From Lepidodermella squamata (lineage: Eukaryota > Animalia > Gastrotricha), in contig JBLDXI010000015.1 of the NCBI GenBank assembly GCA_047495785.1, forward strand, positions 4,526,001 through 4,590,000: a stretch of DNA of 64,000 nt, in the 5' to 3' direction. Shown here one piece after another: positions 1 to 64,000 of this stretch. Both the position numbers and the translations under genes were made by a program. Each line of letters begins with the position of its first letter. Position 1 is the first letter of the stretch. The notes under the pieces are model-generated. The model was not told where the DNA came from, ran no database searches, and saw nothing but the letters and a program-made list of their open reading frames with translations.

Positions 1-3000
1 GAATATTCAAATTTTACCGAACGATAAAAACGTCAAGGTTGAAGCGGTTAGCAATGTCACCCTGACTTCGACAACCCATTCGCAGCTAATTGCAGAGTCT
101 AACAAGCTGTATGTTCTCGCTAGAAATGCTGCTAATCTAGACTCAAAAATCGGAGGCGGAACCGATATTGTCGCAGGTTGTGTCGCCGTTTCTGATTGGT
201 TTCAGCGTGATTTGCGTTTTCTTTACTACTCAATAACCGGGCAGTGGAGTAAAGCCTTGAGCATTTCCGAGCCGAATCAAGCCGGAAAAATTGCTGACGT
301 CAGACTGAGCTCAGGCGACATTGTTGACGAAATCTGTTCAGCCGATTCAAACCAGGACTATAAGTATGAAATAATGTGGAAACTCGCTGATTGGAAACGG
401 CTGCCAAAAGCTGTTTCAAAGTTGGAATCTCTCGATCTCAAACCCGATGCGGCTTTGTACTGCGCTCTTTCGACAATCAGTGAAAACGTTGAAAATCCGC
501 TTCGAATTTCTGGGGCCGAGGATTTAGCTAAATTTTTTATCGCATCTTCTAACAATAAAGTTTTATCCGTTCTTTGCGATGGTCTGGATCGTTGCGAATT
601 CGACCAGTCGCTGGCATCGAAACTGGCAGTTTTAAGCCGGTTAAATTCAGTTGTTGATAAATGGCCTGATTTTGGAAACACTGGTGCTGTTTTCTCCGCA
701 ACAACGCGGCAATGTGAAGATGTCGATTTTCTGATGGCTGCTGTTTCGGTCATTCGCACGAAGATGGAAACTGCCCCGACTGCTGCGGTTAGTGAAGCTG
801 CTCAAGCTGTTGCTTCTTTGTGCAGCCAACTTGTCTGCGATGGGAAGCCCATGCTTGCCGCTAAGATTTTACGCCGGCATCTACCTCAGGCTCTAACAAG
901 CAGCCTCGAATTCAGCCGTCTTACGCGTCTCACCGACGCCCAGGCAGCCTGGGCCATCGGCGAAACAAGACAGGCTATCAATATGCTCGGCGGTCTGTTG
1001 AATGAAATACGAAACGCGAAGCCATCGAACCCGTTTTTGCAGTCGAATGCTTCAAAGTTGTTTGCTAAGTGGAATATGGATGCGAATCTCGCTATGTCTG
1101 GTCAACAAGACGCTATCGATACTTTGCGGTCGTTACTAGCATCTAGCGCTACCTCTCAAATGTCGAAATCTGACTTTGTTGAAATGTACATGGCCATGGC
1201 GTGCTATTGCGAGGTTAGTTTTTCTTTGATCGAAATTAATTTAATTCAATTTAAAATTTCACAGCATCGATATCGCCAACTTGACGGATATACGAAGTCT
1301 CAATCCTTCGCGAGCAAAGTTTGCCTGACTGAGCAGGCGCTGACTGAAGTTGGCGAAATAAAGGAAAACATGAATAAGCAAACCGCTCAACCTCAAGCTA
1401 GTCGATATGTCCACTGGCTGGAGCAATTTTCGAAGCTAGACGGTCTCGAGCGCAGTTTTGTATTCAACCAACGGGATCATTTCCTCATTGAAGCTCTGAG
1501 CTGCTTCCTCCAAGTAATGCGGTTTTCAACGACGATCGACGACATTGTCGCTTATCGCGTTGTTGGCCTATGGATGAGCAACGATGATAAGAACGAAGTC
1601 ATCGACCTTGTATCAAAGCGATTGACTCTTGTGCCAACGGCGAAATTTGTGCCTTTGTTTTATCAAATAGCGGCGCGTTACTGCGCCTTGCCGGTTCATA
1701 CAAAACCTGCGTCAAAGCAGTGTTTGCACGATTTGATAGTCAGGACTACGTTGGAACATCCGTACCACACTCTGCCGGTTTTACTTCAACTTTCTTCGAA
1801 TGCGGATAGTGCGAACGAGGCGCAGTCGGCTCAAACGGCTAGAGGAGCCAAGCGACCTAGGTTAGGCCAACCACAAACTCCCCTATCGATTTCGCCGCCA
1901 CCTGGTGATAATATGGCTGTTAGGCTGTTAAGTGAACTGAAGCTGAATAACCCGAAAATGGCTGGTTTAATCGACGCTTACACCCGTTTACGCGACGCCT
2001 ATGTTGAATTCGCAGGTTTTGACGTTGGAAACAAGAGCAACGGTGAATATGCAATACCAGAGCGGTTCTTCAAGAAGAATCACCTGCAACCACCTTTACC
2101 GATTCTGACGCGACCACCTGTACTCCAATTCAAACCAACCCCAGAGAGTTATGAGAAACACCCGTCTTTCGTGACGCTTCTCTCAATCGATCGATCGCTT
2201 CGTTTGCTTGGGGGTATAAATGTCCCGAAATTGATAAAATGTCGCGCTTCGGATGGTCGTCTCTACCAACAACTTGTCAAGGGTGCGAATGACGATTTGC
2301 GTCAAGACGCTGTGATGCAGCAGGTTTTTAATGTGGTTAACGCCCTGTTCTCACTATCTACCACTTCAAATGACCGCCCATTCCACATGCGAACCTATCC
2401 CATTGTGCCACTATGCCCAGCTGCCGGAATTATTGGTTTTTGCGATTCGACAATATCACTCGGAAACTATTTAGTCGGGCGAGTCGAAGAAGGCCTGAAG
2501 GCTGTTTCGGCTCATAACTATTACAGACCAGGTGACTGGCCTGCATCTGAGTGCCGCCAGCTGATCAACAAGGTTCGAGCTGCAACAACTGATCAACGTG
2601 TTGCTGCCTTCCAGCAAATCTACGCGATGTTCAAACCAGTTTTCCGGTTTTATTTCATTGAAAATTTCGCGGACCCCGTTGAATTCTGCCGACATCGCCG
2701 AACTTACGCTGTTTCTCTCGCTGTTTCTTCAATGGTTGGTTACATTGTTGGGCTGGGCGATCGCCATTTGCATAATATTTTGCTCGATTTGCAAACCTCG
2801 GAGTTGATTCACATCGATTTGGGTGTTGCTTTTGAGCAAGGGAGAACTCTTAGTATTCCCGAAACAGTTCCGTTTCGCTTGACTCGGGACCTCGTAGATG
2901 GATGTGGTCCGACCGGGGTGGAAGGAATGTTTCGAAAATCAGCCGAAGCTTCTCTGTCGATTTTACAGAAAAATCGCGATGCGATTATGACAGTCCTCGA

Positions 3001-3343
3001 AGTTTTCACGTATGATCCGCTGCATATTTGGACTCTTAATCCGTTGAAAGCGTCTCGACTTCAGCAAAACCAAGGCGCACCGTTCGGTGTTGTGAATAAC
3101 CGAAATATTGCCCCTTCACCTATGATCAAGCAATCATCCGGGTTTCCGGGCGTTGATGCTAGATTTGGCGATAACCAAATGGCTAGCAGGGTGCTACTTC
3201 AAGTTGATCAAAAGCTGTCCGGGGAAGTTGCGGAGCGGGGTTTGAAGCTAAGCGTCCCTGAACAGGTTGAATGGCTCATTCAAGCGGCGACCAGTGTCAC
3301 CAATCTGGCTTTAGTCTACTGTGGCTGGCAAGCTTACGCCTAA
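1..3343 (+). CDS. ATM: ATM serine/threonine kinase (PIKK family), 5'-truncated by the window edge
   Basis: Frame is open from base 2. PI3K-like kinase motifs GGINVPKLIKC, QLVKGANDDLRQDAVMQQVF, GLGDRHLHNILLD, HIDLGVAFEQG, PETVPFRLTRD; FATC-like end NLALVYCGWQAYA. Probable in-frame 51-nt intron 1214-1264. Confidence 0.93.
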   Translation, partial: NIQILPNDKNVKVEAVSNVTLTSTTHSQLIAESNKLYVLARNAANLDSKIGGGTDIVAGCVAVSDWFQRDLRFLYYSITGQWSKALSISEPNQAGKIADVRLSSGDIVDEICSADSNQDYKYEIMWKLADWKRLPKAVSKLESLDLKPDAALYCALSTISENVENPLRISGAEDLAKFFIASSNNKVLSVLCDGLDRCEFDQSLASKLAVLSRLNSVVDKWPDFGNTGAVFSATTRQCEDVDFLMAAVSVIRTKMETAPTAAVSEAAQAVASLCSQLVCDGKPMLAAKILRRHLPQALTSSLEFSRLTRLTDAQAAWAIGETRQAINMLGGLLNEIRNAKPSNPFLQSNASKLFAKWNMDANLAMSGQQDAIDTLRSLLASSATSQMSKSDFVEMYMAMACYCEVSFSLIEINLIQFKISQHRYRQLDGYTKSQSFASKVCLTEQALTEVGEIKENMNKQTAQPQASRYVHWLEQFSKLDGLERSFVFNQRDHFLIEALSCFLQVMRFSTTIDDIVAYRVVGLWMSNDDKNEVIDLVSKRLTLVPTAKFVPLFYQIAARYCALPVHTKPASKQCLHDLIVRTTLEHPYHTLPVLLQLSSNADSANEAQSAQTARGAKRPRLGQPQTPLSISPPPGDNMAVRLLSELKLNNPKMAGLIDAYTRLRDAYVEFAGFDVGNKSNGEYAIPERFFKKNHLQPPLPILTRPPVLQFKPTPESYEKHPSFVTLLSIDRSLRLLGGINVPKLIKCRASDGRLYQQLVKGANDDLRQDAVMQQVFNVVNALFSLSTTSNDRPFHMRTYPIVPLCPAAGIIGFCDSTISLGNYLVGRVEEGLKAVSAHNYYRPGDWPASECRQLINKVRAATTDQRVAAFQQIYAMFKPVFRFYFIENFADPVEFCRHRRTYAVSLAVSSMVGYIVGLGDRHLHNILLDLQTSELIHIDLGVAFEQGRTLSIPETVPFRLTRDLVDGCGPTGVEGMFRKSAEASLSILQKNRDAIMTVLEVFTYDPLHIWTLNPLKASRLQQNQGAPFGVVNNRNIAPSPMIKQSSGFPGVDARFGDNQMASRVLLQVDQKLSGEVAERGLKLSVPEQVEWLIQAATSVTNLALVYCGWQAYA

Positions 3344-3549
3344 TAGCTGCTTCAAAATATAAAAAACGACCATATTAATGACATGAATCTGAAAAATTAA
3401 TTGTTGATTTGTCTAAATTCCTAGTACTGCTCACTTCTGAATCAATCCATTAATTCTAGATGAACTATAAAGAATTGTTGCAATATAAAACGTGTAATAT
3501 TGTTACATTTTGAATTACATTTTAGGGTAGTGTTTTACGAAAAAATACC

Positions 3550-5256
3550 ATGTCTCAGAACTATATTTTGGCGGTCGATGTTGGTACTACTTGCGCAAAG
3601 GCGGCGGTTTACGATGGAACTTTGAATGTTATCGCGAGATCGAGCAAACGGGTAAGTTGTCCTTGCAACTAGAAACTAGCCATTGATATTCTGTTCTTGT
3701 TAGATTCCGGAATTTATTCCTGATGAAGCGGGTTCCAGCGAGATAAAGCCAGAAGATATGTGGGACGCAACGGTCGCAGTTATTAAGGAGGCTTTAGCGA
3801 GTAAATTTGATGAAACCTACGATATTTATCATTGCTGAAATTATTTCAGATTCTGGGAAACAGGCAAGCGATATCAAATCTCTTGGCCTAAGCGTTCAGC
3901 GTAACTCTTTCATCACTTGGGATAGGTACTTTTAAAATTTCGCCCTTGAATCTATTGATATTAAGATCATTTTCTTTTTTAGCCAGACTGGGAAACCTTT
4001 CCATAATTTTATTACCTGGAAGGACAAGCGTTCGCAGGGCGTATGCGACGAATGGAACGCTTCTAGCGCAGTGGCTGATTTCAGAGCTGCAACCGGCATT
4101 AACCTGGTATTTTTCCCGGCATACGTCAGCATGCGGTTGCTATGGGCCCTTCGAAATGTCGAGGCGCTGAAAGCAGCTGTTGCGAACGGAACAGCTCGTT
4201 TCGGTTGCGTTGAAACGTGGCTACTCTGGCGGTTGACGGGCGGTCGCGTTTGGACAGCTGAAGCCAGTTGCGAAGCGCTAACCGGCCTATACGATGTTGT
4301 AACATGCGACTGGCTGAAATTGATGCTTGATATGCTTGGAATTCCTATGTCGATTATGCCACCGCCTTCTAACTCGACAGGCGATTTCGGCAACACGGAT
4401 GCCGGTATCTTTGGCAGTGGCATACCAATCAAAGCTGTGGTATGTTTTTTGAATTTTCTGCTTGAGGATTCCTGATATCGTAAATGAACACAGCTTGCGG
4501 ATCAAAGTGCTGCGATGGTTGGCGAAGGGTGTTTTAAGAAGGCAGATGCTAAATTGACACTTGGCACTGGTGCGTTTATGAACGTTATTGTCGACAAGCC
4601 TTTTCTTCAAACTATCCTCGCTTTTCCAACGATCGCCTACAAAAGCGACTCGGAAACTGTTTACGCTGCTGAGGTTTACTTGCCTCAGGCATCCTACATA
4701 GGCAATATAGTTGACACGTTGGTGCAAGATGGCTACATTCATGATTTGACAAAACTCGACAAGGTTGCCTTGTCGGTTGCGGACACGGCAGGTGTTGTCT
4801 TCCATCCTAATCCGGGCGATGGTTCGGTCGGACACCGCATAGAAGGTCGCAATTCTGATACGAAACCGGAACATGTGGTGCGAGCTGCTTTGCTGTCGAT
4901 TGCTGGTATTATTAGAGCATTGGGTGAAAGGCTCGAAATTGAAGCGCCACATGTATCAGTTGTTGGTCAAAGCGACAAGGTTTAATCCCATCATTCCTGA
5001 TGGCTTGTTACTTTTTTCTGTAAATTAGGAAGGGAACCGGCTGCCTCCTATTCGCATCGACGGTGGAGTAGCAAAATCGAATTTCGTTTGTCAGGCGGTT
5101 GCGGATGCTCTCGGTCGTGACGCTGAGCGCCACAATGACGTTGAGGCGTCACTTCGAGGCGTGGCTATGCTAGCTGGTCACGCATCTGGCATTATTCCAT
5201 CACTTTCAAGTGTTTTATCGGCTACAAATTTCAATTCCTTCCATGCACAGTTTTAA
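3550..5256 (+). CDS. GK5: Glycerol kinase 5-like (FGGY family), copy 1, multi-exon; 3' end uncertain (5256, or a further exon about 5354-5448)
   Basis: MSQNYILAVDVGTT at ATG 3550; SVQRNSFITWD, HNFITWKDKR, FGCVETWLLWRLTGG, ADQSAAMVGEGC, KLTLGTGAF, IRIDGGVAKSNFVCQ across GT-AG introns (e.g. 3926-3982, 4980-5028). Confidence 0.85.
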
Positions 5257-5471
5257 AGCGGTTGTTGATTCCTTCGCCGATTCCTTTGTTTAACAAAATT
5301 ATCTTCCCATCATAATATTTTAAACCGATGTTATATTTTCGTAATATTTTCAGCTTGCTGTCTGCTTGCGCTGCGACGAGCGATCATTTTCGAGATTATT
5401 TTTACCCGATTTCGACCTATGACGTCTATTTCATTTTTTATGTTATAGAGTGTTAATTGAACGGCTTTAAA

Positions 5472-7472
5472 ATGGCGGAAGAAAGCGAGAGATTTGTGTT
5501 AGCGGTCGATGTTGGCACCACTTGTGTTAAAGCTGTAATTTTCGATGAAGCTCTCAATGCCATCTCCAAAGCGAGTCGAAGGGTAATTTTATAAGAAAAA
5601 TTTAGTTTAAAATGTTCATTCATATTCGAATTTTCAGATCACGGTCTACGAGCCTCAACCTGGCTGGAGTGAAATTTTACCCGATGATCTATGGAATTCG
5701 ACGATCGAAACTATTAAGGAGGCTATCGAGAGTAATTTCGCGTTACTCGAGAATTTTCGGGAAATATGTATTTCATTTCAGAATCTGGAAGACATGTTAG
5801 CGAGATTGCCTGCCTCGGTCTATGCACGCAGCGAAATTCGTTCATCACGTGGGACAGGTTGGCATCAACTTTCATTGCCTATCGAATTACCCTCACTTGC
5901 GTATTTCTCACTTGCGTATCTAAGCTAAACCGAAACTTCAAACCTATCCCTACCCCTAAACCTACCCTAACCCTAACCCTAACCCTGACCATAACCCTAA
6001 CCCTAACCCTAACCCTAACCCTAACCCTAAAAAAGATACGCAAGTGAAAAATACGCAAGTGTGGTACAACCTGCCTATCAAATCAGCTTCTAATATATTT
6101 CCAGTAAAACCGGGCAGCATTTGCACAATTTTATCACCTGGAAGGACAAGCGATGTCAGCACTTGTGTGAGCAGTGGAACACGTCGAAAACAATAAAAGG
6201 CTTCAAAACGATTGCTCGCGGTCTTTCGTTCATCACCGGCGGCGCGCCGTTGTGGAAATCGGCCACTCGCTTCCAGTTTTTCCCTGCTCACACGTCGATG
6301 CGGCTGCTTTGGGCTTTGCACAACATCGACTCGTTGAGGGAAGCTGTTGCCGAGGGCCGAGCTCGGTACGGCAGTGTCGAGACTTATCTGATTTGGCGTT
6401 TAACGGGCGGTAAAACGTGGGCGACCGAAACCACCTGCTCAGCAACTAGCGGTATGCTCGACTCGTTTTCAAGTCTTAACTGGAACAAGAGCCTTCTCAC
6501 CGTGCTGCGTATTCCTACCGCTATTCTACCCCCGGTCTATGATTCGGTTTTTGCTGATTACGGGAAAACTGAGGAAAACATTTTTGGCACCTCTATTCCC
6601 ATTACCGCCGTGGTAAGATTTTCCGCCTTGAAAATGTATAATTTTTCACATCGAATTTTAATATAAATAGCTGGCCGATCAAAGCGCTTCTTTGGTTGGC
6701 GAATGTTGCTACACAACTTCTGCCGCCAAGCTGACGCTAGGTACTGGAGGATTTCTCAACGTGATCACGGGCAACAACAAGCCAATAGCCGCTACTCCTT
6801 TCGTCTTCCCGACGATCGCATTCAAGCAATCGTCCGACGCTATTTTCGCTGCTGAGGTCTACATACCCCAGGCTTCCTATGTCGGCAACGTTGTCGACTC
6901 GCTGGTGCAAGACGGCTACATATCAGATCTTTCCAAGCTGGACGAGATGGCGAACTCTGTTCCAGACACTGCTGGCGTTGTTTTTATTCCTAATCAAGGC
7001 GATGGCAAAGTTGGCCACCGCATCGAAGGCCGAACTGCTGAAACTAAACCGGCTCATATTGTTCGCGCTGCTCTACTTTCTCTCGCCGGAATCGCCAAGG
7101 CACTGGCCAAGCAAATGGAGATGGAAGTTCCACATATTTCCGTCATCGGGAACGTTGACAAAGTAATTTTATCAAAAATGACTGATGGTAGCAATTTTTA
7201 TTTGAATTTCAATTAAGGAGGGTGATTCTCTGCCTGCAGTTCGCATCGACGGAGGTATTGCTCGATCGGACTTTGTTTGCCAGGCCGTCGCCAATGCTCT
7301 TGAACGGAACGTTGAGCGTCTCGCTGATGTCGAAGCTTCAGTCCGCGGTATCGGGATGTTGGCCGGGTATGGCGCTGGTATCTTCCCTTCGTTTGCGAAT
7401 CTCGAATTGCTGGCGTTGGGCGGCGACGATGAGCAACATAGTAAAGTTCGAGTATTCACCCCTCAAATCTGA
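5472..7472 (+). CDS. GK5: Glycerol kinase 5-like, copy 2 (tandem paralog)
   Basis: MAEESERFVLAVDVGTT at 5472; same motifs and intron positions as copy 1; ends VRVFTPQI-TGA at 7470-7472. Intron 5858-6104 is enlarged by an insertion. Confidence 0.87.
5888..6071. mobile_element. Non-autonomous MITE/HINE-like insertion with 28-bp subterminal inverted repeats and a telomeric-repeat core
   Basis: 5894-5921 CACTTGCGTATTTCTCACTTGCGTATCT is the reverse complement of 6034-6061 at 27/28. Flanked by the direct repeat TGCCTATC(G/A)AAT at 5876-5887 and 6072-6083. Confidence 0.7.
5965..6030 (-). repeat. Interstitial telomeric repeat (TTAGGG)n
   Basis: 11 CCCTAA units on + (two variants, CCCTGA and CCATAA); degenerate units continue leftward to about 5922. 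Confidence 0.95.
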
Positions 7473-8098
7473 CGCTGAAAACGAACGAGAAAGACAGCTG
7501 ATGCAAAATTAATATATTATTATGCTTTATCGAATTTGCAAGAAAAAAACGTTTAGTGACGTAGTGCATGTGTCAAGTATATTGTTCACCAAAACTTCGA
7601 TACCGGTTGTGTTTATCGAGATCATGCTGCTTGAAAGATCGTAGAATTTTTGTGTTTTTGCTTTTAAAATTATTGCTCCTCCTCGTGTTGTTGACTCTCT
7701 ATTATCTTTATAATATATATCATCATGAATGTTATCGGAACAGTTTCCATTCTCGCCTTCCATCGTATCATTTTTCCGACGCGACGTATTTTAGGGCAAC
7801 TCATTTATGACGACAGTGACGAATTATTTACTTTCGATGATGTATATTATATGCAATAGCGGTCAGTTTTACGGCTGAACTTGAACGTGTTGTGCAACGA
7901 ATACATCTGAAATAAACATGCAACAAGGGTAACATACTTGGGATGACTCATCAAAGTGTCACAGACTCGAAAATGACTTTATTCAGCGCTAAGCTATTCG
8001 ACTTTGATTCATAATCACTAAGATGATGTATACAAAATAGACTGAAATATTTCAAGGCTAATAATGGGGTTTAGGATGTTTTGGTCTTGATAGCAGTT

Positions 8099-8527
8099 TT
8101 ATCGACCTACACGCATGTCGACACCCTTGGCATTTTTCGCAAGCGCTTCAGCTAGGTGTCGGTCTCCGAAATTGACAACTGCTCTTTTCCTGTAAGAAAC
8201 ACAAAAATTAGAAAAAATCGACATTCCAAAATAGGTCGAGTACGAACATGTTATCCTGATCATCTTCGCCATCGTATTCATCCGGACTGAAATTTCCCCT
8301 GCGAAGGATGTTGCTAAGAACCAGTCGCAAGTCGCCGTCAGACCGCTTTGATTGCGTTCCGCTAAAAAATGGCACGTTTTTTATTTACCAGAGTGAACAT
8401 TTCGGTAAACTTACTAAATGCCATTTAAAAGTCTCGCAAGGTCGCGGTTTGAATCGACTGGTCGAGCTGAAGCAAAATTGCTGATCAGGGCCAGGCAGGC
8501 AATAGCGACAACAAAGTTCAGCTTCAT
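8099..8527 (-). CDS. Secreted neuropeptide precursor (3 exons) with an amidated C-terminal peptide
   Basis: Manual splicing gives signal peptide MKLNFVVAIACLALISNFASA, then RPVDSNRDLARLLNGIYGTQS-KR-SDGDLRLVLSNIL-RR-...DQDNM-KR-AVVNFGDRHLAEALAKNAKGVDMRV-GR-stop; two phase-2 GT-AG introns. Confidence 0.8.
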
Positions 8528-10000
8528 TTCAATCAAATTAAAATCTCCAAAATTTCTAACAATTTTGAAAGCGAGATTTAGGTATAATTAAAGGCTTTAT
8601 TCGGGGCGATAGAAACAGGAAATGTGATGATGAAATGATTAGCGTCCTATGCGCATGTCGAATTTCATATTTTTGTTGCCAACGGCCGATGCCAAATGAC
8701 TATCGGGAAAATTAACTTTCCAAGACGGCGATCTCTTCTCATCACCTGCAGACCATTTTTCGAGTTCTTGGGAGGGAAGCTGATCGCTGGAAAAACGACA
8801 AAACTGCAGTATTGTATTTAGTCATAGTATGCTATCTTACTCGAAATCGTTTAGATCGTACAAGTTGTCATAGCTGTCGTTTGAATCTGGAAAGTTCTGT
8901 AGATAGATCGAGTTGCTGGCAACTAATGAAATGGTTGCGACAAGTGCTAGACAAAAAATTACGGTGTATTGCATGCTTGTTCTCGGAAACAAAATTATCG
9001 CGAAATGAAAATATTCCTGGTGGGTACTGGATGGAAATATCGCTAATTACCGGCTGTTTTTATAGCAGCTGTAATTAAAAATGGGTAGCTGTGACATCGA
9101 TTTGGGTGTTCTGACTAATCCGTGGGCCGGTAAAATTAGAAAAGGTGATTTATCAATGACGGCAAGATTTTAGGTTTGCTTATATTGCCTTCCTGGAGCT
9201 TTGGCATATGCCATATTTCCAGAAATGAAGGCGTATTTTCTCGTGATAGATTGCTGCAATGCAATAAATTTTCTGTCGATCTATTGATAAGTAATGCACA
9301 GAAGTTGACGCAACGAACAATTGTTAGTCATTCATATCAGTAGAACAGTAATATTTCCATTTTACTCACAGTTAGGCCGATTTTTGTTTAATCTTTTAAT
9401 GCGGTAATTAAATCAAAAGTAAAAAATTATTATGACCCACGCTTTAAACCCCACGTTTCATTTTAAAGAGCGTAGGCCAAAAGCTGACTTTTGCTTAGTC
9501 CGAAAGTGTGACAAACCATCTGGCGCCAAGCTAACCTAATTTATGGAGCCGAACTAGGTGCACAAGGACGTAAATTTGAGCTTCATGGAATTATTCCGAT
9601 TCGGTGAGGTATCTTGTTACCAATCAAGCATATCGGCAGGTTTTTACCGATTACCCAAGTATTTTTTCTAGAATCAAGTCGTCCAATATGACTGCCATCT
9701 CCATTTGATATTTGAATAACTGGTGATTACAGTGGTATTTAAGATGAAAAATTCTCCACTTCAAACGTCAGCTACTGAGATGATTATGGGACACCTTATG
9801 CTGTGCTTAACGCCTTTATTTTGCCGTTACTCAAGCAAGCTGTTATTAGATGAAACTTTTCGATGGTGTTGCAATACTACGTACACCATCATCATTATTT
9901 TGTGTATCAATCGGTGTCTACACCGGTAAGAAACTAATACAGTAGTTTCAATCAGCGCTCTACGAAAAATTATTAGTTATTTTCGATTAATTTTTTTCTT

Positions 10001-10504
10001 TTAACGACGGCCTGGGCCATTGGCGGAGTCCAAGAATGTTCGCATCCTCGCCATTCTCACGGCATCCTCTGCGCTGCAAGCACCTCCCAAATTGACGAGA
10101 CAAACACGCTTTCTGAAAAAATATAGGAAATACTCAAAATGTATCTCATGACGTCCGTCCTTACTCTTCGTGATAGGCTTGGTTCGCCAGGCCGTTCAGG
10201 GATCGTTTCACGTTGTTGATTTGTTGTCCGTCGAGCATGCTTTGACCATTGGCCATGACTGGGCTTGCAGAGAGTCCTTCCAAGGCATTGATGGCGTCGT
10301 AAAGAGTTCGGCGGGCGTCGCTAAGGCGCTTCTGGTGGCTGGGAAAAAAATCAATTTTTTCCAAATAGTTACGGAATTAATTTCAGATATTTACATGATA
10401 TAATCTCCATAGCCGTCATCGCTATTCATTCCAGCCATCAGTTCACCCTCGGCTAAGTAAATCACCGCAGTGAAAGCCACCAAAACGAAAGTTTGGCTCA
10501 GCAT
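10001..10504 (-). CDS. Calcitonin-type neuropeptide precursor (3 exons)
   Basis: Signal peptide MLSQTFVLVAFTAVIYLAEG; last exon KR-VCLVNLGGACSAEDAVRMARMRTFLDSANGP-GRR-stop: 31-aa peptide with an N-terminal Cys pair and C-terminal Pro-amide, the calcitonin hallmarks. Confidence 0.9.
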
Positions 10505-11244
10505 GTTTTAAAATGGTTATGGAACCAGTCACCAATGAAAAGAGTATACGTAGGATGTGGTGATATCCTCAGTTCATTTTTCGCTATTTATACTGATGAA
10601 ACTTCCGTCGAGTAATTAAACTTCATAAAAAGCAGATTTCACTGCACTTGACAGGTGGGTTTATTAAATTTCACTATTCAGTATCAGAAGTCGAAACGTG
10701 AGAAAATTTCAAATTTTAGCGGTGATTTCTTCCGACCAGGTTTCACTCCCACTCAAATAAAAAATTCGTAAAATCACACCCAAGCATTGCAAATCTATTC
10801 GAGCTGGAACCAACACATTGACGAAAATTCCAGAAAAGAAAAGGAACATGAGCGGTAACGGTTTTCATCAAGAAGTTGGCTTGCTAATAAAGGTTTAAAA
10901 AGATATTATACCTTATGGCAAAAAGCGCGAACAGAGCTTGGATAATCAGCGAATAGCGAATCAAAATAAAATTGCAATTTGAAGAGAGAGCTCGAGCTGT
11001 CAGTTTCCCCTTTCACATTAGCTCGTACTTGCCAATTCAACTTGATCTCTCATCCTCCCCAAAGTGTTTTCTGATCGAAAAAAACCCGCAAAAAATCTGT
11101 CGATATCAATCATTTTATTTTTCATTGTTGAATCATAAATTATAGGAATAGGATTGAGAAATATAGGTATTTAATCGGCACAGGTATTCAAGATTGGCAC
11201 CTAATTGGTCAAATTGTGAAAGAACGCTAGTTGACTTTCATTGA

Positions 11245-12145
11245 TTACGGAGTTTGACCAGCAGCAAGGCGGGCTTCAACATCTTTGATCACTTCAGGCA
11301 ATCCCGTCAGGTCATCAATGACGTAGTGAGCCCCAGCGCGGCGCAAAATTTCGCGAGCCACGTTCGCCCGGCGTTGAATTTCAGCCGCATCCATTTTCGC
11401 CTCGTCCTCCAGCGAGTTTACATCCATGTAAGTGGAATAGCGAGCAACGCCCACCGTCCAACAACCGGCATTGAGGCCCTCGCCAATACCAGTCGATGAA
11501 TCGTCCACCTTAACTACAGACTGAACCTGATCGACATCCATCAGGTCCAAGTTTCGGTACAGCATGTGCGGCTTCGGACGTGCTCCATTAGCCACGTCAT
11601 CGCCGGCAACACAGGCATCAGGCACAAAACCCTGCTTTTTCGCTTCTTCCAACAAAATTTCGGCCATAGCATGGTTGAAACCGGTAGAGATTCCAACCTT
11701 TCATAAATAGGGGTGAAAAAAGCTGGGCATAAAAAACTCATCTAACCTTGATTTTATTGTCCTTGCGCAACTTATCGAGTGTTTCACGGGTACCAGGAAT
11801 CAAAGTTCCATACCTTCGAAGGCAGGCCAATTGCATAGGTATGAAGTCCTTGTACATTGCCTGAACATCTGCGTCCGTGGATTGGCGGCCATATTTAGCC
11901 ATCCAACGAGCTGCGATAGCCGGTTGTTCCAGTAAAATCGAAATGTGCTTGTCTTTACGCTGACCCATAGTTCCGGGAGGTCCGCGAGACTCGGTTAGCG
12001 AAATGTCAACGCCGTATTTCTTGAACACGTCCTGAAATACGACTGCTGGTGCAATAACGTACTTGTCGACGGTTGTACCGCTGAAGTCAAGGACTAGCCC
12101 TTTGACGGGACCCACGTATTTCCGAACCCATTTAAAGGCACTCAT
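11245..12145 (-). CDS. phnX: Phosphonoacetaldehyde hydrolase (phosphonatase, PhnX-like HAD enzyme), 2 exons
   Basis: HAD motif I VLDFSGTTVD, Schiff-base Lys region MGQRKDKHI, RPKPHM, VVKVDDS...GLNAGCWTVGV, AGAHYVIDDL; 49-nt intron 11698-11746. Confidence 0.9.
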
Positions 12146-12381
12146 GATAATAGCGGTTAAAATACTAACACAATAAATATTTAGCTAGAAATTCAACTGG
12201 ATTTGGTCCATTTCAAAGTTTGAACCATTTTTTGAATTTTCAATCGTATTATTCGAGAAACAACGACTAGTCAAACATCTGTGGCCACTCATGTGACCTA
12301 AATAAATTAGGGAAAATTAAGCAAGCTATCTTGGTCAGCCTTTTCATTATTTCAAGTCACAAAATGCCGATTTTTTTCCCC

Positions 12382-13652
12382 TTACCAGCCCCTTGCCGGT
12401 ATCCATTTGTCAACACAGCGCACATCATCGTCCGTTATGTAATAAACCGAGTGTTTGTCGGCAGAAGCACAGCAGTGATACGGTTGGATCAACAACGTAG
12501 ACCCGATGGGGTACTTGCTGAAATCCAGCGGCTCGCTTGCTTGCTGGCGAGCTCTTATGATGCCCACCTCCTGAGTGACTCGCACAAGCACAATCTCGGG
12601 ATGACCAGCCACGCGCGCTGATAACCTCGGAACTGTTATTCCTTCGTTGTTTTGCTCTTCAATCCTGCCCAGGTCGTGCGACAGCGCCGTGAAGCCTGCG
12701 TCTATCAACATGTGGCCTTTTGATGGGTAATGGCCGACTACGCGCGCAAGAACCGCACACGCAATGTTGCTCTCATCACAAGCCCCGATGCCATTCTGCT
12801 GCGTGTCACAAAACGAGTAGGCGCCCGGATGCAGCTCGGTGATGCCCTCCGGAATACTAAACTCACACGACGTATAAGAAAAACACGATGGCGTCGCTCC
12901 GATGCCTACAGCCAGGTTAGCAAGGCCAATTTTCTTGTTAAGCTCCGCTAACCGCGAACCGGTCACACGCCCGATTTCAACAGCCTCGCCGGAGTTTTTC
13001 ACGTAATACGCGTTACCGTCGTGAGCGTAAAGACCGTGCAGAACAGTTGCCGGGCCTTTGGCTATTCTGTGGGCTAACTCTACTGTGCTTTGCGCATCAA
13101 ACATGACCCCGCCACGCCCGTAGCCACAGTCAATTTTAAGGTAGACCGACCACTTTTTCGATGCATTTGGTGGCGGGCTCTTCTCCAAAATTTCCAACCC
13201 AGCAGAACTATCCACAAACACGTGAATGTTGACATTGAGCGGCGCGCTCATGAGCGCATGCAGCCTTGCAATTCAAAAAAATTAAAAGTGACAAGAAACG
13301 TGTTCATAATGTAAAGGCACCTGTCAATGCGCGTTTTATCTACGGCATAATGTGCGAACAAAATGTCTGTGAAGCCGTTGTTCGCTAACAATTCGGCCTC
13401 GGCAAGTGTTGAAACAGTAACTGGTCTATTCTCGACGCCATCCGTCATCATGCGAGCTACCTCACTGAATAAAACAAGCTGAATTTCATTGCGGTTTTTT
13501 GCAAGCTCGACCTACACGCATTTGTGTGTTTTCATGTGAGGACGTAAAACAACGTTGCGGGCCCGGCAGTACTCCAGCATTTTCCGACAGTTCTCCTGAA
13601 CACGTGCTCGGTTAACAACGAAGCACGGCGTAGGTAAATCGCTCAACAACAT
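12382..13652 (-). CDS. D-serine dehydratase / D-threonine aldolase-like PLP enzyme (fold type III), 3 exons
   Basis: MLLSDLPTPCFVV...LRPHMKTHK (PLP Lys), STLAEAE, KIDCGYGRGG, LYAHDGNAY, GATPS, ELHPGAYSFCD, IDAGFTALS, PYHCC (Zn ligands). Confidence 0.88.
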
Positions 13653-14140
13653 TGCCGCCAGCAATCGACCAAAATTACAAAACTACACAAAGTAAAATAA
13701 GAGTGTAACCAATCATTTTCTCATTTATTGCCAAGGAACGTGCTGCCGATTATCATAAAACGATGTGATAATATAAAAGCCAAAAAAGAGAAAGCAACGA
13801 GCCCAGGTGATATTTTTAAATTTTAACATTTTTAACATTTTTCCGAATTTCCAGCTAATCGCCAAATAATCTGATTAAGAACACGCGATATAATAATCAT
13901 TTTTCCAGCATTTGTATATATATATATCTCTGTTTATAATTTTAATATAGATTTATTCAAGGGACACCGTATATTGTGCATGGGAAGGTATCATTTTTTA
14001 ACTAAATATAAAAGAGAAAGAAACAAAAACCCAACTAATAAGCATAACATTTCACAGAAAAAAATGAAGGCGCGTTAGTTGAGGATAATACATAGATATA
14101 ATTCAATATATCAGACAATGATCGAGCACGATTCAGTTGA

Positions 14141-16766
14141 TCACGCAATATTGTCATTCAGGCTGTCCAAATTTTGAAGATCAAGCGGAACGATTGGAAC
14201 TATTGACGGAGCAATGCGCAAGCCAGCCATGAGGCGATTCTGATTTTCATTGGGCAAACCTGTACTTTGGGAAACACCCTTTGTATGTTCGATTGCAGAA
14301 CGCGTCATTGGATAGCAACGCACAACGTGTCCCTGTAAAATCAGGAATAAACATTAAAAATATCTATTTGGATTTTCGAAATATTCGCACCTGATTTGTT
14401 CCGTAAATTATTCCTCCCCTGGAATGATCAACCCAGACTAGACAATTAACAGCAAGCCTGGGCAGTTCCCAGAACGGCTCTGAAGAAGGGTGTCTGACAT
14501 TACAGACAGTTCGCAAGGTTCCCGTTTGTGCATTGATTTCGAACACTCGAAGAACGGGTGATGAAAGCGATGCGATACTTATTGATCGTAGTGAAAAACC
14601 AACAACAATAAAATTTCCTTCTGGTGAGAAGCAAAGTGACGTTCCAGAGCCTTCAAATGTCGTCGAGGCAATTGGAAGCCAATAAGTATTCGTAGCAGCT
14701 GTCGATGAAAGCTGAACTGGGGTGGACGATGTGGATGGTCGATCATCAGATTTCTCCGACGAATCTTTAGTCGCCTTGCTGTAGCGACCCGAAGAAGTGA
14801 CGTCAAAAATAGCGACCATCGTGCGATTGAGAGAGGGAGATCCAGGGCCAACAACAATAGGAGATCTGCCAGTGGATGGTGCAGTTTGATCATTGTTCGG
14901 TCGAGAATTGGGCGTTGATAACGGAGAATTGGATGAAAGGACCAAGTTACTAGAGGCGGCAAAAGTGCTGGAAGGAACAAAGCATGCGATTCGAGTGCCG
15001 TCGCTGGAAAGATTGATGGCAGACTCGCCGCGAACGATGCACTCCGTAATTCGCTCCATTACAAGATCTTTATCTGTTAAAGTGGTCAGCTGAGGAGCCG
15101 TTTCGAGATTCCATCTAAACAATTCGGTCGGGGCTTCGCCAAAAAGCGCGGGGCAACTCGGACCCTGTTGGGTGTGAAGGTCGTCCAGCAGAGCACGAAC
15201 ACCTGGGCCCGTTGGAGGAATCAGTAAGCGATTCCTCAACCTTGCAAGAGGTGGCTCAACAGCGTTGACAACTTGGCGATGAATAGCATTTCCGATTGGA
15301 GGGAGAAAACCTTCTTGAATTCTAGACAAACTATCACGAAGCTGCTCAAGCCGACGACGAGTTTCACGAATTTGGGCTTCAAGTTGCGACATCCTCGCCG
15401 AATAATTTTCGCCTCCATTCGAAGAAGCCGCGGCATACGAATTGACAGCTTCAGAAGCTGCGTTGACGGCCGCAGCTGCTACCGACCGAGACATGGGCGG
15501 ACGACCCTCGAGAAACGAGTTCAACATTCGAGCATTTGAGGCTATTGCGGAACGTGGCGTTCCAGCTTCAAACTGCTCAGCTGGATTCCCGTTTGACGAC
15601 GAGGCACCTGCGCCATCAGGCTGATTAGATTCTTGGCCAAGCCGCGATGCGGTTGCTGCCAAGCGGTGAAGAATAGCCTCAGCTTGCCGAAACAGCTGAT
15701 GGACTACAAGCTCAGAATCGTCGTCAAGGCTGTGATGAGCAGCGCGATGACGAGCTCCTCGATCTAAATTACGAGATTCAAGAGGACTTGGTTGTTCGTT
15801 GCGAGACGACCGGCTTCCGCCACGTTCAACGTCCGCTGCCGATACTGCATTTCGGGGAGGCGGTGCTTCTGCAGGTCTGTTGCTGGATCGAGCTAATCGC
15901 AACAGAGGTCTTGGGCGTCGCAATGAAATTGCACTAGCGGGTGCCGCTTGATTGTTAGACATAATGTTTTTCACATCGCCAACAATGTTTTCGAATGCTG
16001 TATACAAGCAAGAACCAGATGGGTCGAATTGCATCCATCTAAATTATAGTATGCAGCAATAAATTAACAGATTGAGACCTATATAAAATACTTACAGCAA
16101 GAATTTCGACTCGAAGTCAATAGAATGGAGACAAAGACTCTTTCGCCAGTTTATGATGAATAAGCCGTGAGCAGTTGACGCGAATAGAAGATCAGCAGTA
16201 GGGTGAAATGTCAAAGACGTTATGGCACTCACGGATCTAATCGGCATTTGTTCAAAGGCCGCGTTCTGACAAAATATAAGTTTCGAATAACATTTCAACC
16301 ATGAAAAAGCTTCCTTACATCGATGTCAAACACGTAGACTTCTCCAGCGAGGCAGCCAGAGGCGACGATATGGGTGTAAACAGGGTGAAATCTGGCACAT
16401 ATTGGCGTTCGATGATGAGCAACAAATGCCCGTTTACACGCCCAACGCTCAGTATCAGATATACGCACAGAATGATCACCGTGTGTGGTGCATATGTACT
16501 GACGATTGGATGAGACAACGGCTGTGTAAGTTGATCTAAAATTCTGATCCAGAGATCCATCGTTGGTCTTCAGCTCTAAATTCTAACGAATCATATAAGG
16601 TTCTTATAACATTGATATTAACATCTCAGATAAATAATACCTTTGGTAGAACGTTCAGCCAGAGTTCTCTGATTAATGCCGTATCAAAAGAAACTGATCG
16701 CCTTTCCTTGTAACCATACTGACTTCGAAGTAAACGTTTTGGTAGTATCAATTTCTTTGACGGCAT
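14141..16766 (-). CDS. AMBRA1: AMBRA1 (split WD40 with long disordered insert)
   Basis: Spliced N-terminus has RSTYTAVVSSNRQYICTTHGDHSV and HRTPICARFHPVYTHIVASGCLAGEV (AMBRA1-like); then TFHPTADLL, QFDPSG, a long low-complexity insert, and C-terminal GGIIYGTNQ|GHVVRC. Confidence 0.8.
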
Positions 16767-18154
16767 AGTCTATCATAAATCGATATGAAAAAATAGAAAA
16801 TGTGACTTATTAACACTATGCAAGGCCAGTAAAGAGTACAGCCATCGCCGAAAGCTGACTTTAGATTTTAAGAGCAAGTTTTGATAGAGTAATTTTATCA
16901 TCACTATATTATCTCGATCAGACAGATGTTTGAGCTTTCAGTGTTTTTTTGAGACAGAAGGTGACTTAAAGTGAGCATTGAGAATATATAATAAACGAGC
17001 GATAAGCGATTAATTCTCAGGTACAAAGGTTTGTGGAAGCTTAGTCAATCAGTAAAATGCAAAGCGATTGCCTTATCTAGTCGCTGGTCGATCCCAGATC
17101 CCGGTCAGTAATGAATAATGAACTTATTTGAGCACGAAATTCACAAGATGTCAATTGCCTGTACCTCAGGGGAAAGCCATTTTGGGTCTTCAACTTAAAC
17201 TTAATTGTCGCTTCACCGTTCTTCTTGCACCAATCACCTTATCTGCATGTGAAAAACGGGTTTCTGCACGGCGCGATAGCTTCGCGGTAGAAAAAACAGC
17301 GGCGTATTTTGAATAGGGAATAGGGAGCGATTATTTCTAACCGTAACCAGTAACCAGTAGTCTTCGTTGGAAGCGTTTCGCGGTACAAAACTAGGTTTTC
17401 GACGCGTCTTTTTCCGCAAGTTCACGGGACGACCTAAAGTAATTACTATTTAATTTTCACGTTTGTTTATTACAAATTGATTCTATTTTGATTTAAGCGC
17501 GCAAAATAATGATTAAATGCCAATTTTATTAACATTTGGCCGCATGTATTTTGCCATCTCGGTAATGACGGTACGGTTGGCCTGGTTCTGAGTTTTGAGG
17601 AGGCGAATCTCTTACCCTGCACCCTGCTAGCTCTTTAAACTCGTTGATTAGCGCAACCTAATAAGACTTATGCCTTGTGCCCATGTCATGAGGATGCATT
17701 GGGATTCCCATTTTGCTCACTTAGAGATTAGTCTTGACCCAGCATTTTGATTTTTAATGATACGTGGATGGTGGCTGGATTTTAAACCCAGTTTTCATTT
17801 CTTCTTTGAGGACTCCGAGGCATCAGGTTCTGGATCCTGGATCAGTATTGAGATAATATGATGGTGGCCACGACTAGATTTAACGCGATGGAATCTTGTA
17901 TCTTGCCTCTTTCATTGTCCCTGGCCCCTGATAGTTGATAGTTTGTGATTCCTTCTTTGGTATTACAGAGAATAAAGGCTTGGGGAATGGGAACAACCAG
18001 CTCTTGTCAATTTCCAAACTTTTCATCGATTTTACCGCTGCCATTGCATCGATCTAGTGGTTTCAGCCCAGACGAAAATTGATGTGACCCCTGACAACCT
18101 GTTATGAAGTTATCTAATTTCTAATTTGCTTTTTTATTTTATAGATTATTAGTT

Positions 18155-19541
18155 ATGGCTTTGTCGAAGAGCTCTAATACATACAATCGGCAAAGTTGGG
18201 AAGATTCAGTAAGATTAAATTGTTAATCAATTGAAGTGCATAGTGATTTCAATTTCTTGTAGGAATTTCCGATCATCTGTCAAACATGCCTTGGCGACAA
18301 CCCATACATGCGAATGGTTAGTCTGAACTTGTGCTTTTGTACTTTCTCTATCAATTTTTTCATTGTAGCTTAAGGACCGTTATGGTATCGAATGTAAAAT
18401 TTGCAATCGCCCATTTACATCGTTCCGCTGGTGCCCTGGCAAAGGCATGCGTTACAAGAAAACAGAAGTCTGTCAAACTTGCGCAAAGTTGAAGAACGTA
18501 TGTCAGACTTGCTTGTTGGATCTGGAATATGGATTGCCCGTTCAAGTTCGCGATTCTGCCACTAAAATTGGTGATAATGTTCCTAAAGATGCGGTAAATC
18601 GAGAATATTTCATTCAAAACGCGGAGAAACAGGTTAGTTGCTCGTTACCTCGGTACTTATGATTTCATATTCACGTTTTCTTTCTCAGTTGACCGTTTCC
18701 GGTGAAGGTGCCCTGGCTGTATCCACACTTGGAAAAGCTCAGCCACCAAGCGATGTCCTTGCTAAGCTTGCTCGAAGCACACCATATTACAAGCGAAACT
18801 TGCCACATATCTGTTCGTTTTGGGTTAAAGGCGAGTGCCGACGTGGCGAAGAATGTCCATATAGGCACGAGAAGCCAACCGACCCGGATGATCCCATGGC
18901 AAGTCAGAATCTCAAGGACCGTTACTACGGTGTCAATGATCCGGTTGCCGACAAGTTGCTTAAGAGGTTAGTTATTTCATGATATCGTGCATTTGAAATC
19001 ACTGGCTCTATTTAGGTACGCGGAGATGCCGAAGCTGCAGCCACCGGATGATATAAATGTCACGACTCTTTACGTTGGAAACCTTGGCGGCGTTGTCGAT
19101 GAAAAGCAGCTTCATGATTATTTCTACCAATTTGGTGAAATTCGGCTGATTACTCTTGTTCCACGTCAGAACTGTGCGTTCGTTCAATTCACCACTCGAG
19201 CTGCTGCAGAGAAGGCTGCAGACAAAGCACAAAATAACCTGGTGATTGGCGGTCGAAAACTGGTGATTCGTTGGGGCAAACCTCAGTCATTGGAGTCAAG
19301 TAAATCGGAGGATGATGCTGCCGCTTTATCGAGCCATTTACCACCAGTCCCTGGTTTGCCGCCAATAGCCCAACCCCCACCAGTTGCTACAGCGCAATTC
19401 TTTGGGCTGATTCCTTTACCAGCCCAACCACCTCCCCAGTCGGCTACTGGTGTCTCGGCTGCAAAGGTCACGAGCTCCGCTCCGCCAACTGCGCCGCCAT
19501 CCGGTCCAGTTCACTATCCATCGCAACTCGGAGACCAATGA
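18155..19541 (+). CDS. RBM22: Pre-mRNA splicing factor RBM22 (Slt11/Cwc2 family)
   Basis: [58 protein letters not shown] finger [33 protein letters not shown], Pro-rich tail. Confidence 0.96.
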
Positions 19542-19649
19542 AGTGTCTCTTCACTTTTCGGATCACGTTTTTTGTTACGCTGAACAATACAAATTGTTAA
19601 TGCGAGGTTCTTAAGTATACATTTTCTGTGTTATTTTTAGGTTTTTTAA

Positions 19650-20753
19650 ATGATATATTGTTCAATTGGGAAATCGAATCTAGCTTTATTTATTTTGCTC
19701 AGTTTCGCTCCACAATGCCGCTGTTGTTGCGGGGTTGGGACGCGAGAATCTGTGTCCTACCAACTAGATCTGACCAACTATCCAACCCAACCTGTTTTTC
19801 ACTACTATAACGCGTGGAATGTGGCAACTTACACCACTCCTCGCGCCGAATACTCCACTGCAACAGCCACGACCACTACATCAATTTCACCGCTCAGCAC
19901 TTCATCGAATTTCCAGCCTACATATGCACCGACAAGGGCAACTACGACGATAGGAGTTTATCGGCTGAATTGTACTGACAAAGAAAGCGTTGAACGAAAC
20001 TGTCTGCATGGCGTTTGTTACGTCATGGAGGCTAGAGATGCGTCTAATACTCTGGAGAGAGTGATTCTCTGCGAATGTGATGAATTTTTCGGAGGAGAGG
20101 TGTGCGACACGCCTAAAACTGACTACGAAGCAGTTCTGGCCATGTCTGATAAACAAAAAGTCCCTATATCGGCTCTGGTCACTGGAGTTACGGTTGTCGC
20201 TGTGTGCATTGTGCTTTCGGTGCTTGTTATTATAGCTTATTTTACCTCATTCGCTTACACGAAATGCTGTCGCAAACCGGCTAGCAACCGTCGTTCGGTT
20301 TCTCAGATTAGCGAGACCGGAATCCCGCTAGAACAGCAAAACTTGTCGGCAGAAGAAAATGCAGTGCGACGACGTCGTTTAGTTGCCCAAGAAAATCCGA
20401 CTGTTGTGACCGATAGTGTCGAAATGCCGTTGCGAATGTCTCGGCCTAATGTGAGAAAAATTTAAATTTTATTCCGATGCACATTTATGTCGTTTTTTCT
20501 ACAGACTGGATCAGCGCATGTCCTGGTTGTGCCTAGTGGTATGGTTGGCGACGAAGTATCTCCGATTAACTCGCTGGAGTCGGACCGGCGAACGCTTATT
20601 TCCGCTCATATATCTCAACAAGGTGCTCATACGAATAATTATTTCTTCAATGCCTCGCCATCGCTTCGAGGCGGCGCGGCCGCTCCTCTCGCAACAATGG
20701 AACCGGTGGAATCTGATAACACGAATTCTCCCCGAATTTATACACTTGTTTAA
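19650..20753 (+). CDS. Type I membrane protein with a single EGF domain (EGFR-ligand-like)
   Basis: Hydrophobic N-terminus, Thr/Ser-rich stalk, six-Cys EGF motif CTDKESVERNCLHGVC...CECDEFFGGEVC, TM helix ALVTGVTVVAVCIVLSVLVIIAYF, intron 20451-20503, ends IYTLV. Confidence 0.75.
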
Positions 20754-21170
20754 CCTAGAAAGAAATGATGCAAATTTTATCAGTCATGAGCCATATTTTT
20801 TTATAAAGAGCTTTGCTGTGCGCGTGTCAACATTTTATTTACCTAGAGTGTGTAAATTATTCGAATATTTATCAAATTTTATGAAATCTATCGATTGATT
20901 GTGACCTTTCATACCTGTTGAAGCATGATTTAATACATGATCGCTTTCCTGATGTTTGTGACGAATATTTTCTGCATATCGCATTAGCTTTTCGACCAGT
21001 AGTGCTCCTTTTTGACGGTTGTGTCTCCTTATAGATCGACGGTAATAAGACAACTTTGGCATTGTCGTTGTTGATGTTTTCATATCGACAGTAAACTCAG
21101 CTACGTTTGAAATATCTTGTTCGGTTTCTAGGTCAGTTTTTGATTGTTAGTTGAAATATTCGGGTACAAA

Positions 21171-22491
21171 ATGGCCGCTACTGCTGCTGCTGATAAGCAC
21201 GTCGAAGTTGAAGTTGTGGCTAACAACCCACCAGTAGCTGTTATCGCATCAAATGTCGCCACTTCATTCACGTTTTACCCTCTTGTATACGCCCGATCGC
21301 TGATGCAGGTTCATTTTGCGGGCAAATGCGTAAAAGTCATCCATAAATTTGTTGATTCAAGGTTGGATTCGAGCCTGTTCTCCCGATTGAAGGAAAGACT
21401 CTTTCTGGGCATAGAGCAATGTTCTACCCTAATATTTTTGGATACTGTAAGTTTCCCCATGTATTAAGCTGCGTTCACTCGAGTGAATAATTACTTGAAA
21501 GTTATAATTTATGAAGTTGAAATCAATTGAATCAAAATTAAAGTAAAATATGAATATACTTGAACTAAATTGAGCTACGGAAAGCCGGTTGAAAGAGGAA
21601 AATTAAAAATTATGAAAATTCATGAAAGATGGCATTTTTCTGGGATTTAAATGTGGCATTAATTTAGTGAAGCACATGTCGAAGCAGAATGGGCTGGGCT
21701 CGCTGTGGACAGGTTATTCGTACCGCTTTACGGCCATTCTGGCCAGCACTCAACTCGAGCCCCGCCTGGCGGGTTACCTCGAAAGCATCAACTCGGCTAA
21801 CGATGATCGAGACTCGCAGTTAACTCAGGTGTGCAAGAAGTGTGTGAACGACGTCGCTTGCAAACTGACCATAACTGTCATGCTGTACCCTCTGCAAGTC
21901 ATGATGTACCGCGCCATCGTGTCCACTGTCGGCGGCGAAATTTTGTACAAATCTCCGATGCGGGCGGTTAGTCACATACTTGAAACTGAAGGAGTGCGCG
22001 GGTTTTACAGGTTTGTGTTATTGCAATTTGGATTTTCTCATGTAATCAGCTGTCTCGTGTATTTCGCATTAGCGGTCTTCTTCCTACAGTAGCGTCAGAA
22101 GCGTTGGGTATTACCGTAGTTCATGCTCTGAACTATTTGTTCAACCGCTATGTCGTCACTCGTTTTGGTCTTGATGAGTCTATGACTGGCATTGTTCGCT
22201 TGTTATTTGCCGTAAGCGTGAATTGTACGGAATTCTTCAAGTGCTAACGATTTTTTTTCCTAGATGTTTGTTGGCCGCATCTCATATCCGTTCCATGTTG
22301 TGAGCACCAACATGGCGATCACCAACTCGGGCTTGCGCGCTTCTCGCCTGCTGTCGCCGAGGCCCTTTGATGACTCGCTTGACTGCTTAAAGTTCTTGCG
22401 CGCTCGTCACAACGTCAGGTTGGGCGAAGACTTCTTCTGGCGCCGTTATTTGGGCTCGTCCAGTGCCATCATTGCTTCGCACCGTCTCTAG
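21171..22491 (+). CDS. MTCH: Mitochondrial carrier homolog (MTCH1/2)
   Basis: FYPLVYARSLMQ|VGFEP, YPLQVMMYRAIVSTVGGEILY, ILETEGVRGFY, SYPFHVVSTNMAITNSGL, FFWRR. Confidence 0.85.
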
Positions 22492-23057
22492 AAATAATTC
22501 TGAGAGAAATCCTTGCAAAGCTTGCGAATCGGAATACACCTATAACATTGCCCTTAATTGATTGCGATTATAATTCAAGTATAATTTTTGCGGTGAAGCC
22601 TTATTATACTGCTCTGTAAAGCTTCGTTCTTCTTCAGAAAGAGAGATTTCGTTTATTCTAGTTGCCCTGAAGGTACGTGAAAATTGGCTGTGAACGCTAT
22701 GAATTTATTGTGATGAAATACCAAATGTGGAATAACTACTATCATTGTAGCCAATTTTTTCAATGAAAGCCGATGTGATATGCGTGTGATATTTCATCTA
22801 TGGGGAAGGCTTGGGGTAAATTCATACGCCGTTTTATTTATATTTAACCATACGCTGGAGTTAGGTATCAGGATTCCACCAGGGTAGACTCCTAAGTGGG
22901 ACGAGGTTGTACTCATTCATAACCACCATGTTCAAAAGCCTCCTCCAAGATTAGGGTAAATGCCCATGAAACTTGACGTATCGAGTTCCCAACATATGTA
23001 ATCTTTTCAATTTTTTTTTGTCATTTTTAGGGTATTAGTGCAATAATTTTGTTGAAA

Positions 23058-24115
<1,058 letters not shown>

Positions 24116-24395
24116 TCGAGTTGAAATACCAACATGGCGTAAAATTAATTTAACAAAGTATTGTTATGTGGGGTGAGAGACATTCTAAAAACCGATGGTA
24201 TATTAATCCATTTTTTGGTTGTACATATGCCTTTCTTAAGACGTGAAATGACATCATAATATAATTTTGATTTGGTGACGGAGTGAAGGTCTGAATATTT
24301 ATGGTTGCCCGTTGAACAAACCTATTTAAAACTGCTGAAATAAACTATTTTTTTCTTTTGATGAACTGATAGATTTATATGTTAGTTCTTAGAAC

Positions 24396-26550
24396 ATGGC
24401 ACCCATTATATATCGTGATCCCAAAACGAATGTGATAAGCATACATGTCTTTTCGCTGAAATTTGAGCTCAATTTCACGCTCCTGTTTTTCTCTGGATTT
24501 TTGGTAAGTGAGCTCAACTTTGGTGCATGAATCATCTCACGAACCTTTGCAGGATCTCTTTGGTGTCAGCATTGTCATTCCATTTCTTCCGAAAATGCTG
24601 AGATTACTCGGCGAATCTTACACGGCCGTGGGATTCGTCAGCTCAATTTACGGATTTCTTCAACTATTTTCGTCGCCTATTGTGGTAATTTTGAAGACTA
24701 AATCAGGTGAATATCAACCTGACTATCGTATACAAACTATAGGGCAATCTCTCTGATCGATTCGGTCGCAAGAAAATTTTGATGTTCTCGCTGAGCTTCA
24801 CCGGAATTTCATACTTGCTCATGACACAAGGCGTTCTAGCTTCCTCGATATTCATGGTTGCTGTCAGTCGAATTCCGCTTGGTATGCTGAAGCACAGCCA
24901 ATCGCTAACGAAAGCTGAAATCGCCAAGTCTACCCAAGCACTATCCTGGTTTAATGCAGCATCTACTACAGGATTTATTGGTATATTTTCATTTACCAAT
25001 TAATTGTTTATAAATATTCGGATTTTTTTCAGTTGGACCGCCGATAACCGGAATGTTAATGGACCGATTTGCACCAGCTTTAGGGTATTCAATAGCGGGG
25101 CAAATCTCCGCTGCGGCTTTTGCGTTAAATACAGGTATTTGTTATTGAGAGTAATAAAATCATTGACCTAATTATTTGCTGGACATTTATTAGTTCTTGT
25201 TTACTACATTCTGCCCGAGTCGAAGCCGAATTTGACTCCGCGTAAATCTTCAGTGAATAGCGAACAACCCGGCACGCCGAGCAACCCTCTTGCCAACTTG
25301 CGCGCACGGGCGGCGAGTACGTTGAATACACTCTCGCGTACAGCTGTTAAAGTTACCGCGCCGCCGTTCTGCTACATATACTTGGCTAAATTCCTCAACA
25401 GCCAGGCGCTGGCAATGACCAGGTAATACTCACGAGTCAATTTGAATAGCCTTTGCATTGTGTTGTTTTTTTCGCGCGTCCAGGTCGGCCTATATGCTGT
25501 ACCTCGAGACGGAGTTCCAGCTCTCGAGCAGTGCTCTTGGCTGGCTTTCTTCGGCGGCGCCTGCGCTTACCGTTCTGTTTACTCCTGTAGTCACGCCTGT
25601 TTGCGGTCTTTTCGCCAACTCTGCCCCTCTTCTTCAAGCCATTTGCTGCTTACTAGAGAGTAAGGCAAAACAAATACTCAACTAGCATGCTTACGTAAAA
25701 ACGCAATAGCAAATTTCAGTTGGAAAATATATTAATGGGAACGAAATCAGAAATGACCGGAAGCGGAACCAAATTTTGATTAATTGATTGATTTTGATTG
25801 AATTTTGACCGCTCAAAAATTCCTTAAAAATTGATTAATCCAAAAAAATTACTATCAAGTTCTTTATTGACCGTCACTTATTGAGAAAACGAGCAGTTAT
25901 GATTTCACCAAATTTTTCGAAAATTTTAAAATTAAATAGCTGCGTTAGGTGAAGTTGGATTTCAAATTTGGTTAAGCTAAAATATTCAGAACCGAATTTT
26001 TTTTTTCAAAACTGGGTCATGTTATCAAAGTGACGATGAAGAGAATTGTATCGAATTTGAATGATCAATCTTAAAATTTGCAAAATTCGGAAATAATTTT
26101 CAATATTCAATGTACATATTTTCATGAACGAAAAAAATGGAGCCAACTAATCTTCAATATATTTGCGTTACAGTAATATCCGTAGCCATGCTACTCATGG
26201 CTCCAAATGTTTTCATCGTCATTTTGTCTGCGATACCTCACGGTTTGTCGACCGCCGTCGGCCGCGTCAATTACACATCGATGTCTCTTCATTTTGGCGG
26301 TGCTGGCCACGTCGGAACGTTGATTGGACTCGATCAGAGCGTGCTGTCCTTTTCGCGTATGATTGCCCCGGCCGTCTCTGGTCTCCTCATGGACTTTTCT
26401 CTCCGGCTGCCGATGTATTTCTCGATATGCTTGTTGATTCCTACGGCGTTGCTGTTCCGCCAGTTGTGCGGGGAAAAGCCGAAAGCTGGCGGGTTATTCA
26501 GCCGACAAGTTTCTTACACTGAGGAATATCAAGCAAATAGCAGAAGTTAA
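24396..26550 (+). CDS. MFS transporter, MFSD9/SLC22A18-like, multi-exon
   Basis: DLFGVSIVIP, SIYGFLQLFSSPIV|GNLSDRFGRK, RIPLGMLKHSQS, WFNAASTTGFI, GTLIGLDQSVLSFSRMIAPAVSG. Confidence 0.82.
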
Positions 26551-27208
26551 GGAGGATTTTTTACAAATTTGAATTTGACGTTTTGAATTTGACACGACTG
26601 AGCTGATTTCTCTCCATTTTCTAGTCTTAGTTTTTGTAACTTATGCAAATTGCTCTCATTCACGTGATATCAGCAAATTTTGCGTTGACAATGTTGGGCG
26701 TTGTGATCGGCGTTGATTAGATTCAATTGAATTTTTTGTTTTCTATGATGTTTATTGTGTAAAAAAACTCGGAAAAAATGCAAAGCGCAAGGTGCAATGC
26801 AAAACTCGAACCTTTCACTGTTATTATTTGGACAGCCTTTTACTGTTGTAATAATATATCAATAATGAGTAACTTTCTCGCACAAATTTGCCGAATGATT
26901 GTTGTACTAATAGTGTTATTTTTCTCAATCGTGATAATCAAAAAATACTGGCAGCTTGCAACAAATTTTCAACAAGGTCATACCCACTGCTGGACATTGC
27001 CTTTTAGTTTTTGAAACATAATTTATTAATAAAACACATTGACTTTCACATGTGATGAGTTATTTTCCAAACCACCACGGCGTTCTGACCCACTACAGGC
27101 TTGGTTTACGATTGGATTGGTATATCACGGCTGAATAACTTGAGTCGCATTCGCCTACGAGTTTCTCGTTAATTTCGTTTGATTAAAATCTATTTAAATT
27201 ACTCAACG

Positions 27209-28296
27209 ATGCCGGTAATTATTGGCGATGGGAAAGAAAAAGTTGTAATGGTGACTGGCGGTTCCGGTCTTGTGGGCAAGGCTATTCAGTGGGCCGTGAC
27301 GGAGGGCGGCCTGAGAAAGCCCGGAGAAAAATGGATATTTCTGAGCAGTCGAGACGGCGATTTGACGGTTGAGCCCGAGGTCAAAGCCGTTTTCGAACGA
27401 TTCCGCCCGACCCATGTCATTCACGTGGCAGCTTTTGTCGGCGGTCTGTTCAGAAACATGCGCTACCCGGCGGAATTTTTCGACAAAAACATCCTCATGA
27501 ACACGTACATCATCCATTACGCGCATGTTTACGGCGTTCAACGATGCATTTCAATGCTGTCAACGTGCATTTTCCCCGACGGAATTTCGCTGCCAATGAC
27601 TGAGAAAGATGTTAGATGAAGACACTTATTTTGACTGCCTAAGTATTTATCGATTTCAATTCGCACAGGTTCACACAGGTCCGCCGCATTACAGCAATTT
27701 CGCATACGCCTACGCCAAGCGAATGGTTGACGTTCAAAATGAGGCTTACAGCAAGCAGTACGGGTCGAAATTTTCCTCAATGGTTCCCGTAAATATTTAT
27801 GGGCCTCACGATAATTATTCGATCGAAGATGGCCACGTGATTCCCGGCTTGATGAACAAAATGTACATCGCTGAAAGTCAGTTCATTGCCATTTCACTCT
27901 CTGACTCACTAATTGATTTTCAAAATTTCAGAAAAAAATGAGCCGCTTGTTGTTTGGGGTACAGGCGTCGCGAGACGGCAGTTTGTTTACAGCCGCGATA
28001 TTGCACGCGCGCTTGTTTGGATGGCAGATCACTACGACGACTACCAGCCGATTATTTGTGTTGGCGATGAAGGCGAAATGACTATCAAAGATGTTGTGAA
28101 CAATGTCGCGAAAGGAATGGATTTCAAGGGCGAAATTAAATGGGACACCAGCCGAGCTGATGGCCAGTTCGCGAAGACTGCCTCGAATAAAAAGTTTCGA
28201 TCGCTGGCTCCTGATTTCAAATTCACGTCCTTTGAGACAGGCATTAAAGAAACTTGCGATTGGTTCAAAGCTAACTATGACACGGCGAGGAAATGA
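27209..28296 (+). CDS. GFUS: GDP-L-fucose synthase, copy 2 (3 exons)
   Basis: [43 protein letters not shown]; same two intron positions as copy 1. Confidence 0.95.
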
Positions 28297-28987
28297 GAAA
28301 ATATAACCTATGAATCATTTGTTTGTATCACACAGCCGATAAGCCATCGAACATATTTTGAATTTGCGATTTGTGTGCGTGGAGGGTTCTCTGTTACATT
28401 CTATCCATGGTAGTGTCCATGCCCCGTTAACATATCGAGTTCATTAGTAAATTGAGTTGGAAAAGCCTGGTTTTGTTTCTTTCCGCTATTTTATACTGCT
28501 CTAGGTATTGCCTTCAAATGCGGCGTAAACATTTGCTAAGAATACGAAAACATAGCGGGTAGATTTTTTCGAGTGCTCAGCGCCAGGGTGTTTAGGAAAG
28601 AAACGATCGTTCACGTCGGCCCATCAAATTATATATCATGAATAGCAACGCGAAAGCAACAACACAGCTACGGCGAGTTTTTTATGCTTGCCTCTCGGTA
28701 AGCACACCCTGGCGCCGTCCATTTAAATTACGCGATCGAATCAGAGCTGATCTTGAAGAGAAGCAGCGCAAGTAGTATAGGTAAACGCATGAACCACAGC
28801 GTATAACTTTCAGGAGTGACGAAAAGAGTGAAATGTACTAATACTATCAATGGCATGATGATGCTATTTGAAGGGTAAATGTGAACCGGCGATACAACAA
28901 AGATTTGTGCTCATTCGTTTGTAACGCCTGTATTGAATGCCGGATATGCGGCGCAAAAGTGTTACCGAACTCGCTGAATTTTGACGA

Positions 28988-30715
28988 ATGGCTGTCTTTA
29001 TAACAATCATAACAATCGCGCTCATATTTATCATTCCGGTCGTTGCGATGGACGAGTCACCTTACGAAAGTGATTGCTATCATTTCGGCAGTAAGACTGC
29101 CTATAACATCCAGAATTCGATCGATTGGCAGCGTATAATCCATGACGACGCACATTTAGATCCGACCTGCAAGCTATTTCACCTGCGATTGGTCGCCAGA
29201 CATGGCACTAGGTCACCTGATATAAAGAACATCGAGGGCGTTATAAAGGCCTTGGCACGGTTGAGGAACCCTAAATACGCGATGGCAGGTTCGGAAGAAC
29301 AGCAAGCTCTTCGAAACCTGACTCTGTCGTGGCAGAATCGACTGCCAGATGGGAAACGACTTTTAGAGCGCGGCCGGGCGGAGAACACACATTTGGCCCG
29401 CGAGTATTTCAGCCTGGTCGATCGCTTCAGTACGATTTTCATGCAGCGTAATGCATTTTTCTTCCAATCGACCGAAATCAATCGATCCCACGAATCTGGC
29501 GTCGCGTTCCGAGAAGAATTTGTGCGACTGATGCTGGCGGCCAACTACTCGAGTCGAGCGCAATTTTACATCAGTGACGTTGCGAAAAATGACAGTCGAT
29601 TATATTTCCACAAAGACTGCCCGGCATTCACGTATCGAGTGGACAAGAATAACTACACGTCAGCTGAAACTAAGCGAATTCGACTGACTACCGAAGCTCT
29701 TAATTTGATTGAAAAAATCAACAAACAGCGGCTCGGCCTGCCTGACATTGTTCTTGAATGGAGTGAGTCGAATAACTTTCATTCGGTCGTAAAACTAAAT
29801 TCTTTTGATCTTTTAGACAATATATTCGCACTTTACCAAATGGCAGCCTTCGAAAAAGCTGCATTAAACGACTCGATATTACTGCTTCTGTTCGACACGG
29901 AAGATCTGGAATTTCTCGAGTTCAGTGACGAGCTGGACATCTATTACAAGAAAGCCTACGGCCACCCGATGATAGCTGACATGAGCTGCGTCCTTACTAC
30001 GAATATTTTCGACGTAGCACAACGAAAACGCGCTGGTTATCCTGATTTTGACGGCATGTTTGAGTTCGGTCACTTGGAAACTCTTCTACCCGTTTACGCC
30101 GCGTTCGATCTGTTTAGAGATAGCCAAGAAGACTTTGTAGCAAATGCATCGAGAAATTTCATTAGAAATCGCAAATTCAGCATGTCCAAAGTTGGCCCAT
30201 TTGCCGCTAATTTCGCCTTTTTATTCGTGAGTTTTTATCCCGAGCTGAAACATTTTGGATTTTAGTTTCTTGTTTTACAGTTTTCTTGTCCCTCGGACGA
30301 GTTTAAAGTTCTGTTCCTCATCAACGGGAAGCCGTTTCCACTTTCCCGTGCTTGCCCCCATGACCTGGCCTGTCCCTTCGGCGACGTTCGAGCCGCGTAT
30401 GGCCTCGCAACTGGGCCATCATCGAAGTGCAAATTGAAAGAAATTTGCAAGCTCAACGAGTTCGAGCTTCGCCAACTCGAACGTATCAAAGGACAATCAG
30501 GCGCAGGCAAAAAGACGAATGAAGCTGAAACTTCACCAGACATTGTTGATGCTGGCTGGTCGGTGTTGTTTCTTTCTAATCACATGAATTTGATACTTCA
30601 GTTAATTTGTAACTTCGTTATATCGGCCCGATTTTCCACTGAGTCGCAATTCAATAATTGTTTATTGTTCACCAGCCTACTATGTTGCTTTGTGGGCGTC
30701 GAATTTTCGCGATGA
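28988..30715 (+). CDS. MINPP1: Multiple inositol polyphosphate phosphatase (histidine acid phosphatase)
   Basis: Signal peptide, FGSKTAY, catalytic RHGTRSP, YYKKAYG, FGHLETLLP, PFAANFAF; probable in-frame intron 29763-29816 and intron ending 30280. Confidence 0.88.
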
Positions 30716-30970
30716 GACTCTGCTTCAATTGAAATTTTCGTCTTGTTGATTTTCGTAAAAATAAATAAGTCTGAAAGTATGTACTTGATAGAAGATAAAA
30801 ACAAGCAGTGACTTGAATGAGAATTTGGGGTTGTTGCTCGAGATAAAAACTCTCCGACGCTACAATGATAACGACATACTCGCGATACCCTGATAGACTA
30901 AGACGTTCTCAGGCATATACTAACTCGCTAAATTCTACATCAACACAACCCAAGAAGTCTAGTCTAAATA

Positions 30971-31839
30971 ATGGCAACCCCCGAAGCCGAGCCGACTGCA
31001 AAGATGTTTAGGCTCGTCATGCTGGGCCAAGGCGGCAGTGGAAAATCTAACATTGCCGATCGATTCGTTAGAAATATCTATACAGATCCGCACAAGGTTA
31101 CATTAGGAGGTGAGAATATTGCTGAATTTTTCAAAAATAACATATTTCCAAGTTCAGTTGAACTCCAAACCTCGCTGATGACTATTGATACGGGGCATCG
31201 CGTTCGCTTTGAAATTTGGGACACCTCGGGACAGGAGCGATATGCGCAACTAGCTCCCATGTACTACAGGAATGCCCAAGCTGCCATCGTGGTCTACGAC
31301 ATTACCGACAAAGTATAGTCTAAATTTTTAATTCCCCACGCCAATCATGTAGGCCATGTATTTTCAGAGATCATTTAACCGTGCCAAAGAATGGGTCGCA
31401 GAGCTACAGCAAGCATTATCTGAAATCGTGATCGTATTGATTGGGAACAAAATTGATCTGGCTAACTACCGTGTCATTGAAACCATGGTATACCCCCAAA
31501 ATGTTTCCTATCATTTACCATAATTTACCTAAACCTCAACAGGATGCAGAGGTTTTCGCTGATGATAATAACTTGCTGTTTGCGGAAGTTTCTGCGAAAA
31601 CTGGCATCGGAATCCATGACCTGTTTGAGAGGCTTGCGAAGCGCCTTACGAACGACATGTTGTCATCACTGCCACCAAGTGCCCGCCATAATGTGCCTGC
31701 GCCTCAATACGCTATCTCAGTCTCGTCGCCATCGAAAGTAATCAAACTTAACCAAATGGATATGGGCGAGCCAGAAAGTTCAGCACCAAGCATCAGCAAT
31801 AACAGAAATTCAGAGGCCAAAAGTGGAGGTTGCTGCTGA
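30971..31839 (+). CDS. Rab5-subfamily small GTPase (divergent)
   Basis: [55 protein letters not shown]-terminal GGCC prenylation site. Confidence 0.88.
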
Positions 31840-31998
31840 ATGACTAATGCCCATATATCGGGTTAATTCTAGTTCCCTAGTTTCTGAGATTTCCAAACTA
31901 ATAAATACCATTTTCCAATTCATGGTGCGAATACTTTTTTACTCTTTGCGGAATAAATGCGGTAAAATAAATTGTATTCTGAGCATTTGCGCTATTTT

Positions 31999-32966
31999 TC
32001 ACATTATCTTCAGAGTTCCAGTCGTCCCAGACAGAAATTGGGCTGATTGCTGTTGTTGCAGCTTTTTGATCGCAGCCATTTCGATTAGCTGGTTGAACAT
32101 ATTTTCCACGGATTTGGCGTCGTTTGCTGTGGCGCAAGATGTCTGATAGAACTTGAGATCTTGGCTGGCCGCAAAATCTTTAATTTCTTTGAGCGAAGGA
32201 TCATCGGAATTTCGCCCGATTTTCTAGAGGAAACAAGTTAAATTTTTAAATAAATTATTAAATTAATCAATCAAACCAAAAGATCGCATTTATTCGCGCA
32301 GACGGCCAACGTAAATGGCCGTCGCCGCTGATTGATTCGCGCAAGCTCGGCTTCTTGCTCAGCTTCAATTTCTTCGTCCCAATCGTCGTCTATCGCGTCG
32401 TTTTGCGGCCCGTGGTGCTTGCTGTTTTTCGGCTTCCGGCAATATTTGTCGACCTCGTCCCGATAGGCCTTGAGCACTGGTGCTTGGTCAGCCGGACTCA
32501 ACGACACGTCGCTCACAAGCAGACAGATGTCAGTCTCAGCGTACAGTTCATTTCGAACTTGGAAGAACTCATCGCGCCCAGCGCAGTCCCAAAAGTTAAC
32601 GCGAACCTCGACGTTACCGAATTCTTGCGTCCGGCAGTTGTGGATTTTGAAGCCGTAGTCAACGCCTACGGTCGGCTGGTACACTGCATGGTACTTACCC
32701 TCGCAAAATAGCCGAATAAGTGAGGTTTTGCCTGATAGTTGCGGGCCGATTAGCAATATTTTTACCCAGATGAATCGAGCTAGTTCATCGTTAATTCGCT
32801 GGGTAATCAACTGGCGAAAATTTGTCAACGTGTCTAATTGCGAACCAACTTGACCAGCGAAGAGAAGCGAGCTTTTAGGAGCCACGGAACTGCTAGCAGT
32901 TGGCGGACGTTTTGCTGAAGGCGTTCGACGCGACTTGGCCGAACCAGGTGTGACTAATCTCGACAT
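31999..32966 (-). CDS. RJL-family (DNAJC27/RBJ-like) GTPase without a J domain, 2 exons
   Basis: GPQLSGKT, YQPTVGVDYG, VNFWDCAGRDEFFQVRNELY, ANKCDL, YQTSC; second exon ends GTLKIM-TGA at 31999; no CAAX. Confidence 0.75.
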
Positions 32967-33969
32967 GCTTCTCGGCGAGTAAAAGTAGCCTCATAAACAA
33001 GAGAGCGAGCGTTTTTACGAGCACGATTCTGCCTATAACACGTAAGTGTGAATAGGTTATACAAAACTACCTGCGCAATGCATTCACTAACAGTTCCTCT
33101 CATAGAAACTGTATGAGGGCTAAAATCAATGAGCGGTTCTTTTATTCATTCGCACCTGGGATACACACCGACGTTTTACGCATAGCATACCTAGTAAGAT
33201 TTGCTTCATTCTATAACTGACTGAGAAGTTATTAACAAATAATAAATCAATCTGTAATAATTTATGGACCCAAGATTTATTATGATAGATGTGGTAGCTA
33301 ACAGCCACGTCAGCTGGCACCAACTTACTGAAGCCATCACCAGGATGAATAATTACCCATTAGGCACAGGATTCAGCTATCGACGATGCGGTTTTGGGAT
33401 CCTGAATGCAAACCAAGCTCGCGAGTAAGACGGTGATATCTATCTTCATCTCACGATCGGAAGCAATCAAGTGAATAGCACCATCCACAATTTTCTGTAC
33501 ATTGTTCCCCGTAAAATTTGCCATCTTCAAAACTCGGTACCAATTATTCGAAAAAAAAACCGAGAAATTCGACGCCACATTCTTTATTATAGCACTCAAC
33601 AGAACAAAATAAATGATGGTCGCTCGTTTTCGGGAAAATAGTGGCCAACAATTTTTCAAAGATGAATGAATGAACGTGGACAACAGTTCAACAAAATAAA
33701 AATGTAACCTGAGAAACGTTGGCGCTAAAAATATTAGATTTTTCTTTGTTTTCAGTAGGTAAATAGCAAGATTTAAATTTTGTAAGCAAGTAAATATATT
33801 TTTCGTTAAGAATATAGAAGAATTTTTTGTTTAAAGACACAGGCACAAAAACGAAGCGTTACATGACCCACTGATTGATACATATAGCCAACATCCATAT
33901 AAACGTCAACAAGAATAAACATCAGTCTTTTCTCTCAAGAATATCTAGGAAAAAAATAGAACTTTTCTG

Positions 33970-36900
33970 TCAATGATCTTCGGCACCAGGCGTCGCACAC
34001 GAGGTCGACGCCATTTCGTGTTCAATGAGCTGGCTAGTATCGATAACTGAGGAATTGGTAGAGGATTGCCCTGGAGGTTTTACTGATTGATATTTGTTCA
34101 AGGCAGACATTCGAGACGGTTGCATGATTTTCTGACGAACTTCGCGAATTTTCAGTTTCAACTATAATATTCAAAATTAACATCAGACGGTTTTACTTGG
34201 CACAAAATGCAATACTAACCTGTTGTAAATCAGTAAAAATAGTTGAATGCTGACGCTGGTACTCGGCTACAACGTCATCTGAAACGAAAATTTAATTTAA
34301 AATTCCTCCTTAATTGATTAAAAAACAACTTACCACTTGGGAAGAAATCGTGGCTAGCAAACAACTGAAGCACAAGTTCACGCCGTTTATCAACGATGCG
34401 TCGGGCTGAGCCCGGAGGACGCGTCGGCGAAACACACGACAGGGTTAGGGCCGATGCAGGCGGTGCCAACAAACGACGCCCGCTCGGACCCAAGGCAGAA
34501 GCGGAATGAGGAGGCATTGTGATATCAATAGCAGGTGGCAGTGGGCTGGCTAACAGCGACGTTGAAGCACCCTCGTCGTCACTCTCTTTCCCACCGCCGT
34601 TTCCACCCAACCCACCACATCTGAACAGCTTCTTCGCCTTGTCGATGGAGAAATCGGCGCCGAAAAACACGGTGCTAAGGCTGTTATCGACAACTGGGCC
34701 GGCGGAAATAGCACAGCGGGCAGACATCGGGGTCGATGCACTTCCGCTACCACCAAGCTGGTAGATTGAGGTGGAATACTCGGGCAGGCGGTAGAACTGC
34801 TCGTTGAAGTTGGCTGCGTTCAGCACTCGCCCGGCAGCTCCTGCCTGTTCTCCTGTTTTCGCCGGAGATTCGCAAGGCATGGCGATGTCGCTGCATACGT
34901 CAGCTTCTTTCGGCAGCGACAGCGGGGGCGGGCGATAGGATGACAGGCGCTTTCGCTTACCCTCGGGTTCACTCGCTGAGCTAGTTCCCTCGCCATCTTC
35001 ACCGCTTCGCTCGGCAGTCATTTCCATGACAAACGTTTCAACTGGAGGAAGAGGTTCAGTTGGAGGAGGGTCACCGCCACATGAAATTATGGTAGTTCTG
35101 GTTTCTCCATCGTCCATAGGCACAGGCGTCGATTTGTTCATTTGATTTGAATCTGAAAAACAGACCTCAGAAATGAGTAAAAATTAGCTAACCAACTTAC
35201 CACACTTCTCAGCGTCAATGTTTTCGGACGTTGAGGCTGTTCGACCCATTGGTGGCACCAAGCGACCAACCGATCCAGCCCTCGGACGGCCGCCTCGTTT
35301 ACTCCAGCGCCAGTCGGGAAACGCGCGGAAATGTTCTTGCTTAACACGACTTGCTAGTTCTTGATAAGGGCGTTTCTCAGCCGGAGCCAAAGTATACCAC
35401 AATTCCCTGTGTATATGTAATTTGAATTATTTCCTATCTGAAACAGCTACTTCAACTTACCCCAAAATTTTGCTAATGGTTCGATTGTCCTCGCGTGGGT
35501 GCTGCTTTTGCACCAATGGACGGTGGCGTTTCGAGAAAATCTACGCAAAAATCATGAGTCATCAAGGAAAATAATATATGCATCAAATTACCATAAAGGC
35601 ATTCATTGGTCGAGGAATATGGCTACTGTCGAGTTCTAATTTCGAATCAAGTTCCTTATTCTCCTCGGAGTGAGACTCTTCTGCATGACTGTCAACATGG
35701 TGCTCCATATTGGTTAACGTAGGTGGCGGCTGCTGTACAACTTGTTGTTGCAAACTGGCCATCAACTGGTTAGTACTTTGAGGTTGAAGTATCTGTTGCT
35801 GCGTTGGCTGAGATTGTTGCAATAACTGTTGTTGCACCTGTGAAGGCTGTTGCTGAGGAATATTTGTGCTGAAAACGTCATCAACAAGGAAATGAGATGT
35901 GGTAGCGCTGTTTGGCTGGGTCATATCCTCGCTGCTGGTAGACTCAGTGGCACCCATAGAACTCGTAGAAGCAGCGGTCGAATATCCGCTCGGATCCAAA
36001 AATGGCACCAGATTGAACCAATCGACTGGCGGAGATCTACGCAGCGGATTACGCACATTTTCAGCTGGGTGCAACACGCTTGTAGCGGGGTTCTTGTATA
36101 CGAAATTGGCGTTGGATCCGGACGAAGAATTATCTGGAGAATCACGGTAAAATACAGGTAGTAAGCTGAGAGCATCAGGAACAGCACAGTTTTCATTAAA
36201 ATCGCCTTCCAGAGGTTTGCCAATTGCACCTGCACCCTGCATGTGAACCGGACCGTCGGATGCCCTCGCCGGCATGTGTCGCATTTGCATTAAAACATCT
36301 GCGGCGCAAGCTTCTTCCGAAGATACCGTCTCCGCGGGCGGGTTCAAATGCATCTGAGCAGTAGATTTTCCAGACAAGCTAGAGGAATTGCGATTAGGTG
36401 TTGAGCAGGGTACTTGCTGGTTATTGCGTAAACTATTGCTGGAGGACAGATGACGAGAGCATAGTCCTCGGCGCTGTGACTCCTTGTTACAACCCTCTCG
36501 GGAACAAAGCCGACGCCATTGCTTCCCATTAAATTTCTTTCGGATTCCATTAGGCGTAGCAACAACATCGCCTTTCTTGAAACGCTGAAAATTTCCTAAC
36601 TGACCTGAGGAGGAACCTTCCATTGTCATGAATGAAGGCGGGGAAGAAGATTCACTCTGGCGACAAAGCAGGCTATCAGCAGCGCTTGAATTGAGCTGAC
36701 CAGCAGAAAAATTAGGGGTATCGCATGAGTTGCGCGTAGATGACATCTCTTCTTCAAATGACTCTGCTGGAAGGGATAAATTCTGAGATGGGGTTAGGTC
36801 AGCCATAGGCGCCGAGATGTTTGAGTTGGCCGATATGCTTATTGTTAAAGGTTCAATTGCGTGATGACGGCTTTCTATTAGGTTGGCATGACCATGGTTT

Positions 36901-37545
36901 TCAACAGATTCAGATACAACGAGTTTTGGTGACGCAGAGACATCGCTCATCTTCGAGGATAATTCACAGTGCTCCAATTCATCGCTCCATGGATACTGAT
37001 GAAGGCGCAAAGCAGCGCGGGAAACATTAACGGTATCATTGTCAGGATAGAGGCAGACGTTATACGCATTCTGAGACTGCAATAATGTAATAGACGAGAT
37101 GCAAATAGTCAGGAAAGTTTAATTTTAAATTACCGTTATTTCAATGACTTTCGCTGAGACAAAGGTCTTTCCATCGTCAACAAAAGAAGCTCTCTTTTCG
37201 AACCAATTAGGCGGTGGTTTGATCAACACTTCGCTTCCAACACGGACGTTTGCATGGGTAGGGGCCGAGTCTTGAACGAGCACAGGAGGGAATGATGACG
37301 AACAGTCTATGGTCAAGAAATGATCGCTAGCTGCGACGTTATCAGCGCCATCGGATTCTAACTTGACGACAACCGATGAAAATTCTGACGCAGAATCGAT
37401 CACACCAGGTCGAAAACACCCTATTTAACGATACTATTCTTATGAAAAATATAGACCTTACTTCCACACACTTACCATCTCTGACTTTAGCAAGGACTCT
37501 TGTACCGATCCAATCAGCCAAATTAAGTTTTTCACCACCTGACAT
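33970..37545 (-). CDS. CIC: Capicua HMG-box repressor, long form
   Basis: HMG box [10 protein letters not shown]|[10 protein letters not shown]...[10 protein letters not shown]...[10 protein letters not shown]; C1 domain RRELVLQLF...[14 protein letters not shown]; CIC-L N-terminal block [43 protein letters not shown]. Confidence 0.95.
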
Positions 37546-38921
37546 TCACGGCAAGTTTAATTCGCCTAATATTAAACAAAATTAAGTCATCGGAGTGTTT
37601 GAGAGTTTGCTCGTAGGAATGAACCCGCAAGCTGTGCGCTGTGCTCGTAAGAAAAAAGAAAAGAGAGACGCCAGCAGTCAGGAGGTTTGGGGTTTGAGGC
37701 TGGTGGAAATGTAGAATAGTTTAACGAACTGTACCTTATTCCACTTGATATGCATAACAGTCAGCGTTACCAATTACCAAAGGGACATCATTAGCTCGTG
37801 CCTACCTGAAAAAAACGTGCTGACCGATGCGGGAGGGACATAAACACGGGCACAAGGACAAAAAACTAAGCGGGTTCTTCAAGGTCAAGGTATTTTTATT
37901 TTAACATTTTTCAGAGCATATACCTTTATTATTGCATTTCAGGAGAATATTATTTTGTCTTTGTTTAATACTTTAGTAGCATGTGATTGCTGTTCCATCA
38001 AGCGCGAGCAGCGAGTAGGCCTCGTCGTCTTCCGGTTGAAACTCCCCAGTGTCGAACGTAGGTGCTAGCTTGTGGTTATTTTGTTACACACGTTCATTAG
38101 CTCATAGTAGCAAATAAACTATTGGCAACGACGGCATCAGGTTGCTATGACGAACGGCAAAACTTGACACTTGCTCACAAGCAGCTGAGCATCGGCCTGA
38201 CTGAGATTATCATCGATGCTCAATTATTACCTGAATGGCAATCATGAAATATTGCTACGTTCATTGCGTTTCTTATGATTGTGCCAGTGATTTCGGCTGT
38301 TATTGTGTGTTGTTGATGGGACATCGTTCTCCATATCTAAGCATAGTGCATGATAGTGCATGGTTCTGGAAAGCGCGTCTGATGGCGGCGCATTTCCTTC
38401 TTAACATTTGCTATTTCGCCGGTTTTCACCGTGGCTCTACCGTGTGCTGCCAGAGGTGGAGGTAATGATGATGCACACCTGTTACCAACGTCTGCCACAT
38501 CGCATAAGTCTCCATGGTATTTGAAATTGTAGTCAAATACCGATATTTTTCAGTGACTTCGGTCGGCTGCTATCGTGAGCTCTATCTTCAAACGCGGGCG
38601 TTGAACCGTATCACTGACGTTAAAATTATCGAAAGTAATTGCTCGAGAGCGCTTTGTTTCTCACTGACGATATTCTTTGGAATATTGATCTAATATCATT
38701 TGTTACGCCGTTTTGTTGCTCAGCTGTAATTTTAGATGCAAGGCAGCAAGACAAGTCGGCGTCAAGTTTTACTGCAGTCAACAATACCATTTATGAATAA
38801 GTTAGTCAATCGACATCGATAGGAACTTTCAGAATTTCAGTTCACAAGAAAGAAATAAAACATACGGAAACAACATAATATGTGGTGCGTAAATGTAATA
38901 AAGTTTTCTGAGGTTTCAGTA

Positions 38922-39156
38922 TTATTCAGAATCCACGGAGTCTGTTGGCTCTTTGTGTTCACAATTATCATTAGGGCCGTCCCCGCTAGGCGTGGGAGGA
39001 GGTTGAAGCTCATCATCATAACCATAATTAGGCACGAAGTGATTGTCATTACTACGATCAACATCGCTAATCACATCTTCATTAACCTTTACAACGTTGG
39101 TAGATTCTGTAGTATCACAAGCATCTTTCTCATCTCTTTCTGGTTCGTCTGGTTCC

Positions 39157-39204
<48 letters not shown>

Positions 39205-42200
39205 ACTTTAGCAGATTGCGGTTCGCCGAACTCATCATCAGAAGAATCGCGCTCTGTGATTCGTGTTTCCTCAGGATCAGTCATTCCTTGTAATGGAGAT
39301 TCGTTGCTTGGCCGTGGCGGCGAGGGTGGATCCAGTTGTTCCTGCCGACTGTCGCCAGCAGTCGTGCTGATATGCTCCGAGTTAGCATTTGTCATTGACA
39401 AATGATGGGAGAAGTCCATTTTTAAATTGATCTTTTGTTGAGCAGCCGAAATGCCTCTCTGAAAGGATCCATTTGAGCTATTCGTTTGGTGGGGGTTGGA
39501 CGCGACTGTTTTCTGAGACAGAACTTCTTGAAGCTGCTGTCTCAGAGACGGCGCTTGAGCAGTTATACTTCGGAACTCAGTTGGATTTGCAGTAGCCAAA
39601 GAGCTAATACATTCGGACAGCACAGGAACGAGTGATTTTGTTGCCGCCAACTGAGAATGAGTCAACGAAGCTCTGGCGAAGAGTCTAAGGGCAACTTCCA
39701 ACAGCTCAATTTCTGGATAAGTAAAACGTATCTCATCAAGACGAGTAAAAAAAACAAAGCAGAAAAGCTTACTGTTTTTAGATGCGGATGAAGACAAAAA
39801 GTCGATTATTGCACGAATGAGAGAAACGGCTGCGGTTAATATGTTGAGCGACGGGACAACTTTTCCCGTCGGTCCAGTACCCAGAACAATAGCACAGACA
39901 TTATGCATTGATGCTGAAACAACGGCGGCAATCAGATCAGCAGCAAACGGAGCACCACCGCGAGGCATTGAGCTAAGATCGATGCCGACTACGAGGCGCC
40001 GCAAGGCTGCAATTGTCGATAAACATTCATTCGGGTTGTTGCAAGTTAGGCACCGGTTGATAATAGTTGTAGACATTGATTGCAACTGTTCGAACTGTGT
40101 TTCCGAGCACTTGGAGTATCCCGCCGGACAAGGCGCGGACAGAGGCACCAAAAAGCAGTCAATTAAAATGATAGCACTCGCAGCAGATGTGATTTGAGAA
40201 GTGTTTATCAAGGTGTTGAGGGTTTGCTCAACGAATCTCCAAATCATTATTCCTGTCAGCGGGGACGGAGTCTCGTCGCTGCTGTGTTCCGAAATAGTTG
40301 AAACCAATCGAGAAACAGTAGATGACAAGCCCGGCACTACGTTCTTCGGAAAGTCTGCATGAAACGCGGCGGCTTGAATTGCGCGAGACATCAAAGCGAA
40401 AATGGACGGTGTCGTTGTGGGGTGGCACTGAACCAGAGAAGGCAGCGAGCCAAGCAGTTCCAAAACAGAAGCACCTAAACTACCCATTTCACCTGGGTTG
40501 AGCATTGACGGATTTTGATGTGGGGACAACACACGATGAGCAATAGCCAGCAAGACACGCTCTGCAACTACAACATCACCAGAAAACGGGGCATTCGTTT
40601 GCTGGTGCTGAAAAGTAGACGGTGACATGTCGGTTTTAGATCCAACAAGAGTTAGACCTAAAAGAGAGGGCGATGCAGTCATACTTCCCGGAGTTGCCGA
40701 AATGCTTGAAAAATTCGGGTGGCGATTGTAGCAGACGACCAAACTTTTAGAAATAGCAGTGGCAAGGCCAACAACGGAAGGCTGTAGCTTTTGAGTCAAC
40801 TCTCGGACGAGAAGCAGTCGGTAAGTGATTTGAAGCAGTTCTCGAACAACAACAAAATCTTCAGCGAATCGGCTAGCGGCCCAACTGCTAGAAAACAAGC
40901 GAGTCAGCGCACGGAGGCAAGCAATCAAGGTTGGTGGAGGGTCGATATTGAGCCGTTCGCACAGAGTACCAGCACAAGTACCAAGAACCAACAACAATGA
41001 TGAATCAGGCGGAGTTGGAGCACTAGAACCATCCGGTAGAGGGGAGGAAGATGAAGCGGCATTGCTGCTGATGAGCCATAGAGATGCCGCTTGGACAACA
41101 GCAGGAAAAGCCGCGATGCACAGTCGACGGGCATCTGGTAGGTCTAGATTCTCCGTAAGATGCGATAAACTCAGTTGAGATGCTTTAGGCGCAGCTGCGT
41201 TATCGACATGTTGAACAGCCGACGCACCAACAAATGCAAGCAACGCGTAGTCGCGAAGAACGTGAAGCCACAGCGGGCCTAACAGCTCCAAATTGGGCGT
41301 GACAAGACCAACCAGGCTTTCGCCAGCATTTGTGGCACCTTCATCATTCGAATCGACATCAGCCGAATTACTTGGCAAAGAACCGAGTCGCTGCTGCTCT
41401 CGGCTATCGGCTTCGACGTAAACTTCTGCCCATGCCCTTAACACTCCAAACATTTCAGCGGCTTGAGTGTATCCGACCGGAATGGTTTGTTTGCCGCCTT
41501 GGCTGCCCTGACTTTGCTCCAACCTGTTCAGCATCCCGACCAGTAAAATGTGAATTCTCATTAAATCGGCGGGTTCACGTGTAATTCCACTCGCCAACCA
41601 TGCTGAACAAACATCGCAAGCATCCGCGGTTATGTAAGGTGGTGCATCGGCAGCAAAGGCTGGTCTGAGCGACGCACCCATTTGAGCCTGATACTGCTCT
41701 AAAAGCGACGATCCAGCCGGCAACTCAGGATCCTGTGACTCAGCAAAGTGACAAATCATGGATCGCATGGCAGCGAGACCGCCAAGACGCACGTTCAGGC
41801 ACGGATGAGTCGCAGCCAATGAAACAAGGCGAACAATGTCCGGCAAGTGAAGCACCAACCAGCAATTTCCACCGGCAGCTCTCGCTAAATTCAGATCGAA
41901 ATGACGCGAATCGCCGCTGGCATGACAGTAATCGATTAATCGAGTTAAACAATTTACTGCAAACACGCGGCTTCTCCATCTCGGTAAGAGTGGTGGATTC
42001 GGGTCTTCAACTATTACAGGGCCAAAACGAGCCCCTTCCTCGCCCTCATCTTCATCCTCATCATCGTCATCTTCATCCGCTAAGCCACCTTTCGATTTTT
42101 TCGTTTTAGAGCCAGAAGCTTTTTGCTTATTTCCACCTTGAGACGATGACGCATTTCCAGCCCCAGGGCCCTGAGTGTTGCTTTCGTTCGAAGTTTTGCT

Positions 42201-45200
42201 CAAAACATCTCGAATAAGAAGCAACCACACCGATAACCGAGCAGTTCCAATTGACTGCAACAAACTTATCAGCGCTTCGTGAATATCACTCCTTAGTTGC
42301 GCATCGGTTTCGACGTCGAGTAACGAAAATAACTGACACTCCAGTTCGAGTTTCCCGCTATCCCCGGATTGGCGAATCGCATGTTCGATCAAATCAAGAG
42401 GCTCGCGTTGAGCTAGCTGCCTCAAACACCCAGCCGCCGCCCGGCGTACAACAACAAGTGGCGACGATTTGATAGTAACTGCAGAGCACGAGCTCCAGTC
42501 GTCCAAAGTATCGACTTGCTGCTGCGTTAACAGCAAAATCTCGAACAATTTTGGCACCAAAGTGAGTAGTGATACATGACGCGGGGCGTACAAATGCAAC
42601 TGCTGGTAGCAGGCAAGTGCTTCAGCTTGAGCATAAGCAGTTTCGGGTGATAGCTTTGCGCCGCGATCGGTCGCCATCAGAGCAGATAAAGCGGTTAGAA
42701 TGCATGACCTCGCTTCGTCCATCACACTGTTATTGGCAGCTAGCTCGGGACCGAGGGTGGTAATGATCGCATTAAGGCAGCGAGCGGCAAGTTGTAGTAG
42801 ATGAGAACTGCCTTGAACTGTGTTTGCTGTGCCAAGGGCGTGAAGTAGGACCGAGACGATCAAGGTGACTAAAGATTCGGCGTAGGACCGAACTAAAGGA
42901 CCATTTGCGTCCAGAGTAACGGCCAAAGCATGCAGAGCCGCTGCCTGAACGGATGTGGCGGTGTGATCTTGGGCCAAGCCCAACAATAACCCGATGCAGT
43001 GCTGCAAAGCTGGAGGCGATAACACTTGTCCACTCATATGATTGGCCCCGCATTGGCACAAAATGGCTCCGAGAGCCAGAGACTGACAGATCCTGGTGTT
43101 CATATCTCTACTCGACCGTAATCGGTCGGTGGTGGATTGGCGAAGGTCAGCCGCATATCTAGCATCGCCGACAGCTGCAGCCAAGCGGCCTAGGGCTTCA
43201 GTTCCAGCTGATCTGATCAACGGAATGCGTGATTCGATGGCCTCGTGAATGAGCGTTGTCACGCTTGTCAACCATTCGGGAGAGTACGGTGTGCTGTTTG
43301 TCGCCGTATTTCGGAAATACAACAACAGAACAGCCAACATGTTACATTGAACAGCTTGTTGCCGCAATTGGCCGGCTTTAGCTTGACGTATTGCTTCGCC
43401 GAAGTGGCTGACAATTTGAAGTCGATGTTTAGCTGGCAGATTTGGCAAAATCACTGCTAATAACCGAGCTGCGTTGCTCACAAGATTCGTTGATCGGGGA
43501 ACTTGGCCCACTTGCCAAACCGCTGTTACCAGGGATGGCGGGTCAATTGATTGGGAAATCAGTAAAGAAGGATCATGTTCAAGCGCCAAAGGAAAATCGA
43601 GCACCATTGTTGAATTAGGACCCAACGTGAGCAACAAATTGATATGATGTTGGCCCAAAGTTTGAAATAGTAAGGGAGCGGCCGACGCTGTGTTGTAACC
43701 AACAGGGTCGACTAGGGTCAAATCGGCAACGATTTCACGTAACAGTCCCGCGGGACTGCTGACAAGTCCGGAAACAGCGGTAGACGGTGCGCCATTTGTT
43801 GGCGATTGCAGTACAGTGTTGAGCAACGAGTACAAGCGGCTCCGAAACGCAGCAGCTGATATTTTGACTGCATTACCGTGAGTTTTGCTGATATTAGGTA
43901 GCTGGTCGACGAAAATAACGGCGCGATGTACAAGAGCGAGCAGCTTAAGGTACAAATCAGTCGAGGTGTTGCCGATGGAGGTTTGGGTCGGGTCGGCCGA
44001 AGTTGGGAAAATGTAGGGCCAACGAATAGCCAAGATCTCAAGAACCTGAAGTACGACAGTTCGAGCTTCCATCATAACTTGCCAAGTGAAGGCATTCCCG
44101 TTGGCTTGGTTTGAGGTCTCATCATTCGCACCGCCATTCAAAGCCGAGGTTCTCGGGAAAACGCGAAGGCAAAGAGCTAACAAGCGAGGCAGTAATGGCC
44201 TTACGGAAAGAGGACTGTGTCGAACGATTGCTCCTAAAATCAGGTAAGCAACACTCGCCCTCGCTTCGGATAATCGCAGAGTCAATGGCACACAGTGCAA
44301 CATGTGAACGGCTAGATCGAACATACGTCTAATCGCACTAGGCGACAAACCGCTCGTGGCAACTGACCCAACATCGCCGATAGAAACGCCTCGAGGAGCT
44401 TCGTCAGGCGGCGCAGCTGCGGCGATCAAAGTTGCGATTGCTGTTCCGAACCCGAAAATAACTTCCGGGGTTAGTTGTACATCATGCGAGTCGTGAAGAA
44501 CAGCGGCACATCTGTCGAGCAGTGGTGCAAGAGCTGGCGGGTATGCGAGTCCGATAGATCTCAAACAAAGGCACGCAGCACTTCGAACCGAATTGGAGCT
44601 ATGAGCCAGAGAAGCGAAGAGAGCTTCCAGAATAGGTGACTGCTTGTTGTTTAGCGAAAATAGCGCTGGATTTAGAACAATTGCGTCGCCTACAAGCGTA
44701 GTCAGGCTGCTCATGTGAAATAGGGAGCACACAACTGTGTGGACCAAATGCTGCTCTTGCTCTTGATGTCTTCTAGCCGCTGGAACTTCGGTTGCAGGCG
44801 CGTTTGCGCCGCTGTTAGTTTGAGCCGGCAAGGAAGCGGCGTTGCTAGTCGGCGAAACAACCATAACAATAGCAGAGTCTACCATCGAGTCACCTTGAGA
44901 CGCGGCGCCGTCAGACGAAATTTCATTTTTTGCGATACTGATGTGCTTTAGAATGTAGTTTGATAAATGTAGTAGAGCTGAAATCTGCGCTGGCTCACTC
45001 AGCATCAGCCCGACAGTAGATGAAAGAATATGCAATATGCATCGACGAACAACCAGCAAATCCACGTGCTGCTGATGAGCACTTTCGCCTCCGTTCAATA
45101 CGGAGCGCGTTGCAGAGGCACAAATCATATTGACATGATCCAAAAATTGAGGAAGGTGTTGGCCAAGCCAACGAGACCCGAGTAGCCGAATGAATTCAAC

Positions 45201-46342
45201 GTAAGCGTGAGCGATCTCATACCGCAGTTCGTGCGGAACGGAGACGGGCCTGGCAGTTATCAAATCAATAGGTCTAAGCGCATTTGCAGCAGAGGATGCG
45301 GTACCACGCGTGAACATGTTTCCAAATACAATCAGAGCATCGTCGGGGGCCAGCAACGGATTTTTTGAAGCATTAGCAGGTGACTTGGAGAATGATGAAA
45401 TTGGCTGAACACCGGCTTCCTTAATCAAGTAAGCTATTAAATCAGCTGTTGATCTCTGCAAGTCGGCGAATCCGCAGCACAAGCTTCCAACGGTACCCCC
45501 TGCGGTTGTACCCGGCTCTAAAATCACGACTCGGCTACATTGCTGAACAATAGCGTCCAACTCTGTGTTAGCACCCTGCGGAATATACGGCAGTCCTTCG
45601 GCCATCGATTTCAAACATGCTATCGATGCCAGTCTAACAGGCACAACTCTATCACCAAGACCAGACCGCGCCAACTTGAGAATGTCGCGCTGAACATTGG
45701 CAGCCACGTTGCCGAGTCCGTTTATAATTTTTCCAAACGCGATGAGGCTTTCACAGCGGGTTTGAGACTCGGCGGTTTTGTAACCTTTGATCAAATACGT
45801 TACTGCTAAATCATATGATCGGCCAACCATGCGACCAAGTCGTTGACAAATGAGGCCAATGCAACATATCGCGGCGCTAATAAAAAATAAAGGTATAACG
45901 GTGAGTTTATGCGGATGTAGCTGAGCTTACAGTCTTCTCGAGATGAAAGCAGCTGAACTGTCGTTAGTTTTTATGATATCTGTTAGTCGATTCATCACAT
46001 CAAACAGCTTGGTGGTATCTCCCACCAAAAATATCGAGGTCAGACATGTTGCCAATGTGAATCTGGCAGTAAAGCCATTTACGGTAAGTAGCTGACTCAA
46101 CAGCTGCTCCAGTATTATGTCTTGCTTGTCCTTTATATCCGCCTAATCATAACAATAATAACAAGCTTAACTTGTTGTCGAAATTGACTGCTATATATTA
46201 CCTTTCTGGCAGCAGAAAGAACTTTTTCAAGGAAACGTAACCACTCATAGACGAACACACTCTTCTTATGATCCGGCAGCTTCTCCAGCACTTCGATATT
46301 CAGACACAAGCTGTGTGCGAGCTCCATATTCAAGGAATTCAT
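38922..46342 (-). CDS. HEATR5: HEAT repeat-containing protein 5 (HEATR5A/B, Laa1-like)
   Basis: [10 protein letters not shown]...[78 protein letters not shown]; two short 5' exons and a probable 60-nt in-frame intron 39713-39772. Confidence 0.93.
39150..39204 (-). repeat. Coding hexamer microsatellite encoding (EP)n in the HEATR5 tail
   Basis: About 9 TGGTTC units on +; translates as [18 protein letters not shown] on the minus strand. Confidence 0.9.
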
Positions 46343-47196
46343 GACAGCTCGTTTTATCGGTTCATAAAAACCTATGAAGTATGTTATATAAAGGAACTAT
46401 AAAGAGTGGTTTAAGGTTTAGGAATTTATGTTCTCGCAAGTCACGAGGAAGATGCAAAGCAATGGTGGTGGCAGCGATATGACCATTATTCTGGGGTAGC
46501 AATAACGCCTCCTCGGTAAAAACTACGTCCTAAAAACCAGTGCTATTTTTCTCTATGCAAGCCACAAGTCGTGCTAGGAAGCCTTCAAATGAAATCACTG
46601 CACAGCCCTTCTAATCATGCTACCGAAAGCTAATATCCACACGTGCGTAAATACCTCTACCGTCTTATTAGGAGCCAGGAGCCGGCAATCTTCAAAATGA
46701 TGGGCGTGATAGTGAACCTCAGAACAGGCCACTCAGTAACGCCTTATAGCAAGTTGTGGTCACCAGGTCTGTCTCTGCAAACTGCTTTTATGAAAGACTT
46801 TTTTGCGGTACTCTACTTTTTCTACTGCGGCAAATAAATTGCTTTTTTCAAAAACAATTTGCGAATCAAATTTATTTACAAACAGAGCAATATGTAGTTT
46901 TATATATGTGAAAAACAAAATCACGTAACGCCCGCTAAAAGATTCTAGTCAGTACTAGTACTAGGCGCGGGCCAGAGTAGCCAAACGCTGTGTGAGAAGG
47001 TTTCAGGTGTAGCTAGCGGGGTTTCGCGAATGAGGTGCCACTTTCCCATGATTACAGTCCTTACTGTTCTCCCACTTTCATGCTTTCCGTACCTTACTGT
47101 TTCCCCAATTTATGCAATCAAATTTTGCTATCCAAATGAGCGCCATGTCTGCACACAGATGGTGTGTGTACGGTGGAAACCGTCAGCCTCCAGGGC

Positions 47197-47209
47197 TTCC
47201 AGAATGTTC
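47197..47209. promoter_or_regulatory. Possible heat-shock element
   Basis: TTCcaGAAtgTTC matches the three-unit nGAAn consensus in the divergent HEATR5/CDC26 intergenic region; motif match only. Confidence 0.3.
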
Positions 47210-47540
47210 TAATATAGATGAAAACCGTTGCCCGTTGCTATCTCCTACGTCATTCAGCGTGAATCTTTGGTCTTGAAGAAATCCGTGCATATTTTACAGA
47301 GCGCTAATAGTTAGTTTGTTTAAAGGTCATTAGGTGACACCTTGAGGTCTTTCGCTGTTGAACATCGGCTAATTTTCGCACTTGCTTCACTGTTTCAAGT
47401 TCTTATGCGTATTGCACTAGCCACGTTACACTAAAAGCATAAACTTGCTTCTTCGCACAGTAGCTTATTGCCGTTCGTTTCAAGAACTGTCACTGTAATT
47501 ATTTCTGCTCACTGTAGTGTATGATATATTTGGCATTTTC

Positions 47541-47813
47541 ATGATTCGACGACCTCTTAAGGCAATCGAGTTGAAAAAAGAAGACATCAGGCAAGAACTT
47601 CAAGAGTTGGAACAACGTGTTTTGCGTGCTCCGGCGACTGAAATTAAAACAGAAGAAACTGCGAAGAAGCCATCAGCAGTCGGAACTCCCGATACCCCTG
47701 CTGAGCTTCGAACCCCAGGTGCAGATACCATCGAGATTCGTCAACGCATTGGCTATCAAACTCCAGCTCAGACAAGTACCCCAGCTGACGGCCTTTTCTA
47801 CACTCCGCGTTGA
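47541..47813 (+). CDS. CDC26: Anaphase-promoting complex subunit CDC26 (APC12)
   Basis: 90 aa; MIRRPLKAIELKKEDIRQE matches the CDC26 N-terminal MLRRxPxxLELKxDDI pattern, plus the IRQRIGY motif. Confidence 0.75.
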   Translation: MIRRPLKAIELKKEDIRQELQELEQRVLRAPATEIKTEETAKKPSAVGTPDTPAELRTPGADTIEIRQRIGYQTPAQTSTPADGLFYTPR

Positions 47814-47816
47814 ATC

Positions 47817-50336
47817 ATGTCAGATAAACCGTCTACCAGCTCAAACCCTGCTCTTTTTAGCTTTGAGAATGAATCAGATAACAATTTTATCGGTGCTTTA
47901 CCAGACCCAGGTCAGCTGGACTCCGCTGCTAGCTCTGCCCCTGCTCGGCGTAGCCAAAATCTTCCAGAGGAAGCAACTCGTTTGTATGGAGAGGCTGCTG
48001 TCACTTATGCGAGAGGCAGTCGCGACGAAGCAAGGGTTTTATGCCTAGAAGTCGTTAAACTTGCTCCATCTTACGCCCCTGCTTACCAACTTCTTGCCAG
48101 TATTTGTGAGGATGAATCAAATATGGAGGGATATTTGCAGTACCAGTTAGTAGCCGCCCATCTGACGCCTGATGATTATGATCTATGGCTGCATTTAGCG
48201 GATATTGCGCTGGACAAAGCCAAAGCTGAAATGGCAAATGCGGAGTTACGTGAGAAACATTTTCAGCTGGCTGCGTTCTGCCTTCGTCGCGCTACTAAAG
48301 TCGTGCCTGCCACTTTCCCAAAATTGAGCATCTATGAGCGCTATCTGCTTACTCTTGAGAACAAACCCGTGAAGCAATATCAGGTATTGCAGCAAATATT
48401 GGGAGATTGTTACCCTCAAATGTTTCATGCCGAGTACATGGCAGCGTTCAGAAGTTATGCCAATCACTCTGCTAAAGCTGGAGATCATGCATCGGCCGTT
48501 AATGCCATGTTGAGTGCTTCGTTTTATTGTCCTGAGCATTTTCAAGCCAGCGACTACGACTTGGTTCTACAAAGTGGCTTTGCTGCGAAAATGTGGTGCC
48601 ATGTCATCGTTTTCTATAGTCGCTTGAACATGGTCCGGCTTGTCTCGTCGGAAACTCGCCTGCCGATTAATGTGAGGTCAAGCCCAAACGTTGATGGTGA
48701 TGATACGAAACAACTGGACGATTGGTTGAAGAAAACTGCCCTCGGCGTTGAAGTTGATGTAAATCGTATGAATGACTACCTTATCAGCAGATTTGCCGCT
48801 GCTCTACTCTATATTTCTTGCCCCTTGAAAGTGGTTCAGCCTCTTGCCATGCTGTTCTCCAAACGTGTTTTGCCGCAGATTGATAATCCCGCAAGGTTCA
48901 ACGATTATTTGATCGTTTCCAGAGCCGCCGCTACTGTAAATACGTTATATCATTCTTTGGTCTGCTCGCTGATCGAACCTCTTCTTGGCACTTCAAAGAC
49001 TTCCCTTGAAGCTTCGAATCCAGATGTCGCAACTGCTATTGAAATCAATTTATGGTACGCTAATGCAAAAACTGCAATGGGTGATCTGAATGGGGCTGCT
49101 CATTTTTACAAAAAAATTCTCGAAGCAGCCCCGCAACACATTCATGTACGTCAAGCGTTGGCTGATGTTTTCTCGAAGCTCGATAATCGAGCTGCTGCGA
49201 TCTCGGTGCTGACGGAGAAATTCCCGCTCGACAATCTGACAGTTGACGAGTTTGCGCTTCGTCTCGCACAGTGTTCCGTTTTATCTCAGTGTTCAGGTTG
49301 CGAGGACGCATTTTTGCAATCATCAACTCACCTTCTGTTCGGCGACAAAAGTGACGAAGTCGATGATAAAACGTTGACTGTTTTCGCGAATGTGCACACT
49401 GCGCGTTTGTTTTGCTCACCAGCCGGCTCTCAAAGCGACGATTTGGACTTCTTTTGTCCTCCTCTTCACACCGCTACCTTACAAATGCCGATCAGGCGCT
49501 TGACTCTTCCCCACAGTTGGTTTCCGCAAATTTGGGAGGTGTTCGAGCGGTTATGCAATATTCACTTTGATCGAGGCGAGTACATGCCTCTTTTTCGATT
49601 GCTGATTTTCTGTTTCTTTGCTAACCCAATGCATGAGTTTGCAATTGAAAAAGTAAGGTACATCCTTCTAGTCGTTTGTTTCGCCATGCGGAAGTGGGAA
49701 ATAATCAATACCTGTGTGCGATCGATCATCCGAACCGGTGTCATGAAAGGTTTGACCGAATTTCCGAATTCCGTTTGGAATATGTTGGCGATGTCCTCTT
49801 CACATCTGGACGATATGCGAGCTGTCACGCGAAGCATTACTAGAATTATCGGTAAAAAGCAAACGCTCGAATGTGACGCGATTTACTACATGCTAGGCCA
49901 TGCTGCTTTTGTCCGCGGAAATTACCGAGTTGCTCTTCGCGAATACGGAAATTTGATCAAGCGCCGACCGAGTGATCCTATGTGCTACTTGATGGCCGGC
50001 ATGTGTTTTATCCAACTATCTGCCAATAAATTTCGCAACGGCAGGCCACTTCTCGTCTACCAGGCCATGTGCTGCTTCGAGCGATATCGTGAATATCGAG
50101 GTGACTGTCAGGAAGTTTTTCTCAACATCGGACGCGCCATGCATCACATTGGTTTTACATACATTGCCGCTGATTATTACCGCCGGTGTCTTGAAATGCC
50201 CCCGGTTTGTGGACCACAAGGTGGTACCTACGACTTGCGATCGGAGGCTGCGTTCAATTTGTCTCAAATTTGCCGGCGTAGTGGTTCAGCTACTGCGGCT
50301 CGTTATTTCCTGTCTAAATATTGCGTAGTAGAATAA
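47817..50336 (+). CDS. GTF3C3: General transcription factor IIIC subunit 3 (TFIIIC102/Tfc4), intronless
   Basis: TPR protein: LYGEAAVTYARG...LEVVKLAP..AYQLLA..YQLVAAHLTP; C-terminus QEVFLNIGRAMHHIG...YDLRSEAAFNLSQI...KYCVVE. Confidence 0.92.
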   Translation: MSDKPSTSSNPALFSFENESDNNFIGALPDPGQLDSAASSAPARRSQNLPEEATRLYGEAAVTYARGSRDEARVLCLEVVKLAPSYAPAYQLLASICEDESNMEGYLQYQLVAAHLTPDDYDLWLHLADIALDKAKAEMANAELREKHFQLAAFCLRRATKVVPATFPKLSIYERYLLTLENKPVKQYQVLQQILGDCYPQMFHAEYMAAFRSYANHSAKAGDHASAVNAMLSASFYCPEHFQASDYDLVLQSGFAAKMWCHVIVFYSRLNMVRLVSSETRLPINVRSSPNVDGDDTKQLDDWLKKTALGVEVDVNRMNDYLISRFAAALLYISCPLKVVQPLAMLFSKRVLPQIDNPARFNDYLIVSRAAATVNTLYHSLVCSLIEPLLGTSKTSLEASNPDVATAIEINLWYANAKTAMGDLNGAAHFYKKILEAAPQHIHVRQALADVFSKLDNRAAAISVLTEKFPLDNLTVDEFALRLAQCSVLSQCSGCEDAFLQSSTHLLFGDKSDEVDDKTLTVFANVHTARLFCSPAGSQSDDLDFFCPPLHTATLQMPIRRLTLPHSWFPQIWEVFERLCNIHFDRGEYMPLFRLLIFCFFANPMHEFAIEKVRYILLVVCFAMRKWEIINTCVRSIIRTGVMKGLTEFPNSVWNMLAMSSSHLDDMRAVTRSITRIIGKKQTLECDAIYYMLGHAAFVRGNYRVALREYGNLIKRRPSDPMCYLMAGMCFIQLSANKFRNGRPLLVYQAMCCFERYREYRGDCQEVFLNIGRAMHHIGFTYIAADYYRRCLEMPPVCGPQGGTYDLRSEAAFNLSQICRRSGSATAARYFLSKYCVVE

Positions 50337-50382
50337 ATTTCATACAACTATTAATTTTGATTTATATAGGACCTTATTAAAA

Positions 50383-50802
50383 CTGTCTTCCAATATCGTT
50401 CAATACGTTCTATTGCGAAAGGACTTGATTACTTTACCCAACTGGTCTTTTGGATCTGTCGTAGCTCAAGGTGAGGAACTTGACGATGAAAAGGGCTGGA
50501 ACATAATTTCTTCAATATTTATAGGTTGCCACGCCTGTGTAGCTGCTATTCATTTGTTCGGCAACTCTCCGACGACTCAGGCTTACTTGGAAAGTGAGTC
50601 ACTTGGTCGTATGAGAAAAGTTGTTCTTGAAGTAAACGACGAATCCCATTTACTGCAGTTACGAGATAAACTAGCCGCTGCTAACATCGATTTTCATCTT
50701 TGGGTCGAACAACCGGAAAACTTCCCGACTTGCATTGCTTTGCGCCCCTACGTTAAAGAGGAACTTGGTCAATTGTTGCGTGGATTGAAACTTTATAAAT
50801 AA
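50383..50802 (+). CDS. PTRHD1: PTH2-family peptidyl-tRNA hydrolase domain protein PTRHD1; no N-terminal ATG, CTG 50383 is the candidate start
   Basis: [11 protein letters not shown]...WSFGSVVAQ|GCHAC...MRKVVLEV...[24 protein letters not shown]; 54-nt intron 50471-50524. Confidence 0.88.
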
Positions 50803-52556
50803 TGAGATACCTATCGCGCGTTTTACTATCTGGTCGGCGCTGGCTCAGTGCCCAGCCCGCATCTTCCAAGGCGAGTTCGAACAAACAAGCCAATCAGCCA
50901 GCCGATAAGAAATATAATATGCCCGAATACCGGCCGCTTTACTTGGACCACCAAGCTACTACCCCGGTCGATCCTCGCGTCTTGGATGCGATGTTGCCTT
51001 TCATGGTCGGCGAATACGGCAACCCTCACAGCCGAACTCACGCATATGGTTGGGAAACAGAGGCTGCAGTGGAGAAAGCCCGTCGTCAAGTTGCTTCGGT
51101 CATCAACGCTGATCCGCGTGAAATCGTTTTCACAAGTGGTGCCACCGAATCAAACAATGTAATTGCATTACAGTATTCATTTTACATGATATAAGTAATT
51201 GAATTCGATTGTAGCAAACAATTTTTATACAATAATCGATATACCTAAACGGTTAATTTTGTGTCTCGAAAACATGCTTATCACCGTTTTTCTGTTTTAA
51301 TTCAGATGGCCATTAAAGGCGTTGCTCGTTTCTACAAGCAAAAGCGGAATCACATCATAACAGTGCAGACCGAGCACAAGTGCGTTCTGGATTCTTGTCG
51401 AGTGCTAGAAGCCGAGGGTATAAAGGTATTGATTGGTTTTCATTTTTTCGTGCTATGAAATATCGATTGAATCTAATTTTATCCCGTCAGTAATGGAAAT
51501 GATCTCGCATCATAATTTTATCTTATATTGATATCTTTTTCATTAGTTGATATATTTTTGGATGCCTACCATGCGTCGATAATTTTATTCTCATTCCAGG
51601 TCACATACATGCCAGTGCAGAAGAATGGAGTGATAGATCTAGCTGAGCTCGAAAAAGCATTTACTCCTCAGACGGCGCTTGTTTCAGTCATGACCGTGAA
51701 TAATGAAATCGGCGTCGTTCAACCGATGGCCGAAATTGGTCGAATGTGCCGTAGCAAAGGCGCGTTTCTTCACACCGATGCCGCCCAGGCTTTCGGAAAA
51801 ATCCCGATCGACGTGAACAAGCTTAACGTTGATTTAATGTCGATCTCCGGCCACAAAATCTACGGCCCTAAAGGCGTCGGAGCGCTGTATGTTCGACGCA
51901 GGCCTCGAGTTCGGCTGGAGCCACTGCAGTCGGGCGGCGGGCAAGAGCGAGGTCTCAGATCTGGGACTGTCCCAGCTCCGATCGTTGTCGGTCTTGGCGC
52001 CGCATCAGAACTGGCAATCAAAGAAATGGCATACGATAGTGCACATATCAATCGCCTGAGCGCAATGTTATGCAAAGGCATCGAAAGCCTAGAGCATGTT
52101 ATTCGCAATGGCGATCCTGTCCACGGATATCCGGGCTGTGTTAACTATTCGTTTGCCTACATCGAAGGCGAGTCGATGCTTATGGCGCTGAAAGACATTG
52201 CCCTTTCGTCTGGCTCTGCATGCACTTCAGCCAGTCTTGAGCCCTCATATGTGTTACGCGTAAGTTAGACTATCAGTTTCGACACTAAATTTCAAAAATC
52301 TGAAGAAAAAAAATAGAAATTTTCTCAATTCAGTTTCTAAAATTGACCTATGATCTCTTAGGCTGTTGGTGCCGAAGAGGACGTGGCGCACTCCAGTATT
52401 CGGTTCGGTATCGGCCGTTTCACAACAGAGGCTGAAATTCACTACACGATTGATCGTCTGAGACGTCACGTAACTCGTTTACGCGAATTATCTCCTCTAT
52501 GGGAAATGGTTCAAGAAGGCATAGACATCAAGTCCGTTAAATGGACGCAGCATTAA
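50802..52556 (+). CDS. NFS1: Mitochondrial cysteine desulfurase
   Basis: Arg/Ser-rich targeting peptide [87 protein letters not shown]-stop. Confidence 0.97.
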
Positions 52557-52992
52557 GCCAGAATTCGGCGAAAACCCCATATATTTTGCCAGCCTGATGA
52601 TAATAACAACCTAGTTGTTCTATTTCGCTGCTTAATCGATCGATTTCGGTCGTTTGTATACGTGGATCGCCGAGTAAAAAACTATCAACGTGTAAAGCCT
52701 TCCGTGCGTGATTGAATATTTACCTGCCCCACGCGCTCAACTCTGTTGATTTTTTGCGATGCGAGTGCCTCAAGCACGCGATTCATCTAAAACCTTTCTA
52801 GATTTCGCAGTATTGATTTTGTCTTGCCCCCCCCCCCCTAAAACAACGCGCTCGTGCTCCTACACGTGATTGCAGCGCGTATTCACAAGAGTTATCATTT
52901 TGCTGAACATAACTTTTATACTCTGTAGTTTTTTTTACGTTATCAATAATTAATTCATTAAAGTGCGTCGTTGAATTCACCTGATTGCTGCA

Positions 52993-54255
52993 ATGTCTGC
53001 TGACGCGAGTCAAAACAACAATAATAGCTGCAGCGCTCGACAAACACCGCCGGGCAGTCCGGCTTTTTCGAAATCACTGGTGAATCCGAATATATATGCG
53101 GAGGTCGGTTCGGCGGTGCCTCAGTCGCCTCAGAAAACATCGTCTGTTACTGCGAACCTGCCCGATCTCGTTGGAGGATTAGCTTCTTTGGCTGATTGCT
53201 CTCCGCGCTCTACGTCATCTGACGACTCGTTGATGCCTACGCTAGCTAATTTGGTCATGATTAATCGCGATGGAGCTGATACAGCCAATCAAAAGGTAGG
53301 AGCTAAATTTACATGCATGAATGCTCTTTCATCGTAGCTTTTTCCAGAGTGGCTCAAATAACGACCAACAACAGCAGCAGCCAATTGTCAAACGCAGCAG
53401 TAAGGACAATTCTGCGATGAACAGCCGCGGCGCGTCGACTGATGAGGATATTGAAGTTACGGTCGAAGCTGAGGGCATTGACCTCACCGGCTTGCCAAGT
53501 GCCTTGATTGTTGCCAACCTTCCCGACGCTCTTTTTCGTGACCCTGCCGTCAAGGTTAGTTCTGGCTTTGGAAATTTCGAATTCCGAAAATTTAGTCTTC
53601 TCAAATTTTCTATAAAATTTCCATTTTAACGTGAATCAAAATGAAGGATCAATATTTTTAGGCTCAATTTGAATCGATGTACAAAGCTGTTGATCCTGAT
53701 GTGAAATTCGGCTACTTCAAGTGCTTTCGCCGCGCCCGCCTGGCTTTCAGTTCGCCGTTGATTGCTACTCGTGTTCGTTTGCTCAGCCACGGCTCCAATT
53801 TTATGGGCAACGCCATCAAGGTGTACTACCACGAGAGTTACAGCTCGTCGTCGCCACGCCAACTCGAATTACCCGAACTCGAGAAGCAATTTCTCATCTC
53901 ACCCCCTGCTTCACCGCCCGTGGGCTGGGAGCAAAACCGCGAGGCTTCGCCGATTAATGGCGGGGTTAGCGCCGGAATTCTAACGCCCAGCGTGATGCCT
54001 CACGGGCCGGGTCCGATCACCGAGGAAGTAGCCGATGCCGTGCAGAGAAAACTCGTCATGCGCCAGTCACCCGCGGCCAATATTACAGGCCTCGAGCTGA
54101 TGGCTGCTCTTGCCAAACTCGTCCCTGGCGAGCAGACCGAAATTCTATCGCCTGGCCCTGGCAAACCGGGTATCGTCATCCAAACTTGCGAGGACGCTCC
54201 ATCTTTCGGCCTGAAGAAAATTCAGCAGACTCGATGCCCTGAACGAAAACACTGA
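52993..54255 (+). CDS. RCAN: Regulator of calcineurin (calcipressin)
   Basis: SALIVANLP, YFKCFRRARL, KQFLISPPASPPVGWEQ, PxIxIT-like PGIVIQT, QTRCPE. Confidence 0.93.
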
Positions 54256-55277
54256 TTGAAATTAAAGCCTGACTTTTCGAATGTTGCTATTTGAGTTATT
54301 TGTCGTGTTGCCCCGTGTCTTTCCTTTACGTAGCACAACATATGCTTTACCGAAGTTGAAATTGTTGTAGACTAGTCGTTGATATTACTCGTTGATTATT
54401 TTCTTATATCGGAAATCTGAACTTGACTGATGTTGTAACGTCATTTTCTTTCTCAAGGATTTCTCACGGTACTAATCGTAGCATCTTCTATTCTCAATTA
54501 AAGTCGACGTTGTTATCTCTCATCACATCCGCCGTGACTGCATATTTTTCTATTTCTGTTGACAAACATGACGAGTCTTTATTTCATTACATTTGATTGT
54601 GTCCCAGTTTTTTGACAATGTCTGGGGTATAACTTATTTTTGAAACTGTAAATACTGTACATAACCTGAGATAGCATTTTTGAAAAATAATAAATTGTCA
54701 TGCAGTATTGATTTGTTTTTTTCGCTGCTGAAAATTGGATCAGAGCCATTTTAGCATTTTTCGACGGGGATATAATATCGTATTTCGTCGAATCATGATG
54801 AATCATTGTAATTAAGGTACTCAAGATATTATCTGTGGATTATAAACGCTATAACCACAAGCTACTTCTCGATAGAATCGTTGCATAGATACTGCGCTAT
54901 CTGCAAAAAAGCCTGTGCGATCAATGAATGCATTACGCATCAATGAATTTACACGCGCCCTCGTGCCTACTCCTCGTGCGCATTTGTATCAAATAGTCAA
55001 ATTACATCGAGGGGTGAAAATCTACGCCCGTTTTACCGGCATATGAGTTGTGTTCAATGGGAGATCTCAAGCACAGGTTCAATAATTCATAGCATCACTC
55101 TCATGCAGTATAGCTGGCACGTATAAGTATCTAAGAATTTTATAGCAGGTCAAGTTTACACGCCGCCCAAAACTATTGTATACATAACATTGTGGTTTTG
55201 CTATTTAAAATTACTTCATATTTTTTGCCGGTTTTTTAGATATTTTATTTCTCAGATATTTATTGGAGCTACACACG

Positions 55278-56842
55278 ATGGGTGGCGAGACCGTGGGTTC
55301 AGGTGGACCAAAAATGCGTAGCATCATGCCGCCATGGTGGAAATGGATCGTACTTTGCGCGACAGTCTACATGAGTCTTGTCTGCAATGGCTACGCTTAT
55401 TGCTTCGGCTTACTAAAAATTCAACTTCAGGAGGAATATCCTAACGTATCACCCTGGTCTGTCGCAATTATTGGCGGCCTTGTACCAGCGATTTATTTGT
55501 TTTTGGCGCCATTCGGCATAGCAATCAACGAATTTTTCGGCGCTAGAATAACAACGATAGTCGGCTCCATCATGTCTGCGACTTGTTTCTTTTTAAGCTG
55601 GCTGAACGGCGGCGTGCTATTTAGAGCTGGTTTTGTAGTCGACCTGTTATGCCTCGGCGTTGGTCAAGGTCTGGCGTTTTCACTGCTATACGGGCCATGC
55701 GTAGCAGTACTACCTGGCTATTTCGGGTCAGACCAGTTATCATTAGCGACCGGGATAACGAACGCGGGCGCTTCTGCTGGTGTGATCATCTACGGATTCA
55801 TCTCCTACCCCCTGTTTGGCCACTTCGGTTGGCGGGGTACGATGCTGTTCTATTCTTTGTTGTCTCTTCACGGGGTTTTGGCCGGCTTGGCTTTTACCAA
55901 ATTGGTCCCAGTTAAAGAGCCGAAACCAGTCAAAAAGCAGGATGAACTCGAGCTGACTCCTACTGATTTGACCACGGAAGCTTTACTGGCCGATGAGAGC
56001 ACGACCGCCCCGAGTGTGGCTGTGATTCAGCCTCCTAAACGAACTTTCCTAACGGTTTTACGGAAATATTTCGACCCGAAACTGATTTGCCAAGGGCCAT
56101 TTCTCTGCCTGCTTGGATCTGCTGGTTTTTCGATTATAGGCTACTTCGTGCCAACTTTGCTGCTGCCAGGTCAAACTAAGCGGCCCGAGTTCAATGTGCA
56201 CCCGATAATTCAGAAAAACATCATGGTTGTGTTTGGTGTTTGCAACTTGATATCTCGCGTGCTCGTCGGGCGAATCGGCGATTACGGCCACAAATCGTTC
56301 TTCTGCACTTCGTTTTTCATGTTCGTTGGCGGCTTGATCGTCTCAGCCACCGCGTGCCTCGTCTTTCCTCACATTATGCAGTTCGGCAATGTTGCCTTCC
56401 TGGCTTTTGTTATCACATACGCATTTGCAGCTGGTAATTTTCAAAAAATATTTTTTTTTAAATTTGGAAATTTAATTTATTCATTTGTTCAGCTCCTGTG
56501 ATAGCCATGAGGTCATTGCTGGCTATTGACCTCTTCGGAAAATCGAACGCTAGTGCCTCGTTTGGCTGGTTTTTATGCGCACAAGGCTCTTTGCAAATGA
56601 TTGGATACGTTTTGCCATGTAAGAACCAGTTTGATCCACCTTGAATTGTTCAAATTTTTTTTTCATTTTTATCAGCTTGGTTTGATACTATTGGACCTTT
56701 ATTCGCGTATCTCTTCACTGCGTGCATGTTTCTTGGAGCTGCTGGAAGTTGTTCATTAACAATACGGCTATTCCTTTCCGAGCGGCGGAAGAAAATTGCG
56801 GCGATGAAAGCTGAAAAAGCTGCGAAAACTGAAACGAGTTGA
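55278..56842 (+). CDS. SLC16/monocarboxylate transporter-like MFS protein, copy 1
   Basis: PPWWKWIVL, FGARITTI, GVGQGLA...YF...LATGI, FGWRGTML, SRVLVGRIGD, DLFGKSNASASFGW; two 3' introns. Confidence 0.85.
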
Positions 56843-58600
56843 ATGAGATTTTGCCCTTGAATAAATTTGTAGATTTTCTTATAACGTTGAGTGTTGCATC
56901 CGATTTGACTGCCTCGGATATATCTCAGAACAAATTGAATTCTTGCTGAATACTGCCGACCAAATACTTTCTTGCTTTTGTTTAGAACCTTTGAGTGATT
57001 ATAGCTGGTCTAGAGTTTAGTTGAACCTAGTTCATCCGGTATTTTTTGTGCTAAAATATGGTTGTTGAAGACCTTTAAATTCAGAGTGACACCAACTTCC
57101 TCCTCATTCACATTCTAGGTTGTTTATTGCAAATTATGATAGTTTTTATTTGAGCGAATGCATAATTGCGATTAGAGTTTGTTTGTTTATTTTTACTTTT
57201 TTGGGTTTTGCCTGTTGCGGAGAATATTGAATTACTATTTTTTCTGTTCGCCTTTATATCTATTATATTCAGCAGAACAATCAATGATGTTGAATGCTGA
57301 TGATTGTTGTCAGACACTCATCTAAAACTTGCGAAAATGATTAACAATAATAAAAATTGGAAAAAGATGATGCTTTGTAATGTATTCGGGCTTTTACTGC
57401 ATCCGTATTCGGCTCAGCGGAATCTAATTTGCCGCCGATGAATAAAGCAGAAAATACGCTCAATATAACGGAGACTGCCCAGCAGCTAATGTTGCGTTTG
57501 CAAATATCATTACTCGAGCACTGAACGACAAAAATATGCACGAAGACAAGACGGAGGCGATGGCGCCGCGAAAACTATAATATTTTGGTCGAGCCACAAG
57601 GAGATGCGCACAATTTGTTCTCATCCCAAAAAACTAACATTCATTCTTATCCTCGACATTTTCCGAGTCAATCGTCCATTCATTATTGCAGCGAAACTTC
57701 TCATATCGCTCATTAATTTTTAGACACCTGGCATGACGTCGTAAAATATTGAGCCGAGAATATCGAGCCGGGGGCTAAGGAAAACTACCAGCATTCGTAA
57801 CATCGCAATGTAGTATAGACATAAAAAATCGTCTACGGTAAACACTGCAATAAAATGCGTCGCGCGTGCGCCACTTCATACGAGTATGACACTACGAGAA
57901 AAACGCCTATAAATTTTTGCATTCGCGCTTCCGCATCACGTTTTCGCTGACTACTGACCGGTGAATACATCTAATTAACAGAAATCTCGGCATCAATGTA
58001 ATATTTTGTAAGCCAATCCCATGCCTAGCACTTCCGATTATGTATATATTTCATCAGCTGCCAATGTTAACTCTGAATGGCGCACGCGCTTGCTTTGCAA
58101 GAAAAAACAAGCTATAGCGGTTAGGAAGTCAGTGCTAAAGATAATACGTCAGAACAAGACCCTTTTCACTATTGATAGCCTAATAATGCTATTGGAACGA
58201 GGCCGCCTATGTTTTTTTTATCTTAACCCAGTATGGCACGGCCCTCTATTAACGACCATACAGGAGACCGCGATAGCTGCTCTTCTAAAAAAAAGCCACC
58301 ATTTTTCTCATTCTTCTCCTATTAACTCCCGTGTCAATGATTTTGCATTGACATATCAAAATTTCTCTGTTTAATATTCATCGCTTTGCTCAGTTGAATC
58401 CTCCTCCGACCACCGAAAACTGAGCTCTGATGGTGATGGTTGAACTATTTTTAATTTTTCGCTTATGCCAAGTTTTAGCTTCGTGAATGCATTCTCTGCT
58501 ATCTGCTAACTAACCAGATATTAGCTTAAATGCTTTAGCCTGCAAAAGTCACAATATTATTCCTGGCATTTTAGGTGCTGTGTTTTAGTGTTTTAAAAGT

Positions 58601-60097
58601 ATGCCCGCGCAAACTGGCTTGCCGCCTTGGTGGCGGTGGGTGGTTCTAGCTGCAACTTTTTACATGAACGCCATCGTCAACGGTTACGCGTATTGCTTTG
58701 GTCTCTTGAAGATTCCGCTCGAGCAAGAATATCCAGAGGTTAGCCAGGCCCTACTAGCGTCGATAGGCGGCGCAATCAGTTCGATTTACATGTTTTTGGC
58801 ACCTCTGGCCATCGCTGTTCAAGAGCATTACGGCGCGCGGCTAACAACAATTGCGGCGTCATGTTTCTCTGCATTTTGTTTCATTATTTGCTGGTTAAAT
58901 GGAGCTTACTTCAAGGGCGGTTTCATCGTCGACTTATTGACCCTGGGCGTCGGACAAGGAATCGCCTTAGGTTTCCTATATGGGCCTAGCGTCGCCTTAC
59001 TGCCGAATTATTTCCCTCTCGATCAAATAGCTTTTGCTGCGGGTGCTACTAATGCTGGAACCTCTTTCGGAATCATTGTTTACGGTTTCATAACAAACCC
59101 TTTATTTTCTATCTATGGTTGGCGGGGCACTATGTTGTTCTACGCTGCTTTCGCCCTACAAGGTGTTGTAGCCGGTCTTGCTTTCATGACGATGAAATTG
59201 CCTGAGCCACCGAAACTCCCCGAGAAACTCGAAATGGCTGAGAAAACCGATGATGAAGAAGCTGCTAAAACCTTGATTCAACCTGTTAAGGAGGAACCCC
59301 CAAAAATGACGTTTTTACAACGTTTGCGGCGATTTTTCGACATCAAGCTTTTCATGCAATGGCCCTTTATAATGATGTTGTCTGCTGCTGCTTTTTCAAT
59401 CATCGGCTACTTCGTGCCTACTTTGCTAGTGCCCGGTCAGGCTAAGAAACCCGAGTATGAGGTGAATCCGTTCGTTGCCCGGTATATCATGGTCATTTTC
59501 GGCGTGTTAAACTTGACGGGTCGCATTATTATGGGCAAGCTGGGCGATCTCGGGTTCAAATACGCGATTTTTACGTCGTACTCATTGTACATCGGTTCGC
59601 TAGTCATTTCAGCTGCCACTTTGCTCATTTTCCCACACCTCATGTTCCTCGGCACTGTCGCTTTCATCGCTTTCGTTGTGATTTACGGCTTCGCCGCAGG
59701 TATGGCTTATTTTTAAAAAAATGTCCCTTGAAATTTTCAAGTTTCAAATTTACTAGCCCCGATTATAACAATGCGCTCAGTTTTAACGATAAATCTCTTC
59801 GGCAAGGCAAATGCCAGTGCTGCATACGGCTGGTTCATCGGTGCTCAAGGCTCACTTCAAATGATCGGCTTTATTTTCCCCGGTAAATTACCAAAAAGCG
59901 AGTTTTTTCAGCAATAACTTTGCTCTCTTATTTTAGCATGGTTGAATGCAAACATGGGGCCGTTGTATGCCTATGCTTTCGCCGCTAGTGCCTTTCTGAT
60001 CGCTGCGGTTTCGTGCGCAGTTACTTACAAGCCGTTCTTCGAAACTCGGAGAAAACAAATCGAAGAAGTCGCGCGAAGCAACGAAGCCAAATCATGA
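58601..60097 (+). CDS. SLC16/monocarboxylate transporter-like MFS protein, copy 2
   Basis: Collinear paralog of copy 1 (PPWWRWVVL, YGWRGTML, GRIIMGKLGD); same two introns. Confidence 0.85.
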
Positions 60098-61201
60098 AAT
60101 TACGTGTCAAATAGGCGATATTTTTATCTGTCACTTCAAGTCTCGAATTTGTGTACTTGTATTCATGTGCATATATTCAATGGTTCCCGTTTTCAAAATT
60201 TTACGAGAGAAAGAAGAGAAAATCAATAAAATCTTGCAGTCACTCGCTCTTGTGCCTCTCACATAAGCCGGGCGTAAAAAAATGACCTAGGATAGACGAA
60301 AATAACGTTATTTTATTCTTGTCCAGCACTGGGTTCAGAAAAGGAACTAACTACGGACAGCGCACTACATCAGCCTATAGTTTTCAATACGGCTATAGCG
60401 CTATGAAATGAATTACTACTAGCACCACAATACTGAATATACTATACGTGCTCGCAGTGGCCATTACCTTATATATTACGCGTATTATAAATTAGCTTGC
60501 GCGTCAAAAAAGCCAGTATTCATCCACGACGGGTAGCCAATGTAGTAGAGCGTAGAGCACAGCTTACATACCTAGCCGGCATTTTTCAATGAGATTCTCG
60601 AGTTGGTAATCCAGGAATATAAATGTGTAAAAAAAATAACTGATTCGCTTTCAGCTGCAGGCGATCACTAGGAAATTACGTCCTTTATACAACCCCGGAG
60701 AATCAGATAAATATGATCACTCTCAATCTTTCCCGTTGGTCATGATAGGAATAGCCTTTTATTTTTATAGCGATAACAAATAATTGTTTCTTGCTACTGA
60801 TATAACATTGTCTTCGTCCTTCATTGACCACATTGTTTACACATTTCCCCGAACTCCTTTCGGGATTCATGGGCTAGGCGATCTGCTGCCACCTTTAGCT
60901 TTATTTTGTGTGGAAAACTTGACCAATTTTCATCTCAGTTATTTGTACAGTTTTCTCATGTGCTATGTTTAAACACTTTTCAGGTTTTTGGCCCCTCAGT
61001 TATCATTAACGCGCATGCTAATTATTGTTGTTTAAAAGCGTGCAATATCATGACCGGTGTTTGGTGCGGTATACTCATCAGTAGCATAAAACAAAAGCAT
61101 GCAAAATTTTTTGTAGAGTTTACTGCTTCAACGAGCAAGATTTGTCTGCCCTCTGATTAATATGTTGTCCATTTCTCCAGAAATTTAGACATTATTTAGC
61201 G

Positions 61202-62790
61202 ATGGCACATGAGCATCATCACCACCATCACCACCATCACCAACCGGTGCAGATGCGAAGCATCATGCCGCCTTGGTGGCGATGGGTGGTTTTAGTTGCA
61301 TGTCTTTACATGAATCTCGTCGTAAATGGTAAGGTATCCCTGTTATTTCCTTGAAATCGAATCAGCATACAATTCTAGGTTATACCTACTGCTTCGGCCT
61401 GGTGAAAATACCTCTGATGACCGAGTATCCTGAAGTTTCGGCAGCAACTTTGGCCATTGTGGGGGGCATTGTTCCAACGATTTACATGTTCATAGCGCCA
61501 GTCGCCATTGCTATCACTGAATTCGTCGGTCCGAGACTTACCACGATATGCGCATCATCTCTCAGTGCCCTGTGTTTCGTTTTAACTTGGGCGAATGGTG
61601 CTTTCCTACATTGGGGATTTTATTTCGACCTCATGTGCCTTGGCATCGGCCAAGGTTTAGCTTTTGGTGGTCTTTACGGACCAAGTGTCGCAGTGCTGCC
61701 AACTTATTTTTCTCTAGATCAATTAGCTTTCGCCGCAGGGCTTGCCAATGCTGGTTCTTCTATCGGTGTCATTATCTACGGTTTTATTTCTAATCCTTTA
61801 TTTGAGATTTTCGGCTGGCGAGGAACAATGTTATTTTATGCTGGGATCTCTCTTCAAGGCGTCCTCGCTGGTTTGGCTTTCATGAAAATGGTCCCTGTGA
61901 AACAGCAGCCTTGCCCGTCTAGCCTACAACTTGCCGAACTAGGCAAAGACGAACCAGATTATACGGAAACTTTAGTTGAAGATGCCCAGAAACAAGAGCC
62001 GGAGGTTCCGAAGAAGGAATTTCTGCCGATACTGAAACGATATTTCGATTTAAACATGTTCAAACAATGGCCATTTGTTTGCGTAATTGCATCGGCTGGA
62101 CTTGCCATCGTCGGTAAGAATAAGATAACCCGGCAACTTAGCTAATTAATGCTATTCCAATATATTCTAGGGTACTTTGTTCCGACTCTTCTCCTACCTG
62201 GTCACGCGAAAGATCCTAAGAATGGAGTTCACAAATTTGTCGCGCCATATATAATGAGCATTTTCGGCATAATGAATCTCATAGGGCGAATAGTCTTGGG
62301 CAAAGTCGGAGATCTGGGCAACCGCTACGCCATATTTACGCCATACAGCTTGTACAACGCATCACTGATACTAGGAGCGATATGTTTTCTTGTTCTGCCG
62401 CATGTTATGTTTCTCGGAACGATTTCTTTCGTCACTTTCGCTGTACTTTACGGCTTCTCATGTGCACCGATTATCATCATGCGATCACTTCTAACAACGA
62501 CTTTATTTGGGAAAAAGAACGCAAGCGCTTCGTATGGCTGGTTTTTGTGTGCACAAGGCGGCTTGCAGATGTTCGGCTACGTCTTACCAGGTGGGTGGAT
62601 TTATTAGAGTTTTGTTTGAATTTATTAAAACTTCTCTACAGCCTTGCTGGAAGAAAAGCTTGGGTCGTCTTGGGCTTACTCTTTTGCTGCTCTCATGTTC
62701 CTGCTCTCATCACTTGCCTGTAGCTCTACTTTCAAACCATATTTCGAAGCAAGGAGAAAGCAACTGGAGGAAATGAAAACGAAAAGCTAG
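61202..62790 (+). CDS. SLC16/monocarboxylate transporter-like MFS protein, copy 3, with N-terminal His9
   Basis: MAHE-H9-QPVQMRSIMPPWWRWVVL; introns 61330-61378, 62114-62170, 62591-62641; stop TAG 62788-62790. Confidence 0.85.
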
Positions 62791-63195
62791 CAATTAACTT
62801 AGCATAGGCATCGCTATGTGATGAAATTTTAACCAAAATGCGAGGTTTCGCCTGTTCACGTTTTTACTACATAATTTGTTGTCTCGTGTTCGTCATCCTT
62901 CTGCTTAATATTTTACTAAACAAAAGTACTTCGTAAAAGCTAATGAAGAAGCTGAATGCTAAACATTAGAGTTTTGGAGGAATGTGATGCAAGAAGCATC
63001 TGGTTTGAAAAGGCTCCAAAAGCATCCATTGCCTATTTCGATTTCGATAAGGGGGAATGATGGTTCACTCTGAAAAATTACAGGACTTTTCCAACATAAT
63101 AACACGCTTTTTCGGTAAAGAGGCAATCTCTGTGCTGCGTACCGCTGCTCAGGCAACAAAACTTTCCCATGGCATATCGCTGATAGCAAGGCTCG

Positions 63196-63300
63196 TCAAA
63201 AATCATCGCATTTTTTGGTAGATTGGTTGAATCACTATGGAATGACTGAAAAATGTCCAAGGTCCAAGTTGAACGGTTTGTCGCATATTTTCGGTGGCAA
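63196..63300 (-). pseudogene. Possible decayed Kunitz-domain fragment
   Basis: LPPKICDKPFNLDLGHFSVIP**FNQSTKKCDDF* resembles the Kunitz pattern ICxxP...IPxWxFNxxTxxCExF, with in-frame stops. Confidence 0.3.
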
Positions 63301-64000
63301 TTTTTCTTGAATTTAATCTTCATCTGCAATGTCATCTTCATTCACAAATGAGCTTTACATCTCGTTCCAGCCCTTTCAAAGTCGCATAGCTTCTCACATC
63401 ACTGCACATCACAGCACAGCACAGCAGTAATTAAGCAATCGTGTATGGTACGGAATACAAGAACACTTTTCCGGTACGAATTACCGTATGAATCGAGGTT
63501 CCGAAGGTCACTGAGTGGTCGCTCGGCTGAGTTCTCCCTTAGTTATTGCATGCCATCAAAAAACTAAATTTTTCAGCATCAAAATGTCGAATTAATTGTT
63601 AAAACTTGTTCGAATACTTAAAAATTAGAATTCTGCATGTCCTTGAAGTGACGTCTTTTTCTCGTTTTACCGCGGATTTCTGTTCTTGGAAAAGTTTCGA
63701 TTTTGCGCCCCTTGGAGGTGGTGCGGTGTTTGCAGGTTTCAGGTAGCAGCGAAGGGTAAACTGTTGACTTTTTTCAATTATTGAACATCTTGAGTATTCA
63801 GTAACGTACATATACAGTCGACTATCGACTTCGCTAATGTTTGTCTTACTCCGTCGGAACTTATTATTTTCTGTTTTATGAGCACAATTCTGGTTCGTAA
63901 GCCCAGGCTCTATCATGATTCCATGAAGTAGTTGTGTGATGAAGATGTGAGATCTAGCTTGGACACAAATAGCCCAGTTGAACGTCTTGATCATAAATCC

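Follow-up and report, generated by a model that had tools for sequence, protein, structure and literature searches.

In land plants and green algae, CDC26 forms a bicistron with TTM3 (Lorenzo-Orts et al. 2019, as summarized in PMC11291117 and PMC11062462). According to these summaries, a short CDC26 ORF is placed upstream of an unrelated main ORF, the layout is kept across long distances, and the transcript and both products were demonstrated in plants. In Drosophila, the ORFs of sloth1-sloth2 are separated by a 5-nt spacer and leaky scanning was shown by reporters (PMC9681215). In the polycistronic loci of green algae, the Kozak context of ORF1 tunes the product ratio (PMC7896298, PMC11291117). 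The spliced leader (SL) operons of nematodes and tunicates are same-strand runs of genes spaced by about 0-100 nt, with acceptor-like sites near the starts (PMC7986045, PMC1657053).

The window, i.e., the whole stretch of DNA analysed (64,000 nucleotides from the gastrotrich Lepidodermella squamata, contig JBLDXI010000015.1, positions 4,526,001 to 4,590,000), contains a pair of ORFs with a comparable organization. The plant precedent invoked by the sequence-only reading of this DNA is borne out by PMC11291117 and PMC11062462. As in CDC26-TTM3, to the extent that these sources describe it, a short CDC26-like ORF precedes an unrelated main ORF in a layout retained over a long distance. The differences are the partner (GTF3C3), the animal host, the gap of 3-8 nt and the CDC26 match, which is sub-threshold here; moreover, it is for the plant pair that the transcript and both products were demonstrated. 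The features of the pair are:

47503..47517, + strand: acceptor-like site TTCTGCTCACTGTAG, from a pyrimidine-tract plus YAG scan, 23 nt 5' of the CDC26-like ATG
47521..47544, + strand: 7-codon uORF, its TGA (47542-47544) overlapping the CDC26-like ATG (ATGA)
47541..47813, + strand: CDC26-like ORF, 90 codons plus TGA; sub-threshold PF10471 match, homologues P0002 and P0003
47814..47816, + strand: 3-nt spacer ATC; the counterpart in the relative L001 has 8 nt
47817..50336, + strand: GTF3C3/TFIIIC102 ORF, 839 codons, intronless; PDB matches, TPR families, P0001 70% identical
50332..50337, + strand: AATAAA, which shares bases with the stop codon of GTF3C3

The junction reads ...CGT TGA ATC ATG TCA... 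at 47808-47822, and both ORFs share one frame, so that TGA ATC alone divides the small ORF from GTF3C3. The nearby ATGs are at 47405, 47521, 47541 and 47817; between 47544 and 47816 there is none in any frame. A run of this length without ATG is uncommon: of the 270-nt segments on the + strand of the whole window, 0.9% have none. The same proportion is found for 276-nt segments inside its two large coding sequences, versus 1.6% in the large coding sequences of L001. The first start (47541, context ATTTTCATGA) has T at -3 and the second (47817, context TGAATCATGT) has A. The canonical AATAAA is absent across 47541-50025, while ATTAAA occurs at 47643, within the small ORF. From start to start, a crude criterion (pyrimidine tract followed by YAG, or AATAAA) returned no site either in the window or in L001. 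The RNA structure at the junction and at the first AUG is unremarkable (z +0.5 to +0.9), with no IRES-like or structured element. The sequence-only reading had described the 3-nt gap, the missing internal ATG, the weak and strong starts, the uORF ending over the CDC26-like ATG and the lack of a poly(A) signal or acceptor between the ORFs; all of these could be read again directly from the DNA.

On its matches, the downstream ORF is GTF3C3/TFIIIC102, as that reading had named it. It aligns with human GTF3C3 (PDB 8clk_D) at E 9.2e-51 in two stretches, the C-terminal one pairing residues 637-837 with 688-885, and with yeast tau131 at E 2e-12. TPR_14, TPR_19 and TPR_2 are over the Pfam cut-off, and a word-based search found a single relative, P0001 (70% identical). 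The neighbouring HEATR5 gene matches metazoan HEATR5 proteins only, distantly (28-33% identity), which upholds the claimed animal origin.

The explanation that we favour, with a probability of about 0.58, is that the 90-codon ORF and GTF3C3 lie on one mature mRNA and that both are translated by leaky scanning. The mRNA would begin at or 5' of the acceptor-like site located 23 nt before the first ATG. This site (47503..47517) may mark the mature 5' end, either as a trans-splice site or as the acceptor of a 5'-UTR intron. The 3' end would be set by the AATAAA over the GTF3C3 stop codon, likely the 3'-end signal of the CDC26-GTF3C3 mRNA. Scanning 40S subunits would initiate only in part at the first AUG, because of the T at -3, and yield the small protein. 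The others would cross 276 nt without AUG and initiate at the GTF3C3 AUG, with its A at -3. A single transcript is deduced solely from the lack of processing signals between the two starts. The non-optimal context of ORF1 and the optimal one of ORF2 in an animal locus recall sloth1-sloth2 (PMC9681215). That locus encodes paralogous small mitochondrial peptides, in contrast to a 90-codon ORF followed by an unrelated 839-codon ORF, which are described here from sequence. The short ORF1, the depletion of ATG 5' of ORF2 and the short or overlapping gaps are also found in the green-algal loci (PMC7896298, PMC11291117). These belong to another kingdom, and the proposed bicistrons of the window, unlike them, seem to be nested in an operon-like cluster with junctions of the RNA-processing type.

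The layout is conserved in the relative L001-L004, with 70% amino-acid identity, the same order, an 8-nt gap, no ATG and T/A at the -3 positions. Synonymous sites are saturated (pS 0.83-0.86) and pN is 0.15-0.22, indicating purifying selection on all three ORFs; for the small ORF against L001, pN is 0.20 and pS 0.86. Synteny in relatives, a check proposed by the sequence-only reading, is supportive: layout, ATG-free state and weak/strong contexts are all retained at saturated synonymous divergence. In L001 the two starts are 281 nt apart, and the CDC26-like and GTF3C3 ORFs are in different frames. L001 also has an acceptor-like site of the same kind (8696-8710), 24 nt 5' of its CDC26-like ATG, and holds no position-conserved counterpart of the 7-codon uORF. 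In L006, colinearity extends across the putative acceptor, and a convergent gene is present. The contigs of the relatives may therefore be genomic. They are evidence of adjacency only.

A further homologue, in L005 (44% identical), sits 100 nt 5' of a caveolin-like gene, and its spacer carries the acceptor-like TTTTTTGTAG. It has G at -3 and five potential ATG sites, with four actual ATGs, out of frame. This homologue serves as an internal control: with a 100-nt spacer there are four ATGs, so the ATG-free state appears to accompany the tight junction. Were the first 28 nt of L005 a spliced leader, L005 would be a transcript; this idea was rejected, as the window has no match to them.

At the protein level, the small proteins of the window and of L001 contain no Met past the starting Met1, no Cys and no Trp. 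Residue pairs able to encode an out-of-frame ATG number one in the window protein and none in that of L001. Stretches that avoid ATG to a comparable degree account for less than 0.4% of the 90-aa segments of GTF3C3 and HEATR5, a background formed by two structured proteins of other composition. The synonymous-codon test gives P 0.23 (window) and 1.0 (L001) for the CDC26-like ORF. It is weak in this case because the protein is free of Met, and the argument consequently leans on avoidance at the amino-acid level. Owing to their common ancestry, the window and its relative are not independent replicates at this level.

Immediately downstream, on the same strand, a second pair is formed by PTH2 and the cysteine desulfurase NFS1:

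50383..50470, + strand: PTH2 exon 1, with no ATG; in-frame conserved CTG at 50383, A at -3
50471..50524, + strand: PTH2 intron (GTGAGG...TTTATAG), at a position common to the L001 intron 11743-11801
50525..50802, + strand: PTH2 exon 2, Pfam PTH2 E 1.2e-16
50802..51158, + strand: NFS1 exon 1, Pfam Aminotran_5 E 4e-23, conserved with L001

Elsewhere in the window, an apparently split MFS gene (62145/62149) is explained by an ordinary intron of 50-odd nt. The stop codon of PTH2 (TAA, 50800-50802) and the ATG of NFS1 (50802, A at -3) overlap as TAATG; in L001 the stop lies 2 nt before the ATG. Amino-acid conservation of PTH2 with L001 starts directly after the CTG, which is proposed as the start codon. 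Exon 2 contains one ATG, in frame, at 50611 with C at -3, and the only other ATG of the PTH2 stretch (50486) is in the intron. The spliced region, of 411 nt in the window and 472 nt in L001, thus has one ATG in either species, which encodes a Met of the PTH2 frame and has C at -3. Synonymous resampling of PTH2 expects about 4.5-5 ATGs (P = 0.009 for the window and 0.002 for L001). The PTH2-NFS1 pair shows clear synonymous avoidance of ATG, a stronger leaky-scanning signature than that of the CDC26-like pair. We infer that PTH2 would start at the conserved CUG; given this non-AUG start and the near-absence of AUG, most ribosomes would get as far as the AUG of NFS1, with which the PTH2 stop overlaps. 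CDC26-GTF3C3 and PTH2-NFS1 are the only tight ORF pairs of the window with an ATG-free upstream ORF. Considering both species, -3 is a purine at all eight main-ORF starts (HEATR5, GTF3C3, NFS1 and RCAN) and a pyrimidine at the four bypassed AUGs. A flatworm-type spliced leader was rejected as the source of the PTH2 AUG, as its frame fits L001 and not the window. It was also rejected at the CDC26 acceptor of L001, where it would add nine residues to an N-terminus that must stay free.

The same-strand order is CDC26-GTF3C3, then PTH2-NFS1, then RCAN. CDC26-GTF3C3 appears to be the opening unit of an operon-like cluster whose second unit, PTH2-NFS1, is built alike. In L001, five same-strand genes are spaced by 0-100 nt. 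Acceptor-like sites lie 4-30 nt 5' of several start codons, and poly(A)-like signals are present, along with sites of this kind, at the GTF3C3/PTH2 and NFS1/RCAN junctions. The short spacing and the sites near starts are shared with the SL operons of nematodes and tunicates, and these two junctions resemble SL-resolved ones (PMC7986045, PMC1657053). On the other hand, the ORFs of CDC26/GTF3C3 and PTH2/NFS1 abut so closely that neither a 3' UTR nor a poly(A) signal nor an acceptor would fit in between. Since acceptor-like sites precede many start codons, this genome probably uses trans-splicing. The Rfam scan of the window returned no match, so an SL RNA gene is absent from it.

This position at the head of an operon-like cluster makes a processed or internal 5' end a live rival, although an unlikely one. 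The cluster would be one pre-mRNA, and SL trans-splicing or an internal transcription start within the small ORF would provide the 5' end of GTF3C3. The two ORFs would then be on separate mRNAs and the lack of ATG would be incidental. Besides the five closely spaced genes of L001, the acceptor-like sites before starts and the signals at the two looser junctions, this explanation can draw on AG dinucleotides that both species have 36-38 nt 5' of the start codon of GTF3C3 and on known tunicate operons without intercistronic regions and C. elegans SL1-type operons (PMC7986045). Nevertheless, neither a pyrimidine-tract/YAG site nor AATAAA occurs between the starts of either species, and processing within the small ORF would destroy the small-ORF mRNA. 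The conserved avoidance of ATG, the weak and strong contexts, the contrast with L005 and the like signature in PTH2-NFS1 would also be left unexplained.

The small ORF is probably the APC/C subunit CDC26. PF10471 (ANAPC_CDC26) is its sole Pfam match, with 16.3 bits and E 0.019 against a gathering cut-off of 24.5 bits, which places it under threshold. The homologues P0002 and P0003 score 15.2 and 15.1 bits and match no other Pfam family. All three matches are anchored, Met1 being model position 1, and residues 1-28 of the small ORF align with model positions 1-27. Canonical CDC26 is a protein of about 85 aa with a conserved N-terminal block of approximately residues 1-24 from Met1 (PMC4344199). 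The three homologues (90, 90 and 101 aa), almost invariant over residues 1-26 and variable in the middle, fit this description in size and conservation pattern. The key APC6-contact residues of human CDC26 are Thr7 and Leu9 (PMC4344199). In MIRRPLKAIEL, all three homologues have Lys7 and Ile9, of which only the Leu9-to-Ile change is conservative. The identity claimed by the sequence-only reading, and the profile match against ANAPC_CDC26 that it expected, hold in part: the family has no rival in Pfam, while the score is sub-threshold, Thr7 is Lys and significant links in the PDB or the large protein library are missing.

Word-based searches found two homologues only, P0002 (71% identity) and P0003 (44%). 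The small-ORF profile reached human CDC26 in the PDB (4ui9_G) at E 7.1; single-sequence searches and searches with N- and C-terminal profiles returned no CDC26 match there. The C-terminal RIGY/FYTPR motifs add no measurable support, because CDC26 comes up in PDB searches only at E 7. Against 1.84 billion representative proteins, the profile returned P0002, P0003, P0004 and P0005 and no bridge to canonical CDC26. P0004, of 3237 aa and aligned in 17 separate stretches, and P0005, a repeat protein, both look unrelated and were discarded. Exact look-up of the two window proteins in the protein collection found neither, and two scans of JGI metagenomes, in which the CDC26-like and the GTF3C3 profile were each used once, were empty.

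These results also bear on a doubtful alternative, in which the small ORF is not CDC26 and encodes instead a lineage-specific small protein, a conserved-peptide uORF regulating GTF3C3 or part of a readthrough fusion. The score below the gathering cut-off, the missing significant CDC26 match in the PDB and among the 1.84 billion proteins, and the replacement of Thr7, a key APC6 contact (PMC4344199), speak in its favour; the shared frame of the window ORFs would suit a fusion. Against it, PF10471 is the only family found for all three homologues, each anchored at Met1, and a near-invariant N-terminus with a variable middle in 90-101 aa is the pattern of CDC26 (PMC4344199). The peptide is no uORF specific to GTF3C3, given that another gene follows its homologue in L005, and a conserved readthrough fusion is excluded by the different frames in L001 (281 nt between starts).

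Termination-reinitiation, with the 90-codon ORF read to its TGA and a restart 3 or 8 nt further on at GTF3C3, and likewise at the TAATG of PTH2-NFS1, has the favoured geometry (gaps of 3, 8, -1 and 2 nt; PMC11291117, PMC10275272) and is still very improbable, being usually inefficient after 90-120 codons without a dedicated RNA element when no structure stands out here, needing neither the ATG-free upstream ORF nor the weak first start that are seen and conserved, and leaving a PTH2 with no AUG start, which fits bypass and not coupling.

With leaky scanning as the preferred explanation of the CDC26-like pair, a broader picture can be proposed tentatively, at slightly less than even odds. Operon-like clusters of this animal would be built partly of leaky-scanning bicistrons, with RNA processing and scanning bypass coexisting. 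CDC26 would have taken its upstream position convergently with plant CDC26-TTM3, selection against AUG would have shaped even its amino acids, and the CUG start of PTH2 would let ribosomes reach NFS1. The coupling of an APC/C subunit to Pol III transcription that the sequence-only reading proposed did not gain from the analysis: adjacency is the sole argument for it, and a functional link between APC/C and Pol III capacity is speculation.

If correct, the pair would be a second, independent case, in animals beside plants, in which CDC26 is the upstream cistron and the main ORF an unrelated housekeeping gene. It would suggest that the leaders of other genes repeatedly serve to 'park' tiny essential ORFs. 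An upstream ORF that is free of ATG, has a pyrimidine at -3 and lies no more than 10 nt from the next ORF would then be a search signature that helps to correct gene models; an AUG-less PTH2, for example, would escape automatic callers. For the animal itself, it would mean that leaky-scanning bicistrons can occur within operon-like clusters.

Three elements meet at the junction under study:

47521, forward strand: start of a 7-codon upstream ORF (uORF), its TGA overlapping the ATG at 47541
47541-47813, forward strand: CDC26-like ORF, 90 codons, read from the window sequence
47817-50336, forward strand: GTF3C3 ORF, ATG at 47817, 839 codons

The large ORF is, on its protein matches, GTF3C3 (TFIIIC102): human GTF3C3 (8clk_D) is hit with E 9.2e-51 and yeast tau131 with E 2e-12, and TPR families exceed the Pfam threshold. 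The host is, by protein similarity, a divergent, poorly sampled animal, and the neighbouring HEATR5 matches exclusively metazoan HEATR5 proteins (28-33% identity). Both assignments of the sequence-only reading are thereby borne out. Its naming of the small ORF as CDC26 stands in part. PF10471 is the single Pfam match and Met1 aligns to model position 1, but the score (16.3 bits, E 0.019) lies under the cut-off of 24.5 bits, and Lys replaces Thr7, a key contact of CDC26 (Leu9 is Ile). Two homologues (P0002, 71%; P0003, 44% identical) repeat the pattern of PF10471 as the only family, below cut-off. A profile of the three sequences reaches human CDC26 in the PDB only at E 7. Searches with the single sequence and with N-terminal and C-terminal profiles gave no match, the profile found no bridge to canonical CDC26 among 1.84 billion representatives, and the window proteins are absent from a public collection by exact look-up. 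Across the three homologues residues 1-26 are almost invariant and the middle is variable, and the family fits the size and conservation pattern described for CDC26 (PMC4344199). The small ORF is probably CDC26; that it is some other protein is improbable, and this question of identity cuts across the mechanisms weighed below.

The junction reads ...CGT TGA ATC ATG TCA..., so that 3 nt separate the small-ORF stop from the GTF3C3 ATG, and the stretch 47544-47816 is free of ATG in every frame. Position -3 is T at the small-ORF start (ATTTTCATGA) and A at the GTF3C3 start (TGAATCATGT). The tight spacing, the ATG-free state, the weak first start, the overlapping uORF and the lack of an acceptor between the ORFs had all been claimed from the sequence, and all hold; no acceptor-like site lies between the two start codons in the window or in L001, a metagenome contig of a relative. 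The position of the uORF is not kept in L001. ATG-free stretches as long as the small ORF make up 0.9% of plus-strand windows, and likewise 0.9% within the window's two large coding sequences. In the window the small ORF and GTF3C3 are in frame with each other (TGA ATC ATG, 47811-47819), so stop-codon readthrough would fuse them; as a conserved feature such a fusion is excluded, because the frames differ in L001.

The relative is represented by four ENA metagenome contigs of one species (L001-L004, 99.8% identical among themselves, about 70% amino-acid identity to the window). They carry the same neighbourhood, HEATR5 (minus strand) followed on the plus strand by CDC26-like, GTF3C3, PTH2, NFS1 and RCAN. 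The proposed check of synteny succeeds: an 8-nt gap precedes GTF3C3, small ORF and gap hold zero ATGs, and T and A again occupy -3 of the small ORF and GTF3C3. The CDC26-like ORF, GTF3C3 and PTH2 are all under purifying selection across this deep split, since pN is 0.15-0.22 while synonymous sites are saturated (pS 0.83-0.86).

Synonymous-codon resampling of the small ORF (P 0.23 in the window, 1.0 in L001) is uninformative, because these Met-free proteins offer almost no residue pairs able to encode an out-of-frame ATG (1 in the window, 0 in L001). Among 90-aa windows taken from GTF3C3 and HEATR5, <0.4% are Met-free with at most one such pair; these background proteins are structured, which the small-ORF protein is not. 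A control comes from L005, a soil-type JGI contig encoding P0003:

L005 34-339: CDC26-like ORF
L005 440-1039 and L006 (a second contig) 32-631: caveolin-like ORF, slightly below the Pfam Caveolin cut-off (E 2.6e-5)

Here 100 nt separate the two ORFs and the spacer holds an acceptor-like site (TTTTTTGTAG). The homologue has G at -3, 5 potential ATG sites and 4 actual out-of-frame ATGs. Weak start context and ATG-free state therefore track the tight junction and not the protein family. Both contigs may be genomic and so give adjacency only. In this other lineage the small gene stands first in line before a different partner.

The pair looks, from gene order and spacing, like the first unit of a same-strand operon-like cluster:

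47541-54255 (L001 8735-14771), forward strand: run of CDC26-like, GTF3C3, PTH2, NFS1 and RCAN
50383-50802 (L001 11652-12079), forward strand: PTH2
50802-51158 (L001 NFS1 from 12082 onward), forward strand: NFS1 exon 1

The L001 gaps are, in order, 8, ~56, 2 and 95 nt. CDC26|GTF3C3 (3 and 8 nt) and PTH2|NFS1 (1-nt overlap in the window, TAATG; 2-nt gap in L001) abut, leaving no space for a 3' UTR, poly(A) signal or acceptor. GTF3C3|PTH2 and NFS1|RCAN look like RNA-processing boundaries: in the window the GTF3C3 stop shares bases with an AATAAA (50332-50337), after which come T-rich AG sites, and the NFS1|RCAN spacer (437 nt in the window, 95 nt in L001) has acceptor-like sites. T-rich AG sites lie 5' of both PTH2 and RCAN.

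Both species lack an ATG start for PTH2. An in-frame CTG with A at -3 is conserved (50383; L001 11652), amino-acid conservation starts directly after it, and an intron is kept (54/59 nt). The spliced stretch from GTF3C3 stop to NFS1 ATG, which measures 411 nt in the window and 472 nt in L001, holds one ATG, an in-frame Met codon that has C at -3, where synonymous resampling expects ~4.5-5; the observed count was reached in 47/5000 (window) and 11/5000 (L001) resamplings (P 0.009 and 0.002). These counts are direct evidence that AUGs ahead of NFS1 are selected against, i.e. of scanning bypass in the lineage, and PTH2-NFS1 resembles a further leaky-scanning bicistron whose first start would be non-AUG. 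Apart from these two, no tight ORF pair in the window has an upstream ORF free of ATG. A purine occupies -3 at 8/8 main-ORF starts, a pyrimidine at 4/4 bypassed AUGs.

The best-supported model is one bicistronic mRNA for CDC26-like and GTF3C3, which would be translated by leaky scanning (probability roughly 0.58). Two JGI metagenome scans for transcript evidence, with CDC26-like and GTF3C3 profiles, were empty. Precedents are plant and green-algal CDC26-TTM3, ATG-depleted green-algal bicistrons (PMC11291117) and Drosophila sloth1/sloth2, whose spacer is 5 nt long (PMC9681215). That GTF3C3 instead acquires a separate 5' end within the small ORF, through trans-splicing or internal initiation of transcription, is plausible for an operon-like cluster but unlikely; neither the start contexts nor the conserved avoidance of ATG would be accounted for. 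Termination-reinitiation suits the spacing of the ORFs, yet ATG avoidance and a PTH2 lacking AUG do not fit it; an RNA structure scan found nothing outstanding, and this reading is very improbable.

Acceptor-like sites lie 23-24 nt 5' of the small-ORF ATG in both species. Pyrimidine-rich TAG/CAG sites occur 4-65 nt 5' of many candidate starts in the window (46370, minus strand, HEATR5; 47517; 52928; 58588; 19640; 16039, minus strand); widespread spliced-leader trans-splicing or 5'-UTR introns would fit them. An Rfam scan of the window was empty, with no SL RNA gene. HEATR5 (46193-46342, 45768-46145, minus strand) has three short 5' exons 5' of a 6.9-kb exon and a 3-codon uORF (ATG AAC CGA TAA) ahead of its ATG at 46341; it diverges from the CDC26-like gene, the start codons being ~1.2 kb apart.

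The proposed coupling of the APC/C to Pol III capacity finds no support beyond the adjacency of the two genes; the different partner on L005 suggests rather a small gene easily placed ahead of others. The CDC26-like/GTF3C3 feature exists as described, is conserved and has statistical support. The bicistron type is already known, and what would be new is this gene pairing as a leaky-scanning bicistron in an animal, to which a second, independently supported candidate of this cluster, its first start putatively non-AUG, adds interest.

Follow-up and report, generated by a model that had tools for sequence, protein, structure and literature searches.

Four co-oriented genes of the gastrotrich Lepidodermella squamata, at positions 47541-52556 on the forward strand of the window (the whole 64,000-nt stretch of DNA that was analysed), on balance probably form two bicistronic transcription units, independent of each other, conserved in evolution and arranged head to tail. 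The first unit would encode a CDC26-like 90-aa protein followed by GTF3C3, and the second PTRHD1 followed by the mitochondrial cysteine desulfurase NFS1. A first-pass annotation had described the locus as one operon, in which a single pre-mRNA is cut by trans-splicing into two mRNAs, each decoded bicistronically. Its coordinates, the common orientation of the genes and the gaps of 3, 46 and -1 nt were rechecked on the sequence and all hold, as does the AATAAA at 50332-50337 that overlaps the GTF3C3 stop codon and is followed by a T-rich stretch ending in TATAG. The 46-nt gap is right as a figure, but it is counted to a CTG at 50383, with no in-frame PTRHD1 ATG before 50611. The gene descriptions were corrected in two places: PTRHD1 has a 54-nt intron (50471-50524), and NFS1 has three introns. 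The features are given below together with their counterparts in L001, a genomic contig of a second species, and in L003 and L004, two contigs of a third.

47541-47813, + strand: CDC26-like ORF, first of pair 1; 90 aa, stop TGA
47814-47816, + strand: inter-ORF spacer, sequence ATC, 3 nt (8 nt in L001)
47817-50336, + strand: GTF3C3 (TFIIIC TPR subunit), second ORF of pair 1; 839 aa, intronless, stop TAA at 50334-50336
50315-50321, + strand: TATA-like TAAATAT in the last GTF3C3 codons; candidate core promoter for a PTRHD1-NFS1 mRNA
50332-50337, + strand: AATAAA over the GTF3C3 stop codon; possible poly(A) signal for GTF3C3
50337-50343, + strand: ATTTCAT, initiator-like (TCA), conserved; the L004 mRNA starts with ATCAC at the matching place
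50351-50359, + strand: TTAATTTTG motif, common to the L001 spacer (11596-11603) and the L004 5' leader (28-35)
50368-50369, + strand: AG, the putative trans-splice acceptor of the first-pass annotation; the related mRNA reads through the equivalent position
50383-50470, + strand: PTRHD1 exon 1, from a conserved CTG (A at -3), a non-AUG start proposed from protein conservation
50471-50524, + strand: PTRHD1 intron, GT..AG, 54 nt; found at this position in L001 too, missing from the L003/L004 mRNA
50525-50802, + strand: PTRHD1 exon 2; stop TAA at 50800-50802; single ATG in the ORF, at 50611
50802-51158, + strand: NFS1 exon 1; start codon overlapping the PTRHD1 stop codon in TAATG, gap -1
51306-51425, + strand: NFS1 exon 2
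51600-52259, + strand: NFS1 exon 3
52362-52556, + strand: NFS1 exon 4; stop TAA at 52554-52556

The identity of three of the four genes is clear. GTF3C3 matches human GTF3C3 in the PDB with E = 9e-51 and yeast tau131 with 2e-12, and every named homologue is GTF3C3. PTRHD1 matches the Pfam family PTH2 (2.6e-18), and its best named homologues are animal PTRHD1 proteins, 50-60% identical. NFS1 matches human NFS1 with E = 3e-105 and has the aminotransferase class-V fold. The leading ORF of the first pair resembles CDC26 only weakly: ANAPC_CDC26 (PF10471) is its top Pfam match in both species, with E = 0.019 and 0.039, over residues 1-28 at 15-16 bits, below the family cut-off of 24.5, and neither sequence nor profile search gave it a match in the PDB. 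The best named protein matches are 29-38% identical and are scattered over molluscs, nemerteans, arthropods and chordates. Exact look-up of the window's CDC26-like protein and GTF3C3 returned no record.

Is the arrangement older than this one genome? In L001, whose GTF3C3 is 70% identical, the order is the same, namely HEATR5 (minus strand), the CDC26-like gene, GTF3C3, PTRHD1, NFS1 and calcipressin, with gaps of 8, 101 and 2 nt between the four genes. The CDC26-like proteins of the two species are 71% identical, and their ORFs show nucleotide identities of 0.77/0.81/0.36 by codon position, which is a coding signature. All four ORFs diverge in this style, with third-position identity of 0.36-0.41 versus 0.71-0.92 at positions 1 and 2. 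Thus the arrangement has been kept across species, and both ORFs of each pair are under purifying selection. As judged from the sequences compared, the four-gene arrangement is beyond chance, since it is kept in L001 and since these are the only two of the window's eight tight ORF pairs whose first ORF contains no internal ATG (the in-frame ATG at 50611 in PTRHD1 being noted). Another tight pair, 61351-62145 and 62149-62607, was set aside as two exons of one MFS gene with a 56-nt intron between them. In the PTRHD1 homologues P0223 and P0230, NFS1 is not next downstream, so the PTRHD1-NFS1 pair is specific to this lineage. No further relatives were found in scans of metagenome_contigs, genome_contigs and viral_contigs, and exact look-up of the L001 CDC26-like protein gave genomic contigs from two samples only and no transcript.

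The third species provides the view of the RNA. L003 and L004, whose PTRHD1 is 68-70% identical, come from metatranscriptome run ERR1712137 (JGI 3300019039). The PTRHD1 and NFS1 introns are missing from them, and PTRHD1, a 4-nt gap and NFS1 stand together on one RNA. The 5' terminus of L004 is ACATGGGG, which we take to be the 3' end of the SMART template-switch oligo; Tara Oceans metatranscriptomes were made with SMART template-switch chemistry. Given the absent introns, the oligo remnant and the probable origin of the run, both seem to be contigs of spliced mRNA (cDNA). In the third species, PTRHD1 and NFS1 lie on one mature mRNA whose 5' end is just upstream of PTRHD1.

The first ORFs of both pairs are poor in ATG. 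Their density is 2.4-3.7 per kb, while it is 17-25 per kb in GTF3C3, NFS1 and HEATR5. Out-of-frame ATGs in PTRHD1 number 0 in two species, versus 3.4 and 4.6 expected (P = 0.009 and 0.001) when the same protein is re-encoded with the codon usage of the genome. The start ATG of the CDC26-like ORF is its sole ATG in any frame, and no AUG lies between the two start codons of pair 1 in the window or L001; at the synonymous level this absence is insignificant (expected 1.0 and 0.0). In pair 2 there is a single AUG between the starts, in frame and in weak context, in all three species. Along the L004 mRNA, 1 ATG occurs over the 417 nt that precede the NFS1 AUG and 20 over the 828 nt that follow. The start contexts follow one pattern, weak first and strong second, in both pairs and all species sampled (two for pair 1, three for pair 2). 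At -3, the CDC26 ATG has T and the GTF3C3 ATG has A in both species; the internal PTRHD1 Met has C, and NFS1 has A, G and A across the three species. Each pair seems to be a single mRNA, small ORF then large, that would be decoded by leaky scanning; for CDC26-GTF3C3 we infer the bicistronic state from these features. The bicistronic part of the first-pass annotation has thus gained conservation in L001, ATG depletion and the start contexts for both pairs, and an mRNA for the PTRHD1-NFS1 pair in the third species. A fusion of CDC26 and GTF3C3 by stop-codon readthrough was rejected: it would be in frame in the window, but is not in L001 with its 8-nt spacer.

There is a further question, where translation of PTRHD1 begins. 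None of the three species has an ATG start for this gene. All of them keep a CUG that has A at -3, and protein conservation begins exactly there. From this codon the protein would have 121-122 aa, and ordinary PTRHD1 orthologues have 118-122 aa; the internal ATG at 50611 is in frame but in weak context. PTRHD1 seems to be translated from the CUG, to go by its conservation. No start-enhancing hairpin is conserved downstream of the CUG (z = 0.1, -2.3 and 1.1). An AUG might instead be brought in by a spliced leader or an upstream coding exon. The window has acceptor phase 1, however, and L001 phase 0, which rules out a start supplied in this way at those acceptors. The first-pass annotation had named cis-splicing from GT 50325 or 50328 into 50370 as an alternative, and this was rejected, as such splicing extends the GTF3C3 frame and not that of PTRHD1, and the related mRNA contains no GTF3C3. 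A donor at GT 50312 is in phase for PTRHD1 but poor (GTCTAA) and unsupported.

In the explanation that we favour, each capped mRNA would be scanned from its 5' end. A minority of ribosomes would initiate at the poor first site, which is an AUG with U at -3 for CDC26 and the CUG for PTRHD1, and the remaining ribosomes would cross the AUG-cleared ORF and initiate at the AUG of the large ORF, which has a purine at -3. With stop-to-start distances of -1 to 8 nt, some termination-reinitiation may add to this. The PTRHD1-NFS1 mRNA would start at its own TATA/initiator-type promoter, overlapping the last codons and the stop of GTF3C3. If so, the 33-nt spacer would be a compact gene boundary and not an operon joint.

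The choice between promoter and operon joint turns on the GTF3C3/PTRHD1 junction. From the GTF3C3 stop to the T-rich tract ending in TAG, the spacer of the window measures 33 nt and that of L001 56 nt. In the L004 mRNA, a separate 5' end lies some 44 nt before the CUG, preceded by the apparent remnant of the template-switch oligo, and the 29-nt leader of this mRNA holds TTAATTTG, which is also found in the GTF3C3-PTRHD1 genomic spacers of the window and L001. The motif TTAATTT(T)G occurs in both genomic spacers, with about 0.003 occurrences expected per spacer (background 0.06-0.08 per kb per strand); taken post hoc, the joint chance of this sharing is about 0.003-0.02 after correction for about 20 possible 8-mers. 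Over its whole length, the similarity of leader to spacer is weak in the window (29% of control windows reach the score) and marginal in L001 (2.6%). With its motif in both local spacers, the leader appears to be collinear with the genomic sequence rather than a spliced leader. An independent transcription start by the GTF3C3 3' region, which the first-pass annotation had itself named as speaking against an operon, is seen as the 5' end of the third-species mRNA, the position being transferred to the window.

Other features of the junction can be read in two ways. The TATA-like TAAATAT of the window is 27 nt before the A of the TCA motif, and in L001 TATAAAA (11554-11560) is 31 nt before TTTCAT, its TATAAA lying 3 nt past the GTF3C3 stop; both spacings would suit a promoter. 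The distance from AATAAA (50332-50337) to AG (50368-50369) is 31 nt in the window, and that from TATAAA (11554-11559) to AG (11605-11606) is 46 nt in L001. A hexamer with an AG downstream fits a TATA box and a 5' UTR as well. The junction resembles an ordinary, very compact promoter more than the joint of a trans-splicing operon, its position in the window being set by comparison with the relative. A promoter within a coding region is unusual for animals.

The main rival is a promoter upstream of CDC26 that gives a four-ORF pre-mRNA, resolved into two bicistronic mRNAs by polyadenylation at AATAAA 50332 and spliced-leader trans-splicing at AG 50368-50369. We consider it unlikely, although much of the layout would suit it. 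The spacers of both species are below the 60-nt limit applied in calling Oikopleura operons, AATAAA or TATAAA stands at the GTF3C3 stop, and genes run co-oriented over long stretches. T-rich tracts that end in TAG are found 9-26 nt ahead of the first ORF in each unit and ahead of some other genes, as in trans-splicing genomes, so that acceptor-like sites precede several start codons; the AG that closes the L004 leader is 15 nt before the CUG, and the window has AG 13 nt before it. In its co-oriented genes spaced by tens of nucleotides, its poly(A)-like hexamer at the upstream stop, and its T-rich tract and AG before the downstream gene, the locus resembles the spliced-leader operons of Oikopleura, Ciona, nematodes and chaetognaths. 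Two things set it apart from them. A spliced leader was not found, and the related mRNA apparently has its leader encoded in place in the spacer, with TTAATTT(T)G common to all three; and their mature mRNAs are monocistronic, whereas the mature mRNA here retains two ORFs. The L004 leader has no likeness to chaetognath spliced leaders and is presumably also unlike those of nematodes, rotifers, Ciona and Oikopleura. A literature search found no paper containing the leader string, and the window holds no SL RNA family. A 19-nt leader scan of metagenome_contigs, a set from which short transcript contigs including L004 are absent, gave 19 unrelated G/T-rich repeats. The differing acceptor phases rule out a leader or an upstream exon as the source of a start codon at those acceptors. 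The single pre-mRNA cut at AG 50368-50369, as first proposed, is thus left unsupported, the related mRNA having its own 5' end and its leader motif being local.

A version of the operon that accepts the CUG is rather doubtful: a four-ORF precursor would receive a hitherto unknown spliced leader and yield two bicistronic mRNAs, with PTRHD1 made only from the CUG. If true, it would bring operon processing, leaky-scanning polycistrony and obligatory non-AUG initiation together in one animal locus.

Could the second ORFs be reached by a route other than leaky scanning? In influenza B M1/BM2 and in caliciviruses, termination-reinitiation occurs at overlapping UAAUG, and the large ORFs might be translated mainly by this route at UAAUG-type junctions, as in some viral RNAs, a proposal to which we give little weight. 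The distances from stop to start are short in all species seen, with PTRHD1 and NFS1 -1, 2 or 4 nt apart and CDC26 and GTF3C3 3 or 8 nt apart, and in the window the first stop overlaps the second start as TAATG, like the viral junction. The relatives, however, have gaps of 2 and 4 nt in place of the overlap, which sets the junction apart from the viral case, and the ATG depletion speaks for scanning. Without special elements, reinitiation is normally inefficient after ORFs of 90-121 codons, the lengths found here. Moreover, it would select neither against ATGs in the first ORF nor for a weak first start, and both are observed; with a CUG start, it would tie the essential enzyme NFS1 to a rare initiation event. 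On the other side, very short spacing favours reinitiation according to a green-alga study (PMC11291117).

Separate monocistronic mRNAs are improbable. GTF3C3 and NFS1 would then have transcription starts inside the preceding small ORFs, and the bicistronic RNA of the relative would be minor read-through. Overlapping transcription units are possible in compact genomes, the mRNA evidence covers PTRHD1-NFS1 and not CDC26-GTF3C3, and the lack of ATG in the CDC26-like ORF is, as noted, insignificant. The ATG depletion of PTRHD1, significant in two species and repeated in the third, is nevertheless hard to explain without ribosome scanning, the assembled L003/L004 mRNA contigs are bicistronic, and the weak-then-strong start contexts are conserved. 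Very improbable is a non-coding 5' exon upstream of CDC26, spliced in cis alternatively to AG 47515-47516 or AG 50368-50369 from one promoter with no spliced leader: acceptor-like sites do lie 23-24 nt before the CDC26 ATG in both species and also before PTRHD1, but the 1.2-1.5 kb upstream of CDC26 holds no leader-like sequence with a GT in either species, and the leader motif is found in the local spacer instead.

Two independent bicistronic units, the preferred reading, have a close parallel outside animals. In green algae and plants, bicistronic nuclear genes, including CDC26/TTM3, are decoded by leaky scanning (PMC11291117). The likeness extends to a small conserved first ORF with a weak start and no alternative AUGs before the second, short or overlapping inter-ORF sequence, conservation of both proteins, an arrangement kept across species, and a first ORF that is CDC26 there and CDC26-like here. 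The present case differs in its animal lineage and in being known from sequence rather than translation assays. The PTRHD1 first ORF has no AUG start and apparently uses CUG, and the term 'non-AUG' never occurs in PMC11291117. The partners are also different, with GTF3C3 instead of plant TTM3 and PTRHD1-NFS1 as a new pair, and the two units stand head to tail, 33 nt apart.

Among animals, Drosophila and other insects have dicistronic genes, whose mRNAs carry two conserved unrelated ORFs with short spacers. Their gene pairs are other than those found here, and we know of no case among them in which the first ORF has no AUG start. Non-AUG starts are used in cellular genes, CUG for N-terminally extended MYC and GUG for DAP5/eIF4G2. 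PTRHD1 would be like them in its near-cognate codon, a purine at -3 and a functional protein. Unlike them, the CUG would be the sole start of a housekeeping enzyme, and at the same time the gate that passes most ribosomes to a second cistron.

What would such a locus mean? Green algae and plants have recently been shown to use conserved bicistronic mRNAs that are decoded by leaky scanning, and the animal cases known are mostly scattered. Here the essential genes GTF3C3 and NFS1 are kept behind small upstream cistrons in species that differ at 30% of residues. A CDC26-like protein also heads a conserved plant bicistron, and its use as lead cistron in both groups suggests convergence. With its AUG lost and a CUG apparently used, PTRHD1 would provide a clean case in nature of a near-cognate start. 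If used, the CUG both makes a housekeeping protein and fixes the proportion in which one mRNA yields two proteins. The locus illustrates, too, how extreme the compaction of animal gene boundaries can be, with a candidate promoter overlapping the stop codon of the neighbouring gene.

The window is eukaryotic and compact, with a GC content of about 0.44 and introns of 54-174 nt. Four co-oriented genes had been described on its plus strand at 47541-52556, and these positions were reproduced in the window sequence. They are listed here with those of L001, an ocean metagenome contig from a second species.

Window, 47541-47813, plus strand: ORF1, CDC26-like, 90 aa, Pfam ANAPC_CDC26 as top match
Window, 47817-50336, plus strand: GTF3C3, 839 aa, intron-less, starting 3 nt after ORF1
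Window, 50471-50524, plus strand: the one PTRHD1 intron, 54 nt, translation checked
Window, 50800-02, plus strand: PTRHD1 stop TAA, overlapping the NFS1 ATG as TAATG
Window, 50802-51158, 51306-51425, 51600-52259 and 52362-52556, plus strand: NFS1 exons, 443 aa
L001, minus strand: HEATR5, syntenic with the window
L001, 8735-9007: CDC26-like ORF, then 8 nt to GTF3C3
L001, 9016-11550: GTF3C3, then 101 nt to the same PTRHD1 CTG
L001, 11652: PTRHD1 CTG, without a PTRHD1 ATG start as in the window, and with the same intron position
L001, 12077-79: PTRHD1 stop TAG, then 2 nt to the NFS1 ATG at 12082
L001, downstream of NFS1: calcipressin

GTF3C3 matches its human counterpart at E = 9e-51 and every named homologue is GTF3C3; NFS1 matches human NFS1 at E = 3e-105; PTRHD1 hits Pfam PTH2 at 2.6e-18 and is 50-60% identical to animal PTRHD1 proteins. 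ORF1 is only tentatively called CDC26-like, from a sub-threshold Pfam top match over residues 1-28 (E = 0.019; 0.039 for the orthologue) and from N-terminal and RIGY motifs, judged by eye, which we take to be CDC26 features. PDB searches with ORF1, by sequence or profile, did not recover CDC26. The named best matches of GTF3C3 (29-38% identity) and HEATR5 (about 35%) are spread over bivalves, cephalopods, a nemertean, a centipede, crustaceans, amphioxus, Ciona and vertebrates, so by its matches the source is a bilaterian animal. Among the proteins searched there was no close annotated relative, and GTF3C3 had one close relative (P0001, 70% identity), encoded on L001. The L001 species was found again in L002 and L032-L035, and apart from the window this animal lineage is represented only by ocean metagenome and metatranscriptome contigs. 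Its small planktonic marine genome and fast intron turnover might suggest an appendicularian.

All four ORFs diverge between the window and L001 with a coding signature. Identities at codon positions 1/2/3 are 0.77/0.81/0.36 for the CDC26-like ORF, 0.71/0.83/0.40 for GTF3C3, 0.76/0.92/0.41 for PTRHD1 and 0.76/0.87/0.36 for NFS1. No introns interrupt GTF3C3 (2.5 kb) or most of HEATR5 (6.9 kb). Intron 1 of NFS1 in the window (51159-51305, 147 nt) is missing from L001, where the first coding exon, 12082-12549, is continuous; it was gained or lost between species only 22% divergent in NFS1 protein. In L001 five ORFs follow one another in the same orientation, separated by 8, 101, 2 and 95 nt. The NFS1-calcipressin spacer is 436 nt in the window (52556-52993), where it includes 11 consecutive C (52828-52838), versus about 95 nt in L001 (13723-13818).

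Are the two pairs really carried on bicistronic mRNAs? A search with PTRHD1 exon 2 led to L003 (Logan run ERR1712137) and L004 (JGI 3300019039), two short contigs of a third species (P0220, 68% identity). L004 begins with ACATGGGG, presumably the 3' end of a SMART template-switching oligo, and we assume that both samples belong to the Tara Oceans metatranscriptome project. Tara Oceans metatranscriptomes used oligo-dT and SMART chemistry for low-input samples (PMC5538240). The PTRHD1 and NFS1 introns are absent from both contigs, and PTRHD1, its TGA, 4 nt and the NFS1 ATG follow on one molecule. Because of the absent introns, the SMART remnant and this chemistry, L003 and L004 are read as spliced, polyadenylated mRNA with a 5' end 44 nt upstream of the CTG. 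In the contigs of two other PTRHD1 homologues, NFS1 does not follow, so the pairing appears specific to this lineage.

Where does PTRHD1 start? The 46-nt gap reported after GTF3C3 ends at a CTG (50383), which leads to the chief peculiarity of the locus. The frame is open from 50332, and its first ATG (50611) is a conserved internal Met. In all three species the CTG has A at -3 and lies 5-6 codons before the conserved IVQY motif, and conservation starts exactly at this codon. A CTG start gives 121-122 aa, normal for a family whose ordinary database members have 118-122 aa. CUG is the most likely start of PTRHD1, and the hairpin check showed none conserved after it.

In both species each first ORF has a single ATG (2.4-3.7 per kb), against 17-25 per kb in GTF3C3, NFS1 and HEATR5. 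With the protein held fixed and codons drawn from genome usage, PTRHD1 has no out-of-frame ATG where 3.4 are expected in the window (P = 0.009) and 4.6 in L001 (P = 0.001). The same test is powerless for the CDC26-like ORF (1.0 and 0.0 expected), whose protein has no internal Met. The L004 mRNA has 1 ATG in the 417 nt from cap to NFS1 AUG, but 20 in the 828 nt that follow. The window has eight tight ATG-ORF pairs, and the first ORF is ATG-free only in CDC26-GTF3C3 and PTRHD1-NFS1. The -3 base is T at the CDC26 AUG and A at the GTF3C3 AUG in both species; it is C at the single internal PTRHD1 AUG in three species, and A, G and A at the NFS1 AUG. In green algae, leaky-scanning bicistrons are defined by such sequence features (PMC11291117). 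The proposal that each pair is bicistronic is well supported for PTRHD1-NFS1, with a transcript from the third species, and probably right for CDC26-GTF3C3, judged from sequence features. We argue that leaky scanning is the main route to the second ORF, since ATGs are depleted and first starts weak. With only -1 to 8 nt between stop and start, some termination-reinitiation may also occur, though as a main route it would sit poorly with those same two features.

A 7-codon upstream ORF (47520-47544; ATG ATA TAT TTG GCA TTT TCA TGA) has a stop overlapping the CDC26-like ATG (ATGA), which matters only if the 5' UTR includes it; the sequence directly upstream (47502-47516) is T-rich and ends in TAG. 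At 47811-47819 the CDC26-like ORF and GTF3C3 share a frame (TGA ATC ATG), and stop readthrough would fuse them; the frames differ in L001 with its 8-nt spacer, and the match in the window is probably accidental.

What separates the two units? The mature L004 mRNA lacks GTF3C3, which shows that PTRHD1-NFS1 mRNA is separate at least in the third species. The AATAAA over the GTF3C3 stop (50332-37) and the TATAG (AG 50368-69) lie exactly where the first-pass annotation put them, and a trans-splicing operon joint was proposed there. The 29-nt leader of L004 upstream of the CTG ends in AG 15 nt before it, and in the window the putative acceptor AG is 13 nt before the CTG. Taken alone, this likeness would fit trans-splicing. 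T-rich tracts ending in AG also lie 9-26 nt upstream of several starts in both genomes, some of them clearly cis introns. A leader donated by an SL RNA would not be expected to match the spacer at this locus, yet TTAATTTG, just before the leader AG, recurs in the L001 spacer directly before TAG (11596-11603) and, with one extra T, in the window spacer (50351-59). Its background of 0.06-0.08 per kb per strand gives about 0.003 expected per spacer, and the joint chance of sharing is about 0.003-0.02 allowing some 20 possible 8-mers, in a post hoc argument; overall leader-to-spacer similarity is weak. The leader matched no chaetognath spliced leader and is not known to match those of nematodes, rotifers, Ciona or Oikopleura; its string was found in no paper, and Rfam gave no SL RNA match within the window. 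Operon processing at AG 50368-69 is therefore not upheld, the RNA coming from a relative, and a spliced leader at this 5' end is unlikely. Since the PTRHD1 frame has one phase at the putative acceptor in the window and another in L001, neither a leader nor a conserved upstream exon can provide the start codon at those acceptors.

An independent transcription start seems the better bet, with other or unresolved origins taking the remaining probability. The only other conserved spacer block, ATTTCAT (window 50337-43, L001 11566-72), would fit a TCA-type initiator, together with the ATCAC start of the third-species mRNA; L001 has a second TTTCAT at 11581-86. TATA-like boxes lie at distances that would suit TATA function: TAAATAT (50315-21) 27 nt before A50342, and TATAAAA (11554-60) 31 nt before A11585 in L001. 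Most likely, then, a very compact promoter separates the units, not an operon-type processing site.

Motifs of the TTAAT..ATTTG / TTCATTAATTT type occur at 47494-47507 and 52944-52958 in the window and at 8683-8693 and 13783-13795 in L001, 20-50 nt upstream of the CDC26-like and calcipressin starts, much as they do in the PTRHD1 leader. They might represent an element of the core promoter or 5' UTR that is particular to this lineage. A 19-nt leader string also lies in a G/T-rich repeated element on L007-L023 (JGI), unlinked to this locus; the element is on many contigs of samples Ga0214542-Ga0214545, Ga0099822/3 and Ga0209589. Long plus-strand gene runs (17000-32000 and 47500-63000) hold an RBM22-like zinc-finger/RRM gene, an EGF-like membrane protein, a mitochondrial carrier, an epimerase, a histidine phosphatase and three tandem MFS transporters, with some spacers of about 100 nt; between the stop at 19541 and the next ATG at 19650, TTATTTTTAG lies 9 nt upstream of the ATG.

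The observation, then, stands, and the two-tier interpretation is upheld in part: for the bicistronic pairs, but not for the trans-splicing joint. The locus is best read as a conserved pair of bicistrons that fit the established leaky-scanning type. What is new is the animal host, the gene pairs and a first ORF without an AUG start. CDC26 is likewise the first ORF of the conserved CDC26/TTM3 bicistron described in PMC11291117 and in a plant study cited there. The CDC26-like ORF1, also a new feature here, suggests convergence with plants.

Follow-up and report, generated by a model that had tools for sequence, protein, structure and literature searches.

Green algal bicistronic mRNAs, studied experimentally, combine a weak start codon on the first open reading frame (ORF1) with a depletion of ATGs before the second (ORF2), and in some of them the stop of one and the start of the other overlap; higher reinitiation rates accompany spacers of a few bases (PMC11291117). 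Leaky-scanning bicistrons have so far been systematically documented in green algae and plants, and the locus described here suggests that they also occur in a compact holozoan genome. Among viruses, the Sendai virus P/C mRNA has an ACG-initiated C' ahead of the P AUG, and there are plant viruses whose first cistrons start at CUG or AUU. Termination-reinitiation at an overlap is used by the calicivirus VP1/VP2 pair, which has a TURBS, and by influenza B M1/BM2, which has UAAUG. In the TURBS type, the tether expected within about 90 nt upstream consists of UGGGA, complementary to 18S rRNA, together with conserved structure. Overlaps of the UAAUG type serve reinitiation in influenza B segment 7 and in caliciviruses, and reinitiation after an ORF of 120 codons is normally inefficient without such a motif or structure as a tether. 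Animal dicistronic genes include dicistronic loci of Drosophila and mammalian MOCS2 and SNURF-SNRPN; we know of no case among these that combines a conserved non-AUG ORF1 start, an ATG purge across the whole ORF and a near-zero spacer.

We analysed a 64,000-nucleotide stretch of DNA (hereafter the window) in which a PTRHD1 gene lies directly upstream of NFS1. We put at roughly two in three the probability that this pair forms a bicistron, conserved among relatives, that is read by leaky scanning and whose first cistron starts at CUG. No PTRHD1-NFS1 bicistron was found in the literature searched.

Gene identities, relatives and transcripts

The features of the locus are collected in Table 1. 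On direct reading and in scripted translations, every coordinate of the original prediction proved correct, including TAATG at 50800-50804, TAG at 50329 and CTG at 50383. The same was true of its statements that no in-frame ATG lies between the TAG and the conserved IVQY of PTRHD1, that 50370-50801, 378 nt once spliced, includes only one ATG (50611, with C at -3), and that the NFS1 ATG has A at -3.

Table 1. Features of the PTRHD1-NFS1 locus and its upstream neighbours (positions in the window)
Feature	Position	Strand	Remarks
CDC26-like small ORF, 90 aa	47541..47813	+	Ends 3 nt before the GTF3C3-like ATG
GTF3C3 (TFIIIC102)-like TPR gene, 839 aa, single exon	47817..50336	+	8clk_D, E=9e-51
In-frame stop TAG upstream of PTRHD1	50329..50331	+	Within the end of the GTF3C3-like gene, in a different frame
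AATAAA	50332..50337	+	Overlaps the GTF3C3-like stop codon (50334-50336); hexamer read by eye
AT-rich tract ending in AG (atttatatag)	50360..50369	+	13 nt 5' of CTG
CTG, proposed PTRHD1 initiation codon	50383..50385	+	A at -3, T at +4
PTRHD1 exon 1, coding part from CTG	50383..50470	+	
PTRHD1 intron, 54 nt, GTGAGG...TTATAG	50471..50524	+	Excision restores conserved VVAQGCHA
PTRHD1 exon 2, including stop TAA (50800-50802)	50525..50802	+	Carries PTH2 domain; PF01981 E=1.2e-15, PTRHD1 orthologues
Sole ATG between 50370 and the NFS1 start	50611..50613	+	Encodes the invariant Met of RMRKVVLE
TAATG stop/start overlap, PTRHD1/NFS1	50800..50804	+	NFS1 ATG at 50802-50804
NFS1 exon 1, ATG with A at -3	50802..51158	+	Basic, nearly acid-free N-terminal presequence (predicted)
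NFS1 exon 2	51306..51425	+	Preceding intron (51159-51305) missing in L001
NFS1 exon 3	51600..52259	+	Aminotran_5 core
NFS1 exon 4, stop TAA (52554-52556)	52362..52556	+	

The second ORF matches Aminotran_5 (PF00266) in Pfam, at E=5e-21 and 1.5e-54, and after splicing is an intact reading frame of 443 aa. The translation of its third exon displays SGHK and SSGSACTS, which we take to be the PLP-lysine and catalytic-cysteine motifs of the NFS1/IscS class V cysteine desulfurases. The N-terminus is basic and nearly acid-free in all three species compared, and is predicted to be a mitochondrial presequence. The upstream ORF comprises 121 codons, PTRHD1 orthologues are 50-60% identical, and the window protein retains the family-invariant residues, including RPY. 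The original prediction had named a lack of purifying selection on PTRHD1 as grounds for refutation; such selection was found, with a dN of 0.17-0.22 at saturated dS, the same as for NFS1. The reading frame is intact in all three species and, together with its intron, at the genomic level in the window and in one relative (L001). The substitution pattern and the clear Pfam match to PTH2 mark PTRHD1 as a genuine gene whose purifying selection equals that on NFS1.

The three species are that of the window, a first marine relative represented by genomic contigs L001, L002, L005 and L006, and a second represented by metatranscriptome contigs L003 and L004. The gene row HEATR5 (minus strand), small ORF, GTF3C3, PTRHD1, NFS1 and calcipressin is shared by the window and the four genomic contigs. 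When linkage and start codon were looked up in the relatives, as the original prediction had proposed, PTRHD1 was found directly 5' of NFS1, with the CTG kept, in 3/3 species. The distance from the PTRHD1 stop to the NFS1 ATG is -1 nt in the window, +2 nt in L001 and +4 nt in L003/L004, and the junctions of the relatives read TAG-cg-ATG and TGA-taca-ATG, so that the TAATG overlap is particular to the window. The frame of ORF2 relative to ORF1 differs between species. The intron in PTRHD1 measures 54 nt in the window and 59 nt in L001 and is absent from the cDNA contigs.

No further relatives emerged from a clade-specific degenerate pattern for the PTRHD1 C-terminus or from an alignment-based scan of JGI metagenome contigs, and a protein search with NFS1 exon 1 returned only generic NFS1 fragments besides that of L001 itself. 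In four further PTRHD1 contigs of environmental origin (L007-L010) the gene starts at a normal ATG, and what is left of the downstream sequence is too short to judge linkage to NFS1. For the neighbouring HEATR5, the best named matches (bivalves, fish, Trichuris and a copepod) are only 34-37% identical, and in a HEATR5 tree the clade is the sister group of the sampled bilaterians as a whole, though the length of its branch makes long-branch artefacts likely. An appendicularian, nematode, ctenophore or unicellular holozoan affinity each lacked support.

The spliced cDNA contigs L003 and L004 of the second relative span both ORFs; both were assembled from short reads, perhaps those of a single run, so that overlapping transcripts could have been joined in them. 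They are intron-free at two positions, one in PTRHD1 and one in NFS1, at which the window and L001 share introns, and also at the site of an NFS1 intron found only in the window. A run 20 accession numbers away from the source of L003 is described as a Tara Oceans metatranscriptome; for low-input Tara libraries the method was SMARTer template switching with oligo-dT, after which inserts start with adapter sequence. At its start L004 carries ACATGGGG, which corresponds to the 3' terminus of the SMARTer 5' primer. The adapter junction lies 44 nt before the CTG, with an in-frame TAA in the leader that follows, and this 5' end derives from one such junction, which could be an internal template-switch artefact. 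An exon-like boundary (GAG/AACTT) is located 15 nt before the CTG, at the place equivalent to the atttatatag of the window. The 29-nt leader, which may be a spliced leader or plain 5' UTR, is absent from the window and from the other loci, no paper containing it was found, and Rfam detected no spliced-leader RNA, snRNA or rRNA over the whole window; neither a spliced-leader gene nor a known leader was thus found in these searches. An alignment of the intergenic region of the three species was uninformative.

The start of PTRHD1

In all three species an in-frame stop lies upstream of PTRHD1 and the gene has no AUG start; the stretch that leads from the upstream gene, or from the 5' end of the mRNA, to the CTG is free of ATGs in every frame. 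The CTG itself, with A at -3, is conserved throughout (context in the window: ttaaaaCTGtct), while the base at +4 is T or A and not G, which would be favourable. In alignments the CTG falls on the initiator Met of orthologous PTRHD1 proteins (M-[AT]-S-[IL]-VQY), and amino-acid conservation of the protein begins at this codon. CTG makes up 21%, 8.5% and 7.7% of Leu codons in the three species, giving a product of ~0.0013 as the chance of three CTGs under plain Leu coding. The CTG is the reading in four assemblies for the L001 species and in two for the L003 species, and this recurrence in two relatives makes a base-calling error unlikely. On this comparative evidence, PTRHD1 is probably a CUG-initiated first cistron. 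Folding of the three sequences gave no conserved hairpin 3' of the CTG of the kind that could strengthen a non-AUG start. The original prediction had placed the codon in an A-rich context common to ATG starts of the window; other starts do have A or G at -3, but their contexts are otherwise dissimilar.

Only 46 nt separate the stop of the GTF3C3-like gene from the CTG. The AATAAA that overlaps this stop may act as a poly(A) signal, and the atttatatag tract may serve as an acceptor for cis- or trans-splicing, or else be promoter-proximal sequence. A fusion of GTF3C3 and PTRHD1 by alternative splicing was considered and rejected: as read by eye, splicing from the obvious donor (GT at 50325) breaks the frame, and the L004 leader has an in-frame stop. 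Metagenome gene callers began PTRHD1 at internal or intron-derived codons.

ATG depletion and the route to NFS1

Apart from the codon of one invariant Met, the PTRHD1 ORF contains no ATG in any frame in 3/3 species. Synonymous resampling gave 4.35, 5.26 and 3.46 expected ATGs against the one observed (P=0.011 for the window, 0.0015 and 0.032 for the relatives); as the three species are related, these P values are not fully independent, though synonymous sites are saturated. Among 378-nt coding segments drawn from the window, which have a mean of 6.8 ATGs, only 0.4% have one or none, and the first 378 nt of NFS1 contain 7-8. The depletion is also visible in codon choice: all 12 NAY codons that precede a G in PTRHD1 of the three species end in C, while 55%, 76% and 92% of the NAY|G sites in background genes end in T, and NAY codons before other bases are normal within PTRHD1. 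It extends over both halves of the ORF, and the leaders upstream of the CTG are equally free of ATGs. Around the remaining internal ATG, positions -3 and +4 are C and A in each species (context in the window: ggtcgtATGaga), whereas the NFS1 ATG is preceded at -3 by a purine (A, G and A). The ATG-depleted upstream ORF of the original prediction is thereby borne out, beyond chance in the window and conserved in two further species.

These observations can be accommodated by the following mechanism. PTRHD1 and NFS1 would be carried on one capped, spliced, bicistronic mRNA, in which the ancestral PTRHD1 AUG had been replaced in this lineage by a CUG with A at -3. Of the 43S complexes that scan this mRNA, a minority would initiate at the CUG with initiator Met-tRNA and produce full-length PTRHD1, while most would bypass it. 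Selection would have stripped ATGs in all three frames from the ORF, except for one indispensable Met codon held in a weak context, so that bypassing ribosomes could scan ~420 nt to the first well-placed AUG (purine at -3), the NFS1 start. NFS1 would then be the major product and PTRHD1 the minor one, in a ratio set by the CUG. The near-zero spacing (-1 to +4 nt) may add some reinitiation on NFS1, including by ribosomes that started at the internal Met, as a secondary contribution.

The locus has several of the features expected of leaky scanning: the ORF1 start is weak, start codons are depleted, the ORF2 AUG is the first in good context, and ORF1 (121 codons) is shorter than ORF2 (443 codons). 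Folding of the junction gave z-scores of +0.3 to +2.0 in the three species, with no stable or conserved structure, which fits free scanning. A frameshift or read-through fusion of the two proteins was rejected because their relative frames differ among species. The original prediction of one mRNA translated from a non-AUG PTRHD1 start and then, by leaky scanning, at NFS1 gains support from the conserved juxtaposition, the CTG, the ATG purge, the purifying selection and the spanning cDNA contig of a relative. Leaky scanning is accordingly our favoured route to NFS1, and the product ratio that goes with it is likewise what we infer.

Ribosomes might instead reach NFS1 mainly by termination-reinitiation, with PTRHD1 translated from the CUG or the internal AUG, the 40S subunit retained at the stop and translation restarted on the NFS1 AUG. 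Distances of -1, +2 and +4 nt fall in the most efficient range for this process, and the original prediction had pointed to TAATG as a site for it. That overlap is present in the window but is not conserved, the ORF2 frame varies among species, and neither TGGGA (TURBS motif 1) in the last 120 nt before the junction nor a conserved structure was found in any of the three; termination-reinitiation is therefore not needed, and would be auxiliary at most. As the main route we consider it decidedly unlikely, since the out-of-frame ATG purge along the whole ORF would be left unexplained and an inefficient CUG start would put a ceiling on the amount of NFS1 made. It is also unlikely, in our estimation, that the two genes are separate overlapping transcription units, with NFS1 made mostly from its own monocistronic mRNA through a start site or trans-splice acceptor in the 3' part of PTRHD1, and with the spanning contig representing an unprocessed precursor, transcripts merged in assembly, or a PTRHD1 mRNA that extends far beyond its ORF at the 3' end. 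In favour are the extreme compactness of the genome, operon-like spacings (46 nt for GTF3C3-PTRHD1, and 95 nt for NFS1-calcipressin in L001) and AG-ending AT-rich tracts shortly 5' of start codons; an AG occurs 4 nt (L001, inside the TAG stop) and 9 nt (L004) before the NFS1 ATG and L001 has ATTAAA 21 nt before it, which would permit processing into monocistronic RNAs in those relatives, and contigs assembled from short reads leave room for the two ORFs to lie on different molecules. Against this, no AG is found in the window within 43 nt of the NFS1 ATG, the region has neither AATAAA nor ATTAAA, and a poly(A) site for PTRHD1 would need to fall inside the NFS1 coding sequence. Separate units would also leave the replacement of AUG by CUG unexplained, and a purge over the whole ORF, including its 5' half, would be pointless if ribosomes bound for NFS1 never crossed it.

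The remaining alternatives concern PTRHD1 itself. The original prediction had offered as an option a leader or upstream exon whose final AT, joined to G50370, would create an in-frame AUG and a conventional start. An acceptor-like sequence (atttatatag/G) does lie 13 nt 5' of the CTG with G50370 in the correct phase, and the 29-nt L004 leader, which ends in TTTGAG, could be a spliced leader; that leader, however, has no natural ATG, ends in GAG instead of AT and carries the in-frame TAA 8 codons 5' of the CTG. The two candidate acceptors of L001 are followed by A and T, neither in the required phase nor supplying the in-frame G, and a conserved CTG exactly at the orthologous Met site would be a coincidence. 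An efficient AUG would, moreover, block scanning to NFS1, which contradicts the ATG purge. This option is disfavoured and we regard it as very improbable. Hardly credible at all is a PTRHD1 ORF that no longer codes for protein, whether as a decaying relic or as a long regulatory upstream ORF with an irrelevant peptide. Its AUG is indeed gone, and it is placed like an upstream ORF in the NFS1 leader, but its dN equals that of NFS1 at saturated dS, ORF and intron are intact, and the protein has a detectable PTH2 domain and retains the residues invariant in its family.

If the leaky-scanning bicistron is real, an essential mitochondrial Fe-S enzyme depends on ribosomes scanning ~420 nt of ATG-purged coding sequence, and codon choice over an entire gene is shaped by the needs of the gene downstream, a natural example conserved in three species. 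The one-protein-per-mRNA and ATG-start rules that gene finders enforce would both fail here, with PTRHD1 missed or truncated. For annotation, both ORFs would be placed on one transcript, and the genome could be screened for ATG-depleted small ORFs abutting larger ones. The locus would also be a clean system for CUG initiation and scanning processivity.

The same gene row holds a second candidate bicistron, the CDC26-like ORF with GTF3C3. The ATG-purge test had no power on the CDC26-like ORF, whose protein is nearly without at-risk dipeptides. Elsewhere in the window, the ORF pair 61351/62149 was rejected because it is a single MFS gene interrupted by an in-frame stop, the two ORFs at 13251 seem to be fragments of one D-serine-dehydratase-like gene, and the remaining tight ORF pairs gave no support as bicistrons. 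With two of five adjacent same-strand genes being candidates for ORF2 (in CDC26-like/GTF3C3 and PTRHD1/NFS1), we tentatively suggest, at slightly less than even odds, that leaky-scanning bicistrons are a regular mode of expression in this fast-evolving marine holozoan lineage, in which the change of the PTRHD1 AUG to CUG would have become a fixed ratio-setter.

Comparison with known systems

The GTF3C3-PTRHD1 and NFS1-calcipressin junctions resemble those of spliced-leader operons (nematodes, tunicates, rotifers and chaetognaths) in their short same-strand spacers and acceptor-like sites before starts, whereas the PTRHD1-NFS1 junction has no room for both 3' end formation and an acceptor. With TURBS-type reinitiation the locus shares the TAATG of the window and the spacers of ≤4 nt in the relatives, but it has no TURBS motif or conserved structure, the overlap is unconserved, and the ATG purge points to scanning. 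Viral non-AUG leaky scanning is similar to the mechanism proposed here in that a near-cognate first start passes most ribosomes to a downstream AUG and codon and context set the ratio; the viral ORFs are usually overlapping or nested, while here two complete, sequential and conserved cellular enzymes are encoded and ~420 nt have been purged of ATGs. Animal dicistronic genes are likewise cellular mRNAs encoding two separate proteins, from a different gene pair, and the present arrangement is rare in animal-like organisms.

The leaky-scanning bicistrons of green algae and land plants (Chlamydomonas, Auxenochlorella and the CDC26/TTM3 locus) resemble the locus in having a short ORF1 before a longer ORF2, on a single capped mRNA as would also be the case here, a weak ORF1 start, ATG depletion, a short spacer or overlap, no IRES-like structure, and unrelated, independently folded proteins. 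They differ in that PTRHD1 as ORF1 has no AUG start at all and has a conserved CUG, and in that the host is holozoan or metazoan-like and not a member of the Viridiplantae; terms for non-AUG starts are absent from PMC11291117. If our reading is correct, the locus adds a non-AUG ORF1 variant to the leaky-scanning bicistrons, and a mechanism of green algae and plants reaches the animal side of the tree, with an independent recurrence of CDC26 as ORF1.

Locus anatomy and conserved gene order

The genome of the window is eukaryotic and compact, with few introns and a GC content of ~44%. The first reading frame of the candidate bicistron belongs to the PTRHD1 family and contains a PTH2 domain (Pfam E=1.2e-15; orthologues found). 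The second, NFS1, is intact (443 aa, four exons), with a basic and nearly acid-free N-terminal presequence. The elements named in the original prediction were located at their positions: the in-frame TAG followed by no ATG before the conserved PTRHD1 N-terminus, the CTG, the sole ATG of the spliced region, and the overlap of stop and start codons. Coordinates are reported in the table.

Coordinates of features in the window and in L001, a metagenome contig of the first related species
Feature	Window	Strand	L001	Remarks
D-serine-dehydratase-like gene	12382-13511	-		Pfam match begins at profile position 88
Two ORFs without Pfam domains	34275-35353 and 35583-37108	-		TGA of an upstream open segment, a possible small ORF, overlaps the first ATG
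HEATR5	38925-45830	-		single 2302-codon open frame, few short 5' exons upstream
Seven-codon upstream ORF	47521-47544			ATG ATA TAT TTG GCA TTT TCA TGA; TGA overlaps the CDC26-like ATG
Small CDC26-like ORF, 90 aa	47541-47813	as PTRHD1	6944-7227 (incl. junction)	conserved, MIRRPLKAIELKKEDI...RIGYQTP...
GTF3C3-like (TPR) gene	47817-50336	+		AATAAA overlaps the stop in the window
In-frame TAG	50329-50331			
GTF3C3 stop to PTRHD1 CTG	50334-50383		9757-9863	46 nt window, 101 nt L001
AT-rich tract	50360-50369			ends in AG, 13 nt ahead of CTG
PTRHD1 CTG	50383			context ttaaaaCTGtct
PTRHD1 intron	50471-50524			54 nt, GT..AG; splicing out restores family motif VVAQGCHA
Sole ATG of spliced 50370-50801 (378 bases)	50611			
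TAATG stop/start overlap	50800-50804			
First NFS1 intron	51159-51305		absent at 10640-10650	147 nt, after ...ATESNN
C run	52830-52841			about 11, in NFS1-calcipressin-like spacer
Tandem MFS-transporter paralogues	55263-56501 and 58601-59716			
Third tandem MFS-transporter gene	61351-62607	+		in-frame TAA at 62143-62145

The nearest PTRHD1 matches in a large protein collection are environmental sequences, and their contigs yield two further species, both from marine samples. One is represented by the metagenome contigs L001, L002, L005 and L006 (13-22 kb, few base differences among them), with a PTRHD1 protein 81% identical to that of the window across the ORF. The L001 sample label resembles what we take to be a polar seawater study. 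The other species (72% identical) is represented by two metatranscriptome contigs of identical sequence, L003 (Logan assembly, run ERR1712137) and L004 (JGI 3300019039). Further JGI metagenome searches returned no additional clade members.

The conserved linkage and start codon that the original prediction proposed to seek in relatives were found, with PTRHD1-NFS1 adjacency and the CTG kept in both species. The L001 species has the same gene row as the window, comprising HEATR5 (opposite strand), the 90-aa ORF, the TPR gene, PTRHD1, NFS1 and calcipressin. The NFS1 ATG follows the PTRHD1 stop at -1 nt (TAATG, window), +2 nt (TAG-cg-ATG, L001) or +4 nt (TGA-taca-ATG, L003/L004), so closeness is kept in three species while overlap and relative frame vary. 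The PTRHD1 intron and two of the NFS1 introns are common to the window and L001; the first NFS1 intron is found only in the window, so an intron was gained or lost inside the clade. NFS1 and the calcipressin-like gene are much farther apart in the window (437 nt) than in L001 (95 nt).

HEATR5 and GTF3C3 are clearly nearer to animal than to fungal proteins. The best named matches of HEATR5 reach only 34-37% identity, its tree places the clade (window and L001) on a long branch outside all sampled bilaterians, and the protein collection contains no annotated close relative of the window organism. Elsewhere in the window, the Pfam MFS_1 match of the third MFS gene runs across its in-frame TAA; the TAA could mean that the gene is a pseudogene, lie in a very short intron or stem from an assembly error. 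Next to the D-serine-dehydratase-like gene, and overlapping it by ATGA, 87 codons stand open in a different frame, likely owing to an unrecognised intron, frameshift or split gene and not to a bicistron.

The proposed CTG start and the ATG depletion of PTRHD1

Judged by its sequence, PTRHD1 is a working gene. The expected purifying selection is evident in pairwise dN values of 0.17-0.22 (dS saturated), indistinguishable from those of NFS1 (0.20-0.22); family-invariant residues are kept, as is the intron position in both genomes (window and L001).

In all three species a stop codon lies in frame upstream of the CTG, the stretch from the upstream gene or mRNA 5' end to the CTG is free of ATGs in every frame, and the CTG carries A at -3. 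It is located 3-4 codons ahead of IVQY, at the initiator Met site of orthologues, which begin M-[AT]-S-[IL]-VQY in molluscs, echinoderms, insects and amphibians. Amino-acid conservation of the frame is present from the CTG on and absent upstream of it. CTG is a minority leucine codon in the three species (21%, 8.5% and 7.7%), and with synonymous sites saturated, the chance of finding it at this leucine in all three is ~0.0013. Since the two relatives' six independent assemblies all read CTG, an error at C50383 is very unlikely. Because the gene has no AUG start, standard annotation cuts it short: the gene caller of the source collection started PTRHD1 of L001 (10001-10288, P0001) at an intron-derived ATG (MYSG...), and that of L003 (109-408, P0002) at an internal TTG taken as Met (MGSVVAQ...).

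In each species the mature sequence ahead of the NFS1 start codon holds a single ATG, flanked by C at -3 and A at +4, which encodes the invariant Met of RMRKVVLE. When the codons of the actual proteins were redrawn synonymously at each genome's own usage, the expected ATG counts were 4.35 in the window (P 0.011), 5.26 in L001 (P 0.0015) and 3.46 in L003 (P 0.032). Just 0.4% of 378-nt coding windows taken from the window contain one ATG or fewer, and the first 378 nt of NFS1, for contrast, contain 7-8. The cleanest signal comes from NAY codons followed by G, where a T-ending codon would make a +1-frame ATG. Such pairs are T-ending in 55% (window), 76% (L001) and 92% (L004 NFS1) of background cases, and in PTRHD1 in 0/5, 0/4 and 0/3 (L003/L004); taking the species as independent, the three probabilities multiply to ~3e-8. 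Before non-G bases, NAY codons in PTRHD1 are T-ending at normal rates. No A-ending codon precedes TGx in PTRHD1, and both halves of the ORF are purged. This pattern is expected if NFS1-bound ribosomes scan the whole PTRHD1 ORF.

Transcript evidence and the mRNA 5' end

Transcript evidence comes from the relative represented by L003 and L004, short-read assemblies possibly of one run. Both contigs are intron-free at the two sites that carry an intron in both the window and L001, one each in PTRHD1 and NFS1, and at the window-only NFS1 site. We presume a Tara Oceans origin for L003, as ERR1712117, 20 accession numbers from its run, is described as a Tara Oceans metatranscriptome (bioRxiv 10.64898/2026.07.25.740690). 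L004 opens with ACATGGGG, the 3'-terminal 8 nt of the SMARTer / Iso-Seq 5' primer (printed in bioRxiv 10.1101/2021.03.17.435796). For low-input eukaryotic RNA, the Tara libraries were prepared with the oligo-dT SMARTer Ultra Low kit, and adapter sequence stays at insert starts in these libraries (Alberti et al., PMC5538240). Given this adapter and library chemistry, the capped end of the mRNA most likely lies at the L004 start, 44 nt ahead of the CTG, with an internal template switch possible. Its leader lacks a natural ATG and has an in-frame TAA eight codons ahead of the CTG, which for this species excludes a leader that donates an AUG as well as a fusion of PTRHD1 with the upstream gene.

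The GTF3C3-PTRHD1 spacing is operon-like, and is possibly 32 nt in L004 (9-55). The 5' end of the PTRHD1-NFS1 mRNA could arise from a promoter within GTF3C3 or from spliced-leader trans-splicing at the AG-ending tract; the 29-nt cDNA leader of L004, ending TTTGAG, might be an ordinary 5' UTR starting inside the upstream gene or a spliced leader.

Upstream, the small ORF ends 3 nt before the TPR-gene ATG in the window (region 47541-47819) and 8 nt before it in L001. At -3, the start codon of the small ORF has T (both species) and that of the TPR gene has A; the small ORF lacks an internal ATG. The TPR gene encodes a GTF3C3 orthologue (8clk_D, E=9e-51), and the small ORF gives sub-threshold Pfam matches to CDC26 (E=0.019 and 0.039), which serves as ORF1 in a bicistron conserved in plants and green algae (PMC11291117). 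Together they are probably a second leaky-scanning pair. The seven-codon upstream ORF is not conserved in L001, and its inclusion in the mRNA hinges on the 5' end.

Probable leaky scanning and known bicistrons

We place the probability that PTRHD1-NFS1 is a leaky-scanning bicistron, the main claim of the original prediction, at about 0.68, supported by conserved adjacency, the CTG, the ATG purge, selection and the relative's cDNA contig. The near-cognate CUG would capture a minority of ribosomes, and the remainder would scan through the ATG-depleted PTRHD1 ORF until the NFS1 AUG, the first to have a purine at -3. No conserved hairpin was found after the CTG in the three species.

Termination-reinitiation, for which TAATG had been invoked, may contribute to NFS1 synthesis, since the spacer is so small. 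The overlap is real in the window, but it is not kept in the relatives, the junction has no more structure than shuffled sequence, no TURBS motif (TGGGA) lies within 120 nt of it, and reinitiation does not account for the ATG purge or for why the AUG was lost. The two proteins may instead be made from separate overlapping transcripts, although this leaves the purge without explanation; in the window, the 43 nt leading to the NFS1 ATG contain no AG, and neither AATAAA nor ATTAAA occurs in the junction region.

For leaky scanning, the closest described system is that of green algal and plant bicistrons (PMC11291117), which have in common with PTRHD1-NFS1 a weak ORF1 start, ATG depletion ahead of ORF2, a short spacer that in some cases becomes an overlap, and the lack of an IRES. 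No paper linking PTRHD1 and NFS1 as a bicistron was found in the literature searched. The present case differs from the algal and plant bicistrons in its gene pair, in a host that belongs to the animal side of the eukaryotes, and in an ORF1 with a proposed non-AUG start.
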